This document shows positions 1-64,000 of a stretch of 64,000 nucleotides of DNA, piece after piece. The notes under the pieces are model-generated. The model did no database searches. It worked only from the letters and a program-made list of their open reading frames with translations, and was not told where the DNA came from. Within the stretch, counting starts at the first letter, position 1. Every line of letters starts with the position of its first letter. The DNA comes from Gemmatimonadota bacterium (GTDB taxonomy: Bacteria > JBHIER01 > G020348925). The stretch is taken from assembly GCA_020348925.1 (NCBI GenBank), contig CP070758.1, positions 2,495,688-2,559,687 on the forward strand. The letters run 5' to 3'. The position numbers were made by a program, and so were the translations under genes.

Positions 1-2
1 TG

Positions 3-800
3 TCCTTCGTCATAAAAAATTGGAAGGACGAATTCGAATATGAGATTGTGGGACAGATTACTGGAACAGTCGTCTACCATCAGGACGTTAAAGGCCATGG
101 ATTACAGGCTCGAGACATTATTGTCTGGCTCCCTCCAGGTTACGAGAAGAACGAGACGAAGCGTTATCCTGTGTTCTACATGCATGATGGGCAAAATCTT
201 TGTGATCCCCGTACTTCTTTCATACGCTGCGATTGGCAGATTGACGAGGTGGCGGACAGCCTTATCCGCAAAGGAGAAATTGAACCGATAATCGTTGTGG
301 GTATGTACAATACATCCGACAGAACACCCGAATATTCACCGGGTCCTAAGGGTGATGCTTATATGAAATTTGTTGTGAATGTGGTCAAACCACTGATCGA
401 CAAGACATACAGAACATTGCCTGATCGGGAACACACAGCCGTCGGGGGTTCATCCATGGGAGGAATCGTTTCATTCATGTTGCTGTGGGAATACAACGAT
501 ATTTTCTCCAAAGCGGCGTGCATGTCCCCAGCTTTCAAGTTCGACAACGTCGACTATGTCACGACTGTCGAAAAATACAAAGGACCAAAAAAGGATATGT
601 TGGTCTATATCGATAATGGCGGTCTTGGCCTCGAAGCCCGACTCCAGCCGGGTATCGACGACATGATAAAAATGCTTGAAAAGAAAGGCTATAAGGAAAA
701 TAGAGATTTCTACTGGTTCGTCGATAAGACCGCCGAGCACAATGAGGCCGCCTGGGCCAAACGCATCTGGAAGCCGCTCACATTGTTCTTTGGGCGTTAA
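3..800 (+). CDS. Alpha/beta hydrolase, putative esterase (enterochelin esterase-like family); 5'-truncated by the window edge
   Basis: Frame is open from base 3 (SFVIKNWKDEF...). Motifs: VWLPPGY, YPVFYMHDGQN, nucleophile elbow GSSMGG, C-terminal HNEAAW. Confidence 0.85.
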   Translation, partial: SFVIKNWKDEFEYEIVGQITGTVVYHQDVKGHGLQARDIIVWLPPGYEKNETKRYPVFYMHDGQNLCDPRTSFIRCDWQIDEVADSLIRKGEIEPIIVVGMYNTSDRTPEYSPGPKGDAYMKFVVNVVKPLIDKTYRTLPDREHTAVGGSSMGGIVSFMLLWEYNDIFSKAACMSPAFKFDNVDYVTTVEKYKGPKKDMLVYIDNGGLGLEARLQPGIDDMIKMLEKKGYKENRDFYWFVDKTAEHNEAAWAKRIWKPLTLFFGR

Positions 801-996
801 TGGGGAATATCAAAACACGTTTCGCTGGTCGAATTCATGCAAATCTTCTCTTGATCTTATATCTACATATTTAAGGATAACCGCGTCCGAAAATTTATTC
901 TGAGCAGATCCATAAAAAAAACATAAGAGCTCGTAAAGTCTGTACCATAATACGTTTCTTTGACTGAACATTTTACACATCTTGTCAATAAAGTTC

Positions 997-1025
997 TTGA
1001 CACCGTAACCATTATTTAATAATAT
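997..1025 (+). promoter_or_regulatory. Sigma70-type promoter candidate upstream of the YD/Rhs locus
   Basis: TTGACA (997-1002), 17-nt spacer, TAATAT (1020-1025); about 400 nt upstream of the next start. Confidence 0.45.
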
Positions 1026-1432
1026 TAGTCCGTAAGGTGATTGGTGCTCACCTGTGGAAGGAACTGAAGAAAAGTGATATGCTCTCTGAATTGTCACAAA
1101 CCAGAATCTCTTTGTATTCTTTAAAAATTGTTTCAATCCCAACTATCCCTTTGGTTTTTGACTTCTGCAGCTTTCTTTAAGAAAAAGGGATCGAGATGAA
1201 CGGAAATATTAACCCTTCCCTCCAATAACGGCTCCGATGGGCCGGATGACTGGAGTGTCGTTGCTGCAGAATAGAAATACTCAGAGAATCAAACACCATG
1301 AAATGCATAACCTTCACCTGAATATCAGTACAGATCAACGATAGAAATACGCCTCTTTTGAGATAGATGGCTATTAGTCAAGCAGAAGCTCAGATTGCTA
1401 AGCACAAATCACCCTATGAAAGGAGGAGTAAA

Positions 1433-2065
1433 ATGAAAAAGATCCTTGTCTCTCATTCCTCTTACAGGAAAGGCCTCAGCTGGCTCGTCGTACTCATGAT
1501 ACTGTTACCTATTTTAACAGCTGTCTCTCGAGAGGAACAAGCCAGTGATACGAATCAAGATGTGGTTACATTTCAACACCGGGCAATTTCGGAGCAACAA
1601 AAATCCGCATCAGGCGACAGCGGCTACACCATAAGATACGACTACAATGAACAAGGGCGCCTGGTGGGAGTGGACTACGGCGACAGCACGGTTATTATAT
1701 ATAGTTACGACAACGCAGGAAACCTCCTTTCAAGGGTAATCAAGCGGGGATCTCTCCGCACAGGGGATGTCGAAACAGAAACGCCCTTGACCTACGAATT
1801 GGCCCAAAATTATCCAAATCCTTTTAATCCGATAACAACCATCAGATACCAAATCCCGAAAAAGAGCCACGTGACATTGACAATTTACAACATCCTCGGC
1901 CAGGAAATCCGAACACTTGTCAACGATCGACAAGATGTTGGCACATACTCAATCGTATGGGATGGACGAGATCAATTCGATCAGGATGTGTCCAGCGGGA
2001 TCTTCTTCTGCAGGATGATTGCTGGTCAATTTGTTCAAACAATGAAAATGATAATACTGAAATAG
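1433..2065 (+). CDS. Small secreted protein with one YD/RHS repeat and a C-terminal FlgD-Ig/T9SS type A-like sorting domain
   Basis: AGGAGG RBS before ATG 1433; hydrophobic signal segment; YDYNEQGRLVGVDYGDSTVIIYSYDNAGNLLSR; tail LAQNYPNPFNPITTIRY...IYNILGQEIRTLV...WDGRD...VSSGIFF...KMIILK. Confidence 0.85.
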   Translation: MKKILVSHSSYRKGLSWLVVLMILLPILTAVSREEQASDTNQDVVTFQHRAISEQQKSASGDSGYTIRYDYNEQGRLVGVDYGDSTVIIYSYDNAGNLLSRVIKRGSLRTGDVETETPLTYELAQNYPNPFNPITTIRYQIPKKSHVTLTIYNILGQEIRTLVNDRQDVGTYSIVWDGRDQFDQDVSSGIFFCRMIAGQFVQTMKMIILK

Positions 2066-2109
2066 CTCATTGAAGCTTTTCTGAATCGCCAATCATAAGG
2101 AGTTCGAAA

Positions 2110-5100
2110 ATGCTCAGAAAAGAACGTATGGTCATTACTTGCTTTTGTTTCATACTTCTCTTTCAATCCGCTGATGCCTACATCGAGAAAAGTGGAAACG
2201 TTTCAGGAGAGACATGGATCGATACTACCTATTATATTACCGGCAGTATCACTGTGAATGACGATGAAACCCTGACTATCGAGGCGGGAGCAGTCATCAA
2301 ATTCAAGCCTGATCTCCGTCTCAAGGTATACGGTACCCTCGTGGCAACCGGTGAAGAGGGAAACGAGATTGTATTTACAGCTTCCAGTGATACTGATCAT
2401 GGACAGCCAATCCCTGAAGCCGCTGGAATTCCTTCACCCGGAAGCTGGCAGGGAATTTACTTCGATGGGCTTGATTACCGGGATGGAACCGGCCAATTGG
2501 ATTGGTGTATTATCCGTTACGGCGGGCAGGCCGGGTATGATGCCCCCAATGCCAACGCGTTTTTTCGCCTTTCCGGTTCAAGCTATTTCAGAGATTGCAC
2601 ATCCGAATACAGTGCCACCTCCGGAATCAAACTATCGCAATGCTCACCTTCGATTGAAAACAACATTTTCTCCAACAATGTCAATCACGGCTTGGACGTC
2701 GAGGGAGGATCCTCTGTCGTCGACAATAATACGTTCAATAATAATGGAGGCTATGGAGCCTACCTGGATGGTGTTGCCTGTAAAAGTTATACGCGTAACC
2801 AGGGTGTAGACAATGGTATCAATGGCTTTGGCGTGATCGGAACAGTGGAGTCCCATTGTACGTGGTCAATGGGTTCGGGGAGCTTTCCCTTTGTGCTTCC
2901 GGACGAGGTTGAAGTGCAAGAAGGTGGAGAGTTGACGTTTTCTGAAAACGCTATTGTCAAAGGAGATTCTCTTGGACTGCTCACTGTGAATGGAAAACTA
3001 GATGCAACTTTCGTAACGTTTACCTCACTGAAAGATGATGATATCGGTGGAAATAGCGACGGAGACAGAGGAAGTCCATCCTGTGGTGATTGGTATGGCA
3101 TTTATGTGACAGGAACGGGTAGATTTGATGGTTGCAACATTAAATATGGCGGGCGACAGGGTGGGTATCAGGTTCCTCTCGCTAACGTTCGATTTTCGAA
3201 TTGTGATTCCAGTTGTTTTCGGAACAGTCAAAGCGGATTCAGTGCCGAACACGGTGCAAGAGTCCATAATTGCTCTCCCGAGATTTCAGACAGTCGTTTT
3301 TATGGTAATCTGGGGCATGGAATATTTGCTCAGGGTAGCAGTTCTGCTCCTGCCATTAGGAACAACGTGTTGGGCGATGATGATGGTTACTGGTCAGGCA
3401 ATGGTGGATGGGGAGTATATCTTGATGATGTGATACTCACAAGCTATGCGAACAACAAGGGCGGAGAAAATGGAATAAATGCGATTGGAGTCAGCGGGAC
3501 TGTCACAGAGAATTGTGAGTGGGAAATGGGCGTTTCTGGGTCCGTTGACTTTCCATTTGTTATTCTTAAAGAGAATCAGGTCTCGGTTCCCCTGGGACAC
3601 ACACTCACACTGACTTCAAGAACAATCATCAAGGCCGATTCCTCATCTTCAATACTGGTTGATGGCACGCTCACAGCTGAGGGTGATTACCAGCGAGGCA
3701 CGGTCGTTTTTACTTCCTTTAAGGACGATGAATATGGGGGAGATACCAACAGTGATGGGCCAAGCTCTGGAGAACAGGGAGACTGGGACGGCATATTTCT
3801 GAACGGACAGGGGGATAAACAGGGAATTGGCGAATTCAACACGTGTGTTATCCGGTACGGTGGATACAGGCATGGTTCAGCAGAAGCCAATATCCGTTTC
3901 AATCAATCTGATTCGGGACATATTACAAACAGCTTATGTGAATATAGTGACTATATTGGTGTTGAAGTAATCAGTTGTTCACCCGATATTTCCGGCAACG
4001 AATTTCTACACAATGCAGATTCGGGATTATATGTGTTCGGCAATCAAGCGAAACCAGTCATCGCCGATAATATTTTCACCGGCAACGGATTGGACGCATT
4101 TGGACCGGGCGATAGCACATACGCGGTTGTATTGAGCAGTACCATATTAATGAGTTACACCGGGAACACAGGGAGCAGGAATGGTATTAACGCATTTGCT
4201 ATGAATGGTTTGATCGAGGACTCTGTGACTTGGAGTATGCCTGATCAGGATTTTCTCTTTATCATGACCGAGAATATCGATGTAGAAAAAGAGGGAACAC
4301 TATCTCTATCGGCCGGGACTATTTTAAAGGCAAAAGATGGTACGGAATTGAACGTTAAGGGTGTTCTTGAAGCAAGGGGCACCGAGGGTGATCCCGTTTT
4401 TATTACATCTATTGGAGACAACATTGGCGGAAATAAGCTGTCAGGTGAACAAGTGATTAACATCGAGCCTGGAGCCTGGGATGGGATCTACCTGAACGGT
4501 CAGGATGAAAACCTTGGTATCGGAAAGTTCGACTGGTGTATAATCCGATTCGGAGGAAGATCAGGTCAGTATAATCCAATGGCAAATATTCGTTTCGACA
4601 AATCAGATTCAGGATATTTCAGGCACAGTATTTCGGAGTACAGCAAGTTCAGCGGAATTCGAATCGACAACTGTTCCCCGGTTCTTGACAGCAGTTCAAT
4701 GAACTTCAATCTGAAAGACGGACTTATGGCTGTAGGTGACAGTTCCGCACCGATTGTTATCAACTGCAGTTTCAACAAAAACTCCGAGTATGGTGCAAAC
4801 ATGGATGACATCATCCTCACAGGGTACATCGATAATACTGGCAATGAAAATGGTACGAATGGATTCAGAGTTAAAGGCTGGGTAAATGAATCCTGTTCAT
4901 GGTCAATGGGTTCAGAGACATTTCCGTTTATCATGAAGGACGTTCTCGTCGATGATGAAGCGACATTGACTTTATCGGCTGGGACCACTATCATGGCAGA
5001 ATCAAACGGACGTATGAAAGTATATGGGACACTTGACGTGAATGGAAATTATGGTGAATATGTTATTTTTACATCAGTGAAAGACCCGGATTGGGGAGTA

Positions 5101-8100
5101 GTATTAGGGGATAGCTTGGAAGAACCAGGACCCGGCGACTGGGACGGGATCTACCTATATGGAAAGCATGAAGACAAAGGGATTGGATTGTTCGATTACT
5201 GTCTCGTTCTTTATGGAGGTGCAATCGGTCATGTCATCGAGGCCAACATCTATTTCAATGAATCTGATTCAGGGTACGTTAACCATAGCGATATACATGA
5301 AAGTGCCGCGTATGGAGTTAAAGTTGAAGGGTGTTCGCCTACATTTCGAAGAAACTTAATCACTCACAACATAGGCCCCGGTATATATAGCGGGGCAAAT
5401 AGTAAACCTGATCTCGGCAGGGATGCTGCTGCAAATCAGGGAAAAAACTTAATATCATTCAATGACAATAATGGCTTTGGGGTATACAATGCATCGAATA
5501 GCACCATAAAAGCATATTGTAATTCGTGGGGATATACAACTGTTGAAGACATCGATACTCATCTTCGAGATAATGAAGAGGGAGGTGGAGAGATCCTCTT
5601 CGATCCCTGGCTGGAGAAATGCCCAAAACGGGAAACGACAAAACAGTCTAATGGAAAAGATGGAAAAGTTAAGGATCCGATCTCAACCGCGACAGGTGAG
5701 TTGTATAACGAGATGGTCGACCTGTATCTTGGCGGACCACTCCCCCTCTATTTCAGCAGATATTATGCATCACTGCTGACAAGAGACGGCAATGTGAACA
5801 GTCGGTTTGGCACAAATTGGATGCACAATTTCGACTTGAAGCTTATCCTGGATGGAGATGATGCCTCAGCCGTTTACTATGGAGGGAAAACCATATCCTT
5901 TCAGAAGGATGATTTCAACTGGGAACTGGTGTATTCTGAACCGATTATCTATCAACTTGTAGAATCAGGAAATGAATTTAAGCTAATGGATCCGGAGAGA
6001 TCCCTCATATTTACCTTTAATGAAAATGGCATGTTCGTTCAAGTCGCTGATCGAAACGGAAACGTCCTCGATCTTACCTATAACGATGACATGCTCAGCC
6101 AGGTATCAGACGGGCGCGGCCGAAGTCTTTCCTTTCTCTACACAGATGACAAGCTGACCCAGGTCCAGGACCAGAGCGGCCGCATGGTTTCATACTCATA
6201 CACCGGGAATAATCTGACAGAGTTTACCGATGCCAATGGCTACTCCACCATGTATACCTATACCGAGACGGATGGGTACACGGGGCTGCTGACATCGACA
6301 ACACGTTCCGAGGGCAACACACCATACACACAGATCTATGATGAACTGGGACGAGTTCTATCTCAAACAGACAGCAGGTCCAACGCAACTCGCCTTGCCT
6401 ACGATTCTCCGGCAGAGGGGATGACAACTATCACAGATCCGCTCCTCAATGCTACTACACATACTCATGAGGACTTCAAGCGACTGACCCAGTATCTCGA
6501 CAACAACAATGAGTCTTGCTACATCACGTACGACGCGAACAACAGACGGACTGGCATAACCGACCGCCTTGGAGACGAGACAACCTTCACCTATCATGAA
6601 GCATCTGGCAAGATAAGTACTACGACCGATGCTGAGGGTAATACCACCTCGTACATCTATTCATCCCAAGCTCAGGGAGACTTTGACTTCTACAACCTGA
6701 CACGAATCGAATACCAGAACGAGACTTCAATCACCATGTCCTACGACGATTCAGGCAACCTGCTCACTCTGACTGACCAGGCAGGACAGAACTGGTCCTA
6801 TTCCTACAACAGTATGGGGCAGATGACCTCCGCTACCAATCCAGCAGGTGGAACAACAAACTATTCCTACAATTCCGACGGGTCACTGGCCAGCTACACG
6901 GACCATTTCGGCAATACGACCAGCATCGTCTACGACACCTATAAAAGACCCCAGCAGGTGACATACCCCGATGGGACGACACGTCTATTCACCTACGATG
7001 AGAAAGATAACCTGACATCTGCAACCGACGAGAGAGGTATGAAGACAATCCTGTCCTATGACACCAATGGCAATTTGAAAACCGTTACGGATCCTATGAA
7101 CAATAACCTCTCGTTGGAATATGACGGCAACGACGCAATCATCTCATCGTCCGACAGACTCAACGCCACAACCTATTACTTCTATGATGGAAACGAACTG
7201 CTGTCCTCCATCACCAATCCGGCAGTTGAAGCCACTGACTTTCTCTATGACAGCCATGGATGGCTCACTTCGGTGACAGATCCGGATGGTCATACATCCA
7301 CTATAGCATATGATGAAGAAGGTGTTGTGACTTCCCTTACCGATGCTCTGTCAAACACCTGGAGCTATATGAGCGACAGGCTGGGACGAATAACTCGAAT
7401 ACTAATCCCGGAGGGCAGCTCCCACGATTTCACCTATGACAGCATGGGAAGAGTATCAACCTACACAGATCCCTTGTCCAGAAGTACTACCTATACATAC
7501 GACGATCGGGGATTCATCACAGGGTGGTCTCTACCAGGTAATCTGTCGGCAGATTATGACCGTGACAACCTGGGCAATATCATCAGCGTGATCGATCCGA
7601 ATGGAGAGAGCTGGACCCGCGACTACGATGAGATGGGGCGGCTGACTACCGAAACCGACCCCCTGAGCCGCTCAACCATTTATAATTATGACAACAGGAG
7701 TCGAGTATCGAATATCACCTATCCCGGTGGTTCCCTGGAGATCACTCATGATGAGGCTGGAAACATCGTTCGCAAACTGTACTCGGATGGTACAGATATC
7801 AGTTTTGCCTACGACGACAATAACCGTCTCTATTCATCAAACGACCTGAGCCTGGAATACGATGCACGGGATGACATAGTGGCCTGTAATGGTCTGTTGA
7901 TGATACGAGATCAAGCGGGCCGTATTTCCTCCCTCACCCTGGCTCCCGAAAAAGTCATAACCTATAGCTACAACGGTCGAGGTTTAGTCATCCAAGTCAC
8001 CGACTGGCTTGGCGGAACAACAGTCATCGACTATGATGAGGCAGGTCACATCATTTCCATAACCCGTCCCAATGGCATCATCACAACGTATAGTTACGAT

Positions 8101-9186
8101 AATGATGGCAGGCTAATCAGTATTGATGAGGCCAGCTCAGCCAGACTTTCGTCAATTTCTTTGACAAGAAACAGCGCCGGGGACATCACATCCGAGACAC
8201 GAAACGTCCCCCTCATTCCCGATCTTTCTTTGGATACTCAAACGCTATCATATGATGAAGCTTGCCAGGTCACAGAATTTACATACGATGAGATGGGACG
8301 GTTGACCGAAGACATTCGACGTTCGTACTCCTGGAACCTGGCTTCAAGGCTTGTTTCGTACACAGAAGCTGGAAATACTGTAACCTTTACCTATGATGGA
8401 TCAGGATTGCTGCACACGAGAACATCGGAAGATGTCACCAGGGAATACGTCTGGAATTACGCCCTGGGCCTCCCGTCAATCTCCCTCGTCAAAGAGAATG
8501 GCCATGACATTATGTTTTACATCCACCTCCCGGGAGGAAGACTGCTTTACAGTATCGATGCATCGAACGATACGCGCCATTACTATCATTTTGATGAAAC
8601 GGGGACGACGCTTTTTCTCACAGATGAAGCAGGCGCCATCACCGACACCTATGGCATCACGCCGTATGGGGAAACCGTAACGAAAACTGGAATCACAGAG
8701 AATCCCTTTACCTTTTGCGGGGCTTTTGGTGTGCTTCAGGAAGGCGATACGGGGCTCTATTCCATGAGAGCCCGGTTTTATGATTCAGGTACAGGGCGAT
8801 TCATTTCTACCGATGTCATCAATTCGATTCACCCCATAGAGATCAATCCCTATCAGTATGCCATGCAAAATCCCATGGCTCATTCGGATCCGATGGGTCT
8901 ACAGACATTTCATTACTCTTTTCTTGATAATTATATACTGCCATTTTTTGTGGATTACTATATAAATATGTCCAGGAAAAAAGTGGAAGCTCCTATGCAA
9001 CCGCCAGCATTAAATCCGACATTTGATGCTGCAAAAGATCGTGATCAAAGTGACTTGAAGCCTTCTTCGGACAGGGATGGAGGTTTTTCCTTTATAAGTT
9101 CACGGTACACTCTCAGAGATGAACCAATGTTTTGGGGAGGTATTTGGCCAGAAGTCGGATTTGCCACACCCACTCCTACACCATAG
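2110..9186 (+). CDS. Rhs/YD-repeat protein: signal peptide, five right-handed beta-helix modules, DUF6531-like region, RHS core, variable C-terminal domain
   Basis: GGAG RBS; signal-like N-terminus; five GxWxGI(Y/F) modules; DPISTATGEL; many YD repeats; core GLYSMRARFYDSGTGRFISTD...NPYQYAMQNPMAHSDPMGL. Confidence 0.9.
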   Translation: MLRKERMVITCFCFILLFQSADAYIEKSGNVSGETWIDTTYYITGSITVNDDETLTIEAGAVIKFKPDLRLKVYGTLVATGEEGNEIVFTASSDTDHGQPIPEAAGIPSPGSWQGIYFDGLDYRDGTGQLDWCIIRYGGQAGYDAPNANAFFRLSGSSYFRDCTSEYSATSGIKLSQCSPSIENNIFSNNVNHGLDVEGGSSVVDNNTFNNNGGYGAYLDGVACKSYTRNQGVDNGINGFGVIGTVESHCTWSMGSGSFPFVLPDEVEVQEGGELTFSENAIVKGDSLGLLTVNGKLDATFVTFTSLKDDDIGGNSDGDRGSPSCGDWYGIYVTGTGRFDGCNIKYGGRQGGYQVPLANVRFSNCDSSCFRNSQSGFSAEHGARVHNCSPEISDSRFYGNLGHGIFAQGSSSAPAIRNNVLGDDDGYWSGNGGWGVYLDDVILTSYANNKGGENGINAIGVSGTVTENCEWEMGVSGSVDFPFVILKENQVSVPLGHTLTLTSRTIIKADSSSSILVDGTLTAEGDYQRGTVVFTSFKDDEYGGDTNSDGPSSGEQGDWDGIFLNGQGDKQGIGEFNTCVIRYGGYRHGSAEANIRFNQSDSGHITNSLCEYSDYIGVEVISCSPDISGNEFLHNADSGLYVFGNQAKPVIADNIFTGNGLDAFGPGDSTYAVVLSSTILMSYTGNTGSRNGINAFAMNGLIEDSVTWSMPDQDFLFIMTENIDVEKEGTLSLSAGTILKAKDGTELNVKGVLEARGTEGDPVFITSIGDNIGGNKLSGEQVINIEPGAWDGIYLNGQDENLGIGKFDWCIIRFGGRSGQYNPMANIRFDKSDSGYFRHSISEYSKFSGIRIDNCSPVLDSSSMNFNLKDGLMAVGDSSAPIVINCSFNKNSEYGANMDDIILTGYIDNTGNENGTNGFRVKGWVNESCSWSMGSETFPFIMKDVLVDDEATLTLSAGTTIMAESNGRMKVYGTLDVNGNYGEYVIFTSVKDPDWGVVLGDSLEEPGPGDWDGIYLYGKHEDKGIGLFDYCLVLYGGAIGHVIEANIYFNESDSGYVNHSDIHESAAYGVKVEGCSPTFRRNLITHNIGPGIYSGANSKPDLGRDAAANQGKNLISFNDNNGFGVYNASNSTIKAYCNSWGYTTVEDIDTHLRDNEEGGGEILFDPWLEKCPKRETTKQSNGKDGKVKDPISTATGELYNEMVDLYLGGPLPLYFSRYYASLLTRDGNVNSRFGTNWMHNFDLKLILDGDDASAVYYGGKTISFQKDDFNWELVYSEPIIYQLVESGNEFKLMDPERSLIFTFNENGMFVQVADRNGNVLDLTYNDDMLSQVSDGRGRSLSFLYTDDKLTQVQDQSGRMVSYSYTGNNLTEFTDANGYSTMYTYTETDGYTGLLTSTTRSEGNTPYTQIYDELGRVLSQTDSRSNATRLAYDSPAEGMTTITDPLLNATTHTHEDFKRLTQYLDNNNESCYITYDANNRRTGITDRLGDETTFTYHEASGKISTTTDAEGNTTSYIYSSQAQGDFDFYNLTRIEYQNETSITMSYDDSGNLLTLTDQAGQNWSYSYNSMGQMTSATNPAGGTTNYSYNSDGSLASYTDHFGNTTSIVYDTYKRPQQVTYPDGTTRLFTYDEKDNLTSATDERGMKTILSYDTNGNLKTVTDPMNNNLSLEYDGNDAIISSSDRLNATTYYFYDGNELLSSITNPAVEATDFLYDSHGWLTSVTDPDGHTSTIAYDEEGVVTSLTDALSNTWSYMSDRLGRITRILIPEGSSHDFTYDSMGRVSTYTDPLSRSTTYTYDDRGFITGWSLPGNLSADYDRDNLGNIISVIDPNGESWTRDYDEMGRLTTETDPLSRSTIYNYDNRSRVSNITYPGGSLEITHDEAGNIVRKLYSDGTDISFAYDDNNRLYSSNDLSLEYDARDDIVACNGLLMIRDQAGRISSLTLAPEKVITYSYNGRGLVIQVTDWLGGTTVIDYDEAGHIISITRPNGIITTYSYDNDGRLISIDEASSARLSSISLTRNSAGDITSETRNVPLIPDLSLDTQTLSYDEACQVTEFTYDEMGRLTEDIRRSYSWNLASRLVSYTEAGNTVTFTYDGSGLLHTRTSEDVTREYVWNYALGLPSISLVKENGHDIMFYIHLPGGRLLYSIDASNDTRHYYHFDETGTTLFLTDEAGAITDTYGITPYGETVTKTGITENPFTFCGAFGVLQEGDTGLYSMRARFYDSGTGRFISTDVINSIHPIEINPYQYAMQNPMAHSDPMGLQTFHYSFLDNYILPFFVDYYINMSRKKVEAPMQPPALNPTFDAAKDRDQSDLKPSSDRDGGFSFISSRYTLRDEPMFWGGIWPEVGFATPTPTP

Positions 9187-9454
9187 TTCACATATACTTT
9201 CCGTGAAGTTAATGGGATAGATTTTATCAGAAAGCAAATCGATATACTCGAAGAATCCTTCCGCCAACAGAAAGGACCTTCTACCACACCACAGCTTCCG
9301 GATACTCCAAATGGTGGTAACCGTGAGATACCATTCGATAAATTCATGAAAGACCTGTTCAAAAAAGGACAAAGATGACCAAGTCATGGTGATCCGTGAC
9401 AAGTAATACCAATCAGAATTTTGATCTAATCATGCATTTCATTTTGGAAGGAAG

Positions 9455-9775
9455 ATGATATTCACTACATCAGAACTAAAAGACCTCATACTCGCAGAGA
9501 TCAGCATTCGGCACACCCTGGGTGAGCAGGTTGGGGGAAGCGGACATCTGGGATTCGTCAGTTTGACCAACCTGGAGATCGGGGAACCGGTGGAGATCAA
9601 ATTCAAGGAGAAGCAGGCATTTGAGATCCTGTTCAGTTTTGAGACATACACCGAATCCGAGTTTCACTATGCCACAGACGATGATGATTCAGATGATATG
9701 TACCGCAGTATCTATCACGCCAAAATTATTGTCGATAAAGAGTTGAAGGTTTTACATTATACTAACCTGCCATAA
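9455..9775 (+). CDS. Small acidic hypothetical protein (candidate Rhs immunity protein)
   Basis: GGAAGG upstream; 106 aa, Asp/Glu-rich; co-oriented just downstream of Rhs. Function inferred from position only. Confidence 0.6.
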   Translation: MIFTTSELKDLILAEISIRHTLGEQVGGSGHLGFVSLTNLEIGEPVEIKFKEKQAFEILFSFETYTESEFHYATDDDDSDDMYRSIYHAKIIVDKELKVLHYTNLP

Positions 9776-9967
9776 TCACCAACTGTTCCTTTTGAAACCG
9801 CATCATTATTACCCTCACATAAGGAACGGATATCTTAACTCCTCTTCGCATTAAGAACTGTAATACTCCCTTCTTCAAAGACAAATATGAACGAATAAGC
9901 TCTTCCTCATTTTCTGGTTTTTATACTCAGTCAGGGATCATTATTAGAAAAAAATAAAAAAATCTTC

Positions 9968-10022
9968 TTGACAAATGAAACTTTACTGTATATATTGCGT
10001 CTATACAGTATGGACGATATAG
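9968..10022 (+). promoter_or_regulatory. Sigma70 promoter overlapped by a palindromic operator (probable GntR/YtrA-type site)
   Basis: TTGACA (9968-9973), 17 nt, TATATT (9991-9996); perfect inverted repeat TACTGTATA-N9-TATACAGTA (9984-10010); overlapping near-palindrome CGTCTATAC-A-GTATGGACG. Confidence 0.75.
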
Positions 10023-10049
10023 TCAGAACGCTGTGTCCGGGAGGTAAAC

Positions 10050-11138
10050 ATGTTGCTGCGATTGACAGAATTATCACAAGAACCTTTATATAAGCAACTT
10101 ATAGCCCAACTTTCTGAGCGAATTTCAAATGGAGAGCTTTCGATAGGGGCAGTATTACCAACTATCGGGAAAATGGCCCGGAAACATCATGTCAACATGA
10201 ATACAGTCAGACGGGCATACAATGAGTTGGAAAAGGTCGGTTTCATCCAACGTAAGGGCGAAGACAGTGCCGTTGTGACCTTTTCTCCTCCCCGGCTGGG
10301 ACGAATTTCTGCAGGACATAAATCCATCACCCTTCATTCCCTCACTGGTACGACCACCCCTCTCTTTTCCGAACCTATGGAAAAACGCGAATTGAACGAC
10401 CAGCTGGTTAAAGTCCACCAGATTCAGACAAACCTGTTGCCCAAGAAATTACCTGAAAATGAATTGCTCTCCGTTGTGGCGCATTGCCATCCCTCTTACA
10501 TCGTGGGGGGTGATTTCTATGACTGCATTCAGATCGACGAATACCGTTTCGGCTTCGCCATCGCCGACGCTTGCGGCAACGGACTGCCGGCCGCAATGCT
10601 TATCTCACAAATCCAGGCCATGCTCAAGAGCGAGCTCAATAATGGAAACCGAATCAGACGGATTCTGGAGAACATGAACCGACAGGTCTTTCAAAACTCC
10701 CCGGAAGACAGATTCGTCACCTTCTTTTTCGGAGTGCTCGATACATCCACCGGTCACTTCAGGTACGTCAATGCCGGCCACAATTACCCAATTCTCATGC
10801 GAGGCCATGGCAATCCAGAAAGGTTGGAAGTTGGCGGTCTGGCTTTGGGCATGTTTTCTGATACGACCTTTGAAATCGGGCAGGTGGTTCTCACAGATGG
10901 AGATATTCTTCTGTTCTTTACAGATGGACTGACAGAAATAAGGAACGATTTACACCAGGAGTACGGAGAACAAAGACTGCTGTATATTCTCGATCGTTGC
11001 CGGCATAGAAACATAGAAAACATTTTGAGCGATGTGTTAAAAGATGTAAGAACCTTTGCCGGAACGGAATCCTGGCAGGACGATTGCACCGTTATGCTTG
11101 TCAGGATCGGCAGGAGATTCTCTCATAGATCTGAATAG
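10050..11138 (+). CDS. GntR (YtrA-like) winged-helix domain fused to a SpoIIE/RsbU-type PP2C phosphatase
   Basis: N-terminal PLYKQL...LPTIGKMA...VNMNTVRRAYNELE; PP2C motifs GGDFYD, IADACGNG, NAGHNYP, FTDGLTE, QDDCT. Confidence 0.9.
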   Translation: MLLRLTELSQEPLYKQLIAQLSERISNGELSIGAVLPTIGKMARKHHVNMNTVRRAYNELEKVGFIQRKGEDSAVVTFSPPRLGRISAGHKSITLHSLTGTTTPLFSEPMEKRELNDQLVKVHQIQTNLLPKKLPENELLSVVAHCHPSYIVGGDFYDCIQIDEYRFGFAIADACGNGLPAAMLISQIQAMLKSELNNGNRIRRILENMNRQVFQNSPEDRFVTFFFGVLDTSTGHFRYVNAGHNYPILMRGHGNPERLEVGGLALGMFSDTTFEIGQVVLTDGDILLFFTDGLTEIRNDLHQEYGEQRLLYILDRCRHRNIENILSDVLKDVRTFAGTESWQDDCTVMLVRIGRRFSHRSE

Positions 11139-11145
11139 GAGCACG

Positions 11146-11523
11146 ATGCTTTTAAACCTGACCGATCTTTCCGACGAGCCGCTTCAAAGCCAGCTGGCAA
11201 GGCAAATACGGGCAAAAATTTTGGCGGGGGAATTATCCGCCACGGCTCCCTTGCCTTCAATTCGAGCCCTGGCACGAGAGCAGAAGGTGAGTGTCATCAC
11301 CGTTCAACGGGCTTACGAACATCTCATGCGGGAGAACCTGATTCATTCCAGACGAGGAAAGGGCTTCTTTGTATCAGAAGTGCCTCGCACCCAAAAAAAG
11401 GATATGGCTGTAGATCGGCTTAAGGATCATCTTGAGCGCCCTGTGCGCGATGCGATTTCGGAGGGACTGACGGTGAAGGAAATTAAAGCAGCACTGGGGG
11501 AGATTATTTCAAAGATCGGTTGA
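11146..11523 (+). CDS. GntR family regulator, YtrA subfamily
   Basis: AGGAG RBS then ATG 11146; LPSIRALA...VSVITVQRAYEHL...RRGKGFFV; short helical C-terminus. Confidence 0.9.
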   Translation: MLLNLTDLSDEPLQSQLARQIRAKILAGELSATAPLPSIRALAREQKVSVITVQRAYEHLMRENLIHSRRGKGFFVSEVPRTQKKDMAVDRLKDHLERPVRDAISEGLTVKEIKAALGEIISKIG

Positions 11524-11619
11524 AAAGCCTAAGCCTTAGCTTAATCCGACAAAGGAGCCAGGAATTCGGCATTAAAGAAAAACTCAAACGAAACACATAA
11601 GATCCAAAGGAGAAGTACG

Positions 11620-12504
11620 ATGGAAAAAGCATTTCACTTCAAAAACGTAGTTAAGAGATATCCTGAATTTCAGCTCGGGCCGCTCAGCCTGGAGTTGGAA
11701 CCAGGGGTTGTCCTCGGTTACATCGGGCCGAATGGATCGGGGAAGACAACGACGATGCATTGTCTCACAGGTCTGGTCAAGGCGGATCAAGGCGAAATGT
11801 ATGTCTTCGAGCGCAGGAACGATCCGAACAAACCCGCATGGAAACTCGATATTGGATACGTCGGGGACGTCCATGTATTCTACGAGCGTTGGTCCGGTGA
11901 GAAAAATTTGCGGTTCCTCTCCCAGTTCTACCCGAACTGGTCCCATGAGCGAGCTCAGGAACTGGCCCGGCGTTTCAATCTCCCTTTAAACAAAAGAGCC
12001 AAGGATTTATCCAGTGGGAATCGTGTCAAATTATCCCTCATCTCGGCTCTGGCTCATTCTCCGAGATTATTACTTCTCGATGAGCCGACCTCGGGGATTG
12101 ATCCGGTCGTTCGAACAGAAGTACTGGATGTTCTCTTCGAAGTTTTGGAGGATGGAGACAGGGCCATCTTCTACTCCACACATATTTTGTCAGATATCAG
12201 TCGTCTCGCCGACGAATTGGCCTTTCTGGATAACGGTCAAGTTATGCAGAGATCCGCAAAGGACGACCTGACCGACACCTGGCGAAAAATTTCCTTTCGC
12301 CTGGATAAAGAGTTGGTTCCTTTGGAGGCAATGGTAGATCGAAAACAGGAAGGTAATGACTATCAGGTCATCAGCTCGAACTTTGAAGCCACCGTGCAAC
12401 ATCTCCGTGAGCTTGGTGCTGAAAACATCCGCGAAAACCGCATGACGATCGACGAGATTGCCGTCCAGATATTGAAGGGTGGAATTCATGTGGCGAGTTC
12501 TTAG
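11620..12504 (+). CDS. ABC transporter ATP-binding protein (YtrB / ABC-2 exporter type)
   Basis: Walker A GPNGSGKT, signature LSSGN, Walker B LLLLDEP, H-loop STH. Confidence 0.95.
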   Translation: MEKAFHFKNVVKRYPEFQLGPLSLELEPGVVLGYIGPNGSGKTTTMHCLTGLVKADQGEMYVFERRNDPNKPAWKLDIGYVGDVHVFYERWSGEKNLRFLSQFYPNWSHERAQELARRFNLPLNKRAKDLSSGNRVKLSLISALAHSPRLLLLDEPTSGIDPVVRTEVLDVLFEVLEDGDRAIFYSTHILSDISRLADELAFLDNGQVMQRSAKDDLTDTWRKISFRLDKELVPLEAMVDRKQEGNDYQVISSNFEATVQHLRELGAENIRENRMTIDEIAVQILKGGIHVASS

Positions 12505-13195
12505 TGCCGAATTACAGTATAACAGGTATGTTGCGATTTACATACTGACACTCTCTGTCTTGAGTTTCATCAGCGTGCATTTCTACACACCCATATTCGG
12601 AAGGCCAATGACGTACACGAATGCAGGCATCATCTCGTCCGGTCATATGTTCTTCTTTTTTGTCGGTACGATTCTTGTCTCAGCCTGGTGGAAAGAGCGC
12701 ACCTATCGCAGTCATGTCTTGCTCCCTCTCGGAGCATGGAAAATTGGAGCAGTGCGATTCGGGATGTATCTGATTTATTGGATTTCACTCCTCTGTATCT
12801 ATTTCATCTGGAGTCGTATTTCTCAGCATTTCACTATTGACGCCAAGATGATTTCCGTCCTGTGCACACAAACAGGCTTTATATTGATTGTTTTCTCACT
12901 TATTTTCTTTTGGAGCGATCTCCGTGAATCGACAATTAAGAATCGAACAATTCTCAGGATGCCGGGAAAGAAAGTATTTGGCTTAGCAACCTTGGTCACT
13001 ATCATGCTCATTTCATTTATCAGTATGGCCGGGACCGTTCACACGTACCAAAGAAAATGCACAAGCCAGTTTGACCGTTTTTTGTGCTGGGTGTACCAAT
13101 CTGAAACTGGACCGGTTTTTTTCATCGCACTGGGTCTCTGTTTCGCCATGCTCACAATTATGACTTTCGGACGTCGAAGATCATACTTTGATTGA
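12488..13195 (+). CDS. Multi-pass membrane protein, ABC-2 permease-like paralog 1
   Basis: About 6 hydrophobic segments; starts MWRVLSAELQYNR, ends RRRSYFD; overlaps the ATPase stop. Confidence 0.8.
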   Translation: MWRVLSAELQYNRYVAIYILTLSVLSFISVHFYTPIFGRPMTYTNAGIISSGHMFFFFVGTILVSAWWKERTYRSHVLLPLGAWKIGAVRFGMYLIYWISLLCIYFIWSRISQHFTIDAKMISVLCTQTGFILIVFSLIFFWSDLRESTIKNRTILRMPGKKVFGLATLVTIMLISFISMAGTVHTYQRKCTSQFDRFLCWVYQSETGPVFFIALGLCFAMLTIMTFGRRRSYFD

Positions 13196-13217
13196 CTATG
13201 ATAAAGGAGTCAACACC

Positions 13218-13880
13218 ATGGAAGAATCATTGAAATTCAATATGTGGCACGTTTTAAAAGCGGATCTCCAATATCACAGGCTGGTCATCGGAACCGTTTA
13301 TACCATCGGCATTATGATGCTTATTGGAGACCTCGCTTTAAACATATTCGACATATATATGATCTTGGGAATCACAACGCTGTCCTTTTACGCCGGGATG
13401 TGGATCATTGGAGCAACGGACAACAAAGAAAAACGAGACCGACATCAAACGGCTCTTCCGAACTCAATCGAAAGACAAAGCACCGTGCGCCTCATGTTTT
13501 GTGTTCTTTTTCAGACAGGTTTACTGATTATGTGGCTTCTCCTCCTTCTTCTCAAATACGCTGGTGATGCCAATCGACTTGTCTGGGATATCTTCTCCAT
13601 AAATGCCCTCAATCTCATCATTATAATGCTTTTCGTTATCTATGCTGATTTAGGTGAAGTGGGAAAAAAATTGTATCGATATCTTTTTTTAGGGTCGGTT
13701 TTACTCATTCTATTCTTTCTCATCTATCTCAGTATTATCGATACTCTCCAATATCCTCTTTCTTTTGGACCTGAGATCAGAAAAACCCCAGTGGAGACAG
13801 CGGTGTATAATATCGTCTGTATCGTTTTAATTTATTTCGATCATATAATCTTCTTAAAGCGCAGATCGTATCTTGATTAG
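13218..13880 (+). CDS. Multi-pass membrane protein, permease-like paralog 2
   Basis: AAGGAG RBS; MWHVLKADLQYHR...EKRDRHQTALP...RRSYLD. Confidence 0.8.
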   Translation: MEESLKFNMWHVLKADLQYHRLVIGTVYTIGIMMLIGDLALNIFDIYMILGITTLSFYAGMWIIGATDNKEKRDRHQTALPNSIERQSTVRLMFCVLFQTGLLIMWLLLLLLKYAGDANRLVWDIFSINALNLIIIMLFVIYADLGEVGKKLYRYLFLGSVLLILFFLIYLSIIDTLQYPLSFGPEIRKTPVETAVYNIVCIVLIYFDHIIFLKRRSYLD

Positions 13881-13892
13881 GAATTTATCACT

Positions 13893-14576
13893 ATGTGGAA
13901 ACTCTTCTGGACAGAATTGAAATATAACAGGCTCTTGATATCTATTGCCTACATATTCTGCCTGATCTGTTTTGTCACAATATGGTTTGGTGTACGATAC
14001 GAACATAATCGCGTGCCGTTATTCATGCTTATAATTCTTGTCACAACGTTTATGATTCATTTTACAGTTGAAGGGAGTCGAACAAAAGAGAACAGAAACA
14101 GAATGCAAGTGGTACTACCAATTCCAAGTACTATCATTTATGTCAGTCGTTTTTCTCTATCTATTGTCTTATGGATAAATATCGGACTGTTGTTAGTGAT
14201 TAGTCAGCGTATCGTGCAATCTCTTTTCAATAGTTCCCTAATGATACCCACTGCCAATCAGCTCCTTTCTGTGAATGGATTGGTCTTAATCATAACTGTC
14301 GCTTATCTTCTCAACTCGGATAAAAATACAGTTTTTTCGCGCGGTTCCCTCAGAGTCATGACTTTTATTGTTTGGTTGGGTTTTTACGTGGCTGCACTGG
14401 GACCTTTCTTTATTCTCACAGATTTTTTAGGTGCGTTCGGGCAACACACCCCTCTCCAAGCAACATTAATGAATGTAATATCATCGACATCAGGGAGTCT
14501 TACCCTCAATCTGTTAGGTTTGTCCCTCGTCCTCATGAGTATAATTATTTTTATCAGGAGGAGATCATTTGTCTAA
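13893..14576 (+). CDS. Multi-pass membrane protein, permease-like paralog 3
   Basis: MWKLFWTELKYNR...ENRNRMQVVLP...RRRSFV. Confidence 0.8.
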   Translation: MWKLFWTELKYNRLLISIAYIFCLICFVTIWFGVRYEHNRVPLFMLIILVTTFMIHFTVEGSRTKENRNRMQVVLPIPSTIIYVSRFSLSIVLWINIGLLLVISQRIVQSLFNSSLMIPTANQLLSVNGLVLIITVAYLLNSDKNTVFSRGSLRVMTFIVWLGFYVAALGPFFILTDFLGAFGQHTPLQATLMNVISSTSGSLTLNLLGLSLVLMSIIIFIRRRSFV

Positions 14577-16860
14577 ATATATCGATGTTAAAAATATTAC
14601 TCGGATTTTAAACCTGTTCATTGTCTCAGTCTTATTGGGATGTGGGAACCAGCAAAAGCATTCAGAAAAGGTTACAATTGAATTCCGACTCGCCGAAACG
14701 ACCCCGGTTGAAGGTTTGTCCGAAATGATTATTCAAAGCTCCGGGGAGAGGTTTTTTCTCCACCAAGAGGTATTACTGTCGAACAGCGATATAGCATCGG
14801 CTTCCGTTAAAATGCACAACAATCGATCTGCTGTTGAATTGATCTTGACTGATACAGGGCGAGACAAACTGGCCGAAGTAACACAGGAAAACATCAATAA
14901 CCGCATGGGAATGCTTATAGACGGAAAACTGGTGTCAGCTCCCCTCATTCAGGCTCCGATACGCGTGGGCAAGGCAATCATCGACGGAGGATTTTCTGAA
15001 AACGAGGCGCTTCGTATTGTACGTTACATTGAAAGTGGACGAAAGATCGCAGGAAGGATACCACGATTTCACTTGAAAGACGCAAAAGGATTTATGCACT
15101 CATACATGGCGGCCCTCAGGACCGGAGACAAATCCGAGATCTCCTCCTTCTGGAGTAAAATATCGTTGAACAGGGAAGGTTTTGGTTACATGCATCTGTG
15201 GATCGGTGCGTGTCTACCGATTTCCGAATGGACAACCTTTTTCGAAGAGAACGACTATACCTATCACATAAACTCCGTCAGCACCGAGAAGGATCATTAC
15301 ATAATTCATTTCGACTGGATTGAGGGAGATACATCTAACGGAAAAAATGAATCCGAGACGCACCCCATGCGGTATTATATCGTTTGGGAGGATGAAGAAT
15401 GGGTTTTGATAAATCCCATCGACATCCTAACGAGGGACTGGTCCATATACGAGAGCGAGTATTTCATTTTTCATTATCCAGCACAGATCAACATCGAAGA
15501 CCATTTTTCAGAACTTCATTTCATGGATCGAGGATACGAAAAATTAATTGAATCGCTACACATATCCCCTGCAGAAAAAATAGAGTATTATAAAGCCCGA
15601 ACACCTCGAAAATGCGGAGATCTCGTCTGCTTTCCACCTGCCAATGGATATTGTGCACGCGGTCTCCCTTTTCGTCCGAATGCACCTCAGTGGTTTCACA
15701 TTGTCATCTCAACATCCTTTATTAATCTTCATGAAGTGACTCACTTGCTTGTTCCTGACGCCGATCTCTACAGCATCAACGCTGCATTTGATGAGGGAAT
15801 CGCTGTCGCTTTTGGAGGTACGACCTTTCAAACAGCCGAATACGCGCTCATTCGCACAAGAAATGCGATCGGTCAATCTGACTATGTACCCCTTGAAACC
15901 TTTCTTACAGATGAAGCTCATTTTTGGAAATACTCGTTTATAACCTACCAGGAAGCGGGGGCATTCGTAAGATTTCTGATCGACCGATTTGGAATTGAAA
16001 AGTTAAAAAAACTCTGTAACGATCCTGAAGTCGGTCAAGAATTAGCCGGTACGATTCAGAAAATCTATGGCTTTTCAATCAAGAAATTGGAACAACAATT
16101 TAAAGAATATCTGAGCGAGATCGATGTACCAGAAGTTGAATATTCCGCACCTGATAATGCAACGTTAGTCTTCTCCATGACCGATCCAGAGAACGATGAC
16201 AACGGAGACGGTGACTATGAGTACCCAGCAGACAAACGGTTTGAGAAGGGAGTCTTTGATCTGAGAGAATTCAGCGTGCTCACGGATACCAGTCGCGTCT
16301 ATTTCAGATTAAGATTTCAAAATATGATTGGACCTGTAAACTATGATGATATAGAAGAGAAGTTCTTACCTGGCACTGTTATCGCGATCTGTAAGAAGAG
16401 GGGTGCTGGAAGACACGTCCAGAAGTATTTTGATGGCGTCCGATTTGAACAGGATAGGGGTTATGACATAAAACTCACTGTCGGATTCGGAATCACAGCC
16501 TCCAACAATTTTGGGAAAGTATACTATACGACCGGAGACAACTTCAGCGACCTCTCAAATATCGAAAACAATACAATCTCATTTTCAATCCCAATTGATT
16601 TTATCGGAAAACCTCATAAGAATTGGGGGTATTTTGTGGGAGTCGGACTGATGGGCGATCGCACGATGCATTTTACCGGAGGTCCCATGCCTGTGTATAA
16701 GGACCACAGGCTTTTCATTCGTGGCGGAAATCACGAGTTCGGCAATCCGGCTTTCATCGACATTCTTCTTCCTGAAGAAAGAAACCAGAAAAAGATGCTC
16801 TCCGACTATGACCCAGGAGAAGGGAAACTGGCCGTAGTCCCCATAATCACACAAAGATGA
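14569..16860 (+). CDS. Multidomain lipoprotein: SecD/SecF P1-head-like domain, gluzincin (MA-like) peptidase, glucodextranase DOMON-like C-terminal domain
   Basis: AGGAGG RBS and TTG start overlapping the previous stop; lipobox LLGC; VTQENINNRMGMLIDGKLVSAPLIQAPI...IDGGFSENEA; HEVTH...FDEGIA; DPENDDNGDGDYEYP...GVFDLREF. Confidence 0.75.
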   Translation: MSKYIDVKNITRILNLFIVSVLLGCGNQQKHSEKVTIEFRLAETTPVEGLSEMIIQSSGERFFLHQEVLLSNSDIASASVKMHNNRSAVELILTDTGRDKLAEVTQENINNRMGMLIDGKLVSAPLIQAPIRVGKAIIDGGFSENEALRIVRYIESGRKIAGRIPRFHLKDAKGFMHSYMAALRTGDKSEISSFWSKISLNREGFGYMHLWIGACLPISEWTTFFEENDYTYHINSVSTEKDHYIIHFDWIEGDTSNGKNESETHPMRYYIVWEDEEWVLINPIDILTRDWSIYESEYFIFHYPAQINIEDHFSELHFMDRGYEKLIESLHISPAEKIEYYKARTPRKCGDLVCFPPANGYCARGLPFRPNAPQWFHIVISTSFINLHEVTHLLVPDADLYSINAAFDEGIAVAFGGTTFQTAEYALIRTRNAIGQSDYVPLETFLTDEAHFWKYSFITYQEAGAFVRFLIDRFGIEKLKKLCNDPEVGQELAGTIQKIYGFSIKKLEQQFKEYLSEIDVPEVEYSAPDNATLVFSMTDPENDDNGDGDYEYPADKRFEKGVFDLREFSVLTDTSRVYFRLRFQNMIGPVNYDDIEEKFLPGTVIAICKKRGAGRHVQKYFDGVRFEQDRGYDIKLTVGFGITASNNFGKVYYTTGDNFSDLSNIENNTISFSIPIDFIGKPHKNWGYFVGVGLMGDRTMHFTGGPMPVYKDHRLFIRGGNHEFGNPAFIDILLPEERNQKKMLSDYDPGEGKLAVVPIITQR

Positions 16861-16887
16861 GTACTACTCCGCTCAAAGGAAACCGTC

Positions 16888-17532
16888 ATGTGGAAGCTGA
16901 TTCGATCTGAGTTGCTGTATTACAAAACACTGTTAACCATTCTCTACGCCTTCGTGGTACCATTTTTCATATTCAATATCTTCAGGCAAGGTTTCGAATA
17001 ACATCTGGCCCGGGCAATGTGGATTACGGTCCCCAACATTGCTATTGCTTTGAAAAGCGAATACAAGAAATCGAAGAAGAATCCGCTCTATGCGAGGTTA
17101 CCGATACCAACACTCCATGTCGGAATCTCAAAACTTGCAATTTGGGTGCCGTACTGGTTGAGTCTCGTTTTTCTATTCACAATCAGTAGTCTCTTAAACA
17201 ATCACAGCAGAATAGAACAGTATTTTCCCTGGATTATTCTGACTCTAGCGAGTTCGATGATTATCATAGGGGCATTTTCCAGCACTGTACTGGACCTGCG
17301 TTACTGTTTGAGAGGGATAGTTATGGATCAGACTTTGGCAGCGTGTATCATACTTATCCCATGGATCTTGGCATTACTCTACCTGTTTATGAGCATTTCC
17401 GGCCCCGTCGGTCCGTATTTGGCGAGAACCTTTTTCTCTCCAGGAGTCTCGATTTCAATGACGTCCGTTGCAACCATTTTGCTCGTCCTGAGTATCATTG
17501 TTTTTAATCAACGCAGATCTTTCCTGGAGTAA
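16888..17532 (+). pseudogene. Permease-like paralog 4 with in-frame TAA at 16999-17001
   Basis: AAGGA RBS; ATG 16888 gives MWKLIRSELLYYK...GFE*HLARAMWITVP, in frame with track ORF 17017-17532, which ends RRSFLE. Confidence 0.75.
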
Positions 17533-18239
17533 TGGCAATGTGGAAATTGATAAAGGGGGAATTTTTTTACAATAAGAACATGCTTTTAGTCTGTTATACT
17601 ATTTTTATCGCTTTACTGATTACATTCGTCTACTTCCCCGGCAGAAACTTGGAACAGCCACCCGCTGCCAAATGGTTAATTGCTGCTATTTGGCAAATCT
17701 TTATTGTTTCAATTGTTGTGTGGGCTTTTTATGCTTCGGGGAGTGTCAAGAATAGACGAGCCAGGTTTCAAACAATGCTGCCTGTCTCGATCTTGCAGGT
17801 TTCGTTGATACGCTTTGTGTTGCCTCTTTTCTTCTGGTCGAGCGGAGTTTGCCTCTTTTGGATCATGCACCTTCTGGGCAGCACATCGAAAAGTGTCATC
17901 GATGTCTTCTGGACCATGTTATGTTTGATGGGCGTGTTCCTCATTATTGTATCTCTACGTTACATTGCCATAGACTTAAAAACCTCACTCATAGCTAAGA
18001 ACGTAAAATGGTTCGTCCGCAATATGGCCGGCGGTATTCTCTTAGGTATCATATTCATCGTCTATTTTTTCACAATCTATACGTATTACTCCATCAGACC
18101 GTTTCATGCATTACGGCAATATTCACCGTCGTTCCTGCTTACACCTTCGGTGGCGGTTTTGTGGACCGTAATTGGCGTAATGCTCACTTTCGCCAGTATT
18201 GTCGTCTTTTCCTGCAGACAGTCATATGTTGAGTCCTGA
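17532..18239 (+). CDS. Multi-pass membrane protein, permease-like paralog 5
   Basis: MAMWKLIKGEFFYNK...KNRRARFQTMLP...RQSYVES. Confidence 0.8.
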   Translation: MAMWKLIKGEFFYNKNMLLVCYTIFIALLITFVYFPGRNLEQPPAAKWLIAAIWQIFIVSIVVWAFYASGSVKNRRARFQTMLPVSILQVSLIRFVLPLFFWSSGVCLFWIMHLLGSTSKSVIDVFWTMLCLMGVFLIIVSLRYIAIDLKTSLIAKNVKWFVRNMAGGILLGIIFIVYFFTIYTYYSIRPFHALRQYSPSFLLTPSVAVLWTVIGVMLTFASIVVFSCRQSYVES

Positions 18240-18332
18240 TCAGCATCGTGGATCGGTTCATCGGACAACCTAAATTTGAGCTCTCAGAGGACAAGTTGTC
18301 TCATCATAGAATATGGAATCGTTGCTTCTATT

Positions 18333-18827
18333 CTATTTCTCATTTTTACTATCCCTAAGCTCAAATCGATAAGGAACGGATACGTAACACGGCACGGCCT
18401 TGTCGCTGACCTTTCCCGGCTTAAACAAAATTTTAGTAGCAGCCTGCATGGCCGCCTCATCAAGTGGGCGATGGCGAGAAGACTCCATAACGCGAACCTC
18501 CTTGACCCGGCCTTCTTCATCGACGAGAAGTCGAAGAATCGTCGTCCCCTGTATACCGGCCTTCTCCATCGACTCAGGATATTTGGGTTGTGGGTAATCG
18601 ATGATCTGAGGCATCGTATCACATTCGAAGAATCCCTCGAATCCACTCTCAGTTTGAGTCTCATCGTTAAAAAGTTGACTCGCAATTGCTTCTCCGCCCG
18701 GAAACTCTCTCGATGACAGAGTCTCACTGCCGAGCTTCATAATGTGAAAATAGATGAGGAGATTAAGACCTAAAACAAGAACCATTATCCCGAGGATAAC
18801 TGAAAGCAGTTTTTCGGACTTATTCAT
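18333..18827 (-). CDS. Energy transducer TonB family protein (N-terminal TM, TonB C-terminal domain)
   Basis: TM segment, then PQPKYPESMEKAGIQGTTILRLLVDEEGRV..V.VMESS...LDEAAMQA...FKPG...VPYRFEL. Confidence 0.85.
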   Translation of the reverse strand: MNKSEKLLSVILGIMVLVLGLNLLIYFHIMKLGSETLSSREFPGGEAIASQLFNDETQTESGFEGFFECDTMPQIIDYPQPKYPESMEKAGIQGTTILRLLVDEEGRVKEVRVMESSRHRPLDEAAMQAATKILFKPGKVSDKAVPCYVSVPYRFELRDSKNEK

Positions 18828-19410
18828 TTCCTGGCCCCCTTTTTTTGTTAAAGATGGATTGTACTTCAATTGCCGGTAACTGCGAATAACACCCTGGTAA
18901 AAGATCTACTCTCGACGGTCTCTTCAACTCAACTAAGAACGCCCTCATATTCTTCAATCCGTACACGCTTGGCTCTAAGAGTTTAAGCGTTTCCTTTTCA
19001 AAAGTGCAACCGAGCGTAGGTGATACTAATTTGAAACATGGCGTTTCTGATGAGATGGACCGTTTCCAAGGCACACGTCCAAAGAAAGTCAAAAGAAGTA
19101 GAAAAACAACAGCTGCACAGGAGTATATCATTGCCCTTCTGACGAAAAGCGGTCCGATGAGCTGATTGTCAGATCGCAACGTCTGAATCTCATTCCGTAC
19201 CCTCGCCCACATCTCTTCGATCTTGATTTCAGCATTCTCATCCTGGGGAACAACCTTGTGAAGCAGCTTTACAGCTTCACTCTCTTCCGATTGAAAAGCT
19301 GAACACTGGGGGCAGTGCCGTAAATGCTTCACCACTCTTGTGGCTTGATTCGGCTTCAGTTCGTTCTTCAGGTAATCTTCCATGAGGAGTTGGGCTTTCG
19401 TGCACCTCAT
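18820..19410 (-). CDS. Membrane-anchored anti-sigma factor with zf-HC2 zinc finger
   Basis: MRC...HLRHCPQC, one TM segment; ATGA-coupled to the ECF sigma gene. Confidence 0.85.
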   Translation of the reverse strand: MRCTKAQLLMEDYLKNELKPNQATRVVKHLRHCPQCSAFQSEESEAVKLLHKVVPQDENAEIKIEEMWARVRNEIQTLRSDNQLIGPLFVRRAMIYSCAAVVFLLLLTFFGRVPWKRSISSETPCFKLVSPTLGCTFEKETLKLLEPSVYGLKNMRAFLVELKRPSRVDLLPGCYSQLPAIEVQSIFNKKRGPGNE

Positions 19411-19943
19411 GCCTCATCCCCCTTTCGCAGTATTTCCCTCAATCTTTGCCTCGCCTGATACAGGAGTACACGAATCGTACCCTCCGTCGTCCCCATGATT
19501 TTTCCCGTTTCACGGCAGGAAAACCCTTCCGAATAGCGAAGTATACAAGCGGTTCTCAAACGCTCCGGTAAATTCTCTATCAGGGATTTTACGATTTGAA
19601 CCTCCTCATCTCTCCCGGCGGTTTTATCCGGAAAACTGTCAATCTCGACCTCTTCGTGAGATTCGATCTCACGTTTTCTTCTATCATATCGATCCCTCGC
19701 CTCATTCGTTACGATTCTATAAATCCAGACATCGAATCGCTCCGGATATCTCAATGACGAAAGAGATCGATACGCCTTCAACATCGCCTCCTGAACAATA
19801 TCCTCGGCGTCCTCCTGATTACCAATGAGTCGAAGGGCATAACTCGTCAGAGGTCGACAGTAGGCATAGAACAAATCTCTAAAGGCCGCAATATCTCCCT
19901 TCTGAGCCTCTCGCACCTTCTTTGTGCGCTCACTTCGTTCCAC
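19407..19943 (-). CDS. ECF RNA polymerase sigma factor
   Basis: DAEDIVQEAMLKAY...WIYRIVTN; region 4 LPERLR...EGFSCRETGKIMGTTEGTIRVLLYQAR. Confidence 0.93.
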   Translation of the reverse strand: MERSERTKKVREAQKGDIAAFRDLFYAYCRPLTSYALRLIGNQEDAEDIVQEAMLKAYRSLSSLRYPERFDVWIYRIVTNEARDRYDRRKREIESHEEVEIDSFPDKTAGRDEEVQIVKSLIENLPERLRTACILRYSEGFSCRETGKIMGTTEGTIRVLLYQARQRLREILRKGDEA

Positions 19944-20069
19944 ATGTATTCCTATGTATATAGACGGTGATTATTCGTTAATTGTTAACAAGACCTTAGA
20001 AAGGAATTCTTGTTAAAAATGGGTTGTGCCTTTAAAGAGAAAACCAATAATACTATGAAATACAAGAAA

Positions 20070-20672
20070 TTACCGCAGTCTATATTTTCCTCTCGAATAT
20101 CCCTCTGGAGTAAAAATGTAGATGGGCTTCTTCTTTCGTGAGAGGTACCGCCGTACCTGAATCGACTGTTCTCGATAGACCTGGCGCTCAGCGGAATCCC
20201 TCTCAAAAATGTAAGTCCACATTTTGGTTTGATCCGAAATGAATTTTTTGGAGACGAGTTTCGGCTTGTCAACGAGAGGGCACTTGTTTCCCAGACGATA
20301 GCTGTAGACCATCCCGAGGAACTTTCCCTCCAGATCGAGGTACGGTTCAAACGGGAAAATGCGGCAACTGACTGACCGGTATTTCCGGTCACACCCTTTA
20401 TGGCCTAAACACTGCCCGAAGACCGTATTCTTATCCGTTTCTTCAATAATATTTTTCTCATGTTTTGTTTTCGGCTTGAAGCGCACCCACAGATCCGTAT
20501 GTTTCAACAGATAGGAGAATTCCCACTTGTACATGACCGGGATGAGCCATCCCGTATCGCAACAGTATGGAATTCCGCCGTTCTCAGGTGCACAGAGTTT
20601 TCCGCAGTCAAACCGTACAGGTGTTGATTCGTAATTTCGATAGATATATTCAAAATCTTTTTCTCTAAGCAT
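20070..20672 (-). CDS. Cysteine-cluster protein, YkgJ-like (putative Fe-S or Zn binding)
   Basis: CGKLC...CC...CLGHKGC..KYRSVSCRIFPF...CPL pattern; start at ATG 20672 is uncertain. Confidence 0.6.
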   Translation of the reverse strand: MLREKDFEYIYRNYESTPVRFDCGKLCAPENGGIPYCCDTGWLIPVMYKWEFSYLLKHTDLWVRFKPKTKHEKNIIEETDKNTVFGQCLGHKGCDRKYRSVSCRIFPFEPYLDLEGKFLGMVYSYRLGNKCPLVDKPKLVSKKFISDQTKMWTYIFERDSAERQVYREQSIQVRRYLSRKKKPIYIFTPEGYSRGKYRLR

Positions 20673-20908
20673 GATCGGTTTCCCTGCAAAACAATTCAGA
20701 TAAAAGTACACTACCGCCTCTGCGGCGATAGATCGTTGCGCTCCGGAATTCTAAGGTTGTACGTTGAATGAATCTACCAGTTCTCCCGCGGAGTAATGAT
20801 TTATCATTTCTCCTTATTCAAAAAAAGTACGTCGAACGTTGAACTCGATATCCGATAGCAGGTTCAATTTGTCTCTCTTCTTTTCGGATTGCGTCAAAAA
20901 ACCGTGCC

Positions 20909-21961
20909 TCAGCTCACAACGATTTTCCCAGCAGGATTCTCTGCCACCTCCCCGACAATTGCCGCATCCGCAACGCCGGCTTGATGCATACGCTCTAAGA
21001 GCCTTTTCGATCTCCCCTCCTCCACAGAGATCAGAAGTCCTCCCGAAGTCTGTGCATCGTAAAAGACGGACCGCAATTCCTCCGGGGCAGAAGATTCCCA
21101 GACAACACACTTCGAGTAAAACTCCCGATTTGACAGTGATCCTCCAGGAAGGACACCCTGCTGGGCTAGATCCACTGCTCCCGGAAAAACCGGAACCTTT
21201 GTTGCGGAGAGAAGGAATCCCGCCCGGCTATTTTGCACCATCTCGCTGGCGTGGCCCAGCAAGCCGAATCCAGTGATATCGGTACAGGCATGGACGCCAA
21301 CATGAACCATCGCCTCAGCCGCCTTGTTGTTCAAAGCAGCCATTGATTGCGTCAGCCGATCCGCCAGCGAAGCTTCTACCACGCCCGCTTTGATGCCCGT
21401 CGTAACGATTCCGATCCCCACAGGTTTCGTCAGGATGAGAACATCGCCTGGCCGCGCACCAGCATTCGCAATTATCCGATCCGGATGGACCGTTCCGGTG
21501 ACGGCAAGCCCATACTTCATTTCCCGATCGTCCACAGTATGGCCGCCCATAAGAGCGACGCCGGCTTCTTTCATTTTTTCGATACCGCCCTTGAGCATCT
21601 GGGTCAAAACATCCAACTCCAAAATACCGACGGGAAAGCCCACAATATTCAGCGCAGTGATCGGTGTTCCACCCATGGCGTAGACATCACTCAGGGAATT
21701 GGCCGCTGCAATTTGACCGAACACATACGGATCGTCCACCACGGGGGTGATAAAGTCCACTGTTTGGATTACGGCAACGTCATCCGTCAAACGATAAATC
21801 CCGGCATCGTCGATTGTCTCCGGTCCGATAATGAGACGCTCATTCTCAATTTTGGGCAACTGACGCACAACGTGCATCAGATCCTGAGGATTCAGTTTCG
21901 ACGCTCACCCCGCGCAGCGGACCTGCTGGGTCAGGCGCTTCTCAATCTCACTTTTTGTCAT
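20909..21961 (-). CDS. selD: Selenide, water dikinase (selenophosphate synthetase); selenoprotein with UGA at codon 19
   Basis: ATG 21961 gives MTKSEIEKRLTQQVRCAG-UGA(21907-21905)-ASKLNPQDL, in frame with the track ORF. Motifs DDAGIY, QTVDFITPVVDDP, AANSLSDVYAMGG, GGHT, TDITGFGLLGH, DAQTSGGLL. Confidence 0.95.
21874..21904 (-). promoter_or_regulatory. Candidate bacterial SECIS hairpin just 3' of the selD UGA
   Basis: mRNA GCGUCG-AAACUGAAUCCUCAGGAUC-UGAUGC: outer 6-bp stem with G-U pairs and inner CUGA/UCAG or AUCC/GGAU pairing; folded by eye. Confidence 0.5.
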
Positions 21962-22056
21962 TGCTATTGACCTCATACCTTGTAGAATTATTAATGCCTT
22001 AAAATCGAAATGTTGAAAAGTTACTAAGTAAAAAAGATCTTGCAATTTCATCCATA

Positions 22057-22431
22057 CTATTCAATTTTCTTTCTGAGATGTGATGCTAAGGATGCAATTC
22101 CTGCTGACAACTGTTTCACTTTTTCACGACGCTCCAAAGCTATATGTCTCGTTACATACTTTAAATCTTCCGCGGGATAGTACATACTTCTAACTTCGCC
22201 GCAAGATCCTTTCGAAATGTCTAAAAACCTGGCAAATTCATTGTTCGAATTTCGTTCGAATCCCTCGGCAATATTGTTCATGATGGAGATACCTGCTTTT
22301 TGAATCTGGCTCTTAAATCCAAAATCCTGGCAACCGGTTCTACCTCTTCCAAAGTCTGCGTATATGTCCTTAACAAGTATCCTGGCTTGTTGCCATATCC
22401 ATAAATCCTCAAACGTTTTCACCTTTTCCAT
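22057..22431 (-). CDS. Four-helix-bundle protein (23S rRNA IVS protein / S23-like family)
   Basis: FEDLWIWQQA...DFGFKSQIQKAGISIMNNIAEGFER...FLDISKGSCGEVRS. Confidence 0.9.
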   Translation of the reverse strand: MEKVKTFEDLWIWQQARILVKDIYADFGRGRTGCQDFGFKSQIQKAGISIMNNIAEGFERNSNNEFARFLDISKGSCGEVRSMYYPAEDLKYVTRHIALERREKVKQLSAGIASLASHLRKKIE

Positions 22432-22461
22432 TTTATCCCCACCTACCTTTTCTTGAAAATT

Positions 22462-22542
22462 TTCCCACTCTTCCTCTTTTTGACTTTTCTACTCTTTAAC
22501 TCATCCTCCTTTTGTACTTTTCCACTTGTCAACTTTGTAACT
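22462..22542. repeat. Degenerate 8-nt tandem repeat array (YTNNNACT-like, about 10 units)
   Basis: ttcccact cttcctct ttttgact tttctact ctttaact catcctcct tttgtact tttccact tgtcaact ttgtaact. Confidence 0.65.
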
Positions 22543-22548
22543 TTGCAG

Positions 22549-24474
22549 TTATACTATCCTCGCCTCCTCGTCCAACAAGACCCTCTCGTCTTCAACCCGC
22601 CGTGTCAGTCTGATTCTGTCAAAATACTCAAGAATAGCCAGCGAATATTTTCTGCTCGTATGAAACCGATCCCGAAACTGGGCAACGGTAATACTCTCTT
22701 GTTGTTGAATGGATTTTTTCACAAAATCCATCGCCTCTTCCAGGGCCTTGCGGTGAAAAATGACATTCCCCGTGGTTCGAATCAGAGTTCCCTCTTCCAC
22801 GAGAAGGTTGAGCATCCCTTTCAGCTCAGGCCTCGGGCCGAGTTTTTTCTCGATCTCATCAAACGCCGGTGGCTCGAAAAATTTGTCGAGATGAATCTTC
22901 TCAAGTTTATCCTTTACATGCTGTTGCTCGGACGTCAGGAACGTCTCTCTGCCTATGGGAAAAACTTTTCCCTCCTGAACAACAAACTCCTTTTGGGTTT
23001 CCAACTCCTTCACGAGTTGATCGAAGAGAAAAGGATCACCACCCAGGCGGAGCCTGGAGCGTACCTCTTCCTTGGGCATGCCCTTCTTATAAGGATTGAT
23101 TTCGAAATACTCCTTCACAACAGATGTAAACTCATTCAGGAATTGATTGAAGCTCTCAACTCCAATTAAAATTTCCCTTTTTTCCTTTACCAGTCTCTTG
23201 ATCTGATCTCCCTCCTCGAGTTTTTTTATCACTTCCCGAAGTTGCTCTCCATCCACATTGAGATAACGTTTCAGGTCATCGACAGGAAAAGGTTTCTTCT
23301 GTCGTTGGAGCAAACGATGTACGATATTTTCAAGCCGGCCGGTCTCCATGATCTCGAGGAATGATACAACCTCTTTTGCTTCTTTGCGTCTGAACCTTTG
23401 GGGCCTGATGTCAATTACCTGCCCCCCTCCTATTGTTCCCAGTGGAAGGGGCTTACGAAGAATGAATTGATCGCTCTTTAAGGCAACGACGGGCTCTTCC
23501 AGTTTTATTCGTGCCATTGCCGAGTCGCCGGGTTGTACTTCCTTCCGATCAAAAAGGATCACTTGAGCCGGAACCTGAGTCGTACCCAGGTGAAACTGAA
23601 CATGAGTGCGGTCCTCCAGGGATCGTTTTGTACTTTCCAAAAGGACCAGTCTGGTATCCAGTATCTCCGTTCGCTCGAAAACATCGGGTGTTGCTAAAAC
23701 ATTACCCCGCCGCAATTGCGATTTCTCCAAGTCCGGCAAGTTGAGGGCCGTGCGCTGACCTGCGTAAGCATGTTCCACCTTTTGGTTATGGACTTGAACG
23801 CCCCGGACACGAGTACTGTATTTCGAAGGGAGTACTTCCAACGTCTCACCAACACCAACCGAACCTGAGAAAACAGTCCCGGTAACAACGGTCCCAAAAC
23901 CCTTCATTGTAAATACCCGATCGATGGGCAGCCTGAAAGAACCTCGCTCACTCTTGGCCTCAATATCCTGAACGGCCGCCTCGATGGCCGTCTTCAGCTT
24001 CTCGATCCCATCACCTGTGGTCGAAGACACCCTCAAAATCGGAACCCCCTCGAGGAAAGTCCCAGCGACCGTCTCCTTGATGTCCTCTTCGACGAATTCG
24101 ATCTGTTCCTCATCGGTCAGATCGGTCTTCGTAATAACGGCCAACCCCTTCTCCACCTGAAGGAGTCGCAGAATATCGAGATGCTCTCTCGTTTGGGGCA
24201 TAACACCCTCGTCCGCAGCCACGACCAACAGAACGAGATCCATGCCCACGGCACCGGCCAACATATTTTTGACAAACCGCTCGTGCCCGGGGACGTCGAC
24301 AATCCCCGCCCGCTGACCGCCAGGCAGATCGAAATAGGCGAAACCGAGATCAATGGACAGGCCCCGCTCCTTCTCCTCCTTCAGGCGGTCCGTCTCGATT
24401 CCGGTTAAGGCCAGAATGAGGGCCGTCTTGCCGTGGTCGATGTGGCCGGCCGTCCCGATGATGATGTGTCTCAT
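22549..24474 (-). CDS. selB: Selenocysteine-specific elongation factor
   Basis: [40 protein letters not shown]-terminal winged helix [20 protein letters not shown]. Confidence 0.97.
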
Positions 24475-24477
24475 ATC

Positions 24478-25893
24478 TTAATCGTAATTGAGATTCAGAA
24501 GAGCTTCCCGAACCTCATCCTCTTCATGCTTCCGAATCGTTCTGACATCAAGGAAAATCGTATCCTGTTGGATTCTTCCGAGTATTGGCAGGGGGCAGTC
24601 CCGAAGTCGCGCCGCCAGTTCATCGGGCGAGATGTGAACAGGCTTCAACGCGATCAGTTTCGTGGGCAGGCTCTCCATTGGCAGGGAGCCCCCGCCCACC
24701 CGGGACAGGCCGCTCTCGATTGAAATTTCGACCCTGTCCCTGAGCTTCGCTGAGAGACCCTTCACAATTTTCGAAGCTGCCTCTTCGATCTCCTCGATGG
24801 TTCTGGTCAAAAGCCACACGATTGGGAGCTTAGTCGACAGGTCCGGCTCGGTCAGATAGATCTGAAGTGTCGCTTCAAGAGCAGCCATCGTACATTTATC
24901 GATTCGCAAAGCCCGCTTCAAGGGATTCCCCTTGATCTTCTCGAGACAGTCCTTTTTCCCGACAATAATGCCCGCCTGAGGACCGCCGAGCAACTTATCC
25001 CCGCTGAACGTGATGAGATCAACGCCATGCCCCACAGATTCCTGGACCATCGGCTCCTTTTCCAGCCCATACTCGGAGAGATCAACGAGGGCGCCACTTC
25101 CAAGATCGTAGACGACAGGGAGACCGTGCCGGGCGCCAAGCTCCACGAGATCTTCGATCGGGACATCGGTCGTAAAGCCCACGACGATGAAGTTGCTGGG
25201 ATGACAGCACAACAGAGCCCCGGTATTCTTTGTCATCGCCTTTTCGTAATCCGCCAGGTAGGTGCGATTCGTTGTCCCCACCTCCACCAACCTCGCCCCA
25301 CTCTTCGTCACGACGTCCGGCAGACGGAAGGACCCGCCGATCTCCACAAGTTGCCCTCTGGATATGATAACGTCTTTCCCCTCGGCCATCGTATTCAGGC
25401 AGAGCATCACGGCCGCGGCGTTGTTGTTGACGACCGTCGCCGCTTCCGCTCCGGTGATCCGACACAGGAGCTCCTCAACGTGGACATCGCGATGGCCGCG
25501 CTTCCCGTTGTCCAATTCCAGTTCGAGATTGCATGGCGCTTCAGCCACCCGCATCATGGCCTCAATCGCGTCATCGGCCAAGAGAGACCGGCCGATGTTG
25601 GTATGGAGGAGAATACCGGTGGCGTTGATCAAGCGCCTCAGACTCGGCTCACGTTTCCTTCGAATGAGCTCTTCAACACTGCGAAGAATTCCCTCAGGTG
25701 ATAAATCAAGAGTATCACCTTTTTCGCCTCCCCTTCTCAGTGTCTCCCGAATTCCCTCAAGACGTTCGCGAATGGTGTTCGTGACAAAGGTTCGAGCGTA
25801 CTTTTCGAGCAGACTTTTTGCATCCGGATGCTCGAGAAGGGAATCGACGGCCGGGATCTGAGAGAAGAGCGATGTATCTTTTTTGCGTTCCAT
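24478..25893 (-). CDS. selA: L-seryl-tRNA(Sec) selenium transferase
   Basis: [62 protein letters not shown]. Confidence 0.97.
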
Positions 25894-26121
25894 TGAATGC
25901 TCATTTCTTTGGACTTTGAAATCCGCAATTTCCAACCTATACACTTAGGCCCAAGGCTTGTTAATATAGCCCTGATGGTTATATACAGCAATAGTTTTTT
26001 AATATATGCGCAGCTGGTAAGCCTGGCATTTTGGCTTGGGTTGATCAAGGATCAGTTAAAAAGAAATTCTGACGTTGAAAGCAAATCACTCTTCTATTCA
26101 GTGGTATTTAGTATCGATCAA

Positions 26122-27324
26122 TTACTTCCTCCCAAATCTCGTCAAGGTTCGCTCGTACGGCTCGAAGAGCATGTCGTACATATCCATGGCGTACCGGTCC
26201 GTCATGCCTGCTATGTAATCACACACGATCCGATAAATATTTTCTGTCTTTGATCTCTCCTGCAACTCTTCGGGAAGAAGCTCCGCATGCTCCGCAAACG
26301 TATTAAACAGTTCCCGTAAAATCTTTCTGGCCTTGTGCAACATCATCAATACAACCGAGTGGCTGAAGACCGTTTTCTTGATATACTCGGAGAGTCTGTT
26401 CAAATCCGCATACGTATTCTCCGAAAAAGCTACGACCGGTGTCGATAAACTGCGAACCTTCGCCGGCGAATCGATGCCATACTTGTCGATATTCTCCGGC
26501 GCCTGGACCAACACATCCTTGGACAGACCCTCGATCAGATTTCTCACCGCCCTTCTATATCGCAACCTCGAACTTTCAGTTTTCTGGAGCTTTCGATTCG
26601 CTCTCAAATCCTGACCGGCTGCCTCGTAGGCTTGACGCCATAATTGCGAGTCGCTCTCTTTTTCCAAACCTTCCTCAGTAATGAAGCCCAGGGTCAGGGC
26701 GTCATCCAAGTCATGGGTCGAATAGGCGATCTCATCGGCGACATTGACGATCTGGGTCTCGATACCGGGCTGGCTTTCAGGGAATTCGTCCAATCTCAGG
26801 GCTTCATCGTATCGCGTCTCGTGCCGGGCCAGGCCCTCTCTCGTTTCCCAGGAGAGGTTTAACCCGGGGAAATCCGGATACCGGAGTTCCGTCGCATCGA
26901 CGATTCTCAGGCTTTGCAGATTGTGGTCGAAGCCGCCCTTATCCTTCATGAGCGTCTGTAGCTCCTCTTCACCGGCGTGACCGAAGGGCGGATGGCCGAT
27001 GTCGTGAGCCAGGGCGATGGCCTCCACCAGATCCTCATTCGCACCCAGACTCCTCGCCAGAATACGGGAGATCTGCATCACCTCCAGCGTGTGGGTCAGG
27101 CGGGTCCGATAGAAATCGGCCTCATGAATGACGAAGACCTGAGTCTTGTACTGCAAAGCCCGAAAAGCCGCCGAATGGATAATGCGATCCCGGTCCCGCT
27201 GAAAACTGACACGATATTCGTGTGGAGGTTCCTCATGTTTCCTCCCTCTGCTCTCCCTGCTCTTTGTGGCGTAGGGAGCCAGCCGCCTCTCCTCTTCCTC
27301 CTCAATTCTATTTCTGACGCTCAT
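26122..27324 (-). CDS. dgt: Deoxyguanosinetriphosphate triphosphohydrolase (HD-domain dNTPase)
   Basis: FQRDRDRIIHS, KTQV, RTRLTHTLEV, HDIGHPPFGHAGE, ADEIAY, DYIAGMTDRYA; GAGGAG RBS before ATG 27324. Confidence 0.93.
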   Translation of the reverse strand: MSVRNRIEEEEERRLAPYATKSRESRGRKHEEPPHEYRVSFQRDRDRIIHSAAFRALQYKTQVFVIHEADFYRTRLTHTLEVMQISRILARSLGANEDLVEAIALAHDIGHPPFGHAGEEELQTLMKDKGGFDHNLQSLRIVDATELRYPDFPGLNLSWETREGLARHETRYDEALRLDEFPESQPGIETQIVNVADEIAYSTHDLDDALTLGFITEEGLEKESDSQLWRQAYEAAGQDLRANRKLQKTESSRLRYRRAVRNLIEGLSKDVLVQAPENIDKYGIDSPAKVRSLSTPVVAFSENTYADLNRLSEYIKKTVFSHSVVLMMLHKARKILRELFNTFAEHAELLPEELQERSKTENIYRIVCDYIAGMTDRYAMDMYDMLFEPYERTLTRFGRK

Positions 27325-27745
27325 TTTCTCCTCTTCGCATTTCATCGAGCCGATACAACAGGTGCTCTCGGTAAAAAAGGATCATCGGTCTAACGTCTGA
27401 AATTGTTTTTGTGGCCCCATAAAGATAATGCTCGCGATTTATCGAAAGATCGTCCACATCACAATCAGCCGATCCGACAATGCCCCACAGCGGATCATTG
27501 TGGGTGAAGATGTGCTCTCCCCGCCTCTACGTAAATACTCGTCAACAGCTTCACACACACTTTCGGACAATGTCATTTTTGTTTCCCGGCCCTTATGTTT
27601 CAGGAAATGATGCTGCCATCTACTCACGTATATCCCAATTCTCACGAGATCGTTCACCCTTCGATCTTTCCTTGTGTTTGACCTCCACACATTACATGAT
27701 TTACGCCGCCATGTCAAGTGCTTTTTTGGGTATATTTTGAGAAAA

Positions 27746-28534
27746 CTACGACAGCTCGTACAGATCCGTCCGCCGTTCCTGAAAGATCTTGTTGATACCG
27801 ACGGTTTTATCCCTTGCCTCCATCGGATCAATTTCGACGACTTGCGTTCCCTCTTCATCTTCACTGGCAAGAGCGAGGACATTGCCCTTTGGATCGACGA
27901 TTTGGCTCAGACCTGTGAATTCGAGTCTTTCGCCCCCCCGCTCTTCAACGCCGACCCGGTTGCAGGTCAGCGAGAAGACCCCGTTTTCCAGGGAGCGCGT
28001 GATCATGGCTTTCTGGCAGAACGGCAGCATGAGATTTGAAGGATGACAAATGATGTCCGCTCCCTTCAGGGCCAGGGTTCGCGCTGCTTCAGGAAAAATC
28101 CAGTCGAAACAGATCATCATCCCTATTCTGGCCAAGCCGATATCATGCACGTTGAAACCGGTGTCTCCTTTCTCAAACCATTTTACCTCATCTTTGAAAA
28201 GATGGGCTTTTCGATAGAGGCCGACAAATCCTTCCGGCCCGAGGAGGACCGCCGAATTATAGCGAGCACCCTCCGCCTTTTCGGCAAGTCCGGCTACGAT
28301 GAACGTGTCTGTATCCTTAGCGACATGTAGAAGACTTTGCGTCGTATAACCGGAGGGGACATCTTCCGAGATGTTCTCCACTTCCTCTGCGGACGTAAAC
28401 AGATACCCGGAGTTAAATAATTCGGGCAAGACGATGAGGTCAGCGTCAATGTCTCTGATGATACCAACAGCTTTTTCAACATTCTTCTCTTTTTTCCCAA
28501 ATTCGGGATGGAACTGGATAAAACCTATTTTCAT
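27746..28534 (-). CDS. Carbon-nitrogen hydrolase (nitrilase superfamily)
   Basis: Catalytic triad contexts LPELF, YRKAHLF and ICFDWIFPE. Confidence 0.92.
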   Translation of the reverse strand: MKIGFIQFHPEFGKKEKNVEKAVGIIRDIDADLIVLPELFNSGYLFTSAEEVENISEDVPSGYTTQSLLHVAKDTDTFIVAGLAEKAEGARYNSAVLLGPEGFVGLYRKAHLFKDEVKWFEKGDTGFNVHDIGLARIGMMICFDWIFPEAARTLALKGADIICHPSNLMLPFCQKAMITRSLENGVFSLTCNRVGVEERGGERLEFTGLSQIVDPKGNVLALASEDEEGTQVVEIDPMEARDKTVGINKIFQERRTDLYELS

Positions 28535-28605
28535 TTTTTCTCCTGATGGGAACGTTCTCTTGCTCCCAAAGATTGCTTCGAATCGAATGCGGCGGACATC
28601 TTTTT

Positions 28606-28684
28606 CACAACCCCCTGAATCCCCTTTTCATAAGGGGGACCTCTCGTATGTCCCCCCTATCAAGGGGGGACTATAGGGGGGTGT
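28606..28684. repeat. Palindromic intergenic repeat, family A (CCCCCT..TCCCC..AGGGGG), copy 1
   Basis: cacaaccccctgaatccccttttcataaggggga...tcccccctatcaagggggga..taggggggtgt; inverted copy at 57468-57549. Confidence 0.75.
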
Positions 28685-28691
28685 CATCCCA

Positions 28692-28743
28692 CGCTCCCAA
28701 ACTCCAGCTTGGGAGCGCTTACTGGTTTGGAAACTCAGTTTCC
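28692..28743. repeat. REP-like double hairpin
   Basis: cgctcccaa-N8-ttgggagcg followed by ggaaac-tca-gtttcc. Confidence 0.5.
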
Positions 28744-28792
28744 CATTCCGACGAACGTTAAAGCTGACCAACGGACCAAACCGACAAACGGT

Positions 28793-29931
28793 CTAAATCG
28801 ACAAAACCTTCTTCAAAAACCTTCCAGTATAAGATCCTTTTACTTTGGCGATCTCCTCAGGCGTGCCAGAGGCAACAAGCAAACCACCGCGTTCTCCACC
28901 CTCCGGGCCTAAATCAATGATCCAGTCGGCGGTCTTGATCACATCCAGATTGTGCTCGATCATGAGGACCGTGTTGCCCCGATCCACCAGTTTATTCAGT
29001 ACCGCCAACAGTTTCTTCATATCGTCGAAGTGAAGCCCGGTGGTGGGCTCATCAAGGATATAGAGGGTATTGGTCTCCTTCTTCTTGGCCAGTTCTCTGG
29101 CAATCTTCACCCTCTGCGCCTCCCCGCCTGAGAGCGTCGTAGCCGGCTGGCCGAGCCTGACGTATCCCAATCCGACATTCTGGAGTACCCACAATTTTTG
29201 TCCAACCTTTGGATAATTGGAGAAAAAAATGATGGCCTCGTCGACGGTCATTTCCAGAACTTCGCTAATATTCCTGCCTTTGTATCGAACCTCCAGAGTC
29301 TCCCGGTTGTAACGCTTTCCACCGCATCGATCGCAGCTGACGAAGATATCGGCCATGAAATGCATCTCCACTTTCACGGCACCGTCACCCTGGCACGCTT
29401 CGCACCGGCCGCCGGCCACATTGAAAGAGAAACGGCCTGGTTTGTATCCGCGAATCCGAGCCTCATGGGTCTTGGCGAAGATCTCCCGTATGGGATCGAA
29501 GGCCTTAATATACGTCACCGGATTGGATCGAGGCGTACGACCGAGGGGCGACTGATCCACCAGCACGACATCACCAATTCCATCCAGACCTTCGAGACCG
29601 TCATGCTCACCGACATGAACGGCCGTCGCGCCGAAGGTCCTGTGCATTGCATTATAGAGAATATCGTGGACCAGCGTACTCTTCCCCGATCCCGAAATGC
29701 CGGTCACGCAGACCATCACCCCTAACGGGATCTCGATATCGATGTTCTTCAAATTGTGTTCCCTCGCCCCCCGGACGATGAGCTTTCGGGATCCCACCGG
29801 GCGCCGCTCCTTTGGCAGGGGGATGATCTCTTTCCCGCTCAAATACTCACCGGTTAATGAGCCCGAGCCGTTCAGCAGGTTTTCAAAGGGTCCGGCGAAG
29901 ACAATCCGACCGCCCCGCTCACCCGCCCCCG
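28793..29931 (-). CDS. uvrA: Excinuclease ABC subunit A, C-terminal part (truncated by the gap)
   Basis: [10 protein letters not shown], Walker A GISGSGKS, zinc finger CEAC...[29 protein letters not shown]; frame stays open to the N run. Confidence 0.95.
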
Positions 29932-30031
29932 NNNNNNNNNNNNNNNNNNNNNNNNNNNNNNNNNNNNNNNNNNNNNNNNNNNNNNNNNNNNNNNNNNNNN
30001 NNNNNNNNNNNNNNNNNNNNNNNNNNNNNNN
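29932..30031. other. Assembly gap (100 N)
   Basis: Run of N. Confidence 1.
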
Positions 30032-30065
30032 AAATACTGGTACATCTCACCTGCTTTATTCACAA

Positions 30066-30168
30066 CTGTTATTCCGGCCGGAACCTGTTCTAGGATGCCG
30101 AAATCTCCTCGCTTTTTTTAACACACGCTCCACTCAGGAGATTCCGGGATAAACCCGGAAGACACAGC
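30066..30168. repeat. Palindromic intergenic repeat, family B (GTCATTCC...GGAATCTCC...GGAGATTCC...GGAATGAC-like), copy 1
   Basis: tgttattccgg...aatctcct...aggagattccggg...cccggaagacacag; related to 57247-57333. Confidence 0.6.
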
Positions 30169-30278
30169 AGGTGAGTGTGAAAAGCATAAACGAGCGGAGG
30201 TCAAAACCAACAACTTTCACAAGTCGTAAAAAGAGATCTGTTCGATTGTATTCTGATCGATTTTACGAATGATCCAGA

Positions 30279-31535
30279 CTAATCTTTTTCGTGTTTAAGC
30301 TTATTCAAAATTCTCTGAATATTCCTTTCATCGGGATTCCGTTCTAAAGCCTTCCGATAATTTTCCATTGCCATTGGCTTGTCGCCGTTCTTCATATATG
30401 CTTCAGCGAGGTTGTAATAAACATCACAGGATTCGGGGTACAACTGACTGTTGAGTTTAAAAATCTCAAGAGCCTCTTCCGTTCTATTTCTTGATAAAAA
30501 AGAAAGTCCGACACTCTTGACCAGCCATTCATCAAAAACATAGCGATGAATCGTTCTGGTTTCCTCTTTCATCTCCCAGAACCTTTTGATTCCTTCATCA
30601 ATCCCTTTTTCTTCAATGATTTTTATCAGGTCTCTCGCCCCATACTCTGAGCCATATTGATCGGAGAATCTTTCACTGAAGGATCGAACGCCGAAAAGGG
30701 AGGGGATGGCGTATGATCGGCTTCCTTTCTCTAACTCTTTCAATAAATTATAAACGACCACTTCCTCAAAATTGTGAAAATGGTACAAATAGATCTGTCT
30801 GTTTCTTAGATCACATATGATCGAGTACAAGGTCCTGCAGTAATAGGCCTCAAAACGTGTGGCAGATAGGACGCGACGAATCAGATCTATCGTCGGAGCT
30901 TTCTGGCTTTGGAGTATCTGACGTGCGATTCTATAACGCTGGTCAGTGTACTCTTCCGGAGAGTCGAATTCCGTTTGCACGAAATTGGTGGCTATCTGAT
31001 AATCTTTTTTCTTGAATAGGGTCTGTAATCTGCCTTTCCCCCATTCGAAAATCACCGATTTTCCCTGAGCATCAGCCACGATGAATATCGCATAACTCAG
31101 GTCAATATCGTATTGTTGGAAAAACTCAACAACTTCATCGACCGTAGCGAAATGGGTCAGAATGTATTCAATCTCGTCATCTCCTTCAAAATCCGGTTTT
31201 TCAGGATCGTTCACCCAGCCCGTGAAGCCAACTGAATTTATGTCGATGAAGAGGCCCTGGTCATTCATGCCACCTTGAGATCTGTACGAATATCTATCGT
31301 ACCCCCAAATGACATATCCATAAGACTCATCGGAGGGCGTATAAAACCAGATCTTGGTTCTGGGTTCAATAGAATCTTCGTTATAGTCGACGATGACGGT
31401 TTCGCCATGAGTCTTAATAACAAAGGTGCAGCCGGGACTTATATCATTGAACAAGAAAGAAAGCATTAAAGGAAATATTAGGAGAAATATCGGTTTGCCC
31501 AATCGTAAAACAGGCTTTCTTGACAAAGCACACAT
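30279..31535 (-). CDS. Secreted Ntn (Cys-nucleophile) linear amide C-N hydrolase / C45-like protein with C-terminal TPR
   Basis: Signal peptide then CTFV...YNED; GGMNDQGL; VADAQGKSVIFEW; ATNF; TPR ALEIFKLN...YYNLAEAY...YRKALE. Confidence 0.75.
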   Translation of the reverse strand: MCALSRKPVLRLGKPIFLLIFPLMLSFLFNDISPGCTFVIKTHGETVIVDYNEDSIEPRTKIWFYTPSDESYGYVIWGYDRYSYRSQGGMNDQGLFIDINSVGFTGWVNDPEKPDFEGDDEIEYILTHFATVDEVVEFFQQYDIDLSYAIFIVADAQGKSVIFEWGKGRLQTLFKKKDYQIATNFVQTEFDSPEEYTDQRYRIARQILQSQKAPTIDLIRRVLSATRFEAYYCRTLYSIICDLRNRQIYLYHFHNFEEVVVYNLLKELEKGSRSYAIPSLFGVRSFSERFSDQYGSEYGARDLIKIIEEKGIDEGIKRFWEMKEETRTIHRYVFDEWLVKSVGLSFLSRNRTEEALEIFKLNSQLYPESCDVYYNLAEAYMKNGDKPMAMENYRKALERNPDERNIQRILNKLKHEKD

Positions 31536-31595
31536 ATTTGACCTCTCTTTTTCAAGAGTCAGACGAATACTGAATTTCAAAATCAACCGATCTTT

Positions 31596-31672
31596 GCCAC
31601 ACAGCGGCGGCCATCACCTGCAGGTATGGAGCGCAGTGGAATTCCCGTCGGAGTGCATGGCTTCGCTCCGTG
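31596..31672 (-). other. Degenerate attC-like imperfect hairpin
   Basis: Minus strand CACGGAGC-gaa-GCCATGCAC...GTGATGGC-cgcc-GCTGTGTG: paired ends and one unpaired base in the inner arm; AGC/GCT replace AAC/GTT. Confidence 0.45.
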
Positions 31673-31685
31673 TTCTTTACTTTCT

Positions 31686-32525
31686 CTACAACCTTTTGGC
31701 AACAAGAGCTATCTCCATGGCTCCCGAGTCGAATGGTGATCCTGCGACATCCGAGTAAAGCCCCTCTAAGGAAAATCCGCCCATCACAAACTCTCTCTCG
31801 AGCGTTTCGGGGCTAAAATATTGCAACCAGTTATAGACGGTTCGCGTGCGTGATGCTTCGATAATTGTATATTTGTCAAGGACCACCTTTTCTTCCTCGT
31901 ATTTGAATGTATTCAAAAACCCGTAATACTTATTCGGCGACCAAAAACTATTGAGGAGATTGGCCTCATATATCGCCGTCTCCTCTCTTTTGTCAAAGGC
32001 CGCTAACGAATATACATCCAGGAGAACAGAACCGCCAGGCTCAAGGATTGCATGAAACTTGCTCAGCATCTTCTTTCTCTGGGCAGGACTGAGGGCGCAG
32101 AAGTCGCACATGATCATCAGGATAAGATGAAAGCGATCATCTGTTTCGAATTCCAGGTAGTTCTGATTTACATATTGGATTGCAAGCTTCGCCTTGGTTG
32201 CGGCTTCCTGTGCGTGCTGAATCGACCTTTTCGAGAAATCAATGCCGGTCACATCCGCCTGCCTCTGAGCCAATCTCGTCGTGTACAATCCCGGACCGCA
32301 GCCAAAGTCGGCAATTTTTGTCTGCGCTCCGACGTTCAATTGGGTAACAATCCATTCCACCGAGCGTTCAATGAACGCCGCATTTCGAGATGAAACGTCG
32401 ATAGTATCGTTTAGATGGAAAGAGAGCATGTGTTTCGACGTATGCTCATCCGTCCAAAGATCACTTGCCGTATAGAACTCAAACGGCTTTGGGCGTCTGT
32501 TTATCTGTTCAAGTTCATCGAACAT
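31686..32525 (-). CDS. Class I SAM-dependent methyltransferase
   Basis: IADFGCGPGLY, VTGIDFS, LEPGGSVLLDV; GGAGAAG RBS before ATG 32525. Confidence 0.9.
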   Translation of the reverse strand: MFDELEQINRRPKPFEFYTASDLWTDEHTSKHMLSFHLNDTIDVSSRNAAFIERSVEWIVTQLNVGAQTKIADFGCGPGLYTTRLAQRQADVTGIDFSKRSIQHAQEAATKAKLAIQYVNQNYLEFETDDRFHLILMIMCDFCALSPAQRKKMLSKFHAILEPGGSVLLDVYSLAAFDKREETAIYEANLLNSFWSPNKYYGFLNTFKYEEEKVVLDKYTIIEASRTRTVYNWLQYFSPETLEREFVMGGFSLEGLYSDVAGSPFDSGAMEIALVAKRL

Positions 32526-33194
32526 TTCTTCTCCTATCCTCTCTCTTGTTTTCCTCTTGACACAGAATTTACCTGATCTATGGTTCCCTAATCGCTCAGC
32601 TTGTACATTCTGGGCCATAATTTGTATAGGTATATATATCCCCTTCCATCTCCCCGCACAGGATATATAGACTGTGTGATCTCTGTCTTTGGGGGCGAGA
32701 GTAAAAGAACTGTCACTACACGAGCCTTCGATGAACATCAGGACAGGTTTGATCTGTAATCCTGTTATATTTCATACCCTTACTCTCTGGCTCCTCAGGA
32801 CAAGGCGAAAAATGATGTACGGATCGACATCTCGGAGTCAGGCATCAGAAAATAGATTTTCTCAACTGTATTCTATTATCCTTAAATTACAACCTGATGA
32901 TTTTTCTTTTTTTTGAATCCTCATATTCGACTCAATCCCAAATTTCAGGTTTTAATCGAAATCATATCAAAGACATTTCCCATACTGAAATTTCCGCTAA
33001 TAGTTGATGTAATGCAATGATGAGTTTTTCCGGTTATCTAAGCGGGTTAAAGCATATAATATTCAAAAGCGAAAGTCAAGAATAAAAAGTGCTTATGCGT
33101 TGATGCATGGATGAGTTGACATGTTAATGCGTGAATGCGAAATTATTTTTTATGACTTGGTGCCTTTGTGGCAAAGACATATGAATAATGCAGG

Positions 33195-33542
33195 CTAATT
33201 AAGGTAGGTCATGTGTTCAATATAAAGCCAGGTAATGATGACCCATATTGTCCATGCACTAATGAAACTAATCATTACAATATAGACAGGCCGTTTACTC
33301 TTATCAATAAAAACGCCATATATACTCACGCCCAATAAATAGAGTCCAAACAGTAATCCCACTGTTAGAAAATTAAGAAGCTCAAGATATAATAGGACTT
33401 GCGTTGGAAATATGATTACGGGAAATATGAGACACACCAATAATTGAAATACACTCGCACAGAAAAGCCATCGAAAAGTTTTTATTCTGTTTTCGTCTGT
33501 CACAATATCATTCTGATTTGTCATAGCATCAATTTTTCCCAT
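33195..33542 (-). CDS. Small membrane protein, hypothetical
   Basis: 115 aa with three hydrophobic segments. Confidence 0.55.
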   Translation of the reverse strand: MGKIDAMTNQNDIVTDENRIKTFRWLFCASVFQLLVCLIFPVIIFPTQVLLYLELLNFLTVGLLFGLYLLGVSIYGVFIDKSKRPVYIVMISFISAWTIWVIITWLYIEHMTYLN

Positions 33543-33582
33543 TCCTGACCGTATATTGGGAGATATGATAGAACTAATGTAA

Positions 33583-34224
33583 TTATTTCAGCTGATTGCT
33601 CTCCACCCGTCGTTTAATTCCGAGTAATGTTGTGCGCATCATGAAGATTTCCATGGGGTCAACCATGACCCATGTGATTATCTCCTGCAGAGAATTATAC
33701 GTGTACTGTTGTCGTAATCGTGACACCAATCTCGTATGCCCATTATTCGTTTCATAGAGACCCCAGGACCACGTAGCGTCTTGCCACGGCCCCGCCCCCT
33801 TCTGGAAGACCCAGAGCATAGACCTGTTAGGTTCCATCTCAACCACCTTTAGCAATGGAAGTATAGGATCACCAACTTTCAAGTTTTGGAACTCCGGAAT
33901 TATTCTTTCAGCACTGGGCACACCACCATTGTCCAGCTTTCCAAAGCTGTACAAGCCTGCTCTGTTGTATCCCATCTGCACCAACCAGGGCCATACTTGT
34001 TCTGGAGGTGCCTTTATTTCCACTGCACGGGTTGCGTTAAGGGCAGGATCCTCAAGCAATTCATCACCCGCCATGTAACGACTTACTTCTTCTGTTGTCG
34101 CACCCCATGTCATTTGCCATTCCCGGAGCCAGGTGAAATACAGTAGGAGAAGTATAATTATTGCAATTATCCAACACAGAGAAAAAATGTATAATGCCCT
34201 CAGAAATGGGTGTTGCTTAAGCAT
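33583..34224 (-). CDS. Membrane-anchored SRPBCC-like protein
   Basis: TM, then WGAT.EE...GDEL...TRAVEIKAPPEQVWPWLVQMG..RAGLYS...MMRTTLLGIKRRVE. Confidence 0.75.
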   Translation of the reverse strand: MLKQHPFLRALYIFSLCWIIAIIILLLLYFTWLREWQMTWGATTEEVSRYMAGDELLEDPALNATRAVEIKAPPEQVWPWLVQMGYNRAGLYSFGKLDNGGVPSAERIIPEFQNLKVGDPILPLLKVVEMEPNRSMLWVFQKGAGPWQDATWSWGLYETNNGHTRLVSRLRQQYTYNSLQEIITWVMVDPMEIFMMRTTLLGIKRRVESNQLK

Positions 34225-34363
34225 GAGATTATATCCTGACTCGACTTCAATTATGATAACAATTCTCCAATTATTTTATTTTAGTTCATGCATATATAAT
34301 AACGGAATGAAGTATGAAAATGTTGCATTTTTAATAAAACGCCTGTTTTGCAGAAACAAATGG

Positions 34364-34425
34364 CACACAACGTTGCTAATCAGTCGCATGGCTTTCTGCG
34401 TGGGGTGAATGAACCTTGTTACGTG
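34364..34425 (-). other. attC-like site overlapping the yaiI stop codon
   Basis: Minus strand CACGTAAC-aaggttcattcac...ctgattagcaac-GTTGTGTG; the TAA stop lies inside the TAAC end; inner arms are degenerate. Confidence 0.45.
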
Positions 34426-34886
34426 GAATTCAACGGATGTTCACGACGGATTGATTGAATTATGTTGTCGAGCTGTTGAAGAAAGCGTGATCGGTCACGC
34501 TTTGTTAGCGGTGGAGGTCCGCCCGTTATCTCTCTTGCGCCACGAAGTTCTGACAAAAGGTCTCGGGTAGCGACAGCTTGACCGATGTTGTTTTCGGTGA
34601 ACGGCTTTCCGGTTGGACCAATTACACGCGCACCTTTTATCAAACAACGGCTCGCAAGCGGGATGTCAGCGGTGACCACGATGTCGTGAGCTTGCGCGTG
34701 TTCGACAATCCAATCATCGACCGCGTCGAATCCGTCCTCTACAACTTTGAGTGCAATCCATCGTTCATCCGGAGCTCGCATCCAAGAGTTGGTCACCAAT
34801 GTGACATCAAGGCGATATCGGCTTGCGACGCGGTACACCTCTTGTTTGACCGGGCACGCATCAGCATCTATATACATGTGCAGCAA
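34419..34886 (-). CDS. yaiI: YaiI/YqxD family protein (UPF0178)
   Basis: IDADACPVK, GFDAVDDWI, VVTADIPLA, GGPPP. Confidence 0.92.
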   Translation of the reverse strand: MLHMYIDADACPVKQEVYRVASRYRLDVTLVTNSWMRAPDERWIALKVVEDGFDAVDDWIVEHAQAHDIVVTADIPLASRCLIKGARVIGPTGKPFTENNIGQAVATRDLLSELRGAREITGGPPPLTKRDRSRFLQQLDNIIQSIRREHPLNST

Positions 34887-35072
34887 ATGAAAATCCTCAC
34901 CAAAATCCCGGATCCAGTTCGAGTGCTACCTAACAATCAATATACCAAATATTTAGGGTCAGATCCTAAATATTCATAGGAACAAACAACGATCGACAAC
35001 ACAAGAGTATTTGCAATTATACTTTTTTTCATAAAAAGGATTTTGTTATCAAGGAGTGGTGAATAATCCAAT

Positions 35073-36008
35073 CTAAATCGCGATTCTTCTTGATCCCTTC
35101 ATAAGATTTTTTCTCATGAGAAACATTATCAGCGAAACAATCATAATTCCTATCAATTCGAATAATCCTGCACCACCCGCTTTCGTACTGACCAGTAATG
35201 CCGGCCCTTCAACTTTGGTTACCAAAAATACGGCTTCATCAGAACTTAAACCTACAGATCCCAACAACCGCATTGCAAAATGCCAGCCCGCATGAAGTCC
35301 GAAAGGAAGCCACAAGCTTCTAAAAAGTAGAAACGCCTGAGCAAAAACAAAACCAGCTGCCAACGAGCTCATAATTGACATCCACCAGGCAAATTCTCCC
35401 TTAAATCCAGAAAAGTGTACAATCCCAAATAAAACCGAAGATACTATGACGGCAATAGTTTTAGAATAGCGGTTTTCAAAAATATTGAATAGAAACCCTC
35501 TAAACATAACTTCTTCAATAATTCCTGTCTCAACACAGAACACGAAAGTAAAAAGAATTGCAGGTGCGAAAAACGCGATTGAGTGATAATTCCAGGAAAA
35601 ACCTATCACTTCAAACCATCCAAATGATTTCATAAGAGTGATCGATATGAATTGGACTAAAAAACCAAGGGCAATACCTAAAAGGAGTTCAACAATTCTG
35701 TTTTTTTGGAAATCTATTCCTATAAATGCATACGTTTTTTTCAGCAAGAACCTCAATACGATCAATATGGAAGTTACGACAATAATTGATCTCAGAATTC
35801 TTTTTAACGAATCTCCTAAAGAGTCGAACCAATTTTGTGCAACTGCACCTGTAACTTCGGACAATCCAACTTTTGATAATAAATTACCAAAAGGATCGAC
35901 GAACAGTACTTCTCCGACATAAATAAGCAAAGCAACGGCTATAATAGGCCAGATCAGTCTAAGTCCACTTTTTGAAAAAAATAATGTGTTTAGAAGTTTC
36001 TTATTCAT
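35073..36008 (-). CDS. CPBP family intramembrane metalloprotease (CAAX/Abi)
   Basis: EEVMFRG, FGIVH, HAGWH; multiple TM segments. Confidence 0.9.
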   Translation of the reverse strand: MNKKLLNTLFFSKSGLRLIWPIIAVALLIYVGEVLFVDPFGNLLSKVGLSEVTGAVAQNWFDSLGDSLKRILRSIIVVTSILIVLRFLLKKTYAFIGIDFQKNRIVELLLGIALGFLVQFISITLMKSFGWFEVIGFSWNYHSIAFFAPAILFTFVFCVETGIIEEVMFRGFLFNIFENRYSKTIAVIVSSVLFGIVHFSGFKGEFAWWMSIMSSLAAGFVFAQAFLLFRSLWLPFGLHAGWHFAMRLLGSVGLSSDEAVFLVTKVEGPALLVSTKAGGAGLFELIGIMIVSLIMFLMRKNLMKGSRRIAI

Positions 36009-36100
36009 ATTGAGTCTCTTGATTCCATCAAACCTAAGTTTTATATATACTGGCTTTGCACATGCAACACTTTAGGAGACATAAACGCAATTGTTTGAAG

Positions 36101-36901
36101 TTATTTTTTTTGGATACCCTTGGCGCAGCGGAAACCGACATTGATGTCGACCCAACCACCAGGTAGTGCATTGCGGAAGAAGACGCTGTTGCAGTATGGG
36201 CCAGAATGCCATCCTCCACCCCGGATCACCCGGAACTTCCCTTTTTCCGGTCCGGTTGGATTTTCGTACGGGCTCGCACTGTAATAGTCCCCGGCGTAGT
36301 AGTCGGAGACCCATTCCACCACGTTGCCGACCATGTCGTAGAGCCCGTAACCGTTGGGGGGATAACTCCCGACCGGGGCACTTCCCTTTGTCTTCCCCTT
36401 CATTGTAAAATTGGCCAGCGTCGAATCGAGATCGTCCCCGACCGGATAATTCTTCCCGACGAGTCCGCCCCTGGCGGCATATTCCCATTCAGCCTCGGTG
36501 GGAAGTCTCTTCCCGGCCCACTCAGCATATGCTTCGGCATCGCTCCAGCTCACGCCCACAACAGGATGCTTGGCAAAGCCGGGACCACAATGAAAGGCAT
36601 CCATTCCCCAAAATTCAGGCAGCCTGTGCCCCGTCTCCTCACAGAAGGCAAGATACTGACTGTTGGTCACTTCGTACGCATCGATGTAAAATGAATCGAT
36701 ATACACACTATGGGCCGGACTGTGTTCACTTTCCCCATCCTTACCCATGAGAAACTCCCCTCCTGGAATGAGAACAAGATCGAAATCCGGCTTACTCACA
36801 ATCCCAGGTTCTCTATCACCTGGCGAGCACGATAGCACAAGAGTGATGAAAAGAGCACCGATGAAGGATTCCAGAATAGTCTTCACGTCTTTCGTCGACA
36901 T
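36101..36901 (-). CDS. FGE-sulfatase (SUMF1) domain lipoprotein
   Basis: Lipobox VLSC; IPGGEFLMG, YEVTN, RLPTEAEWEYAARGG, GLYDMVGNV.EW, RGGGW, GFRC. Lacks the two-Cys catalytic motif of true FGE. Confidence 0.88.
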   Translation of the reverse strand: MSTKDVKTILESFIGALFITLVLSCSPGDREPGIVSKPDFDLVLIPGGEFLMGKDGESEHSPAHSVYIDSFYIDAYEVTNSQYLAFCEETGHRLPEFWGMDAFHCGPGFAKHPVVGVSWSDAEAYAEWAGKRLPTEAEWEYAARGGLVGKNYPVGDDLDSTLANFTMKGKTKGSAPVGSYPPNGYGLYDMVGNVVEWVSDYYAGDYYSASPYENPTGPEKGKFRVIRGGGWHSGPYCNSVFFRNALPGGWVDINVGFRCAKGIQKK

Positions 36902-37004
36902 CGCCTACTCCCCTTTGTGGCACTTTCTAATAACGAACTTTCCTTCTTCTTTGATCTCTCAAATTTAATACAAATATGTTTTTTAAGCGAGGAGAAAAAT
37001 TTCC

Positions 37005-37045
37005 TTGACAATAGTTTTATATAGTACTATCTTATATAAAACTAT
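37005..37045 (+). promoter_or_regulatory. Sigma70 promoter with 13-bp inverted-repeat operator (MarR candidate)
   Basis: TTGACA (37005-37010), 17 nt, TATCTT; ATAGTTTTATATA-N9-TATATAAAACTAT (37011-37045). Confidence 0.75.
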
Positions 37046-37068
37046 TTTTGCTAAAGGAGGACATAGAA

Positions 37069-37800
37069 ATGGAAACGCAAAAAGAAACGTTCGCTGAGAA
37101 GGTCACAGACCAAAAACACAGTCGCAGGAGATTTCTGAAACTGAGTACAGGCGTGGGTACGGGAATGGCGCTCGGTTGTATGGGTTTTGCTGTTAGGGGG
37201 CAACAAGATCAGCATCCGGGAAACGATTTTACGTTTTTCGATATTGTTAATAACCGACGTTCCGTCCGAAAATTTAAATCAACACCAGTTCCGGAGGATC
37301 ATGTAACTATAATTCTTGACGCTGCTCGCCTCGCTCCCACGGCAGGAAATCGTCAACCCTGGAAATTCCTTGTCGTTCGGGACCGTGAAAAACTTAATCA
37401 GTTAAAGGAAAAATGTATCAAAAAAAGGGAGGAGATTTTGAAGGAGCGCGGAGAAGAAGTACCGCCCGAAAGGGCGGCTTCATTGAAACAACACTTTGAG
37501 GATTACCTATCAGCGCCTGTTTACATCTTAGTGCTGACTGACAATACCGCCCAATATCCTCAATATAATGATAAAGATGGTTCACTCGCAGCAGGGTATC
37601 TTATTCTTGCCGCACGTGCTTTGGGATATGGAACGGTCTTTTGCACTGATTCTATCCCGGAGGAATTGTGCAAAGAGGTTTTCGGTATTCCTGATAATTA
37701 TACAAGAACTTGTATCGTACCTGTTGGAGTGCCTTACGAATGGCCGGAATCCCCTCAAAAGAAGACACTGGAAGAATTGGTAGTTTATGAAGGTTTTTAG
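37069..37800 (+). CDS. Nitroreductase family protein with Tat signal peptide
   Basis: GGAGG RBS; SRRRFLK plus hydrophobic stretch; RRSVRKF, LAPTAGNRQPW, LAARALGYGT. Confidence 0.88.
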   Translation: METQKETFAEKVTDQKHSRRRFLKLSTGVGTGMALGCMGFAVRGQQDQHPGNDFTFFDIVNNRRSVRKFKSTPVPEDHVTIILDAARLAPTAGNRQPWKFLVVRDREKLNQLKEKCIKKREEILKERGEEVPPERAASLKQHFEDYLSAPVYILVLTDNTAQYPQYNDKDGSLAAGYLILAARALGYGTVFCTDSIPEELCKEVFGIPDNYTRTCIVPVGVPYEWPESPQKKTLEELVVYEGF

Positions 37801-37859
37801 CTGGGCTTCAATTTACGGGAAAGAAGAAGCACCAAACTTTATTGAAAGGAGTGGGATCA

Positions 37860-38333
37860 ATGGACGAAAAAGAAGCAAAACAGCTAAGTCTTGGATTGAT
37901 GGCTTCGACTGAAGCTGTCTACGTCACCACTATAGATTGGGACGGCTTCCCTCAGACGAGGGTCATGTTCAATCTTCGCTTCAGAGAGCAGTTCCCCTCA
38001 CTAACCGAAATCTTTGAGGGACACGAGGACGATCTTCTCGTCTACCTCGCGACAAATACCTCGTCAGCCAAAATAAATCAGATCAAGACGAACCCGGCGG
38101 GGTGCGTTTATTACTGCAATGTTAAGGAATTTCACAGCCTCATGCTGCCGGGTAAGTTCGAGTTCGTCGATGCTCCTGAGATAAAAAAGGCACTGTGGCA
38201 GGAGGGCTGGGAGATATACTATCCCAAGGGCCCTTCAGATCCCGATTACACGGTACTGCGGCTCTTCCCCGTCAGGGCGAAAGGTTGGTACAAGGACGGG
38301 GCCTTTGAATTCAGCCTTAAGGATAAAACATGA
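37860..38333 (+). CDS. Pyridoxamine 5'-phosphate oxidase-like FMN-binding protein
   Basis: TIDWDGFPQTRVM, TNTSSAKINQIKTNP, YYPKGPSDPDY. Confidence 0.85.
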   Translation: MDEKEAKQLSLGLMASTEAVYVTTIDWDGFPQTRVMFNLRFREQFPSLTEIFEGHEDDLLVYLATNTSSAKINQIKTNPAGCVYYCNVKEFHSLMLPGKFEFVDAPEIKKALWQEGWEIYYPKGPSDPDYTVLRLFPVRAKGWYKDGAFEFSLKDKT

Positions 38334-38773
38334 AGACACAGCGCCAGGGAGGATTTTTCATTGCCAAGATACATCAGCTGGCCGGACGGATCTTCACCCG
38401 GAAATTGAAGGAGTACAACATCGAGATCAATCCTGCCCAGGGCCGGATCATGTTTGTCCTGTGGCGTGAGGGTGAGATTCCCATCAACGAGCTGGCCCAA
38501 AAAACATCCCTGGGAAAGTCGACGCTGACCAGCATGCTGGATCGTCTCGAAGCGTCGGGTTTCATCACCCGAGTGCCGTCCAAAAAGGACCGGCGGAAAA
38601 TTCTGGTCAGGCGGACGGAGAAGGACAGAGCCTTCCAGGATCTCTACGTCCAGGTCTCACAGGACATGACGAAACTATATTACAAAGGATTTTTGAAGGA
38701 GGAGATTGATCGATTCGAGCAATACTTGATGCGTATCTTTGACAACCTCACAACATATGAAAAAAGCGGTTAA
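38330..38773 (+). CDS. MarR family transcriptional regulator
   Basis: QGRIMFVLW...INELA...KSTLTSMLDRLE..GFITR...DRRK. Confidence 0.93.
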   Translation: MKTQRQGGFFIAKIHQLAGRIFTRKLKEYNIEINPAQGRIMFVLWREGEIPINELAQKTSLGKSTLTSMLDRLEASGFITRVPSKKDRRKILVRRTEKDRAFQDLYVQVSQDMTKLYYKGFLKEEIDRFEQYLMRIFDNLTTYEKSG

Positions 38774-38796
38774 AATAAATCAAAGGAGAAAAGATC

Positions 38797-39273
38797 ATGT
38801 CCATTCAGTACATACATATCTTTCTCTTCGTACTTCTTTTTGGAACAGTTTTTACACTGTCATGTTTAGAGAAGAGAGATACCAATCTCGCCCAAATGAT
38901 CATCTCCATGGAGCGGGCAGCACTCGATCGCTGGGGTAAGGGAGATCCCTGGGGCTACACCGCTATCAGTGCGGAGGGGGTCACCTATTTTGACACGAGT
39001 ACCGAAAGACGGGTAGATGGACTGGATGCACTCAAGAAATACTATAAAACATTCGAAGGGAAAATCCGAATCGATCGCTACGAGATGATCGATCCCAAAG
39101 TCCAGGTCCACGGCAATACGGCAGTTCTGACCTTCAACCTCATCGACTACGAAACCCAGGAGGACGGCTCGCTGAGCAAAACCCTATGGAGCAGCACTGA
39201 AGTATACAGTAGAATAGAGGGAGAGTGGAAGATCGTTCACACTCACTGGTCGAAGCCGAATTCAGAGCAGTAA
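38797..39273 (+). CDS. NTF2-like (DUF4440/SnoaL-like) protein, probable lipoprotein
   Basis: Lipobox TLSC; MERAALDRW..GD, PKVQVHGNTAVLTF, WKIVHTHWS. Confidence 0.8.
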   Translation: MSIQYIHIFLFVLLFGTVFTLSCLEKRDTNLAQMIISMERAALDRWGKGDPWGYTAISAEGVTYFDTSTERRVDGLDALKKYYKTFEGKIRIDRYEMIDPKVQVHGNTAVLTFNLIDYETQEDGSLSKTLWSSTEVYSRIEGEWKIVHTHWSKPNSEQ

Positions 39274-39352
39274 ATTCGACAAGAGATAATCTGGGGAATT
39301 ATTTCTCAGTGTCTGCCATCTTTATTCACATTCTACTGTCTGATAATGAATC

Positions 39353-39892
39353 TCACTCCACCTTGTTCATGGAGATGGCCTGACAATTGAAAAAATCCTT
39401 TCCGGGGAAGGCCAGATCCAGAAGCATCTTGTACTCATCCCCTGAGACGAACTCTATTGTCAGGCGCGCCAGCATGCCGCCGGCACTTTCCGTGCTTTCA
39501 CTCTTGAAGATCAGTTTCCTGCCCCCGGGTTCGATGGGTTCCAGAACGTATGTATTCACGAATCCCTCGGAAAGAAACTTCCTGAACATGATTTTGTCTC
39601 GATCGGAATCATAACTGAAAAAACCCACGTCCTCATGCACCTCACCTTTTTCCTTTCCCTCTTTCGTCTCGAACTCGGCCCTCGTCCGGCTCCGGATGAA
39701 CTTGTCCTGAAGTACAAACTCGTACGTATGTATCACCTTCGATTCCTTGCCCTCCCCCTTTCATTCCCCCAGCAGGAACCGGATGGGCTGCCATCTGTCA
39801 ACCTCCTCCTTGGCATTCATCTCGCCCCATGAAATAAAAAAAGCGGCCGTTGAGACAACCATAAGTGGAATCATTGGAAACAACTTTCTCAT
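39353..39892 (-). pseudogene. Secreted beta-barrel protein (nitrobindin/DUF1579-like) with in-frame TGA at 39763-39761
   Basis: GGAGG RBS; ATG 39892 gives a signal-like N-terminus, then WQPIRFLLGE*KGEG, in frame with track ORF 39353-39736. The stop sits where GxWxG predicts Trp. Confidence 0.65.
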
Positions 39893-39919
39893 AAAAGCCT
39901 CCTTCCTCTCAATACCGCG

Positions 39920-40354
39920 TCATTCAACCCGCTTCGGTTTTCGTTTCACACTCAGTAACAACTTGACAGATTCCATATCTTCCTTTTTCATCACTTGTAT
40001 CCACAGCCAACGACCATCCCGCAACTGCTCGGTATTCTCGAACAGAGTCCTGACGTCTGGACTCAAATCGTCTATCATGGACAATGTCTTGTCAACCTCT
40101 TTGCCACCGAGAACAATTAAAACCGTAAAAGCACCTTTCTCCGGAAAAAGGGAGCACAGTGTTTTTCTACTTTTCCGGTAGCGTATCGTCCATCCGTATT
40201 TCTTTCCGTAAAAGACCAATTCCGGTGTAACATCGTAATGTTTGTTTAGATAATCACGTAGTTCGAGCCAGAAGGGCGACTTTTTACCGACATATGTAAT
40301 GATATCATCTTCCGTCGGTTTGGTATCCCCATCCCGCATTCGCTCATACAACAT
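39920..40354 (-). CDS. DUF3788-like protein
   Basis: YGKKYGWTIRYRKSRKTLCSLFPEKGAFTVLIVLG...DGRWL. Confidence 0.8.
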   Translation of the reverse strand: MLYERMRDGDTKPTEDDIITYVGKKSPFWLELRDYLNKHYDVTPELVFYGKKYGWTIRYRKSRKTLCSLFPEKGAFTVLIVLGGKEVDKTLSMIDDLSPDVRTLFENTEQLRDGRWLWIQVMKKEDMESVKLLLSVKRKPKRVE

Positions 40355-40415
40355 ATCAATTCCCTTTCATACTCGATGGGAGAGAATGTTTTCAACACAA
40401 AATTACGTATAACGG

Positions 40416-40787
40416 CTAAAGTGTACTCCGAATCACCTCTAACCGTGTTTTTGCGCTGGGATCTGTAACAAAGATCTCCCTGAGCTTATCGCATGCATAA
40501 GCATTGCAATACGCACAATTCTCAACTTCTTTCTGAATTGCACATATTCGTACCTCGCAATTCTTACAACCCGAGAAAAGTCTTCCCCCTTTTGTACGAC
40601 ACCCATCACAATCGGTGATATCCTCGGCTGTGTATTTCAATCCATAATTTAATCCATATCGCTCGCTACATAGCTGTGCCACTGCGGTCCTCATCTTTTC
40701 TTGTTTCAGAGAATCTTTCTCTCTCGTCGCCCAATAGATGGGACACCCATCGCACATCAATCCGCAATACGCAATCGTTTCGTTCAA
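40416..40787 (-). CDS. DUF3795-like cysteine-rich protein
   Basis: IAYCGLMCDGC...CDGC...C.VR.CA...ENCAYC..YAC. Confidence 0.8.
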   Translation of the reverse strand: MNETIAYCGLMCDGCPIYWATREKDSLKQEKMRTAVAQLCSERYGLNYGLKYTAEDITDCDGCRTKGGRLFSGCKNCEVRICAIQKEVENCAYCNAYACDKLREIFVTDPSAKTRLEVIRSTL

Positions 40788-40875
40788 GTTTCTTTTTTCT
40801 TTCTTTCGGGTTTAACATAATTTCTATCAACTTTCATTAAAGTTTTACTCAAACCTAAAAACAGTAAGAAAAGAC

Positions 40876-41280
40876 TTAAAGATTTGCAAGCCACGACATA
40901 GGTCTAGGGTCAAAGTCATCCAAATGTTGGGTCTGAGGGCTGTGGCTGCTGTCCTCAAGGAACTCCAGGGTAATAGTGTCGAGACCTGCGACCATGTCTT
41001 CGCAGATCATCCACGGAATCCCGTAATCATATGCGCCATGAACAACAAGTGTGGGCATTTCAAGTCTCCCAAGAGATCGTTTTACTTCAATTCGTCTGGG
41101 CAGTGAGGACCAGAGTCGATCAATTGCCTTATTTTTCTCCTCGCCTTCTCAAAGATGGGAGTGATCATACGCAGGGTTCCTCCAAAACTTCGGTCCATAT
41201 GCCTTGAATATCACAGCACATGATTGATTCTCCGGAGTCGAGAGTAAAGTCGAATCGAGCTGCTCAGGATAAAATTCATG
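40876..41280 (-). pseudogene. C-terminal remnant of an alpha/beta hydrolase with in-frame TGA at 41151-41149
   Basis: Frame reads AYGPKFWRNPAYDHSHL*EG...MPTLVVHGAYD...LEDSSHSPQ (acid and His motifs). No nucleophile region or good start upstream; 5' boundary approximate. Confidence 0.6.
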
Positions 41281-41501
41281 CAGCGGAACCAGAAAAAACA
41301 CCGTTCGCACCAACGATCACAGTAATTATAGATATCCGAAATGAAATCCGGATTCCGGGCAAGCTTCTTTATGTCCTCTTTATACTTAGAGTATGCACTT
41401 TAAGATTGTATGATGGGTTGAACATCTTCGCTCCAAAACTCCGTTTTACGTTCCTAAGCAAGATTCCGGGACGAGGAAATCAAGAGACATCTGCGGAAAA
41501 C

Positions 41502-42296
41502 TTACGAATCGGACGTTTTCATCTCGACGATTCCGAACACGGCGCTTTGGGGATCTTCAATGACGGCGAACCTGCCGACATCAGGGATGTGGGTAACCGG
41601 TACGATGATTTCTCCTTTTAGCGACCTGACTTTTTCAACGCTGGCAGCGCAATCCTCAACGGCGAAGTACACCATCCAGTTCGGAGGAACTTCGCCCCAT
41701 TCCTCCTGTATCTTCATCATCCCGCCGACCTGGGTTTCGTCCAGGCTGAACATGGTGTACAGGCCGCCTTCGCCCATCTTTTGAGCCTGAGCGGTCCAGC
41801 CGAAAAGTTTTCCGTAAAATTCACCTGCCCTGTGCTCATCGCGGGTCATCAGCTCGTTCCAACAGATCGTCCACGGCTCATTCTTCAGCAGAGCACCCTT
41901 ATGCTCCTTCGCTTGCCAGACCGCAAGGACAGCACCTGTCGGATCCTGAATCAAGGCCATACGCCCCGCCTCAAAGACATCAGCAGGTTCCATGGCCACC
42001 CTTCCCCCGAGAGATTTCGCTTTTTCCACAGTCCCGTCAACATCGATCACAGCAATATATGACATCCAATGCGGTGGAAGACCCTGAGATCGCTGCTCCG
42101 GCCCCATTGCGTACAGTCCCCCGACCGCTTTCCCGCGAAGTTGCAGCATGGTGTAGACCATATCCGGACCAGCCGGTGTGTCCACAGTGTCCCAACTCAT
42201 AAGTTCTGAGTAGAACTTCTTTGAGGCGCCGGCGTCTTTCGTGACCAGATCGACCCAGCAAAAAGTTCCTGGAGCATGTTCTTTGAATTCTGCCAT
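41502..42296 (-). CDS. Two-domain VOC (glyoxalase/bleomycin resistance) family protein
   Basis: PGTFCWVDL..D...FY; WMSYIAV.DVD; GRMALIQDPTGA; the motifs repeat in the C-terminal half; GGAGG RBS. Confidence 0.92.
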   Translation of the reverse strand: MAEFKEHAPGTFCWVDLVTKDAGASKKFYSELMSWDTVDTPAGPDMVYTMLQLRGKAVGGLYAMGPEQRSQGLPPHWMSYIAVIDVDGTVEKAKSLGGRVAMEPADVFEAGRMALIQDPTGAVLAVWQAKEHKGALLKNEPWTICWNELMTRDEHRAGEFYGKLFGWTAQAQKMGEGGLYTMFSLDETQVGGMMKIQEEWGEVPPNWMVYFAVEDCAASVEKVRSLKGEIIVPVTHIPDVGRFAVIEDPQSAVFGIVEMKTSDS

Positions 42297-42634
42297 GGTC
42301 TTACCTCCCTCTGTTTGATATTTGAAGCTCACACTGAGGTACTTTTTTCTTCAATGCTGGAAAAGGCACAAAGCCGTGCTGGGTAAGGCAAACAGAATAT
42401 AAAAATAAAGTGTAATCTTTCCTCCTGCAAGCAATAGAACATCATGTGCTCAACGAGATCCTAAATTGAATGATCCGTGGCATACGGTACGCCTCAAATA
42501 TTACTATGAATCCAATGTTTCGAGCGAGGCATCTTATCGCAAATAGATATGATCTTCGCCCCGGGTGGCCTGCCCTGAGCGAATACATTATACATTTTTG
42601 ATGGCACGGTTGGCAGCATCCTCAGACTTTCAGC

Positions 42635-42663
42635 TTGACAAATATTCCTCCTGCCGCTATTTT
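42635..42663 (+). promoter_or_regulatory. Sigma70 promoter candidate for lhr
   Basis: TTGACA, 17 nt, TATTTT. Confidence 0.5.
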
Positions 42664-42726
42664 GATTTCGTACTGGAACAGCTAAAAATGAATTCTTTTT
42701 TCTTAAGACACTGTAGTTAAAAGATT

Positions 42727-45700
42727 ATGGAACAGATGTCCGAATCGGGTCTTTCACCATTTCATCCTCTCATCCAGCGCTGGTTTCGAGAGCGTGTCGG
42801 CCAGCCAACCCAGATCCAGGAACAGGCTTGGCCGAAGATCGCCGCCGGAGATCACGTCCTCGTGACAGCACCCACCGGGTGCGGCAAGACACTCACCGCC
42901 TTCCTGTGGGCCATCCATCAGCTCGTCAGTGGCCGTTGGCCCACGGGATACACGAGTGTCCTTTACGTCTCTCCACTCAAGGCTTTGAATAACGACATTT
43001 ATCGAAACTTGCTCACACCTCTTGATGAGCTGAAACACTTCTTCGAGAAATCGAATAAACCCTTTCCTCATATCCGCGTCCAAACCCGCAGCGGCGACAC
43101 GCCCCAGGCCGACCGTCGGCGTATGATCCGTTATCCTCCCGAAATCCTCATAACGACGCCCGAGAGCCTGAATCTGATGCTCAGTTCTTCTTCCGGAAAA
43201 ACTATTCTGACCAATCTCTCCACCGTCATCCTCGATGAGATCCATGCCGTCATCAATAACAAACGAGGGACTCATCTCATCACGGCCGTAGACCGGCTCG
43301 TACACCTCTCCGGCGAGTTTCAGCGTATCGCCCTCTCAGCCACCCTCAAGCCCCTCGAGACCGTGGCCCGATTCGTCGGCGGATTTCGAATAGAAGGAGA
43401 TCCTGCGAACCCCAAGTACACGCCGCGGGACGTCTCAATCGTCGGTTCAACCCAGAGCAAGGCGTACGATATTTGTGTCCGGTTCCCCGAAACCGCCGAT
43501 GACCTCGAATTCGGAGAATCCAGGTGGGAACCTCTCGTTGAAGAGTTCAAGAGGATCATCGCCAAGAATCGCTCCACCTTGTTTTTCGTCAATAACAGAC
43601 GACTCAGTGAAAAGCTTACACTGAAAATCAATTATGATGAGGACCACCCCGTGGCCTTCGCCCACCACGGCTCGCTCTCGCGCGAAATCAGAACAGAGGT
43701 CGAGGGGAAGCTCAAAGCCGGTGAGCTCAAGGCCATCGTCGCTACCAACTCCCTGGAGCTGGGCATCGATATCGGTGCTCTCGACGAGGTCTCACTTGTC
43801 CAATCCCCTCCCTCCATCTCATCAGCCATCCAGAGAATCGGACGCGCCGGCCATGGGGTGGGAGAGACCAGCCGGGGCACGCTCTTTCCCACCTTTGACC
43901 AGGACTTCCTCGAATCGGCTGTGCTGGCCTTGACCATTCCCTCCCAGGATATCGAGGAGATTAGACCTGTTATGTGTCCCCTGGATGTCTTGGCCCAGAT
44001 CATCGTCTCCATGGTCGGCACCGAAACCTGGGATATCGAGGCCCTCTTCAACCGCATCCGGACCTGTTACCCGTATCGCCACCTGGACCGTCAGCAGTTT
44101 GACCTCGTCCTCAATATGCTGGCCGGCCGCTACGCGGACACACGCATTCGAGAGCTCAAGCCCCGCATCTCCATCGACCGTCTGGACAACACCGTTGCTG
44201 CCCGAAAGGGTGCTCTTCTGGCCCTCTACATGTCAGGCGGCGTTATCCCTGACCGGGGTTACTATCGGCTTCGACTCCACGGGTCCGGCGCTCCCATTGG
44301 CGACCTGGACGAGGAGTTCGTCTGGGAGGCCAAAATCGGTCAAGTCTTCACCCTGGGAACACAAAACTGGAAGATCGAACGCATCACCCACAACGACGTC
44401 TTCGTTTTGCCGGGAAGTCCCAAAATTTTGGCCTCGCCCTTCTGGAAAGGTGAAGGGAGGAACAGGGATTTTCATTTCTCGTCCTTCATCGCCGATTTTA
44501 TGGAGGACGCCAATGCCCGTCTGGACGACCCGGCTTTTGCCCAATCACTCAAAGAGACGCATCGTATGGACGGCCCTGCGGCCAGGCATCTCATCATGTA
44601 CCTTAAAAAGCAGAGGGAAGAGACCGGAATCGACCTTCCTCATCGGCACCACATCGTCGTCGAACACGTCAGCAGCGGACCCGGGGGTCTGCCCGGCAAT
44701 CAGGTGATTCTTCATACCTTGTGGGGAGGACGCCTCAACCGACCTTACGCTATGGCCCTCGAGGCTGCCTGGGAGGAGCGTTTCGGTCAGAGCATCGAGG
44801 TCTATGCGGGAAACGATTCCATTGTGCTCCAGCTGCCCCATGATATCTCAGCGGAAGAGCTGTTGTCCATGGTCACCAGCGGTACTATCGAATCCCTCCT
44901 CAGGCGACGTTTGGAAGGATCGGGATTTTTCGGCGCTCGATTCAGGGAGTGTGCGGGTCGAGCCCTCCTTCTGACGCGAAAAAAAATAAACGAGCGCATG
45001 CCCCTCTGGATGAACCGGCTGCGCTCACAGAAATTAATGAACGCGGTCATGAAGTACGAGGACTTTCCCATTCTCCTGGAGACCTGGCGCACCTGTCTCC
45101 AGGATGAATTCGACCTGGAAGCCCTCAGGACAGTGCTCTCCGAGATCGAATCCGCTGAAATTGGCATATCGCACTGCCGCACTGCGATCCCCAGTCCCAT
45201 CGCCCGAAACATCTCCTGGAAACAGATCAATGAATACATGTATCGGGGCGATGAACCCACCCATGGGAAAAGGTCGAGGCTGCGCAGCGACCTTTTTCGG
45301 GATATTATCTCCACTCCGGGTTTGCGACCGACAGTCTCCAGGGAAATCGTGAATCAATTTACACACAAGCGGCAGCGGCTCAGCCCCGGATACTCACCCT
45401 CAACACCGCGCGACCTCATCGACTGGGTGAAAGAGCGGCATCTCATTCCGGAATCGGAGTGGCAGGAACTTCTCCTGGCCATGAGGCAGGATCATGGATT
45501 CGAGGCTGAAGATATGCTAAAATCCTCTTCGGAGAAACTCACCCGGATCTTCCCACCTGACGCTGCTCAGCCCTTGATCGCAGCACTCGAAACTACGCCC
45601 AGAATCGTATCGGCACTCTACGCTCAAACCGGCGACCTTCAACTCGAATCTGTCTTTGATAACAAAGCCATTCCGAGATCGGGCGAGTTCAATCAAACCT

Positions 45701-47220
45701 TGTCTGAAACTGACAGGGAGGAGGTGTGTTCAGCTCTTGTCGAAGAATGGCTCCAGTTCTACGGTCCGGTGTCCCCAGATTTCGTAGTGAAAACCCTCGG
45801 GCTTGAAAGCGACCGAGTTCTCTCCGCTTTGGACGATCTCATCGAATCGGGAGACGTCATCTCCGGAGCCCTTGTCACCGATGGTCCGGAAAGCGACCTG
45901 TGCGACGCTCAGAATTTTGAGACGCTTTTGCGACTGGCCCGCAAAGAGGCCGTTCCCGTCATTGAACCTCTGCATCTCGAGCTTCTTCCCCTTTTCCTGG
46001 CGACTTACCACGGTCTCGTCAATCCGTCACCAACCATTGAAGGGCTGTACCGCTCCATCGAACAGCTCCTGTGCTACTCCGCACCCGCAGGGTCGTGGGA
46101 GTCCGACATCCTGCCCTCACGCCTCCAGCCTTACAACCAGGCCTGGCTGGACACGGTGCTCCAGGAGAGCGATCTCCGCTGGGTAGGTCAGGCAGACCAG
46201 AAGATCGCCTTCTGTTTTCAATCAGATTTGGATCTTCTTGATATCCCTGAAGATAGGCACCAGAAGAAAAATACATTTAGATCGCATTTCAGAGACCTCT
46301 TTCCTGACCCGACGGGTAAATACGACTTTGCAACGCTGATAAAAAACGCACACCATAGACCTTCAGAATTATCTGACACTTTATGGAAAGGCGTTTGGCG
46401 GGGAAAAATTACGAACGATTCGTTTCACACCTTGCGCAAAGGTGTTATGAACCAGTTCAAACTTCCGGATGTTGTTCCAGCCGACAGTGCCACGCGAAGG
46501 CGGCGCTCGGGATTGAGAACCCGATTCTCAAGATGGAAGGGATCGCTCCCCTATGCCGGGAACTGGTCTCTCCTCCCTCAAAGGGAACCGGTCGAGGATC
46601 TGTTGGAAAAAGAGGAGCTCAAGAAGGACCGGGTCCGTCTCCTTATCGATCGCTACGGTGTTCTCTTCAGGGAGTTGCTGACAAAGGAATCGACTCCCTT
46701 TCGCTGGGCCAACGTCTTCCGTTCCTTGCGCTTGATGGAGCTTTCGGGTGAAGTTCTCTCCGGTTATTTCTTCGAAGGGATATCTGGCCCTCAGTTTATC
46801 TCGCACCGCGCCCTGCACATTCTCCGCCGAAATCTTCCGAAAGAGGCCATCTATTGGATGAACGCCACAGATCCTGCCTCCTGCTGTGGCCTCCGGCTTG
46901 AGGGGTTGAAACGATCGCTCCCGAGGCGGATCGACACGACCCACCTCGTCTTTCACGGGACCAGACTCGTATTCGTCTCGAAGAGAAATGGGAAGAATCT
47001 AACCTTTCACATCCCCCCCGAAGATCCCCAACTGCAGGAGTACCTCTGCCCGCTCCACCACCTTCTGACGAGAAGGTTCCAACCCTTGCGCCGCATCACC
47101 ATTGAAACCATCAACGATGAGGCCGCACCGCGAAGCCCTTATCTCGATGCCATTCGCACGGCTTTTGATACGATGGTCGACTTCAAGAGTGTTACGTTGT
47201 ATCGGCGTCAGGTAAGGTGA
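42727..47220 (+). CDS. lhr: Lhr family ATP-dependent DEAH helicase (long form)
   Basis: APTGCGKT, YVSPLKALNND, ITTPESL, DEIH, LSAT, HHGSLS, ATNSLELGIDIG, QRIGRAGH, GGVIPDRG; C-terminal LIDRYGV...MELSGEV..GYF. Confidence 0.93.
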   Translation: MEQMSESGLSPFHPLIQRWFRERVGQPTQIQEQAWPKIAAGDHVLVTAPTGCGKTLTAFLWAIHQLVSGRWPTGYTSVLYVSPLKALNNDIYRNLLTPLDELKHFFEKSNKPFPHIRVQTRSGDTPQADRRRMIRYPPEILITTPESLNLMLSSSSGKTILTNLSTVILDEIHAVINNKRGTHLITAVDRLVHLSGEFQRIALSATLKPLETVARFVGGFRIEGDPANPKYTPRDVSIVGSTQSKAYDICVRFPETADDLEFGESRWEPLVEEFKRIIAKNRSTLFFVNNRRLSEKLTLKINYDEDHPVAFAHHGSLSREIRTEVEGKLKAGELKAIVATNSLELGIDIGALDEVSLVQSPPSISSAIQRIGRAGHGVGETSRGTLFPTFDQDFLESAVLALTIPSQDIEEIRPVMCPLDVLAQIIVSMVGTETWDIEALFNRIRTCYPYRHLDRQQFDLVLNMLAGRYADTRIRELKPRISIDRLDNTVAARKGALLALYMSGGVIPDRGYYRLRLHGSGAPIGDLDEEFVWEAKIGQVFTLGTQNWKIERITHNDVFVLPGSPKILASPFWKGEGRNRDFHFSSFIADFMEDANARLDDPAFAQSLKETHRMDGPAARHLIMYLKKQREETGIDLPHRHHIVVEHVSSGPGGLPGNQVILHTLWGGRLNRPYAMALEAAWEERFGQSIEVYAGNDSIVLQLPHDISAEELLSMVTSGTIESLLRRRLEGSGFFGARFRECAGRALLLTRKKINERMPLWMNRLRSQKLMNAVMKYEDFPILLETWRTCLQDEFDLEALRTVLSEIESAEIGISHCRTAIPSPIARNISWKQINEYMYRGDEPTHGKRSRLRSDLFRDIISTPGLRPTVSREIVNQFTHKRQRLSPGYSPSTPRDLIDWVKERHLIPESEWQELLLAMRQDHGFEAEDMLKSSSEKLTRIFPPDAAQPLIAALETTPRIVSALYAQTGDLQLESVFDNKAIPRSGEFNQTLSETDREEVCSALVEEWLQFYGPVSPDFVVKTLGLESDRVLSALDDLIESGDVISGALVTDGPESDLCDAQNFETLLRLARKEAVPVIEPLHLELLPLFLATYHGLVNPSPTIEGLYRSIEQLLCYSAPAGSWESDILPSRLQPYNQAWLDTVLQESDLRWVGQADQKIAFCFQSDLDLLDIPEDRHQKKNTFRSHFRDLFPDPTGKYDFATLIKNAHHRPSELSDTLWKGVWRGKITNDSFHTLRKGVMNQFKLPDVVPADSATRRRRSGLRTRFSRWKGSLPYAGNWSLLPQREPVEDLLEKEELKKDRVRLLIDRYGVLFRELLTKESTPFRWANVFRSLRLMELSGEVLSGYFFEGISGPQFISHRALHILRRNLPKEAIYWMNATDPASCCGLRLEGLKRSLPRRIDTTHLVFHGTRLVFVSKRNGKNLTFHIPPEDPQLQEYLCPLHHLLTRRFQPLRRITIETINDEAAPRSPYLDAIRTAFDTMVDFKSVTLYRRQVR

Positions 47221-47253
47221 TGAATCTATCCGTTCATCGACAATTCGCATGAT

Positions 47254-47278
47254 CGCCTCGGGTATCGTACCCGAGGCG
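47254..47278. terminator. Perfect 11-bp GC-rich hairpin between convergent genes (terminator-like or REP-like)
   Basis: cgcctcgggta-tcg-tacccgaggcg; no U-tract on either strand. Confidence 0.35.
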
Positions 47279-47773
47279 CGCAGCCCGCGGGCTTCATATC
47301 CCATAATTCATAAGGGCCAGAGTCCCGAAAGAATTGCGCCCTACGAAGGGAATCCCAGGGCGATCTCAGACGGGCGACAGAATTTCCGTGTGAGCCCCGA
47401 ACTTTTTGAGTGAGGGGAGCGAATCCATCGACTGAACGTTATGAGAAAGCCTATGCGTCGCGAGAGATTCCATCAAGAAACATTGAGAAGATGGGTTGAG
47501 CCCTAAGTGGCGACTATCAAAGAAAAACAAGAGTGCTGGATTTTGAACATTCGTATCAGTTTTTTCCGAGATTCACAATAATCTACAGCACCTCTATCGT
47601 TGGATAAAAGCACCGCAGGGCGGTTTGATAAGGTACTCCTGATAGCCCCTATCGGTGGGCCAAATCTGTAAACATAAAAAAGTACGCTTACAGTCCACCA
47701 TCTCCATTATAGTTGATACATTGGCCGCATCGAGCAGTGCGCCTCCGCTCACCAATGTATGCTCTGGGCGCAA

Positions 47774-48700
47774 CTAATCTTTTACACATCGGATTGAAAA
47801 CCCGTTCTGCATATAGCTGGTCCTACGGTAGACTTTTGAATCGATGGAATTCAAGCCCCGGCGAAATGCATAACCACTACTGTACTCCGTAGAAGACCAA
47901 AAACCGGCTTCACCACCCATAGCGCCGAAGACCTCAATGGTGTAGTAGCGGAATCCAGCTGGCAACGCGGTAAAACCACTTTCGTTTGTGGCACCAGTGT
48001 TTGGGCTGCTCCAGTGTGAGGTACCACTCTCTTTCATTTTACCACCTTCATCTGTTCCACGCAATCCTATTGAATCAGCTTGCGATTGGCTCATACCCAA
48101 GTACATTTCAAGTTGTTTCCAATCTTCATCTGTTGGAACATGCCAATCCTCAGGCGCAATATGGCGACTATTATCCACCGCATACCAGTTGTAAAGCCGC
48201 CCGTAGGTTGGCACATTATTGGCGTCATTGTTGTAATTACAAAAGGCCCCTGTTGACAGATCGGACCATTCTGAACCCTTTGTCACGTTAGGTATGGCAT
48301 CACCATTGCGATAGTGGGTAACTTTTAGATTTTCTGCCATCCATACCTGGTCACCGATTATTACTGTTTGGTATACGTTTCCATCAATATCAGTTACAGT
48401 CGTGCTTGGACAGGCATCAACTTCCAGAATTATATTTACTATTTTAAGTATGTCAAGTAAGTCAACATTTCCATCACCGCTGCAACTACCTAAGAAGCCG
48501 TTACAATCGGCTCTCCAAAGCACATCATTACCAGGAGTTTCAAGGCCTAAACCGATATTGACAGCTTCAATAACATCTATAAGATCCACTATTCCGTCAT
48601 TGTTCACATCACCTTTTTCACCTTCATACGGTTGAACCAATAGACTGATGGGAAGGCAAAAAACAAATACAAGCACCAAGACTATTATTTTATTTTCCAT
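47774..48700 (-). CDS. Secreted protein: dockerin-like domain plus Fibrobacter succinogenes major paralogous (FISUMP) domain
   Basis: Signal peptide; GDVNNDGIVDLID...ADCNG...DGNVDLLD; VTDIDGNVY...QVWMAENL...YGRLYNWYA...WHVPT...SGFTALPAG...GFSIRCVKD. Confidence 0.9.
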   Translation of the reverse strand: MENKIIVLVLVFVFCLPISLLVQPYEGEKGDVNNDGIVDLIDVIEAVNIGLGLETPGNDVLWRADCNGFLGSCSGDGNVDLLDILKIVNIILEVDACPSTTVTDIDGNVYQTVIIGDQVWMAENLKVTHYRNGDAIPNVTKGSEWSDLSTGAFCNYNNDANNVPTYGRLYNWYAVDNSRHIAPEDWHVPTDEDWKQLEMYLGMSQSQADSIGLRGTDEGGKMKESGTSHWSSPNTGATNESGFTALPAGFRYYTIEVFGAMGGEAGFWSSTEYSSGYAFRRGLNSIDSKVYRRTSYMQNGFSIRCVKD

Positions 48701-48938
48701 ATACACATTTCCTTATTAAGGTGTCTCACAATAAAGGTGATAACAATTGTTATATTTCACCCGAAATATTCATTGCTTTAAGATAGTGAAAAGTATTTTT
48801 TTCTTACACCAGTCTCGCATATGTTGTCATAAAAAAGAGTGAGTGTTTCTCCGTATAACCTTCTCATTTTCGCTCCCAAGCAAATAAAAAAATGAGAGCA
48901 ATTTGGACAAGAAATGACCGTGACACTATACAAGATTA

Positions 48939-50339
48939 TCAGCCCACACCATCCCAGCAGTAGGTACAGACCTTCTCCTTCGGTAGACCAATGGCGCCAA
49001 GCATGTCCGATATATTTTGATATTTCAACGTCGTGAGGTTCAAGCGGGTTCTGACTTGATCGACCATGGCTTGGTACAATGCCGAGTTCGAATCGGCATA
49101 CTCCGCGGCAGGTTCTCCGTCATGATCCTCAAGTTCGCGAATGGCCCGGCGTCCGGCAAGGTCCAATTCGGACCGTGAGCGGGAGAAGTTCAAAAACTTA
49201 CAGGAGTAAATGAGAGGCGGGCATGCCGGACGCATATGCACTTCTCTCGCACCGTTATCGTACAACAACTGGATCGTCTCTTTCAACTGCGTGCCGCGTA
49301 CAATCGAGTCCTCACAAAAAAGGAGCCGTTTGCCCTCAATGAGCTCTCGGATGGGGATGAGCTTCATCCGCGCCACCAGATCACGAACAGCCTGGTCCTG
49401 GGGCATGAAGCTTCGTGGCCATGTCGGAGTATATTTGACGAAGGGACGGCAATAGGGAATTTTAGCTTCGTTGGCATAGCCGATGGCATGGGCGGTGCCG
49501 GAATCCGGAACCCCGGCAATCATGTCGACCTCGACGTTATCGTTTCTGGCAAGGGCCTGCCCGCTTCGATACCGCATCACCTCGACGTTCATGCCCTCGT
49601 AACGCGAGGCCGGATAGCCATAGTAGACCCACAGGAATCCACAGATACGGAGCGTCTCGCCCGGCGGAGCTTTTTGTTCAATCCCGTCCGGCGTGAGCAG
49701 CACAACTTCCCCCGGCCCGAGTTCGTGCTTGAACCGATATCCCAAATTCGGGAACGTACACGACTCCAATGAGACACAGTGAGTACCATTTTTTTCACCA
49801 ATGACCAGCGGTATCCGGCCGAAACGATCTCGGGCAGCATACACTCCCTCCTTCGTCAGAAGAAGCAATGAACATGACCCGTCAATGGCCTCTTGAGCCT
49901 TGCGAATCCCCTCTTCGAAGGACGCACTCCGATTAATGAGCGTGGCAGTCAACTCGGTCGGGTTGATCTCCCCATCGCTCATCTCGGAAAAATGCGCTTC
50001 GTGTTTGCCGAACGCCTCGTTTACCAACTCTGTAATGTTATTGATACGTCCGACCGTGACGATGGCGAAGGTTCCCTGCTTGGAGCCAATAATAAGCGGT
50101 TGATCCTCGGTATCGCTGATGCACCCGATCCCCATATTACCAGTCAGCTTCGGGATGTCGTCCTCAAACTTGGACCGAAACTGTGCATTCTCAATATTGT
50201 GGATGAACCGCGTAAAACCGGTGCCACCTAAAACGGCGAGGCCGCCGCGTCTGGTTCCCAGATGCGAGTGATAATCCGTCCCGTAAAAGAGATCCTCAAC
50301 ACAGTCTTTCTTCGAAACGACGCCGTAAATGCCACCCAT
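48939..50339 (-). CDS. purF: Amidophosphoribosyltransferase homolog lacking the N-terminal catalytic Cys
   Basis: ARDRFGRIPL, GVPDSG, PRPP loop EDSIVRGT, Fe-S Cys contexts ICGF, PACPP, CTYCWDG; N-terminus is MGGIYG. Confidence 0.88.
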   Translation of the reverse strand: MGGIYGVVSKKDCVEDLFYGTDYHSHLGTRRGGLAVLGGTGFTRFIHNIENAQFRSKFEDDIPKLTGNMGIGCISDTEDQPLIIGSKQGTFAIVTVGRINNITELVNEAFGKHEAHFSEMSDGEINPTELTATLINRSASFEEGIRKAQEAIDGSCSLLLLTKEGVYAARDRFGRIPLVIGEKNGTHCVSLESCTFPNLGYRFKHELGPGEVVLLTPDGIEQKAPPGETLRICGFLWVYYGYPASRYEGMNVEVMRYRSGQALARNDNVEVDMIAGVPDSGTAHAIGYANEAKIPYCRPFVKYTPTWPRSFMPQDQAVRDLVARMKLIPIRELIEGKRLLFCEDSIVRGTQLKETIQLLYDNGAREVHMRPACPPLIYSCKFLNFSRSRSELDLAGRRAIRELEDHDGEPAAEYADSNSALYQAMVDQVRTRLNLTTLKYQNISDMLGAIGLPKEKVCTYCWDGVG

Positions 50340-50411
50340 GGAAGAGTTGCTCTCCTTTCCTCAATTCTATCAAATGTATGGGAATTGCTCCATTCTATTT
50401 TCTATGAACAC

Positions 50412-51095
50412 CTATCGCTTCCTGCCTTTCTTTCTCTTTTTTACCTTTTTAATATAGGACACTGCATCTGGAGTTTTGCAGGATGTCACCCCATGATCGA
50501 CATCAATTTTCCCGATGTCAGCAGCGACTGCCAAGGCCCTCTTCTCCAGTGTACTATTTCTCATGCCAATAGCAATGAGTGCATTGTTCATGGCATCCTT
50601 TGTTCGATTCCTGCTGCCGTGAATACTTTTTCGAATTGTTTTCAGATATTCCTCAAAGTAGATATCCGGAAGTTCGTTCTTCTTCATCGCAAGTTGAGCC
50701 AATAGTTGCCAGCCTGCCCGACCAACCCACTCGTCCTTTGACTTCGTCCATTTCTCCATCCTTGATTGTGCGTGCGGGCTTTTACTGACTAAATGTGCCA
50801 CAAAGACGTCAATAAGCATGTAGTAGTGAATATCTTTCAGCCATTTGTCCAACTCAGATTTGTTCATTTTTTCAGGATTCGCAATCATGGTCGCAAGGGT
50901 TTGTGCGTCAGTATTGCCGGATGCCCATAGCTCGGAGGCAAGATCATGGTCTGTATTGATCTGCTTTTTCAGCGTACTCAGATTCGCAAAACTCACACCG
51001 AAGGTCTTATCACCCGCTCCATGGCGCTGGTATATCTTTCTGTTCTGCTCAGTGCCGAGTGTCTTTAACCGCTTCATCACCTCGGAGTAATTCAT
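50412..51095 (-). CDS. DNA alkylation repair (AlkD-like HEAT) family protein
   Basis: FGVSFANL...DHDLASELWASGNTDAQTLA...EWVGRAGW...VDHGVTSCKTPDA. Confidence 0.85.
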   Translation of the reverse strand: MNYSEVMKRLKTLGTEQNRKIYQRHGAGDKTFGVSFANLSTLKKQINTDHDLASELWASGNTDAQTLATMIANPEKMNKSELDKWLKDIHYYMLIDVFVAHLVSKSPHAQSRMEKWTKSKDEWVGRAGWQLLAQLAMKKNELPDIYFEEYLKTIRKSIHGSRNRTKDAMNNALIAIGMRNSTLEKRALAVAADIGKIDVDHGVTSCKTPDAVSYIKKVKKRKKGRKR

Positions 51096-51517
51096 CCTGA
51101 ACCCTCTTACCGCTATTTATCAAAATTGTGGCATGCTGCCTTGAAAGTTTTCAAAGGGGAGAAAATGCCATCGAAAACCAGAACCTATATTCCGATCATT
51201 TCGTTTACCCTGACATGAGATGTCGCAGGAAGTTGATAGTATAACTGAAGTTAAAGAATAAGAACCTGATAATGAGAATGCTGGGCTCGTTCTATTTCCT
51301 ACCGATAGTGATAGGCCCGCTCAAGTTGATTTACATTCAGCTCTCGGACTTTCAATACTACAATATAAATATGATAAATGCAAGTGAAAAATTGAGACTC
51401 TTTGAAAATTGAGACATTTTATGTTCAGATTAAAATAATCAATGAAGATTCACTGGATCGATCCCCATCAGACGGTGTAAGGCTGAAGGAATTTAACCGA
51501 AAATGAAGGGAGCCATT

Positions 51518-54313
51518 TTATCCTTCCCCGAGAATGATATTTATAATGCACAATGCATCTAATATATTAATCGCAGCATCATCATTGCAGTCTGCAGCCT
51601 CACTCTCCTCCGGCGAAGGTGTGCTTTGGGAAAGAATAAAGTTGATCACCTTGACAGCGTCGATGATGTCGACAAATCCGTCGCCGTTCACATCTCCCTT
51701 TGGAGCCTTTAGTCCGCTTCTCAGTAAAGAGAAGTTGATTGTGTAAGAGTCGTACGAAGGGATCGTGAACCCGAAGGTTGGATTGAGTTCGAGACCGAAG
51801 ACATTCTCCTCGCCGGCGAGATATTGAGGGAGTGTGTTGAAATCATAATAGACCGCACTCCCGGTGACTGTATTGATGACACCGATAATCGATCCAAATA
51901 CGTATTGATAGGTATTGGCACCATCCCAATATGCCAGGGCGCTTCTGCCGTTGTTCATCACTTCCATTAAGGAGGGACAGAAACCACTCTCGATTTCCAA
52001 GGTCACGTCCAGATCTGATGCGATTTTGGATACAAAAGTATACGTCACACCCAATCCGCCCTTAATCCTGGTGAAGGCCTTATGAACATCGAACCTGTCC
52101 CCGGAGTAATGAAAGGTCAGTGACTGCGGATCCATGGAGACGAGATCGAGTTCACTCCTTAACTGCCCAGGCTCCATATTGTTTATTGAAATCCAATCGT
52201 TGAGGGCCCGGCGCCGGATGGTGAATTTCCACTCAAAGACCTCAGGAAAGATGGGATTCCCCCAGAGCCATTTGTATGTGTCAACCCCTCCCATTACTGT
52301 AGGAATGTATCTCGTATCGTCGACATACGGTTCACTGTAACACACCATAAAGTTTTCGTTGCCGACCAACTCTTCCCCCGAATCCAGGTCGAACCAGTAG
52401 AGGAGACGCCCTCCGTAAGGAGAGAAGACGAACATATCATTGGCATCCACCATGACATATTCATCTTTTTCGTCCAGATTGACGTCATCGACGAAGGATT
52501 CAGTCGTTGAATTGAGTGCCCGTTTGGCAGCCAGAGCGCTCACCTGTGCCGTTCTGGCCAATTGCCACTGTTCGGTTCCGTTGCCGTGGGTGTAGCCATG
52601 CACGCCGAATTCGAATTGATGGGCGGCCAGGGTGAACCAGGCGTGCTGCAAAAGCTTACTGGCACTTAGAGTATCTCCGGGGAAGGTTTGAATGGCCACT
52701 GAAACGCTGTTGAGGGTGTCGCGGATTGAATCGTACAACTCGCGCATCTCCTCAAAGTTGGGATGGTTATTCAATGTGAACCACGCATCCTGAAACATCC
52801 ATGTCGCTGCCCCATCCACGATGGGCGTCAGCTCCTCGACCGGTGAGTTGTTCTGGGTAAACTCCTCATAGGTTGTGACCTTGATGAGGGGATCATTCTC
52901 AAGCAGGATCAGAAGATGTGAGAGATTGATCCAATCCGCCACAGGATTCTGGCCCTCTTCATAATCCCATAACCCCGTTGCCTCCGCATCCTGATAGTAC
53001 CCTATGACAAACTCATCGTTCACATCTTCGTCGTACCTTTCATGCAGGTAGTTCAGGACGTTGTAGATATCCCCTTCGTCGATGGCGTGATCGACCAGAT
53101 TCATGAAATCCTGATTGTCGTTGAACACCACGATCTGTCGCCCGTTGTAACTCGTCGTTCTGACCACGTGCACGTCTTCTGTCGTCCCACTTTCCTCAAT
53201 GATGTATCCTTCTATCTGAACGTAATCGTACCCGTTGTCGGCCAGAAGCTGCACAAAATTCTGGGTCCAGACCCGCTCACAATTCCAGAAAGCGTGGGGC
53301 GTGACGTCGAAAATGTGTTCGATGAGATCTTTATGAATCTGTATCTGATGATCGTTGAACTGAAAATCATCCGGCGTCATGCGGGTGGAGTACATGATAT
53401 TCTGGGCATATGTACTGCCGAAAATCTCGAACTGCCCGTCGTCCAGACCGTCCTGAATCAACTGGATGGCTGTGTCGTCGAACCACAAGAGGTCATGAAG
53501 AAGTGTACCGGAGAAATGGAGTTGAAATTTCAAGAGGGGATGGTTGCGCAAAACCTCCAGGAGGCCGACGAAACAGGCGAGGCTGCCCACCTTGCCGGCA
53601 GGCACCAAGTGTTGATTCGCGTGGAACAGGAATGTGACATCGATCTTTCTCAGTTCCGGGGGATATGGAGGAAATTCGTGTTCCACACTGCGCCCCAAGC
53701 GCCCGTAAGTGTCCTTGGCCATAATCTGAATCCGCGCCTCTTCTGAAAGGCCCTGCCCAAAGGAATGGTTGAGAATTCCTGTGCCTGGATTGAAGGATGA
53801 ACGCACATCAATGTACTCATCATCCAGGATGAGCCAGACTTCCTCGAAAGGTTCAGAGCCGAATATCCCGGCCGTAATGCTTTCAATTTGCCCTCTGAAG
53901 TTTCTTTTCAGAGTGGGCTGGAAGATCATCGGATCCGTCACCGTCAACAGGGAATTTATGTACATCGAACCATCGTACGTTTCATTCAGCGGATCCGGGG
54001 TCCACTGAAACTGGGACCCGGATTGATCGAGATGGAAATAAAACTTATACGCGCAGGAGGACCCAACCTGGAGCCGGACCTGCTTCATCCAGAACCCTTC
54101 CGACTCATCGAAGGTCATGAGGCTTGGCCCGGATACGCCATCAAAATCGGTGTTCCAACTGTTAAATTCACCAGGGAGGAAGACGCGAACAATCTGTCCG
54201 GAGAAGTCCTTATATCGAAATGTAATACTGATATCGCCGTCTGTCTGGGCAGGCCTGACACTGAAAACACTACATACGATACAGACAAGAGAAACTATAC
54301 CTATTTTACTCAC
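51518..54313 (-). CDS. Secreted GH57-like glycoside hydrolase with N-terminal CBM48-like and C-terminal dockerin-like domains
   Basis: GGAGG then GTG 54313 and signal peptide; VFLPGEFNSW...YKF...DPLN; FLFHANQ, HFSGTL, EIFGSTY, FWNCERVW, QDAE; GDVNGDGFVDIID...ADCNDDAAINILD. Confidence 0.72.
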   Translation of the reverse strand: MSKIGIVSLVCIVCSVFSVRPAQTDGDISITFRYKDFSGQIVRVFLPGEFNSWNTDFDGVSGPSLMTFDESEGFWMKQVRLQVGSSCAYKFYFHLDQSGSQFQWTPDPLNETYDGSMYINSLLTVTDPMIFQPTLKRNFRGQIESITAGIFGSEPFEEVWLILDDEYIDVRSSFNPGTGILNHSFGQGLSEEARIQIMAKDTYGRLGRSVEHEFPPYPPELRKIDVTFLFHANQHLVPAGKVGSLACFVGLLEVLRNHPLLKFQLHFSGTLLHDLLWFDDTAIQLIQDGLDDGQFEIFGSTYAQNIMYSTRMTPDDFQFNDHQIQIHKDLIEHIFDVTPHAFWNCERVWTQNFVQLLADNGYDYVQIEGYIIEESGTTEDVHVVRTTSYNGRQIVVFNDNQDFMNLVDHAIDEGDIYNVLNYLHERYDEDVNDEFVIGYYQDAEATGLWDYEEGQNPVADWINLSHLLILLENDPLIKVTTYEEFTQNNSPVEELTPIVDGAATWMFQDAWFTLNNHPNFEEMRELYDSIRDTLNSVSVAIQTFPGDTLSASKLLQHAWFTLAAHQFEFGVHGYTHGNGTEQWQLARTAQVSALAAKRALNSTTESFVDDVNLDEKDEYVMVDANDMFVFSPYGGRLLYWFDLDSGEELVGNENFMVCYSEPYVDDTRYIPTVMGGVDTYKWLWGNPIFPEVFEWKFTIRRRALNDWISINNMEPGQLRSELDLVSMDPQSLTFHYSGDRFDVHKAFTRIKGGLGVTYTFVSKIASDLDVTLEIESGFCPSLMEVMNNGRSALAYWDGANTYQYVFGSIIGVINTVTGSAVYYDFNTLPQYLAGEENVFGLELNPTFGFTIPSYDSYTINFSLLRSGLKAPKGDVNGDGFVDIIDAVKVINFILSQSTPSPEESEAADCNDDAAINILDALCIINIILGEG

Positions 54314-54440
54314 GAGACGCACCTCCGTATATTTTCTGCTGTTTCGTACTCTCGAATGATCCCTTTTCACTCTATAGAGAATGTCGGTCATCCTAAAAGC
54401 CACTCAACATGAATAGTCTACTAAAATACGGCGTTAAATC

Positions 54441-55664
54441 CTAATCTTTCATGCTCAACTCGAAAGCTATGAGGAACGAATCGATTTCTTGGGTCGAGAT
54501 AATATACGGCGGGAAAAGACGAAAGGTCGCAGTTTCGTGCTGGTAGTCGACGATGAATCCAGCATTTAGTAATCGTTGAAAAACAACTTTACCCTTATCA
54601 GCATGATCCTCAGTCAATTCTATTCCAACCATTGCCCCTTTGCCCCTCACATCCTCAATTGAGGGATATCGTGACTGTACAATCTTCAAACCTTCCAGCA
54701 GGTGAGCACCGCGCTCAGCCGCTTGTTCGAAGAGATGGTCCTCCTGCAGAATCGAAATCACTGTCGCCGCGATTCGACCTGATAACGGGTCGTTCTGATG
54801 AGATTGGACATGGCGCAAAACACTTTCGCATCGAGCTTCAATCTCGCCTGTAGTGACAACCGCTGAAACAGGCAGTCCTGCACCAATTGCTTTACCAATG
54901 ATTAGAATATCGGGAACGATATTATCGTGCTCAAATCCGAACCAGCGACCAGTGCGTCCCATTCCCGTCGTCACCTCCTCGGCAATGAGCGGAATCTCAT
55001 AACGTGAGGTCAAAGCGCGTAGTTGCGCCCCATAGCCGGGAGGCGGCACAATCATACCGCCCCCAGCCATAACAGGCTCGTAAAGCACAGCCGCGATCTG
55101 AACCTCTCCCTCCTTTACCGTGTCCCGCATCATATCCAAGCAATAATAATCCTCGCACGGCCAGGAATGTCCCACAGGGCAGCGCCGACAGTCCGGTACT
55201 GGCAAGCGATGAATCTCTCCGTATTGAGGGAGATACATTGTTTTTCGGCCTGCCTCGGACAGACTGAGAGCGTATATCGTGGCACCATAGTACCCCCCTT
55301 CAATCACAACGATCCCCTCGGCTCCGGTTGCGGTCCGAGCCATCTTCAGTGCCAATTCGACCGCCTCGCTTCCTGTATTCAAGAACACGGCGCGGTTCAA
55401 TTCAGGAGGCAGCACTTCCCGCAGTTTTAACAGGGCCTCACCGATTTCTCTTGTGGGGAACGATGATCCGACATGGACCAGTTTCGAAACCTGATCTTGA
55501 ATTGCACCCACCAGACGCGAGTGACCATAGCCCAAAATGTTGCACCAAGTACCAGAGACGAGATCAAGGTAAGGCTTGCCCTTCGTATCCCAAACAAAGG
55601 AGCCTTCACCACGGCCAAGCGTCATTTCCTGAAACGGATTTGTCTGCCAGAGTTTCATACTCAT
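54441..55664 (-). CDS. Class III PLP-dependent aminotransferase
   Basis: GEGSFVWD...YLD, NTGSEAVE, EPV, EEVTTGMGRTG, PDILIIGKAIGAG, VRGKG. Confidence 0.9.
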   Translation of the reverse strand: MSMKLWQTNPFQEMTLGRGEGSFVWDTKGKPYLDLVSGTWCNILGYGHSRLVGAIQDQVSKLVHVGSSFPTREIGEALLKLREVLPPELNRAVFLNTGSEAVELALKMARTATGAEGIVVIEGGYYGATIYALSLSEAGRKTMYLPQYGEIHRLPVPDCRRCPVGHSWPCEDYYCLDMMRDTVKEGEVQIAAVLYEPVMAGGGMIVPPPGYGAQLRALTSRYEIPLIAEEVTTGMGRTGRWFGFEHDNIVPDILIIGKAIGAGLPVSAVVTTGEIEARCESVLRHVQSHQNDPLSGRIAATVISILQEDHLFEQAAERGAHLLEGLKIVQSRYPSIEDVRGKGAMVGIELTEDHADKGKVVFQRLLNAGFIVDYQHETATFRLFPPYIISTQEIDSFLIAFELSMKD

Positions 55665-55671
55665 CTATAAA

Positions 55672-56913
55672 TCATTGGACATTGTATTGAAAGCCAAACT
55701 CTCTGTTAAAGTGTTCAACGATCTTCAGGTCCAACCACAAATAGTAATTCTGGATGGCTTGAGGTTCGACTCCACTTTTTTCCCAGCTCTTTAATCTCAT
55801 CTCGGTCACCTTGAGGATCTCATCTTCTAACGGCTCTATTTTTTGGAGAATGCCATTGTTCTCTTGGTTGAGCACGGCTGCAAGATTCAAGTAATTACAA
55901 CCCGATCCTCTCAGAATAGGAATGCACTTTTCCTTGAGTTTTAAAGCCATCTCGCAGAGGGGTGCATTCTTTGAGCCCTCGGCCGTGAGCAGCTTTGGCA
56001 GTTGACTTCTTCTCTGGACCCATACCGGCACTGCCACGGAGCACAGTTGAAAGCCGAGGATCGTCCACATGGTGGTCAATTCGGGAGGTTCGTCCAATTT
56101 GACTCCCTGAACGACGACTGTGGCGGAAGAATAATATCGCGGGATGAAGTCCTGGAAAAAGACAAAATGGGGATTCTCGGAACTCAAGGGGATAGTCTGA
56201 GTCAGATCGGTATTTGTCAGGGAGTGCTTCAGGCAGCGCGAGACATTTCTCAACAGGAATTTAGACGAGAGGGCGTGTGTGTTGTAAGCCGTGTAGAAAA
56301 GGTCCTCCGCAGTCTGATATCTGATCAGACCGTAATCCTCTTCTCTCTCGCCAATATAGGAATAGTTAGTCCGAATGATGTAACCAAAGGGGGCAATCGA
56401 AGGATCGTTTGCATCATACTTCCTGAAGTCGTGGTTGCTCGTCTCGTAGTAAGCTGCCCCGCCTTTGGCATCAATGACGCCGAAATTCGCCTCGACCCCC
56501 ATCGGTTTCGGCAAGTTGCGAAGCATGTCTTCAAAGTTCTCAAGAGTTGCACATTGTCGCAGGGCCTGTTTCATAATGAAACCTTCTCTGTCCTGAATCG
56601 ACGACGTATCATCAACATTGAGGTTGTAAGAAGCGGAGTTCATGATTGCAAAAGCGACGCTGTTGCATCCTGCCCAGACTTGCTCTCCCAGGGAATCCGA
56701 GGAGTTGATCAAACCGATATATTCGTATATTCCGTCGTCGAAAAACATCAATTTGTTGTCAAGGGAATCCGAATCCCGGTGTTTGAACAGGAGCGGCCGC
56801 CCATCAACTGTCGCCTTTCCGGAGATGATGGCCGTCGTGCAGGCTTTCCCTGTCGACACGATTATACCTGTACAAACGATAGAAATGAGGAGATTTTTGG
56901 TTATCGCTTTCAT
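55672..56913 (-). CDS. Secreted Ntn cysteine hydrolase (C45/C69-like)
   Basis: Signal peptide ending GKA, then CTTAIISGKATVDGRPLLFKHRD; NFGVIDAKGGAAYYE; RTNYS. Confidence 0.75.
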   Translation of the reverse strand: MKAITKNLLISIVCTGIIVSTGKACTTAIISGKATVDGRPLLFKHRDSDSLDNKLMFFDDGIYEYIGLINSSDSLGEQVWAGCNSVAFAIMNSASYNLNVDDTSSIQDREGFIMKQALRQCATLENFEDMLRNLPKPMGVEANFGVIDAKGGAAYYETSNHDFRKYDANDPSIAPFGYIIRTNYSYIGEREEDYGLIRYQTAEDLFYTAYNTHALSSKFLLRNVSRCLKHSLTNTDLTQTIPLSSENPHFVFFQDFIPRYYSSATVVVQGVKLDEPPELTTMWTILGFQLCSVAVPVWVQRRSQLPKLLTAEGSKNAPLCEMALKLKEKCIPILRGSGCNYLNLAAVLNQENNGILQKIEPLEDEILKVTEMRLKSWEKSGVEPQAIQNYYLWLDLKIVEHFNREFGFQYNVQ

Positions 56914-57246
56914 GGTTTCCCCCTTGAATAATACGATCATTTGCATTCTTTTTAACACGAGGAAAATATAAAACTCGATTCAAGAATAAAAGTTAAATTT
57001 TGGAATAAATTATCCCCTGTCAGGGTATTGATCAGGCGATTTCACTTTTTTCAGTAGCTGCGAGAGTTTCACGATCCCACCCGACCCCTTCAACGCCCCG
57101 CCGATGATAAACTTGTTGGTAAATATCTTTAACCTGGATTATTCATAAAATTGGTCAGAATATAATTCGACATATTTTTTTATTTGACTTATGAAAGTCG
57201 TTGGATCTGAACTTCATTAGTTTATGCTTTCCACAGTAATGCTGCA

Positions 57247-57333
57247 TGTCATTCCGGTTTTATACCGGAATCTCCTTGATGAAGAACCTGTTGAACCAAT
57301 TGAGGAGATTCCTGCATGCGCAGGAATGACAGC
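57247..57333. repeat. Palindromic intergenic repeat, family B, copy 2
   Basis: tgtcattccgg-ttttata-ccggaatctcct...aggagattcctgc-at-gcgcaggaatgaca. Confidence 0.7.
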
Positions 57334-57467
57334 TTATGTTTTTATGTGTGCATTAACCAAGTTAAATTTATTAGATGAGTTGAGAGCAAGTCGGAATAGA
57401 TAGTGACTGGTGTCGAAAATGGTATAGTTATTGGCAGAGGACGAAGGATTTCATATATTGAGCATCG

Positions 57468-57549
57468 AATCCTCCCTAATCCTCCTTTAAAAAATGAGGG
57501 AACACAATAAAGTCCCCATTATCAAAGGGGAATTTAGGGGGTTGTGAAA
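57468..57549. repeat. Palindromic intergenic repeat, family A, copy 2 (inverted)
   Basis: Reverse complement tttcacaaccccctaaattcccctttgataatggggact matches the copy starting near 28603. Confidence 0.75.
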
Positions 57550-57580
57550 GAACATTTCTAAATTCCATGAGGAGTGCATT

Positions 57581-59146
57581 ATGAGAAAAATAATTTTATC
57601 GTCCTTGTCATTTATAAGAGAAAATTCGCTTATATTCTATTTAGCACTCTTTAAATTGATTCTACACGTAGTATTTCACGCAGACTACGGCTATTTCAGA
57701 GATGAGTTCTACTACATCGCCTGCAGTGACCATCTCGCCTTGGGATATGTTGATCAGCCTCCACTCTCGATTTTCATCCTTTTTGCGAGTCGGTTGCTCT
57801 TAGGAGATTCGCTCTTTGTCATCCGGCTCCTGCCAGCGCTCGCAGGCGCCGGTGTCGTGGTTACAGCGGGATTGATGGTCCGCCAGTTGGGAGGCGGCGC
57901 GTTCGCTCAATTCCTGACTGGACTTTCCGTTATCGTCTCACCCGTCATTTTGGGGCTGAATAGATTTTACTCCATGAACGCCTTTGATATTCTCTTCTGG
58001 GCTATTGCCTCGTACATCGTTATCCTGATCATGAAAACAGAGAATTCAAAGTATTGGCTTATCTTCGGTCTCATTATTGGACTCGGTTTGATGAATAAAT
58101 ATTCAATGGGATTTTTCTGCATCGGACTTTTTGTCGGACTTCTTCTGACAAAAAACCGCCGATATCTTATCGATAAATGGTTCTGGTTGGGCTCCATTAT
58201 CGCCTTCGGCATCTTTCTTCCCCACATCATCTGGGAGGTCACATACGGCTTCCCCTCAATCGAGTTTATGCGAAACGCAACTCTATACAAGAATCTTCCC
58301 ACATCTCCCTTTGAGTTCTTCATAGGACAGTTCCTTGAAATCGGCCCTGGCAACACCTTAGTCTGGCTCCCCGGCTTGTTCTATTGTTTCTTTCACAAGG
58401 AGGGCAAGCGGTACCGTCTTTTCGGCTTGATGTATATCGTTATCTTCACCGTGATGGTGATCACAAATGCCAAGGTGTACTATCTTTCTCCCATGTATCC
58501 TCTAATGTTATCCGTGGGAGCGGTGGCTGTAAGGAAATATATTCGTCAGCTCAAATTGAATTGGTTGAAACCTGTTATTGTGAGCGTTGTGGCCTTGAGC
58601 GGTATTTTCACCATGCCCTTCGCCATACCTGTTCTTTCCGTTGAAACCTTCATAGAGTATCAAAATTTCTTGGGATTATCTCCACCCCAGGAGGAGCGAA
58701 ATGAAGTGGGCTTACTGCCCCAGCATTATGCGGACATGTTCGGTTGGGAGGAGATGGTCGAGATGGTGGCGGGAGTATATCAGCGTCTCAGGCCGGAGGA
58801 GCAGTCCGAATGCGTCATATTTGTCTGGAATTACGGCGAGGCCGGGGCTATTGACTTATTTGGCGAGAAATACAACCTTCCCCAAGCCACTTGCGGCCAT
58901 AACAATTACTGGCTCTGGGGCCCTCCGAAAGACAGAACCGGTGATGTTACCATCATCTTTGGCACCAGCAGCGATGTGAAAAGAAGCTTGGAAGATTTGA
59001 GCCCACATTTTGAAGAAATAGCACACGAGGCTACATTCACTTGTACATACTGCATGCCCTATGAGAATGACCGTCCGATCTTCATCTGTCGAAAGGCGAA
59101 GAGGACTATTCAGGAGATCTGGCCGGAGTTCCGAAACTACAACTGA
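57581..59146 (+). CDS. ArnT/GT39-like (PMT_2) integral membrane glycosyltransferase
   Basis: YGYFRDEFYYI...LALGYVDQPPL; GLGLMNKYS; many TM segments; NYGEAGAI...GHNNYWLWGP. Confidence 0.85.
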   Translation: MRKIILSSLSFIRENSLIFYLALFKLILHVVFHADYGYFRDEFYYIACSDHLALGYVDQPPLSIFILFASRLLLGDSLFVIRLLPALAGAGVVVTAGLMVRQLGGGAFAQFLTGLSVIVSPVILGLNRFYSMNAFDILFWAIASYIVILIMKTENSKYWLIFGLIIGLGLMNKYSMGFFCIGLFVGLLLTKNRRYLIDKWFWLGSIIAFGIFLPHIIWEVTYGFPSIEFMRNATLYKNLPTSPFEFFIGQFLEIGPGNTLVWLPGLFYCFFHKEGKRYRLFGLMYIVIFTVMVITNAKVYYLSPMYPLMLSVGAVAVRKYIRQLKLNWLKPVIVSVVALSGIFTMPFAIPVLSVETFIEYQNFLGLSPPQEERNEVGLLPQHYADMFGWEEMVEMVAGVYQRLRPEEQSECVIFVWNYGEAGAIDLFGEKYNLPQATCGHNNYWLWGPPKDRTGDVTIIFGTSSDVKRSLEDLSPHFEEIAHEATFTCTYCMPYENDRPIFICRKAKRTIQEIWPEFRNYN

Positions 59147-59491
59147 TGTACTGCAGATCCGGAATGGTGCATTTCAGAGTGTTCATCCAAAGATGAAGAA
59201 CTTCTGAGTTTGGCTATTGACTCTCTGTTCGGTCTGCCTGCCGCGCCACAACACCGGGGAATCATCGCCTCTCATTGAAGGCGACCCTCATTTTTCTTAT
59301 GCGGATAATCTGTTGATCGTCACAAAGCGGTCCTCGATATGACAAATTCAAAATATTCGGGGAAACCGTTTTATGAGGCGCCTCGGATAGGATACCCGAG
59401 ACGATCGAAATTTATTCATCGAAGGCTGATCCCCATTTACGTCATAACGAGTCGAGCCAGGACCTGGCCACATCCTTTCGGAAAGGAAAGG

Positions 59492-60471
59492 TTAGAGGCT
59501 CAGCCAGTAGGAGAGCTTCGCCATGAAGATATTGTCCGCATCCGTTTCCCACAACCGCTTCATGGAGCGTTGGAAACGGAAATCACCGTTATTCTCGTAA
59601 TCGAATTTGTTGTGAGTCCAGACCAGGTAGAACACAGAGCCGGGAGTATACTCCCACCTCAGAACCGCGCTTCCTCGGAGGGACGTATAGTTGAAATCCG
59701 GATTGTCAAAATAAATCGGCCCGGCAGCTCCGGCAGGACCGTCCGGATCAATCTCGTACTCATCATCCGCAAGCGTTATATCACTCCCATTATATCGATG
59801 AAAACTGTAGCTCTCCGGTCGGGCCAGCTCCTTGAAATTGTAGTAATCACCGGAGGAGATGAGCGGCTGCCCGTAGAACTGCAAACTCAGAGTAGGCGTG
59901 AACGTCCAATTCAGCCGTATCGTGGTGTTGAATTCGGTCTGATCCATCTGGGCAAAGACGTACCGCCTGCCGTAGGTTGATGTGGCCAGGGGATCCTCGA
60001 ACCAATCCACCCACTGGGCGTTCTCCTTGTTCCACCACAAATTCGGCTCGACACTCACCTCCATGTTCGTCGTCGGCTTCCACGCCACCTCAAACCACAC
60101 ACCGCGATCCCAGTTGCGTGTACCCCTCGAATAGCCGTACGTACCCGAACTGAAAACCCACGGCTTGCGGCTGTCCGAACACATCCAAAAGCCGGCCTGC
60201 CAGCCCGGCGGATTGATCATGAGAGGACCGCCCCGGGTCCTCGTGTTGCTCACCGTCTCCGGATTGTACGCAATATTGTATTCAAACTCATAGTAGTTCT
60301 TGAATTGAAAATAGCCGTCCTGCCACACACCCCGCCAGGTATTGTTCCAACCGTAGTCGTAGTTTTGGAACACGGCGCCGATCAGCGAAACGTACCGGGT
60401 ATATTTTCCGGGCTTGGTCCACTTGTAGCCGCCGCCGAGATGACCGTTGATCACATCCGTGCGCCACATGA
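59492..60471 (-). CDS. C-terminal fragment of an outer-membrane beta-barrel protein (DUF5916-like), truncated by the gap
   Basis: TRGGP, RLNWTFTPTLSLQFYGQP, DFNYTSLRGSAVLRWEY.PGS.FYLVW, ends KLSYWLSL. Confidence 0.75.
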
Positions 60472-60571
60472 NNNNNNNNNNNNNNNNNNNNNNNNNNNNN
60501 NNNNNNNNNNNNNNNNNNNNNNNNNNNNNNNNNNNNNNNNNNNNNNNNNNNNNNNNNNNNNNNNNNNNNNN
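60472..60571. other. Assembly gap (100 N)
   Basis: Run of N. Confidence 1.
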
Positions 60572-60868
60572 CCACTCCCCACGGAATATGTTCTGGAGCA
60601 GAATTACCCCAACCCTTTTAACCCCACCACAGATGTTCGATACCAGATAGCAGATAGGGGATCGCCCGTCCACACCACCCTGAAGGTGTTCAACATGCTG
60701 GGGCAGGAGGTAAGAGTGCTCGTGGATAAGGTTCAGGAGCCCGGATATTACACGGCTACGTGGGATGGATGTGACGAGCAAGGTATCGAGGTGGCCAGTG
60801 GCGTCTATTTCTATCGACTACAGTCCGGCGATTTTACTGCGAATAGGAGAATGGTATTATTGAAATGA
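60572..60868 (+). CDS. C-terminal FlgD-Ig/T9SS type A-like sorting domain of a gene truncated by the gap
   Basis: LPTEYVLEQNYPNPFNPTT...VFNMLGQEV..LV...WDG...VASGVYFYRL...RMVLLK. Confidence 0.88.
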   Translation, partial: PLPTEYVLEQNYPNPFNPTTDVRYQIADRGSPVHTTLKVFNMLGQEVRVLVDKVQEPGYYTATWDGCDEQGIEVASGVYFYRLQSGDFTANRRMVLLK

Positions 60869-61202
60869 TTACAAAAATTCAAAAAAAGATCTATTCTTAC
60901 TCTGAGACTTCGTTTTTTGTAAATGCCATATTAGGACTGACCTTTAGCCATTGTCCGCTGAGTATTGAAGTGCAATGTCCGTCTTTTAGCCTCTCTTGCG
61001 ACGATCCCGAAAGGGATGCGCTCCATGATTGCAGAATCTGCTCAGTGAACGATCACGGATCTCAATATGTTACTGAGAAGCGATCTTTGACAATCGGACA
61101 GCGTTACCCATAGAGGGTTTTAACGGCTGAACGACAAACCACTGGAGTAATAGCTCCAGTATCATTCTGAAAAAGAATTTTCAATTGAAAGGTGGACGTA
61201 AA

Positions 61203-64000
61203 ATGAAGGACATTTCAAGAGAATTGCTGTATGCGATTGTTGTGATAATGATCTTTGCAACAATTGTAGATTGGAGTTCCATCTCTTTTGCTCAATGTAC
61301 GATTACGGTTACGTCACCCTCTGGTGGCGAGAATTGGCGAGAAGACAGTCAACACAGTATCACATGGACAGCAGAGAATTGTGAGAGTGGGGAATTCAGA
61401 ATTGAATATACAACTGATGGAGGGGGTACTTGGATCGTTGCTGCTACTGTGGGAGAAACCTCACTTATTTGGACAGTACCATATACACCTTCTGATAATT
61501 GCATGATCAGAATTTGCTGCGTAGACGCTGATCCTGAATGCTGCAATACAAGTGTAGTATTTTACATCTGGGAACGGGCCCTGGAAGACCTGTACGTTGC
61601 GACAGGTGGGGATTTGTGGGATAGCAATGATTACTGGCTGTCAGAGAGTCACCCGATCTGGGACTGGTATGGTGTCATTTCACATCGCCACGGATGGGTT
61701 GACAGCCTCGATCTGTCACATAATGGACTTACAGGCGTCATACCGCTGGAAATCGGCGACCTTGACTCCTTGCGGATATTGAACCTTGCAGGAAAGGCAC
61801 ATCCTGATAGCATTCCAAATAACAGATTTTCAGGTGGCATTCCGACTACAATCAAAAACCTGAAATTCTTACGGGAACTGGATCTTTCGAACACTCAACT
61901 TTCTGGTAGCATTCCACCTGAAATCGGAAGCTTGGATTCACTCCGGAAACTGAGCCTTCATGGCGACAGTCTCTATAATGGAATTCCCTATCAGATTGGC
62001 AATCTGAAGAAACTGGAGATATTGTCGCTTGGAGATAACGTGCTCTCTGGCACGATTCCACCGGAAGTCTGTAACTTGACGGCGTTGCAAGTTCTCTCCC
62101 TCACAGGAAACCGACTATCCGGTTCCATCCCTCTTGGAATAGGTAACTTGACAACTCTGCAGATATTATCACTTGGGGGTAATCAGCTCGAAGATTCCAT
62201 TCGATATGAAATCGGAAATCTGACAGAATTGAAGGTATTGTCACTTGGGGGCAATCTACTCTCAGGTATCATCCCGACGAAAATTGTCAACCTGACAGAT
62301 TTAGAGGCGTTGCAACTTGGCGGTAATCAGCTTACAGGTCCCATTCCACCTGGAATCGGAAGTCTGTCGAAATTGAAGGTAATATCGCTGGGAAGTAATA
62401 TGCTTTCGGGTCCCATTCCGGCTGGAATTAGTAGCCTGACACAATTGGAAGCCTTATATCTATTGGGCAACCAACTTTCAGGTTCCATTCCTTCCGGAAT
62501 AAATAACTTGATAAAATTGAAAGTAATGTACTTAGGGAGCAATCAACTCTCGGGTTCCATACCGGCTGGAATCGGCAGCCTGGCGGAAATGGAGAACTTG
62601 CACCTTGGTGAAAACCAACTCTCCAGTACCATCCCGTCAAAAATTGGAGACCTGTTAAAATTAAAGAGATTGTATCTTCAAAATAACCAGTTATCCGGTC
62701 CGATCCCTTCAAGTTTCACAAATCTGACGGCTCTAATAGACAGCGTTAGCCTTCATGTCGGTTATAATAAATTATTTAGTGATGAACCTACTGTGATTGA
62801 CTTTCTGAATATAAAAGATCCAGACTGGGCACAGACCCAGACCGTGGCCCCGGCCAATATCATTTGTAGCACCATTGAAATCACAAGGGTTGAATTGTCG
62901 TGGGACCCCATTCTGTACACGTGGGATAGTGGTGGGTATATCGTCTCCTATGGTTTGGAAATCGGGGGGCCCTATGATGTCGTTGACACTACTGCAGGCA
63001 AAACCGTAACAAACCTGACAGCCTTCGGCCTGAGTAAAAATACACAATACTATTTTTATATAACCACGCATACCCCGCCGCATGGCTTTCAACAGAATGA
63101 TCTTATCAGCGCCCCAAGTGAAACACTATCAGTAAGAACTCTGCCCGATGCGGATGGAGATGGGATTGCGGACGGCGATGATAACTGTCCAGACGATGCC
63201 AATCCTGATCAGGGTAATTCGGACACAGACTCTCATGGTGATTTGTGCGACAACTGTCCAAATGAGAACAATGAAGATCAGGCTGACGATGATGGTGATG
63301 GTGTGGGCGATGCCTGCGACGTCTGCCCTGGCTATGACGACACGCAGGATGGCGACGGTGACGGAGTCCCGGATGATTGTGACAATTGTCTGAGTGATTA
63401 CAACCCGGGACAGGAGAACGCGGATGGTGACGCTTTAGGGGATTCGTGCGACAACTGCCCGGAACATTACAACGACCCTCCTCAGACGGACTCGGACGGA
63501 GACGGGGTTGGGGACCTCTGTGATCTCTGTCCTGGATTTGACGATACCCAGAACGCCGACACGGATACCATTCCGAATGGATGTGACAATTGCGATGATG
63601 TCTACAACCCCGACCAGGCGAATTCAGATGCCGATACGCTGGGCGATGCCTGCGATAATTGTCCGGATGATGACAACGACGACCAGGTCGACGGGGACAG
63701 CGACGGAGTGGGCGATGTGTGCGATAACTGCCCATTGGTGCCAAATCCCGGCCAGGGGGACGCCGACGGCGACGGAGTAGGAGATCTCTGCGAGACGGAC
63801 GCCGACGGAGACGGTATCGCCAATGATGAGGACAATTGCATGACCGTCCCGAATCCGGATCAAGCCGATGGGGATGGCGACGATGTGGGCGATGTGTGCG
63901 ACAATTGCCCGGCAGTGTTCAATCCCCGCGATGTTGATATTGACGGCGACTTAATTCCTGATCAGCCCGATTCAGACGCCGACTCAGTCGGCGATGGCTG
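61203..64000 (+). CDS. Large secreted protein: Ig-like domain, about 14 LRRs, FN3-like domain, thrombospondin type 3 repeats; runs off the window
   Basis: Manual translation from ATG 61203: signal peptide; ITVTSPSGGENW; cap ALEDLY..TGG..W...WYGV; repeats such as LTQLEALYLLGNQLSGSIPSGINN; VELSWDP...GLSKNTQYYF; DGDGIADGDDNCP..NPDQ repeats; no stop seen. Absent from the ORF track. Confidence 0.9.
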   Translation, partial: MKDISRELLYAIVVIMIFATIVDWSSISFAQCTITVTSPSGGENWREDSQHSITWTAENCESGEFRIEYTTDGGGTWIVAATVGETSLIWTVPYTPSDNCMIRICCVDADPECCNTSVVFYIWERALEDLYVATGGDLWDSNDYWLSESHPIWDWYGVISHRHGWVDSLDLSHNGLTGVIPLEIGDLDSLRILNLAGKAHPDSIPNNRFSGGIPTTIKNLKFLRELDLSNTQLSGSIPPEIGSLDSLRKLSLHGDSLYNGIPYQIGNLKKLEILSLGDNVLSGTIPPEVCNLTALQVLSLTGNRLSGSIPLGIGNLTTLQILSLGGNQLEDSIRYEIGNLTELKVLSLGGNLLSGIIPTKIVNLTDLEALQLGGNQLTGPIPPGIGSLSKLKVISLGSNMLSGPIPAGISSLTQLEALYLLGNQLSGSIPSGINNLIKLKVMYLGSNQLSGSIPAGIGSLAEMENLHLGENQLSSTIPSKIGDLLKLKRLYLQNNQLSGPIPSSFTNLTALIDSVSLHVGYNKLFSDEPTVIDFLNIKDPDWAQTQTVAPANIICSTIEITRVELSWDPILYTWDSGGYIVSYGLEIGGPYDVVDTTAGKTVTNLTAFGLSKNTQYYFYITTHTPPHGFQQNDLISAPSETLSVRTLPDADGDGIADGDDNCPDDANPDQGNSDTDSHGDLCDNCPNENNEDQADDDGDGVGDACDVCPGYDDTQDGDGDGVPDDCDNCLSDYNPGQENADGDALGDSCDNCPEHYNDPPQTDSDGDGVGDLCDLCPGFDDTQNADTDTIPNGCDNCDDVYNPDQANSDADTLGDACDNCPDDDNDDQVDGDSDGVGDVCDNCPLVPNPGQGDADGDGVGDLCETDADGDGIANDEDNCMTVPNPDQADGDGDDVGDVCDNCPAVFNPRDVDIDGDLIPDQPDSDADSVGDG

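Follow-up and report, generated by a model that had tools for sequence, protein, structure and literature searches.

Known repressor-ABC transporter modules

To our knowledge, every studied module in which a YtrA-type repressor is paired with an ABC exporter comes from a Gram-positive bacterium. In Bacillus subtilis, YtrA is described as autoregulating the envelope-stress-induced ABC operon YtrABCDEF. YtrBCDEF has two ATPases and membrane components other than those described here, and the operon differs from ours in having no PP2C phosphatase, no array of ABC2_membrane_5-like proteins, and no peptidase. The closest likeness is to PmtR-PmtABCD of Staphylococcus aureus, a system for PSM export and immunity (PDB 6XJH, PmtCD), in which a YtrA-type repressor likewise directly precedes a type V exporter. 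PmtA is the best match for the ATPase of our locus (g3), PmtR is the best full-length match for its repressor (g2), and PmtD is the best match for its membrane subunit M5; six transmembrane (TM) helices and a conserved TM2-TM3 loop are common to both, here in a model. However, assignment of g2 and g3 to the Pmt equivalogs was rejected, as both score far below the cut-offs (200 versus 350 bits for g3 and 71 versus 200 bits for g2) and the locus has one ATPase and five membrane genes, whereas Pmt has two and two. The locus further differs from Pmt in its Gram-negative-type envelope, an additional gene for a winged helix-turn-helix (wHTH) fused to a PP2C domain, and a peptidase gene; cargo genes were not identified.

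MbrR-MbrAB of Streptococcus salivarius shows the same succession of repressor, ATPase, and membrane protein behind a palindromic operator (bioRxiv 10.64898/2026.02.18.706565). That preprint describes the module as conserved across Bacillota, whereas the titles of our loci name KSB1, Calditrichia, Acidobacteriota, and others, and it has neither a permease array nor a PP2C fusion. A conserved basic position in the N-terminal helix of the membrane protein may be common to the two systems (YNR/YNK in our proteins, R14 in MbrB). RsbU/SpoIIE-family PP2Cs with N-terminal regulatory domains resemble the C-terminal domain of the fusion protein, including its invariant metal-binding aspartates; on the other hand, the N-terminal module of the fusion is a YtrA-derived wHTH, the gene lies in an ABC operon, and no STAS gene is present in the analyzed DNA. 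Group II ECF transporters, in which several S components share one energizing module, are alike in concept only, namely, in having diverged membrane specificity subunits for a single ATPase module: they are importers of unrelated fold, working in the opposite direction, and their S genes are usually scattered.

The locus belongs to a familiar general class of ABC pump operons, of which it represents a widespread yet unstudied variant; no new kind of system is involved. The reading that we favor, and regard as fairly probable, is that it encodes a self-repressed, inducible type V extruder of the YtrA class that expels membrane-active compounds, with alternative membrane (M) subunits served by one ATPase.

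Organization of the locus

The locus belongs to a Gemmatimonadota bacterium (GCA_020348925.1, contig CP070758.1), from which a stretch of 64,000 nt, referred to as the window, was analyzed. Nine ORFs, all on the plus strand, span positions 10050-18239 in the order g1, g2, g3, M1, M2, M3, g7, M4, and M5. Calculated from the coordinates, the successive intergenic gaps are 7, 96, -26 (or -17), 22, 12, -8, 27, and -1 nt, and it is from gene spacing alone that we infer co-transcription of the nine genes. The sigma-70-type promoter on the plus strand, TTGACA-17 nt-TATATT (9968-9996), has 11 of 12 consensus matches and is the top site between positions 9300 and 19000, a region in which neither promoter-like sites (16 versus 18.8 expected) nor terminator-like sites (9 versus 9.1 expected) are overall above chance. 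Its -10 hexamer is overlapped by a palindromic predicted operator, TACTGTATA-N9-TATACAGTA (9984-10010), with 9-nt arms that are 100% complementary. A 21-nt operator pattern, derived from the sites in the window and in genome G029, has a single match in the window (0.00 expected) and a single match genome-wide. A TonB gene and a predicted lipoprotein nearby indicate a host envelope of the Gram-negative type.

Most of what the original prediction had drawn from the DNA itself was borne out: the nine co-oriented genes behind one promoter and operator (the promoter and the palindrome were both confirmed), the single ATPase gene (g3), and the five membrane paralogs (M1-M5, with an in-frame TAA in M4). 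The GntR-PP2C fusion that it named as the regulator is also present, but it is not the sole regulator, because a second GntR gene encodes a canonical YtrA-type protein of 125 aa.

Conservation of the module

Using an alignment (A4) of two YtrA orthologs, we obtained 599 pattern matches, 342 of which encode relatives, and kept 80 loci, whose titles name KSB1, Calditrichia, Acidobacteriota/Aminicenantes, Latescibacterota, and others. Their core order is the operator, an optional wHTH-PP2C gene, YtrA, one PmtA-like ATPase, and then one to seven M genes. The ATPase is present in 68 of the 72 loci whose downstream sequence extends for 1.3 kb or more. Downstream sequence reaches 6 kb or more in 51 loci, and 48 of these have between one and seven M genes: 17 loci have one, 15 have two, eight have three, five have four, and one each has five, six, and seven, the remaining three having none. 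Of 79 related loci, 66 have, beside their first gene, an operator site that agrees with the pattern at 15 or more of its 21 positions; the shuffled control yielded 27 sites in 558 kb. In loci that have the wHTH-PP2C fusion, the operator is placed upstream of the fusion. The core synteny of regulator, ATPase, and membrane paralogs, which the original prediction had proposed to look for, is therefore found in many genomes (80 loci). The expanded set of permeases that it pointed out is not peculiar to this genome; arrays of one to seven copies occur.

The repressor and the ATPase

The second gene, g2 (11146-11523, plus strand), encodes a canonical YtrA/PmtR-type GntR repressor of 125 aa. Its GntR domain (residues 14-76) is matched at 7.5e-16, and its best full-length NCBIfam match is PmtR (residues 3-116, 9.4e-20, 70.9 bits versus a cut-off of 200). 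Across 77 orthologs, the recognition helix and the wing show little or no variation. The short C-terminal extension and the palindromic predicted operator at its own promoter place g2, as judged from sequence, in the YtrA subfamily. In the 96-nt gap between g2 and g3 and in 13 related gaps, no micro-ORF with a ribosome-binding site or conservation was found.

The single ABC ATPase, g3 (11620-12504, plus strand; 294 aa), is PmtA-like and has a C-terminal extension. PmtA is its best NCBIfam match (4.5e-59, residues 4-285; 200.1 bits, under the 350-bit cut-off), and the Pfam ABC_tran domain is matched at 1.4e-22. Residues G36, P37, N38, G41, K42, T44, S131, G133, D154, E155, and H188 are invariant in 62 orthologs; they span Walker A, the signature, Walker B with E155 as the catalytic glutamate, and the H-loop (H188), and g3 is thus predicted to be an ABC ATPase with intact catalytic motifs. 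Its nearest solved nucleotide-binding domains are those of ABCA, Rv1218c, and NosF.

The membrane subunits

Five genes on the plus strand encode predicted ABC-2-type membrane subunits: M1 (12479-13195), M2 (13218-13880), M3 (13893-14576), M4 (16888-17532), and M5 (17532-18239). For M1, the conserved MW start suggests an alternative ATG at 12488. The M2 frame is open from a TTG at 13188, and GGAG precedes the ATG at 13218. The proteins are ~215-238 aa long, have about six hydropathy segments each, and are 20-26% identical to one another; their common motifs are an N-terminal MW, K..R..LP, and a C-terminal RRS(Y/F). All five matches to this family in the 5.04-Mb genome are in this locus. The fourth paralog of the original prediction is real, but the 171-aa ORF is only the C-terminal part of a full-length M4 whose frame is broken by a TAA codon at 16999-17001. 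In a sister population (run X2), position 16999 is T>G, making the codon GAA, and the M4 ortholog of locus L126, with 53% identity, also has Glu at the stop position.

M1-M5 of the window have no Pfam or NCBIfam match above threshold (for PF13346, ABC2_membrane_5, 0 of 5 at E<=0.01), although 14 of 85 members of the M family match PF13346, the best at 3e-9. An exhaustive protein search with the M-paralog alignment found 724 representatives at E<=1e-3, superseding a word-indexed search with the same alignment that gave four matches among 8000 candidates. A search of PDB sequences with the M-family profile gave chance-level matches (best E 0.003, a cytochrome c). The family has no match in the other (87% complete) of the phylum's two collection genomes, a result that does not prove absence.

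The AF2 model of M5, the copy used for structure modeling (pLDDT 88.8, pTM 0.86), has six TM helices and no periplasmic domain; its helices span residues 3-13, 15-34, 46-73, 76-81, 87-116, 122-152, 156-186, and 205-227. With VIA-align, over ~200-220 residues throughout, it matches PmtD (6xjh_A; Z 13.4, rmsd 3.8, 199 aligned), CcmB (Z 12.4), NosY (11.4), ABCA4 (11.4), and ABCG2 (10.8), where a Z of ~13 for a helical bundle is, by the tool's own note, near the level that may reflect a common arrangement. In Foldseek, the top ten ranks are NosY, CcmB, and PmtD (best E 0.032, none <=0.001). Hydropathy and the M5 model agree with the hallmarks of type V (ABC-2) subunits, in which the six TM helices are not domain-swapped, an amphipathic helix stands at the N-terminus, and a short cytosolic coupling helix joins TM2 to TM3. 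The ABC-2 fold that had been predicted for the M proteins is in accord with the M5 model and its match to PmtD. The predicted interface with the ATPase is also reflected in their conservation. With loop sides assigned by analogy with PmtD and by K/R-rich loops, information content is 2.3-2.4 bits in three predicted cytosolic elements versus 0.6-0.8 bits in outside loops. The most conserved elements are the N-terminal amphipathic helix, the TM2-TM3 loop, and the C-terminal tail, so that conservation is focused on the side predicted to face the ATPase. The coupling helix of PmtD is reported to be its TMH2/3 loop (PMC7527219).

Phylogenetic analysis separates the five paralogs. M1 groups with L025_M4, L073_M2, L033_M1, and L062_M1 (SH-like 99, SH-aLRT 100), M2 groups with the genes in second position at L053, L041, L028, and L056 (SH-like 96), and M3 falls in a clade of eight rows (SH-aLRT 99), where L025_M5 is nearest to it. 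Monophyly of the five was rejected (delta lnL 280.8, p-AU 0.016). M1-M5, which fall into separate supported clades with genes of other phyla, are by this sequence evidence members of different ancient subfamilies. The fact that loci with a single M gene draw on different subfamilies fits an arrangement in which a shared ATPase may serve several membrane subunits.

A rather unlikely alternative is that the paralogs are obligate partners in fixed heterodimers or a larger heteromer, so that their number reflects the complexity of the complex, not the breadth of its substrates. On the one hand, the two-gene loci L028, L041, L053, and L056 retain the same pair of subfamilies in the same order, which favors heterodimers at those loci; L038 and L042 have five positional M orthologs in common; and PmtABCD likewise includes two distinct membrane proteins. 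On the other hand, a lone M gene occurs in 17 of the 51 loci that could be evaluated, and these lone genes come from different clades; at least several subfamilies must therefore act alone, as homodimers. The order of M genes also differs between the window and L025, where M1 of the window pairs with L025_M4 and M3 with L025_M5, and the nonsense codon of M4 is polymorphic between sister populations, which would be tolerated more easily with dispensable alternative subunits.

The putative lipoprotein peptidase

Between M3 and M4 lies g7 (14569-16860, plus strand), which encodes a 763-aa metallopeptidase, recognized from Pfam matches and a fold model, that is a putative lipoprotein with an LLGC lipobox. 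The lipobox was read by eye (N-terminus ...FIVSVLLGC/GNQQ), and the model has a helix at residues 4-24. Pfam detects SecDF_P1_head, Peptidase_MA_2 (33.5 bits versus a cut-off of 32.4), and Glucodextran_C; the layout is a SecD-P1-head, an NTF2-like domain, a gluzincin peptidase, and a glucodextranase-C-like beta-sandwich. The model (pLDDT 87) matches the folds of 1ug9, 3aqo, and domains of M9 collagenase and M1 aminopeptidase, the latter two at E 3e-4 to 3e-3. H388, E389, H392, and E409 are invariant in 46 sequences, and with HExxH and a downstream Glu in a thermolysin-like domain, g7 is assigned to the gluzincin-type metallopeptidases (clan MA).

The exported peptidase had been predicted to be a component of the system, which the distribution of g7 does not support: it is found in 0 of the 80 related pump loci and is syntenic in one close relative only. 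A metagenome scan with g7 alone found no relative; with alignment A8, it found 79 loci of the family, of which one, in that close relative, has an adjoining M4 ortholog and the remaining 78 have no association with a pump array. With the query used, g7 was not detected in genomes G001 or G029, which is not proof of absence. A paralog of g7 in its own genome sits in an unrelated context and was set aside. Exported hydrolases of differing kinds occur in or beside the arrays at nine loci. Exported peptidases account for 9 of 105 co-oriented neighboring ORFs versus 3 of 98 upstream controls, a difference short of significance (one-sided Fisher p 0.085), in a comparison that used length thresholds of 110 versus 150 aa and mutually related, non-independent loci, and left 6 of 111 neighbors and 52 of 150 sampled controls unscanned. 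Thus, g7 is lineage specific and inserted, and should not be counted as a general part of the system.

These distributions bear on a second alternative, to which we give little weight: that the module is a signaling or partner-driving ABC device, acting on a periplasmic partner such as g7 or sensing membrane perturbation, with derepression and PP2C activity as its outputs. It would accord with the top Foldseek ranks, held by NosY (of NosDFY, which works with the lipoprotein NosL) and CcmB, with the exported hydrolases at nine loci, and with a phosphatase gene heading the operon in 40 of 69 loci. B. subtilis YtrBCDEF has been linked with biofilm formation, competence, and cell-wall thickness (PMC8060467), and the MbrAB preprint casts the transporter as a sensor (bioRxiv 10.64898/2026.02.18.706565). 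However, the hydrolases, g7 included, are not orthologs of one another and are missing from most loci, the modeled M protein has no periplasmic domain, the phosphatase is absent from 29 of 69 loci and throughout one clade of 10, and the top structural match by Z is PmtD, a peptide exporter subunit.

The wHTH-PP2C fusion

The first gene, g1 (10050-11138, plus strand; 362 aa), encodes a YtrA-like wHTH joined to a SpoIIE/RsbU-type PP2C phosphatase. Pfam places the GntR wHTH at residues 13-76 (1.7e-12) and the SpoIIE/PP2C domain at residues 164-353 (1.9e-47; 162 bits versus a cut-off of 25). The metal-binding residues D155, D173, D292, D344, and D345 are invariant in 42 orthologs, and g1 is predicted, by fold and by these aspartates, to be a member of the PP2C/SpoIIE family; the nearest solved PP2Cs are Rv1364c, RssB, and SpoIIE. 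Longer g1 orthologs have an inserted GAF domain. In databases, g1-type proteins have only automatic names, such as "RsbU / YhcF". Our literature searches found no paper on a GntR-PP2C fusion, in line with the earlier remark that the operon's combination of parts was not recognized as a described system. A local STAS partner for g1 was looked for and not found: the genome has seven STAS genes, none of them within the window.

Of the 69 loci whose upstream sequence extends for 1.6 kb or more, 40 have the fusion, which is adjacent in 37 of them. On the ATPase tree, its presence requires at least 14 changes, and it is missing from every member of one clade of 10. The wHTH domains of g1 and g2 share 48% identity over 71 residues, and that of g1 retains the fold core, with the recognition-helix Arg55 in 69% of 42 orthologs. 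However, the DNA-contact positions that are invariant or near-invariant in 77 YtrA orthologs (S38, I39, S49-I51, Q54, and R69-F75 in the wing) are relaxed in the fusions, where no residue exceeds a frequency of 0.55 at any of these positions or 0.36 within the wing, whose sequence in g1 of the window is QRKGEDSAV. The "phosphatase-fused repressor" of the original prediction therefore stands as a GntR-PP2C fusion but probably not as the repressor, since the DNA contacts are relaxed, the fusion occurs in only 40 of 69 loci, and g2 is the conserved regulator. That g1 is nevertheless the master repressor, with its wHTH on the operator, PP2C as a sensing or effector domain, and g2 redundant, seems improbable: the likeness of its wHTH to that of g2, its place as the first gene downstream of the operator, and the C-terminal effector domain usual in GntR regulators are in keeping with it, but its contact positions have drifted, the 29 loci without the fusion retain the operator and g2, and the invariant PP2C aspartates favor a working phosphatase over a mere ligand pocket.

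Proposed mechanism and significance

In the favored reading, that of a self-repressed inducible extruder, g2 dimers would cover the promoter until membrane-active amphipathic compounds, probably peptides of competitors or of the cell itself, engage the transporter. Derepression might take either of two routes: the cargo could bind the repressor, as in the case of PmtR, which PSMs dissociate from its promoter (PMC5080381), or the ATP-bound ATPase could capture the repressor, as proposed for MbrR, which is reported to be sequestered by the MbrA ATPase and derepressed by MbrB R14P (bioRxiv 10.64898/2026.02.18.706565). The ATPase dimer would then energize dimers of any membrane subunit present, and the five ancient subfamilies would be alternative specificity modules by which one motor could clear a broader range of compounds from the inner membrane. 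In the analogy with the known extruders, it should be kept in mind that an outer membrane would lie past the pump here. The zinc peptidase g7 may act in the periplasm, breaking down peptides that the pump has expelled. Since it leads the operon, g1 would be co-induced and would probably relay this stress signal to a phospho-Ser/Thr target whose gene lies outside the operon.

A more speculative role for g1, which we consider a long shot, is that of a transporter-coupled phosphatase, whose wHTH may have lost its DNA contacts to drift while retaining a surface for capture by the ATPase, by analogy with MbrR and MbrA. If true, pump flux would recruit or release a Ser/Thr phosphatase, and membrane-peptide stress would be converted into phospho-signaling with neither a kinase sensor nor a two-component system; the target could be, for example, one of the seven STAS partner-switching modules of the genome, and many Gram-negative phyla would be concerned.

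Modules of a YtrA repressor and an ABC transporter are increasingly seen as minimal devices by which a cell senses and expels antimicrobial peptides, and the locus marks a well-conserved, unstudied clade of that design in sediment-dwelling Gram-negative phyla, with a sharply conserved operator. With one to seven anciently diverged subunits per ATPase, the arrays offer a natural system for studying the use of a single ABC motor by many transmembrane partners, their pattern being an ATPase-facing surface that is conserved and a remainder that is free to diverge. A second point of interest is the PP2C phosphatase, which carries a degenerating copy of the DNA-binding domain of the repressor; should this protein dock on the transporter, ABC flux would be coupled to Ser/Thr phospho-signaling.

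Gene order, operator, and conservation of the predicted operon

Nine co-oriented open reading frames (ORFs) on the + strand, spaced by 7, 96, -26 (or -17), 22, 12, -8, 27, and -1 nt and ending at 18239, lie 3' of one strong sigma-70-type promoter, TTGACA-17-TATATT (9968-9996, + strand). With a score of 11 of 12, this site outranks all others in the region, where promoter-like and terminator-like sites overall show no excess over shuffled expectation. A perfect inverted repeat, TACTGTATA-N9-TATACAGTA (9984-10010), overlaps its -10 hexamer; the original observation of nine genes behind one promoter/operator is thus borne out. A distant genome (G029) has the same operon head and the same operator, and a 21-nt operator pattern derived from the two sites has a single match in the window and a single match in the 5.04-Mb genome. 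Across related loci, the predicted operator consensus is ACTGTATATATTGnrTATATACAGT: in 66 of 79 loci, it is found beside the module's first gene, and it lies 5' of the fusion gene (see below) wherever that gene is present. As a control for the operator count, 558 kb of shuffled sequence contained 27 such sites.

A scan of 185,579 species genomes, with an alignment of two YtrA orthologs as the query, returned 342 relatives, and 80 loci were retained, whose ORFs were searched with profiles of the window's proteins. The loci carry the titles KSB1, Calditrichia, Aminicenantes/Acidobacteriota, Latescibacterota, Krumholzibacteriia, Eisenbacteria, Melioribacteraceae, and others, although some of these titles are probably binning artefacts. 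The expected synteny of regulator, ATPase, and membrane paralogs was found: the ATPase gene adjoins the repressor gene in 68 of the 72 loci with enough downstream DNA, and genes of the membrane subunit family (M family) are present in 48 of the 51 loci with 6 kb or more of downstream DNA. Their number varies, with one copy in 17 loci, two in 15, three in 8, four in 5, and five, six, and seven copies in one locus each. A gene for a winged helix-turn-helix (wHTH)-PP2C fusion occurs in 40 of the 69 loci with enough upstream DNA (directly adjacent in 37 of these). On the ATPase tree, no fewer than 14 changes are needed to account for its presence, and it is missing from every member of one clade of 10; thus, the fusion is a frequent but dispensable accessory.

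Other genes are found in some of these operons. Nine loci (L024, L044, L050, L053, L069, L071, L075, L078, and L084) have a second, ordinary ABC-2 transporter on the same strand after or within the M array, consisting of an ATPase (match to the window's ATPase g3 at ~1e-26) and an ABC2_membrane_3 permease of ~390-550 aa; a fragment of it is present in L041 and none in the window. Genes for PF05635 "23S rRNA-intervening sequence protein" are inserted in two related operons (L047:1801-2163, between repressor and ATPase, and L041:14105-14527), and an ORF that by eye resembles an ECF sigma factor is inserted in the array of L052.

Two regulators and one ATPase

The first gene (g1) encodes a GntR wHTH joined to a SpoIIE/PP2C domain and the second (g2) a YtrA/PmtR-like GntR protein of 125 aa (both by Pfam and NCBIfam). 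A single phosphatase-fused repressor had been proposed: the fusion does exist, but there is a second regulator gene, and its product is the one we read as the actual repressor. Among 77 g2 orthologs, there is little or no variation in the recognition helix (S49-R55), the turn (S38-R40), and the wing (R69-F75). The fold core is retained in the fusion's wHTH, whereas the DNA-contact positions conserved in g2 are relaxed: the commonest residue at wing positions reaches a frequency of at most 0.36, and the wing of g1 reads QRKGEDSAV. The PP2C metal-binding aspartates (D155, D173, D292, D344, and D345) are invariant in 42 g1 orthologs. From this pattern of conservation, we read g2 as the putative operator-binding repressor and g1 as a probable active phosphatase with a YtrA-derived domain of altered function.

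The wHTH-PP2C architecture is common in metagenomes (1,473 proteins at E<=1e-10); most of the 120 proteins listed have both Pfam domains, and their names are automatic only, for example "RsbU / YhcF". Longer g1 orthologs (~500 aa) contain an inserted GAF domain. We found no paper on a GntR-PP2C fusion in the literature searched, which was that outside subscription journals. The window contains no STAS genes, and the genome has seven, whose products are candidate targets of g1.

The third gene (g3) encodes an ABC ATPase, and its best family match is to PmtA, at 200 bits, which is under the equivalog cut-off of 350 bits. The ATPase motifs are invariant among its orthologs, and the nearest solved nucleotide-binding domains are those of ABCA, Rv1218c, and NosF.

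Membrane subunits

The five membrane proteins of the window (M1-M5) have six helices each and no Pfam or NCBIfam match of their own. They are 20-26% identical, share the motifs MW, K..R..LP, and RRS(Y/F), and are the only M-family members in the 5.04-Mb genome; judged by sequence, they are true paralogs, as originally proposed. In an exhaustive search, the M profile picked up 724 representatives at E<=1e-3, almost all of them 200-245 aa long and matched over their full length; PF13346 (ABC2_membrane_5) matched 14 of 85 sampled members.

In the AlphaFold2 model of M5 (pLDDT 88.8), an N-terminal amphipathic helix precedes six long helices, and TM2 and TM3 are separated by a short one. When compared with 48,161 solved chains by VIA-align, it matched PmtD best (Z 13.4, rmsd 3.8, 199 residues aligned), at a Z of ~13 that helical bundles can reach by arrangement alone; CcmB (Z 12.4), ABCA4 and NosY (11.4), and ABCG-type domains followed. 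Foldseek also ranked NosY, CcmB, and PmtD at the top, with weak E-values (best 0.032). These matches therefore place the modelled fold among type V (ABC-2) transmembrane domains, in agreement with the ABC-2 fold first suggested. Conservation in the family peaks in three elements, at 2.3 bits in the N-terminal helix and at 2.4 bits in both the TM2-TM3 loop and the C-terminal tail; in loops placed outside, it is no more than 0.6-0.8 bits. The TM2-TM3 loop of PmtD is a coupling helix in contact with the ATPase (accessible text of PMC7527219); by this analogy, and from the K/R-rich loops, we infer that the conserved side of M proteins faces the ATPase.

The window paralogs do not form one group on the tree: M1, M3, and M4 fall in well-supported clades with genes from other phyla (SH-aLRT 100, 99, and 95, respectively). 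Forcing the five together gave a tree worse by 280.8 log-likelihood units (p-AU 0.016), for a group defined only after the first tree had been inspected. The M genes of single-gene loci come from different clades. The simplest reading of these sequences is that several ancient M subfamilies, all of them compatible with the same ATPase, have been gathered in varying numbers and orders; heterodimers may nevertheless form, because some loci keep constant pairs.

The fourth paralog had been described as a 171-aa gene; M4 is instead full length (16888-17532), with an in-frame stop codon, TAA, interrupting it at 16999-17001. Contigs from a sediment metagenome, in which 83% of the locus's sampled words are present, have G for T at 16999, giving GAA; in a second run from that study, the site falls at a contig break. 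The M4 ortholog on the metagenome contig L126 (53% identical) has Glu at this position. Recoding is ruled out by the GAA and the Glu, which mark the TAA, as far as these sequences tell, either as a nonsense mutation of recent origin or as an error in the assembly of this genome.

The predicted lipoprotein g7 and other hydrolases near M arrays

The 763-aa product of the seventh gene (g7) carries an LLGC lipobox along with SecDF_P1_head, Peptidase_MA_2, and Glucodextran_C domains (Pfam and NCBIfam). Structures similar to its model (pLDDT 87) are the glucodextranase C-domain (1ug9, E 2e-9), the SecDF P1 head (3aqo, E 4e-7), NTF2-like domains, and the catalytic domains of M9 collagenase and M1 aminopeptidase (E 3e-4 and weaker). 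Because of these matches and the invariance of H388, E389, H392, and E409 (HExxH plus Glu) in 46 family members, g7 is plausibly an active zinc peptidase. The family consists of ~620-aa proteins from WOR-3, Marinimicrobia, and metagenomes, mostly without the SecD-head domain, which g7 shares with only four ENA proteins (57-63% identity).

As a conserved component of the system, the proposed peptidase did not hold up: a profile search of ORFs found g7 in none of the 80 related loci, its paralog in the same genome has an unrelated context, and an M-family gene is adjacent in only one of 79 metagenome loci of the g7 family. That locus is L126, which has the closest relative (59% identical); there, as in the window, the M4 ortholog comes next after the g7 ortholog. 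By its distribution, g7 is therefore an insertion specific to this lineage, in which it has been retained. In L126, ~1 kb of tandem repeats (783-1850; units of 112 and 177 nt, each with 21-nt sub-repeats) separates the two genes, and an unannotated 205-aa ORF on the opposite strand lies 3' of M4, at the position of M5 in the window.

Different hydrolases lie in or abut other arrays: S41 (L022 and L042), S15 (L020 and L073), and M23 (L097) proteins, a C69-like protein (L030), a TAP-like hydrolase (L084), and beta-lactamase-fold proteins with DUF3471 (L052 and L081). Their enrichment is not significant (9 of 105 neighbours versus 3 of 98 upstream control ORFs, one-sided p 0.085). In two KSB1-titled loci (L042:13535-15622 and L022:4152-6265), the S41 (tail-specific) peptidase bears a lipobox and, with a second ORF 3' of it (weakly LolA/DUF620-like in L042, without a Pfam match in L022), lies inside or just after the array; in L042, the peptidase comes after the third M gene and before the fourth, which is the position that g7 has in the window. 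DUF3471 hydrolases, three of beta-lactamase fold and one Peptidase_C69-like, lie beside the operon in 4 of 80 loci (L052:13888-15573, L081:13337-16975, L030:11887-13974, and L051:7061-8770, - strand). In a fusion-less Aminicenantes-like clade, a Sulfatase-family protein follows the M genes (L031:12816-14873, L035:13476-15533, L033:6819-7805, and L051:12082-13653); in three of these, ~245 N-terminal residues without a Pfam match precede the domain, resembling LtaS/EptA-type envelope-modifying enzymes, and in L051 the domain begins at residue 51.

Flanking genes

Directly 5' of the operon is a gene for a 2,358-aa protein (2110-9186, + strand) with right-handed beta-helix repeats, DUF6531, and RHS/YD repeats, features by which it resembles polymorphic toxins of bacterial competition. 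A 106-aa ORF without a family match lies 3' of it (9455-9775, + strand) and could be its immunity gene. No link of the toxin-like protein to the ABC operon was seen in related loci. Convergent to the operon end are genes for a TonB_C protein, a zf-HC2 anti-sigma factor, and an ECF sigma factor (18333-19943, - strand), which are outside the conserved module.

Proposed function

We lean towards the operon encoding an inducible extruder of the YtrA class, on the basis of an operator that overlaps the -10 hexamer, a conserved repressor, a lone ATPase with intact motifs, and type V subunits whose ATPase-facing side is conserved. By analogy with studied relatives, derepression would be triggered by membrane-active amphipathic compounds. 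The compound might bind the repressor, as PSMs bind PmtR (accessible text of PMC5080381), or the repressor might be captured on the ATP-bound ATPase, as proposed for MbrR and MbrA (accessible text of bioRxiv 10.64898/2026.02.18.706565). The induced pump would then expel the compounds from the inner membrane; the M paralogs may widen the range of compounds handled, g1 may relay the signal by dephosphorylating a target encoded elsewhere, and g7 may degrade what is expelled. The system would work in the manner of Pmt or Mbr but is a member of neither; from Pmt it differs in subunit composition, and its proteins score under the equivalog cut-offs. It represents an unstudied, widely distributed clade in Gram-negative phyla that has arrays of permeases and an accessory wHTH-PP2C protein.
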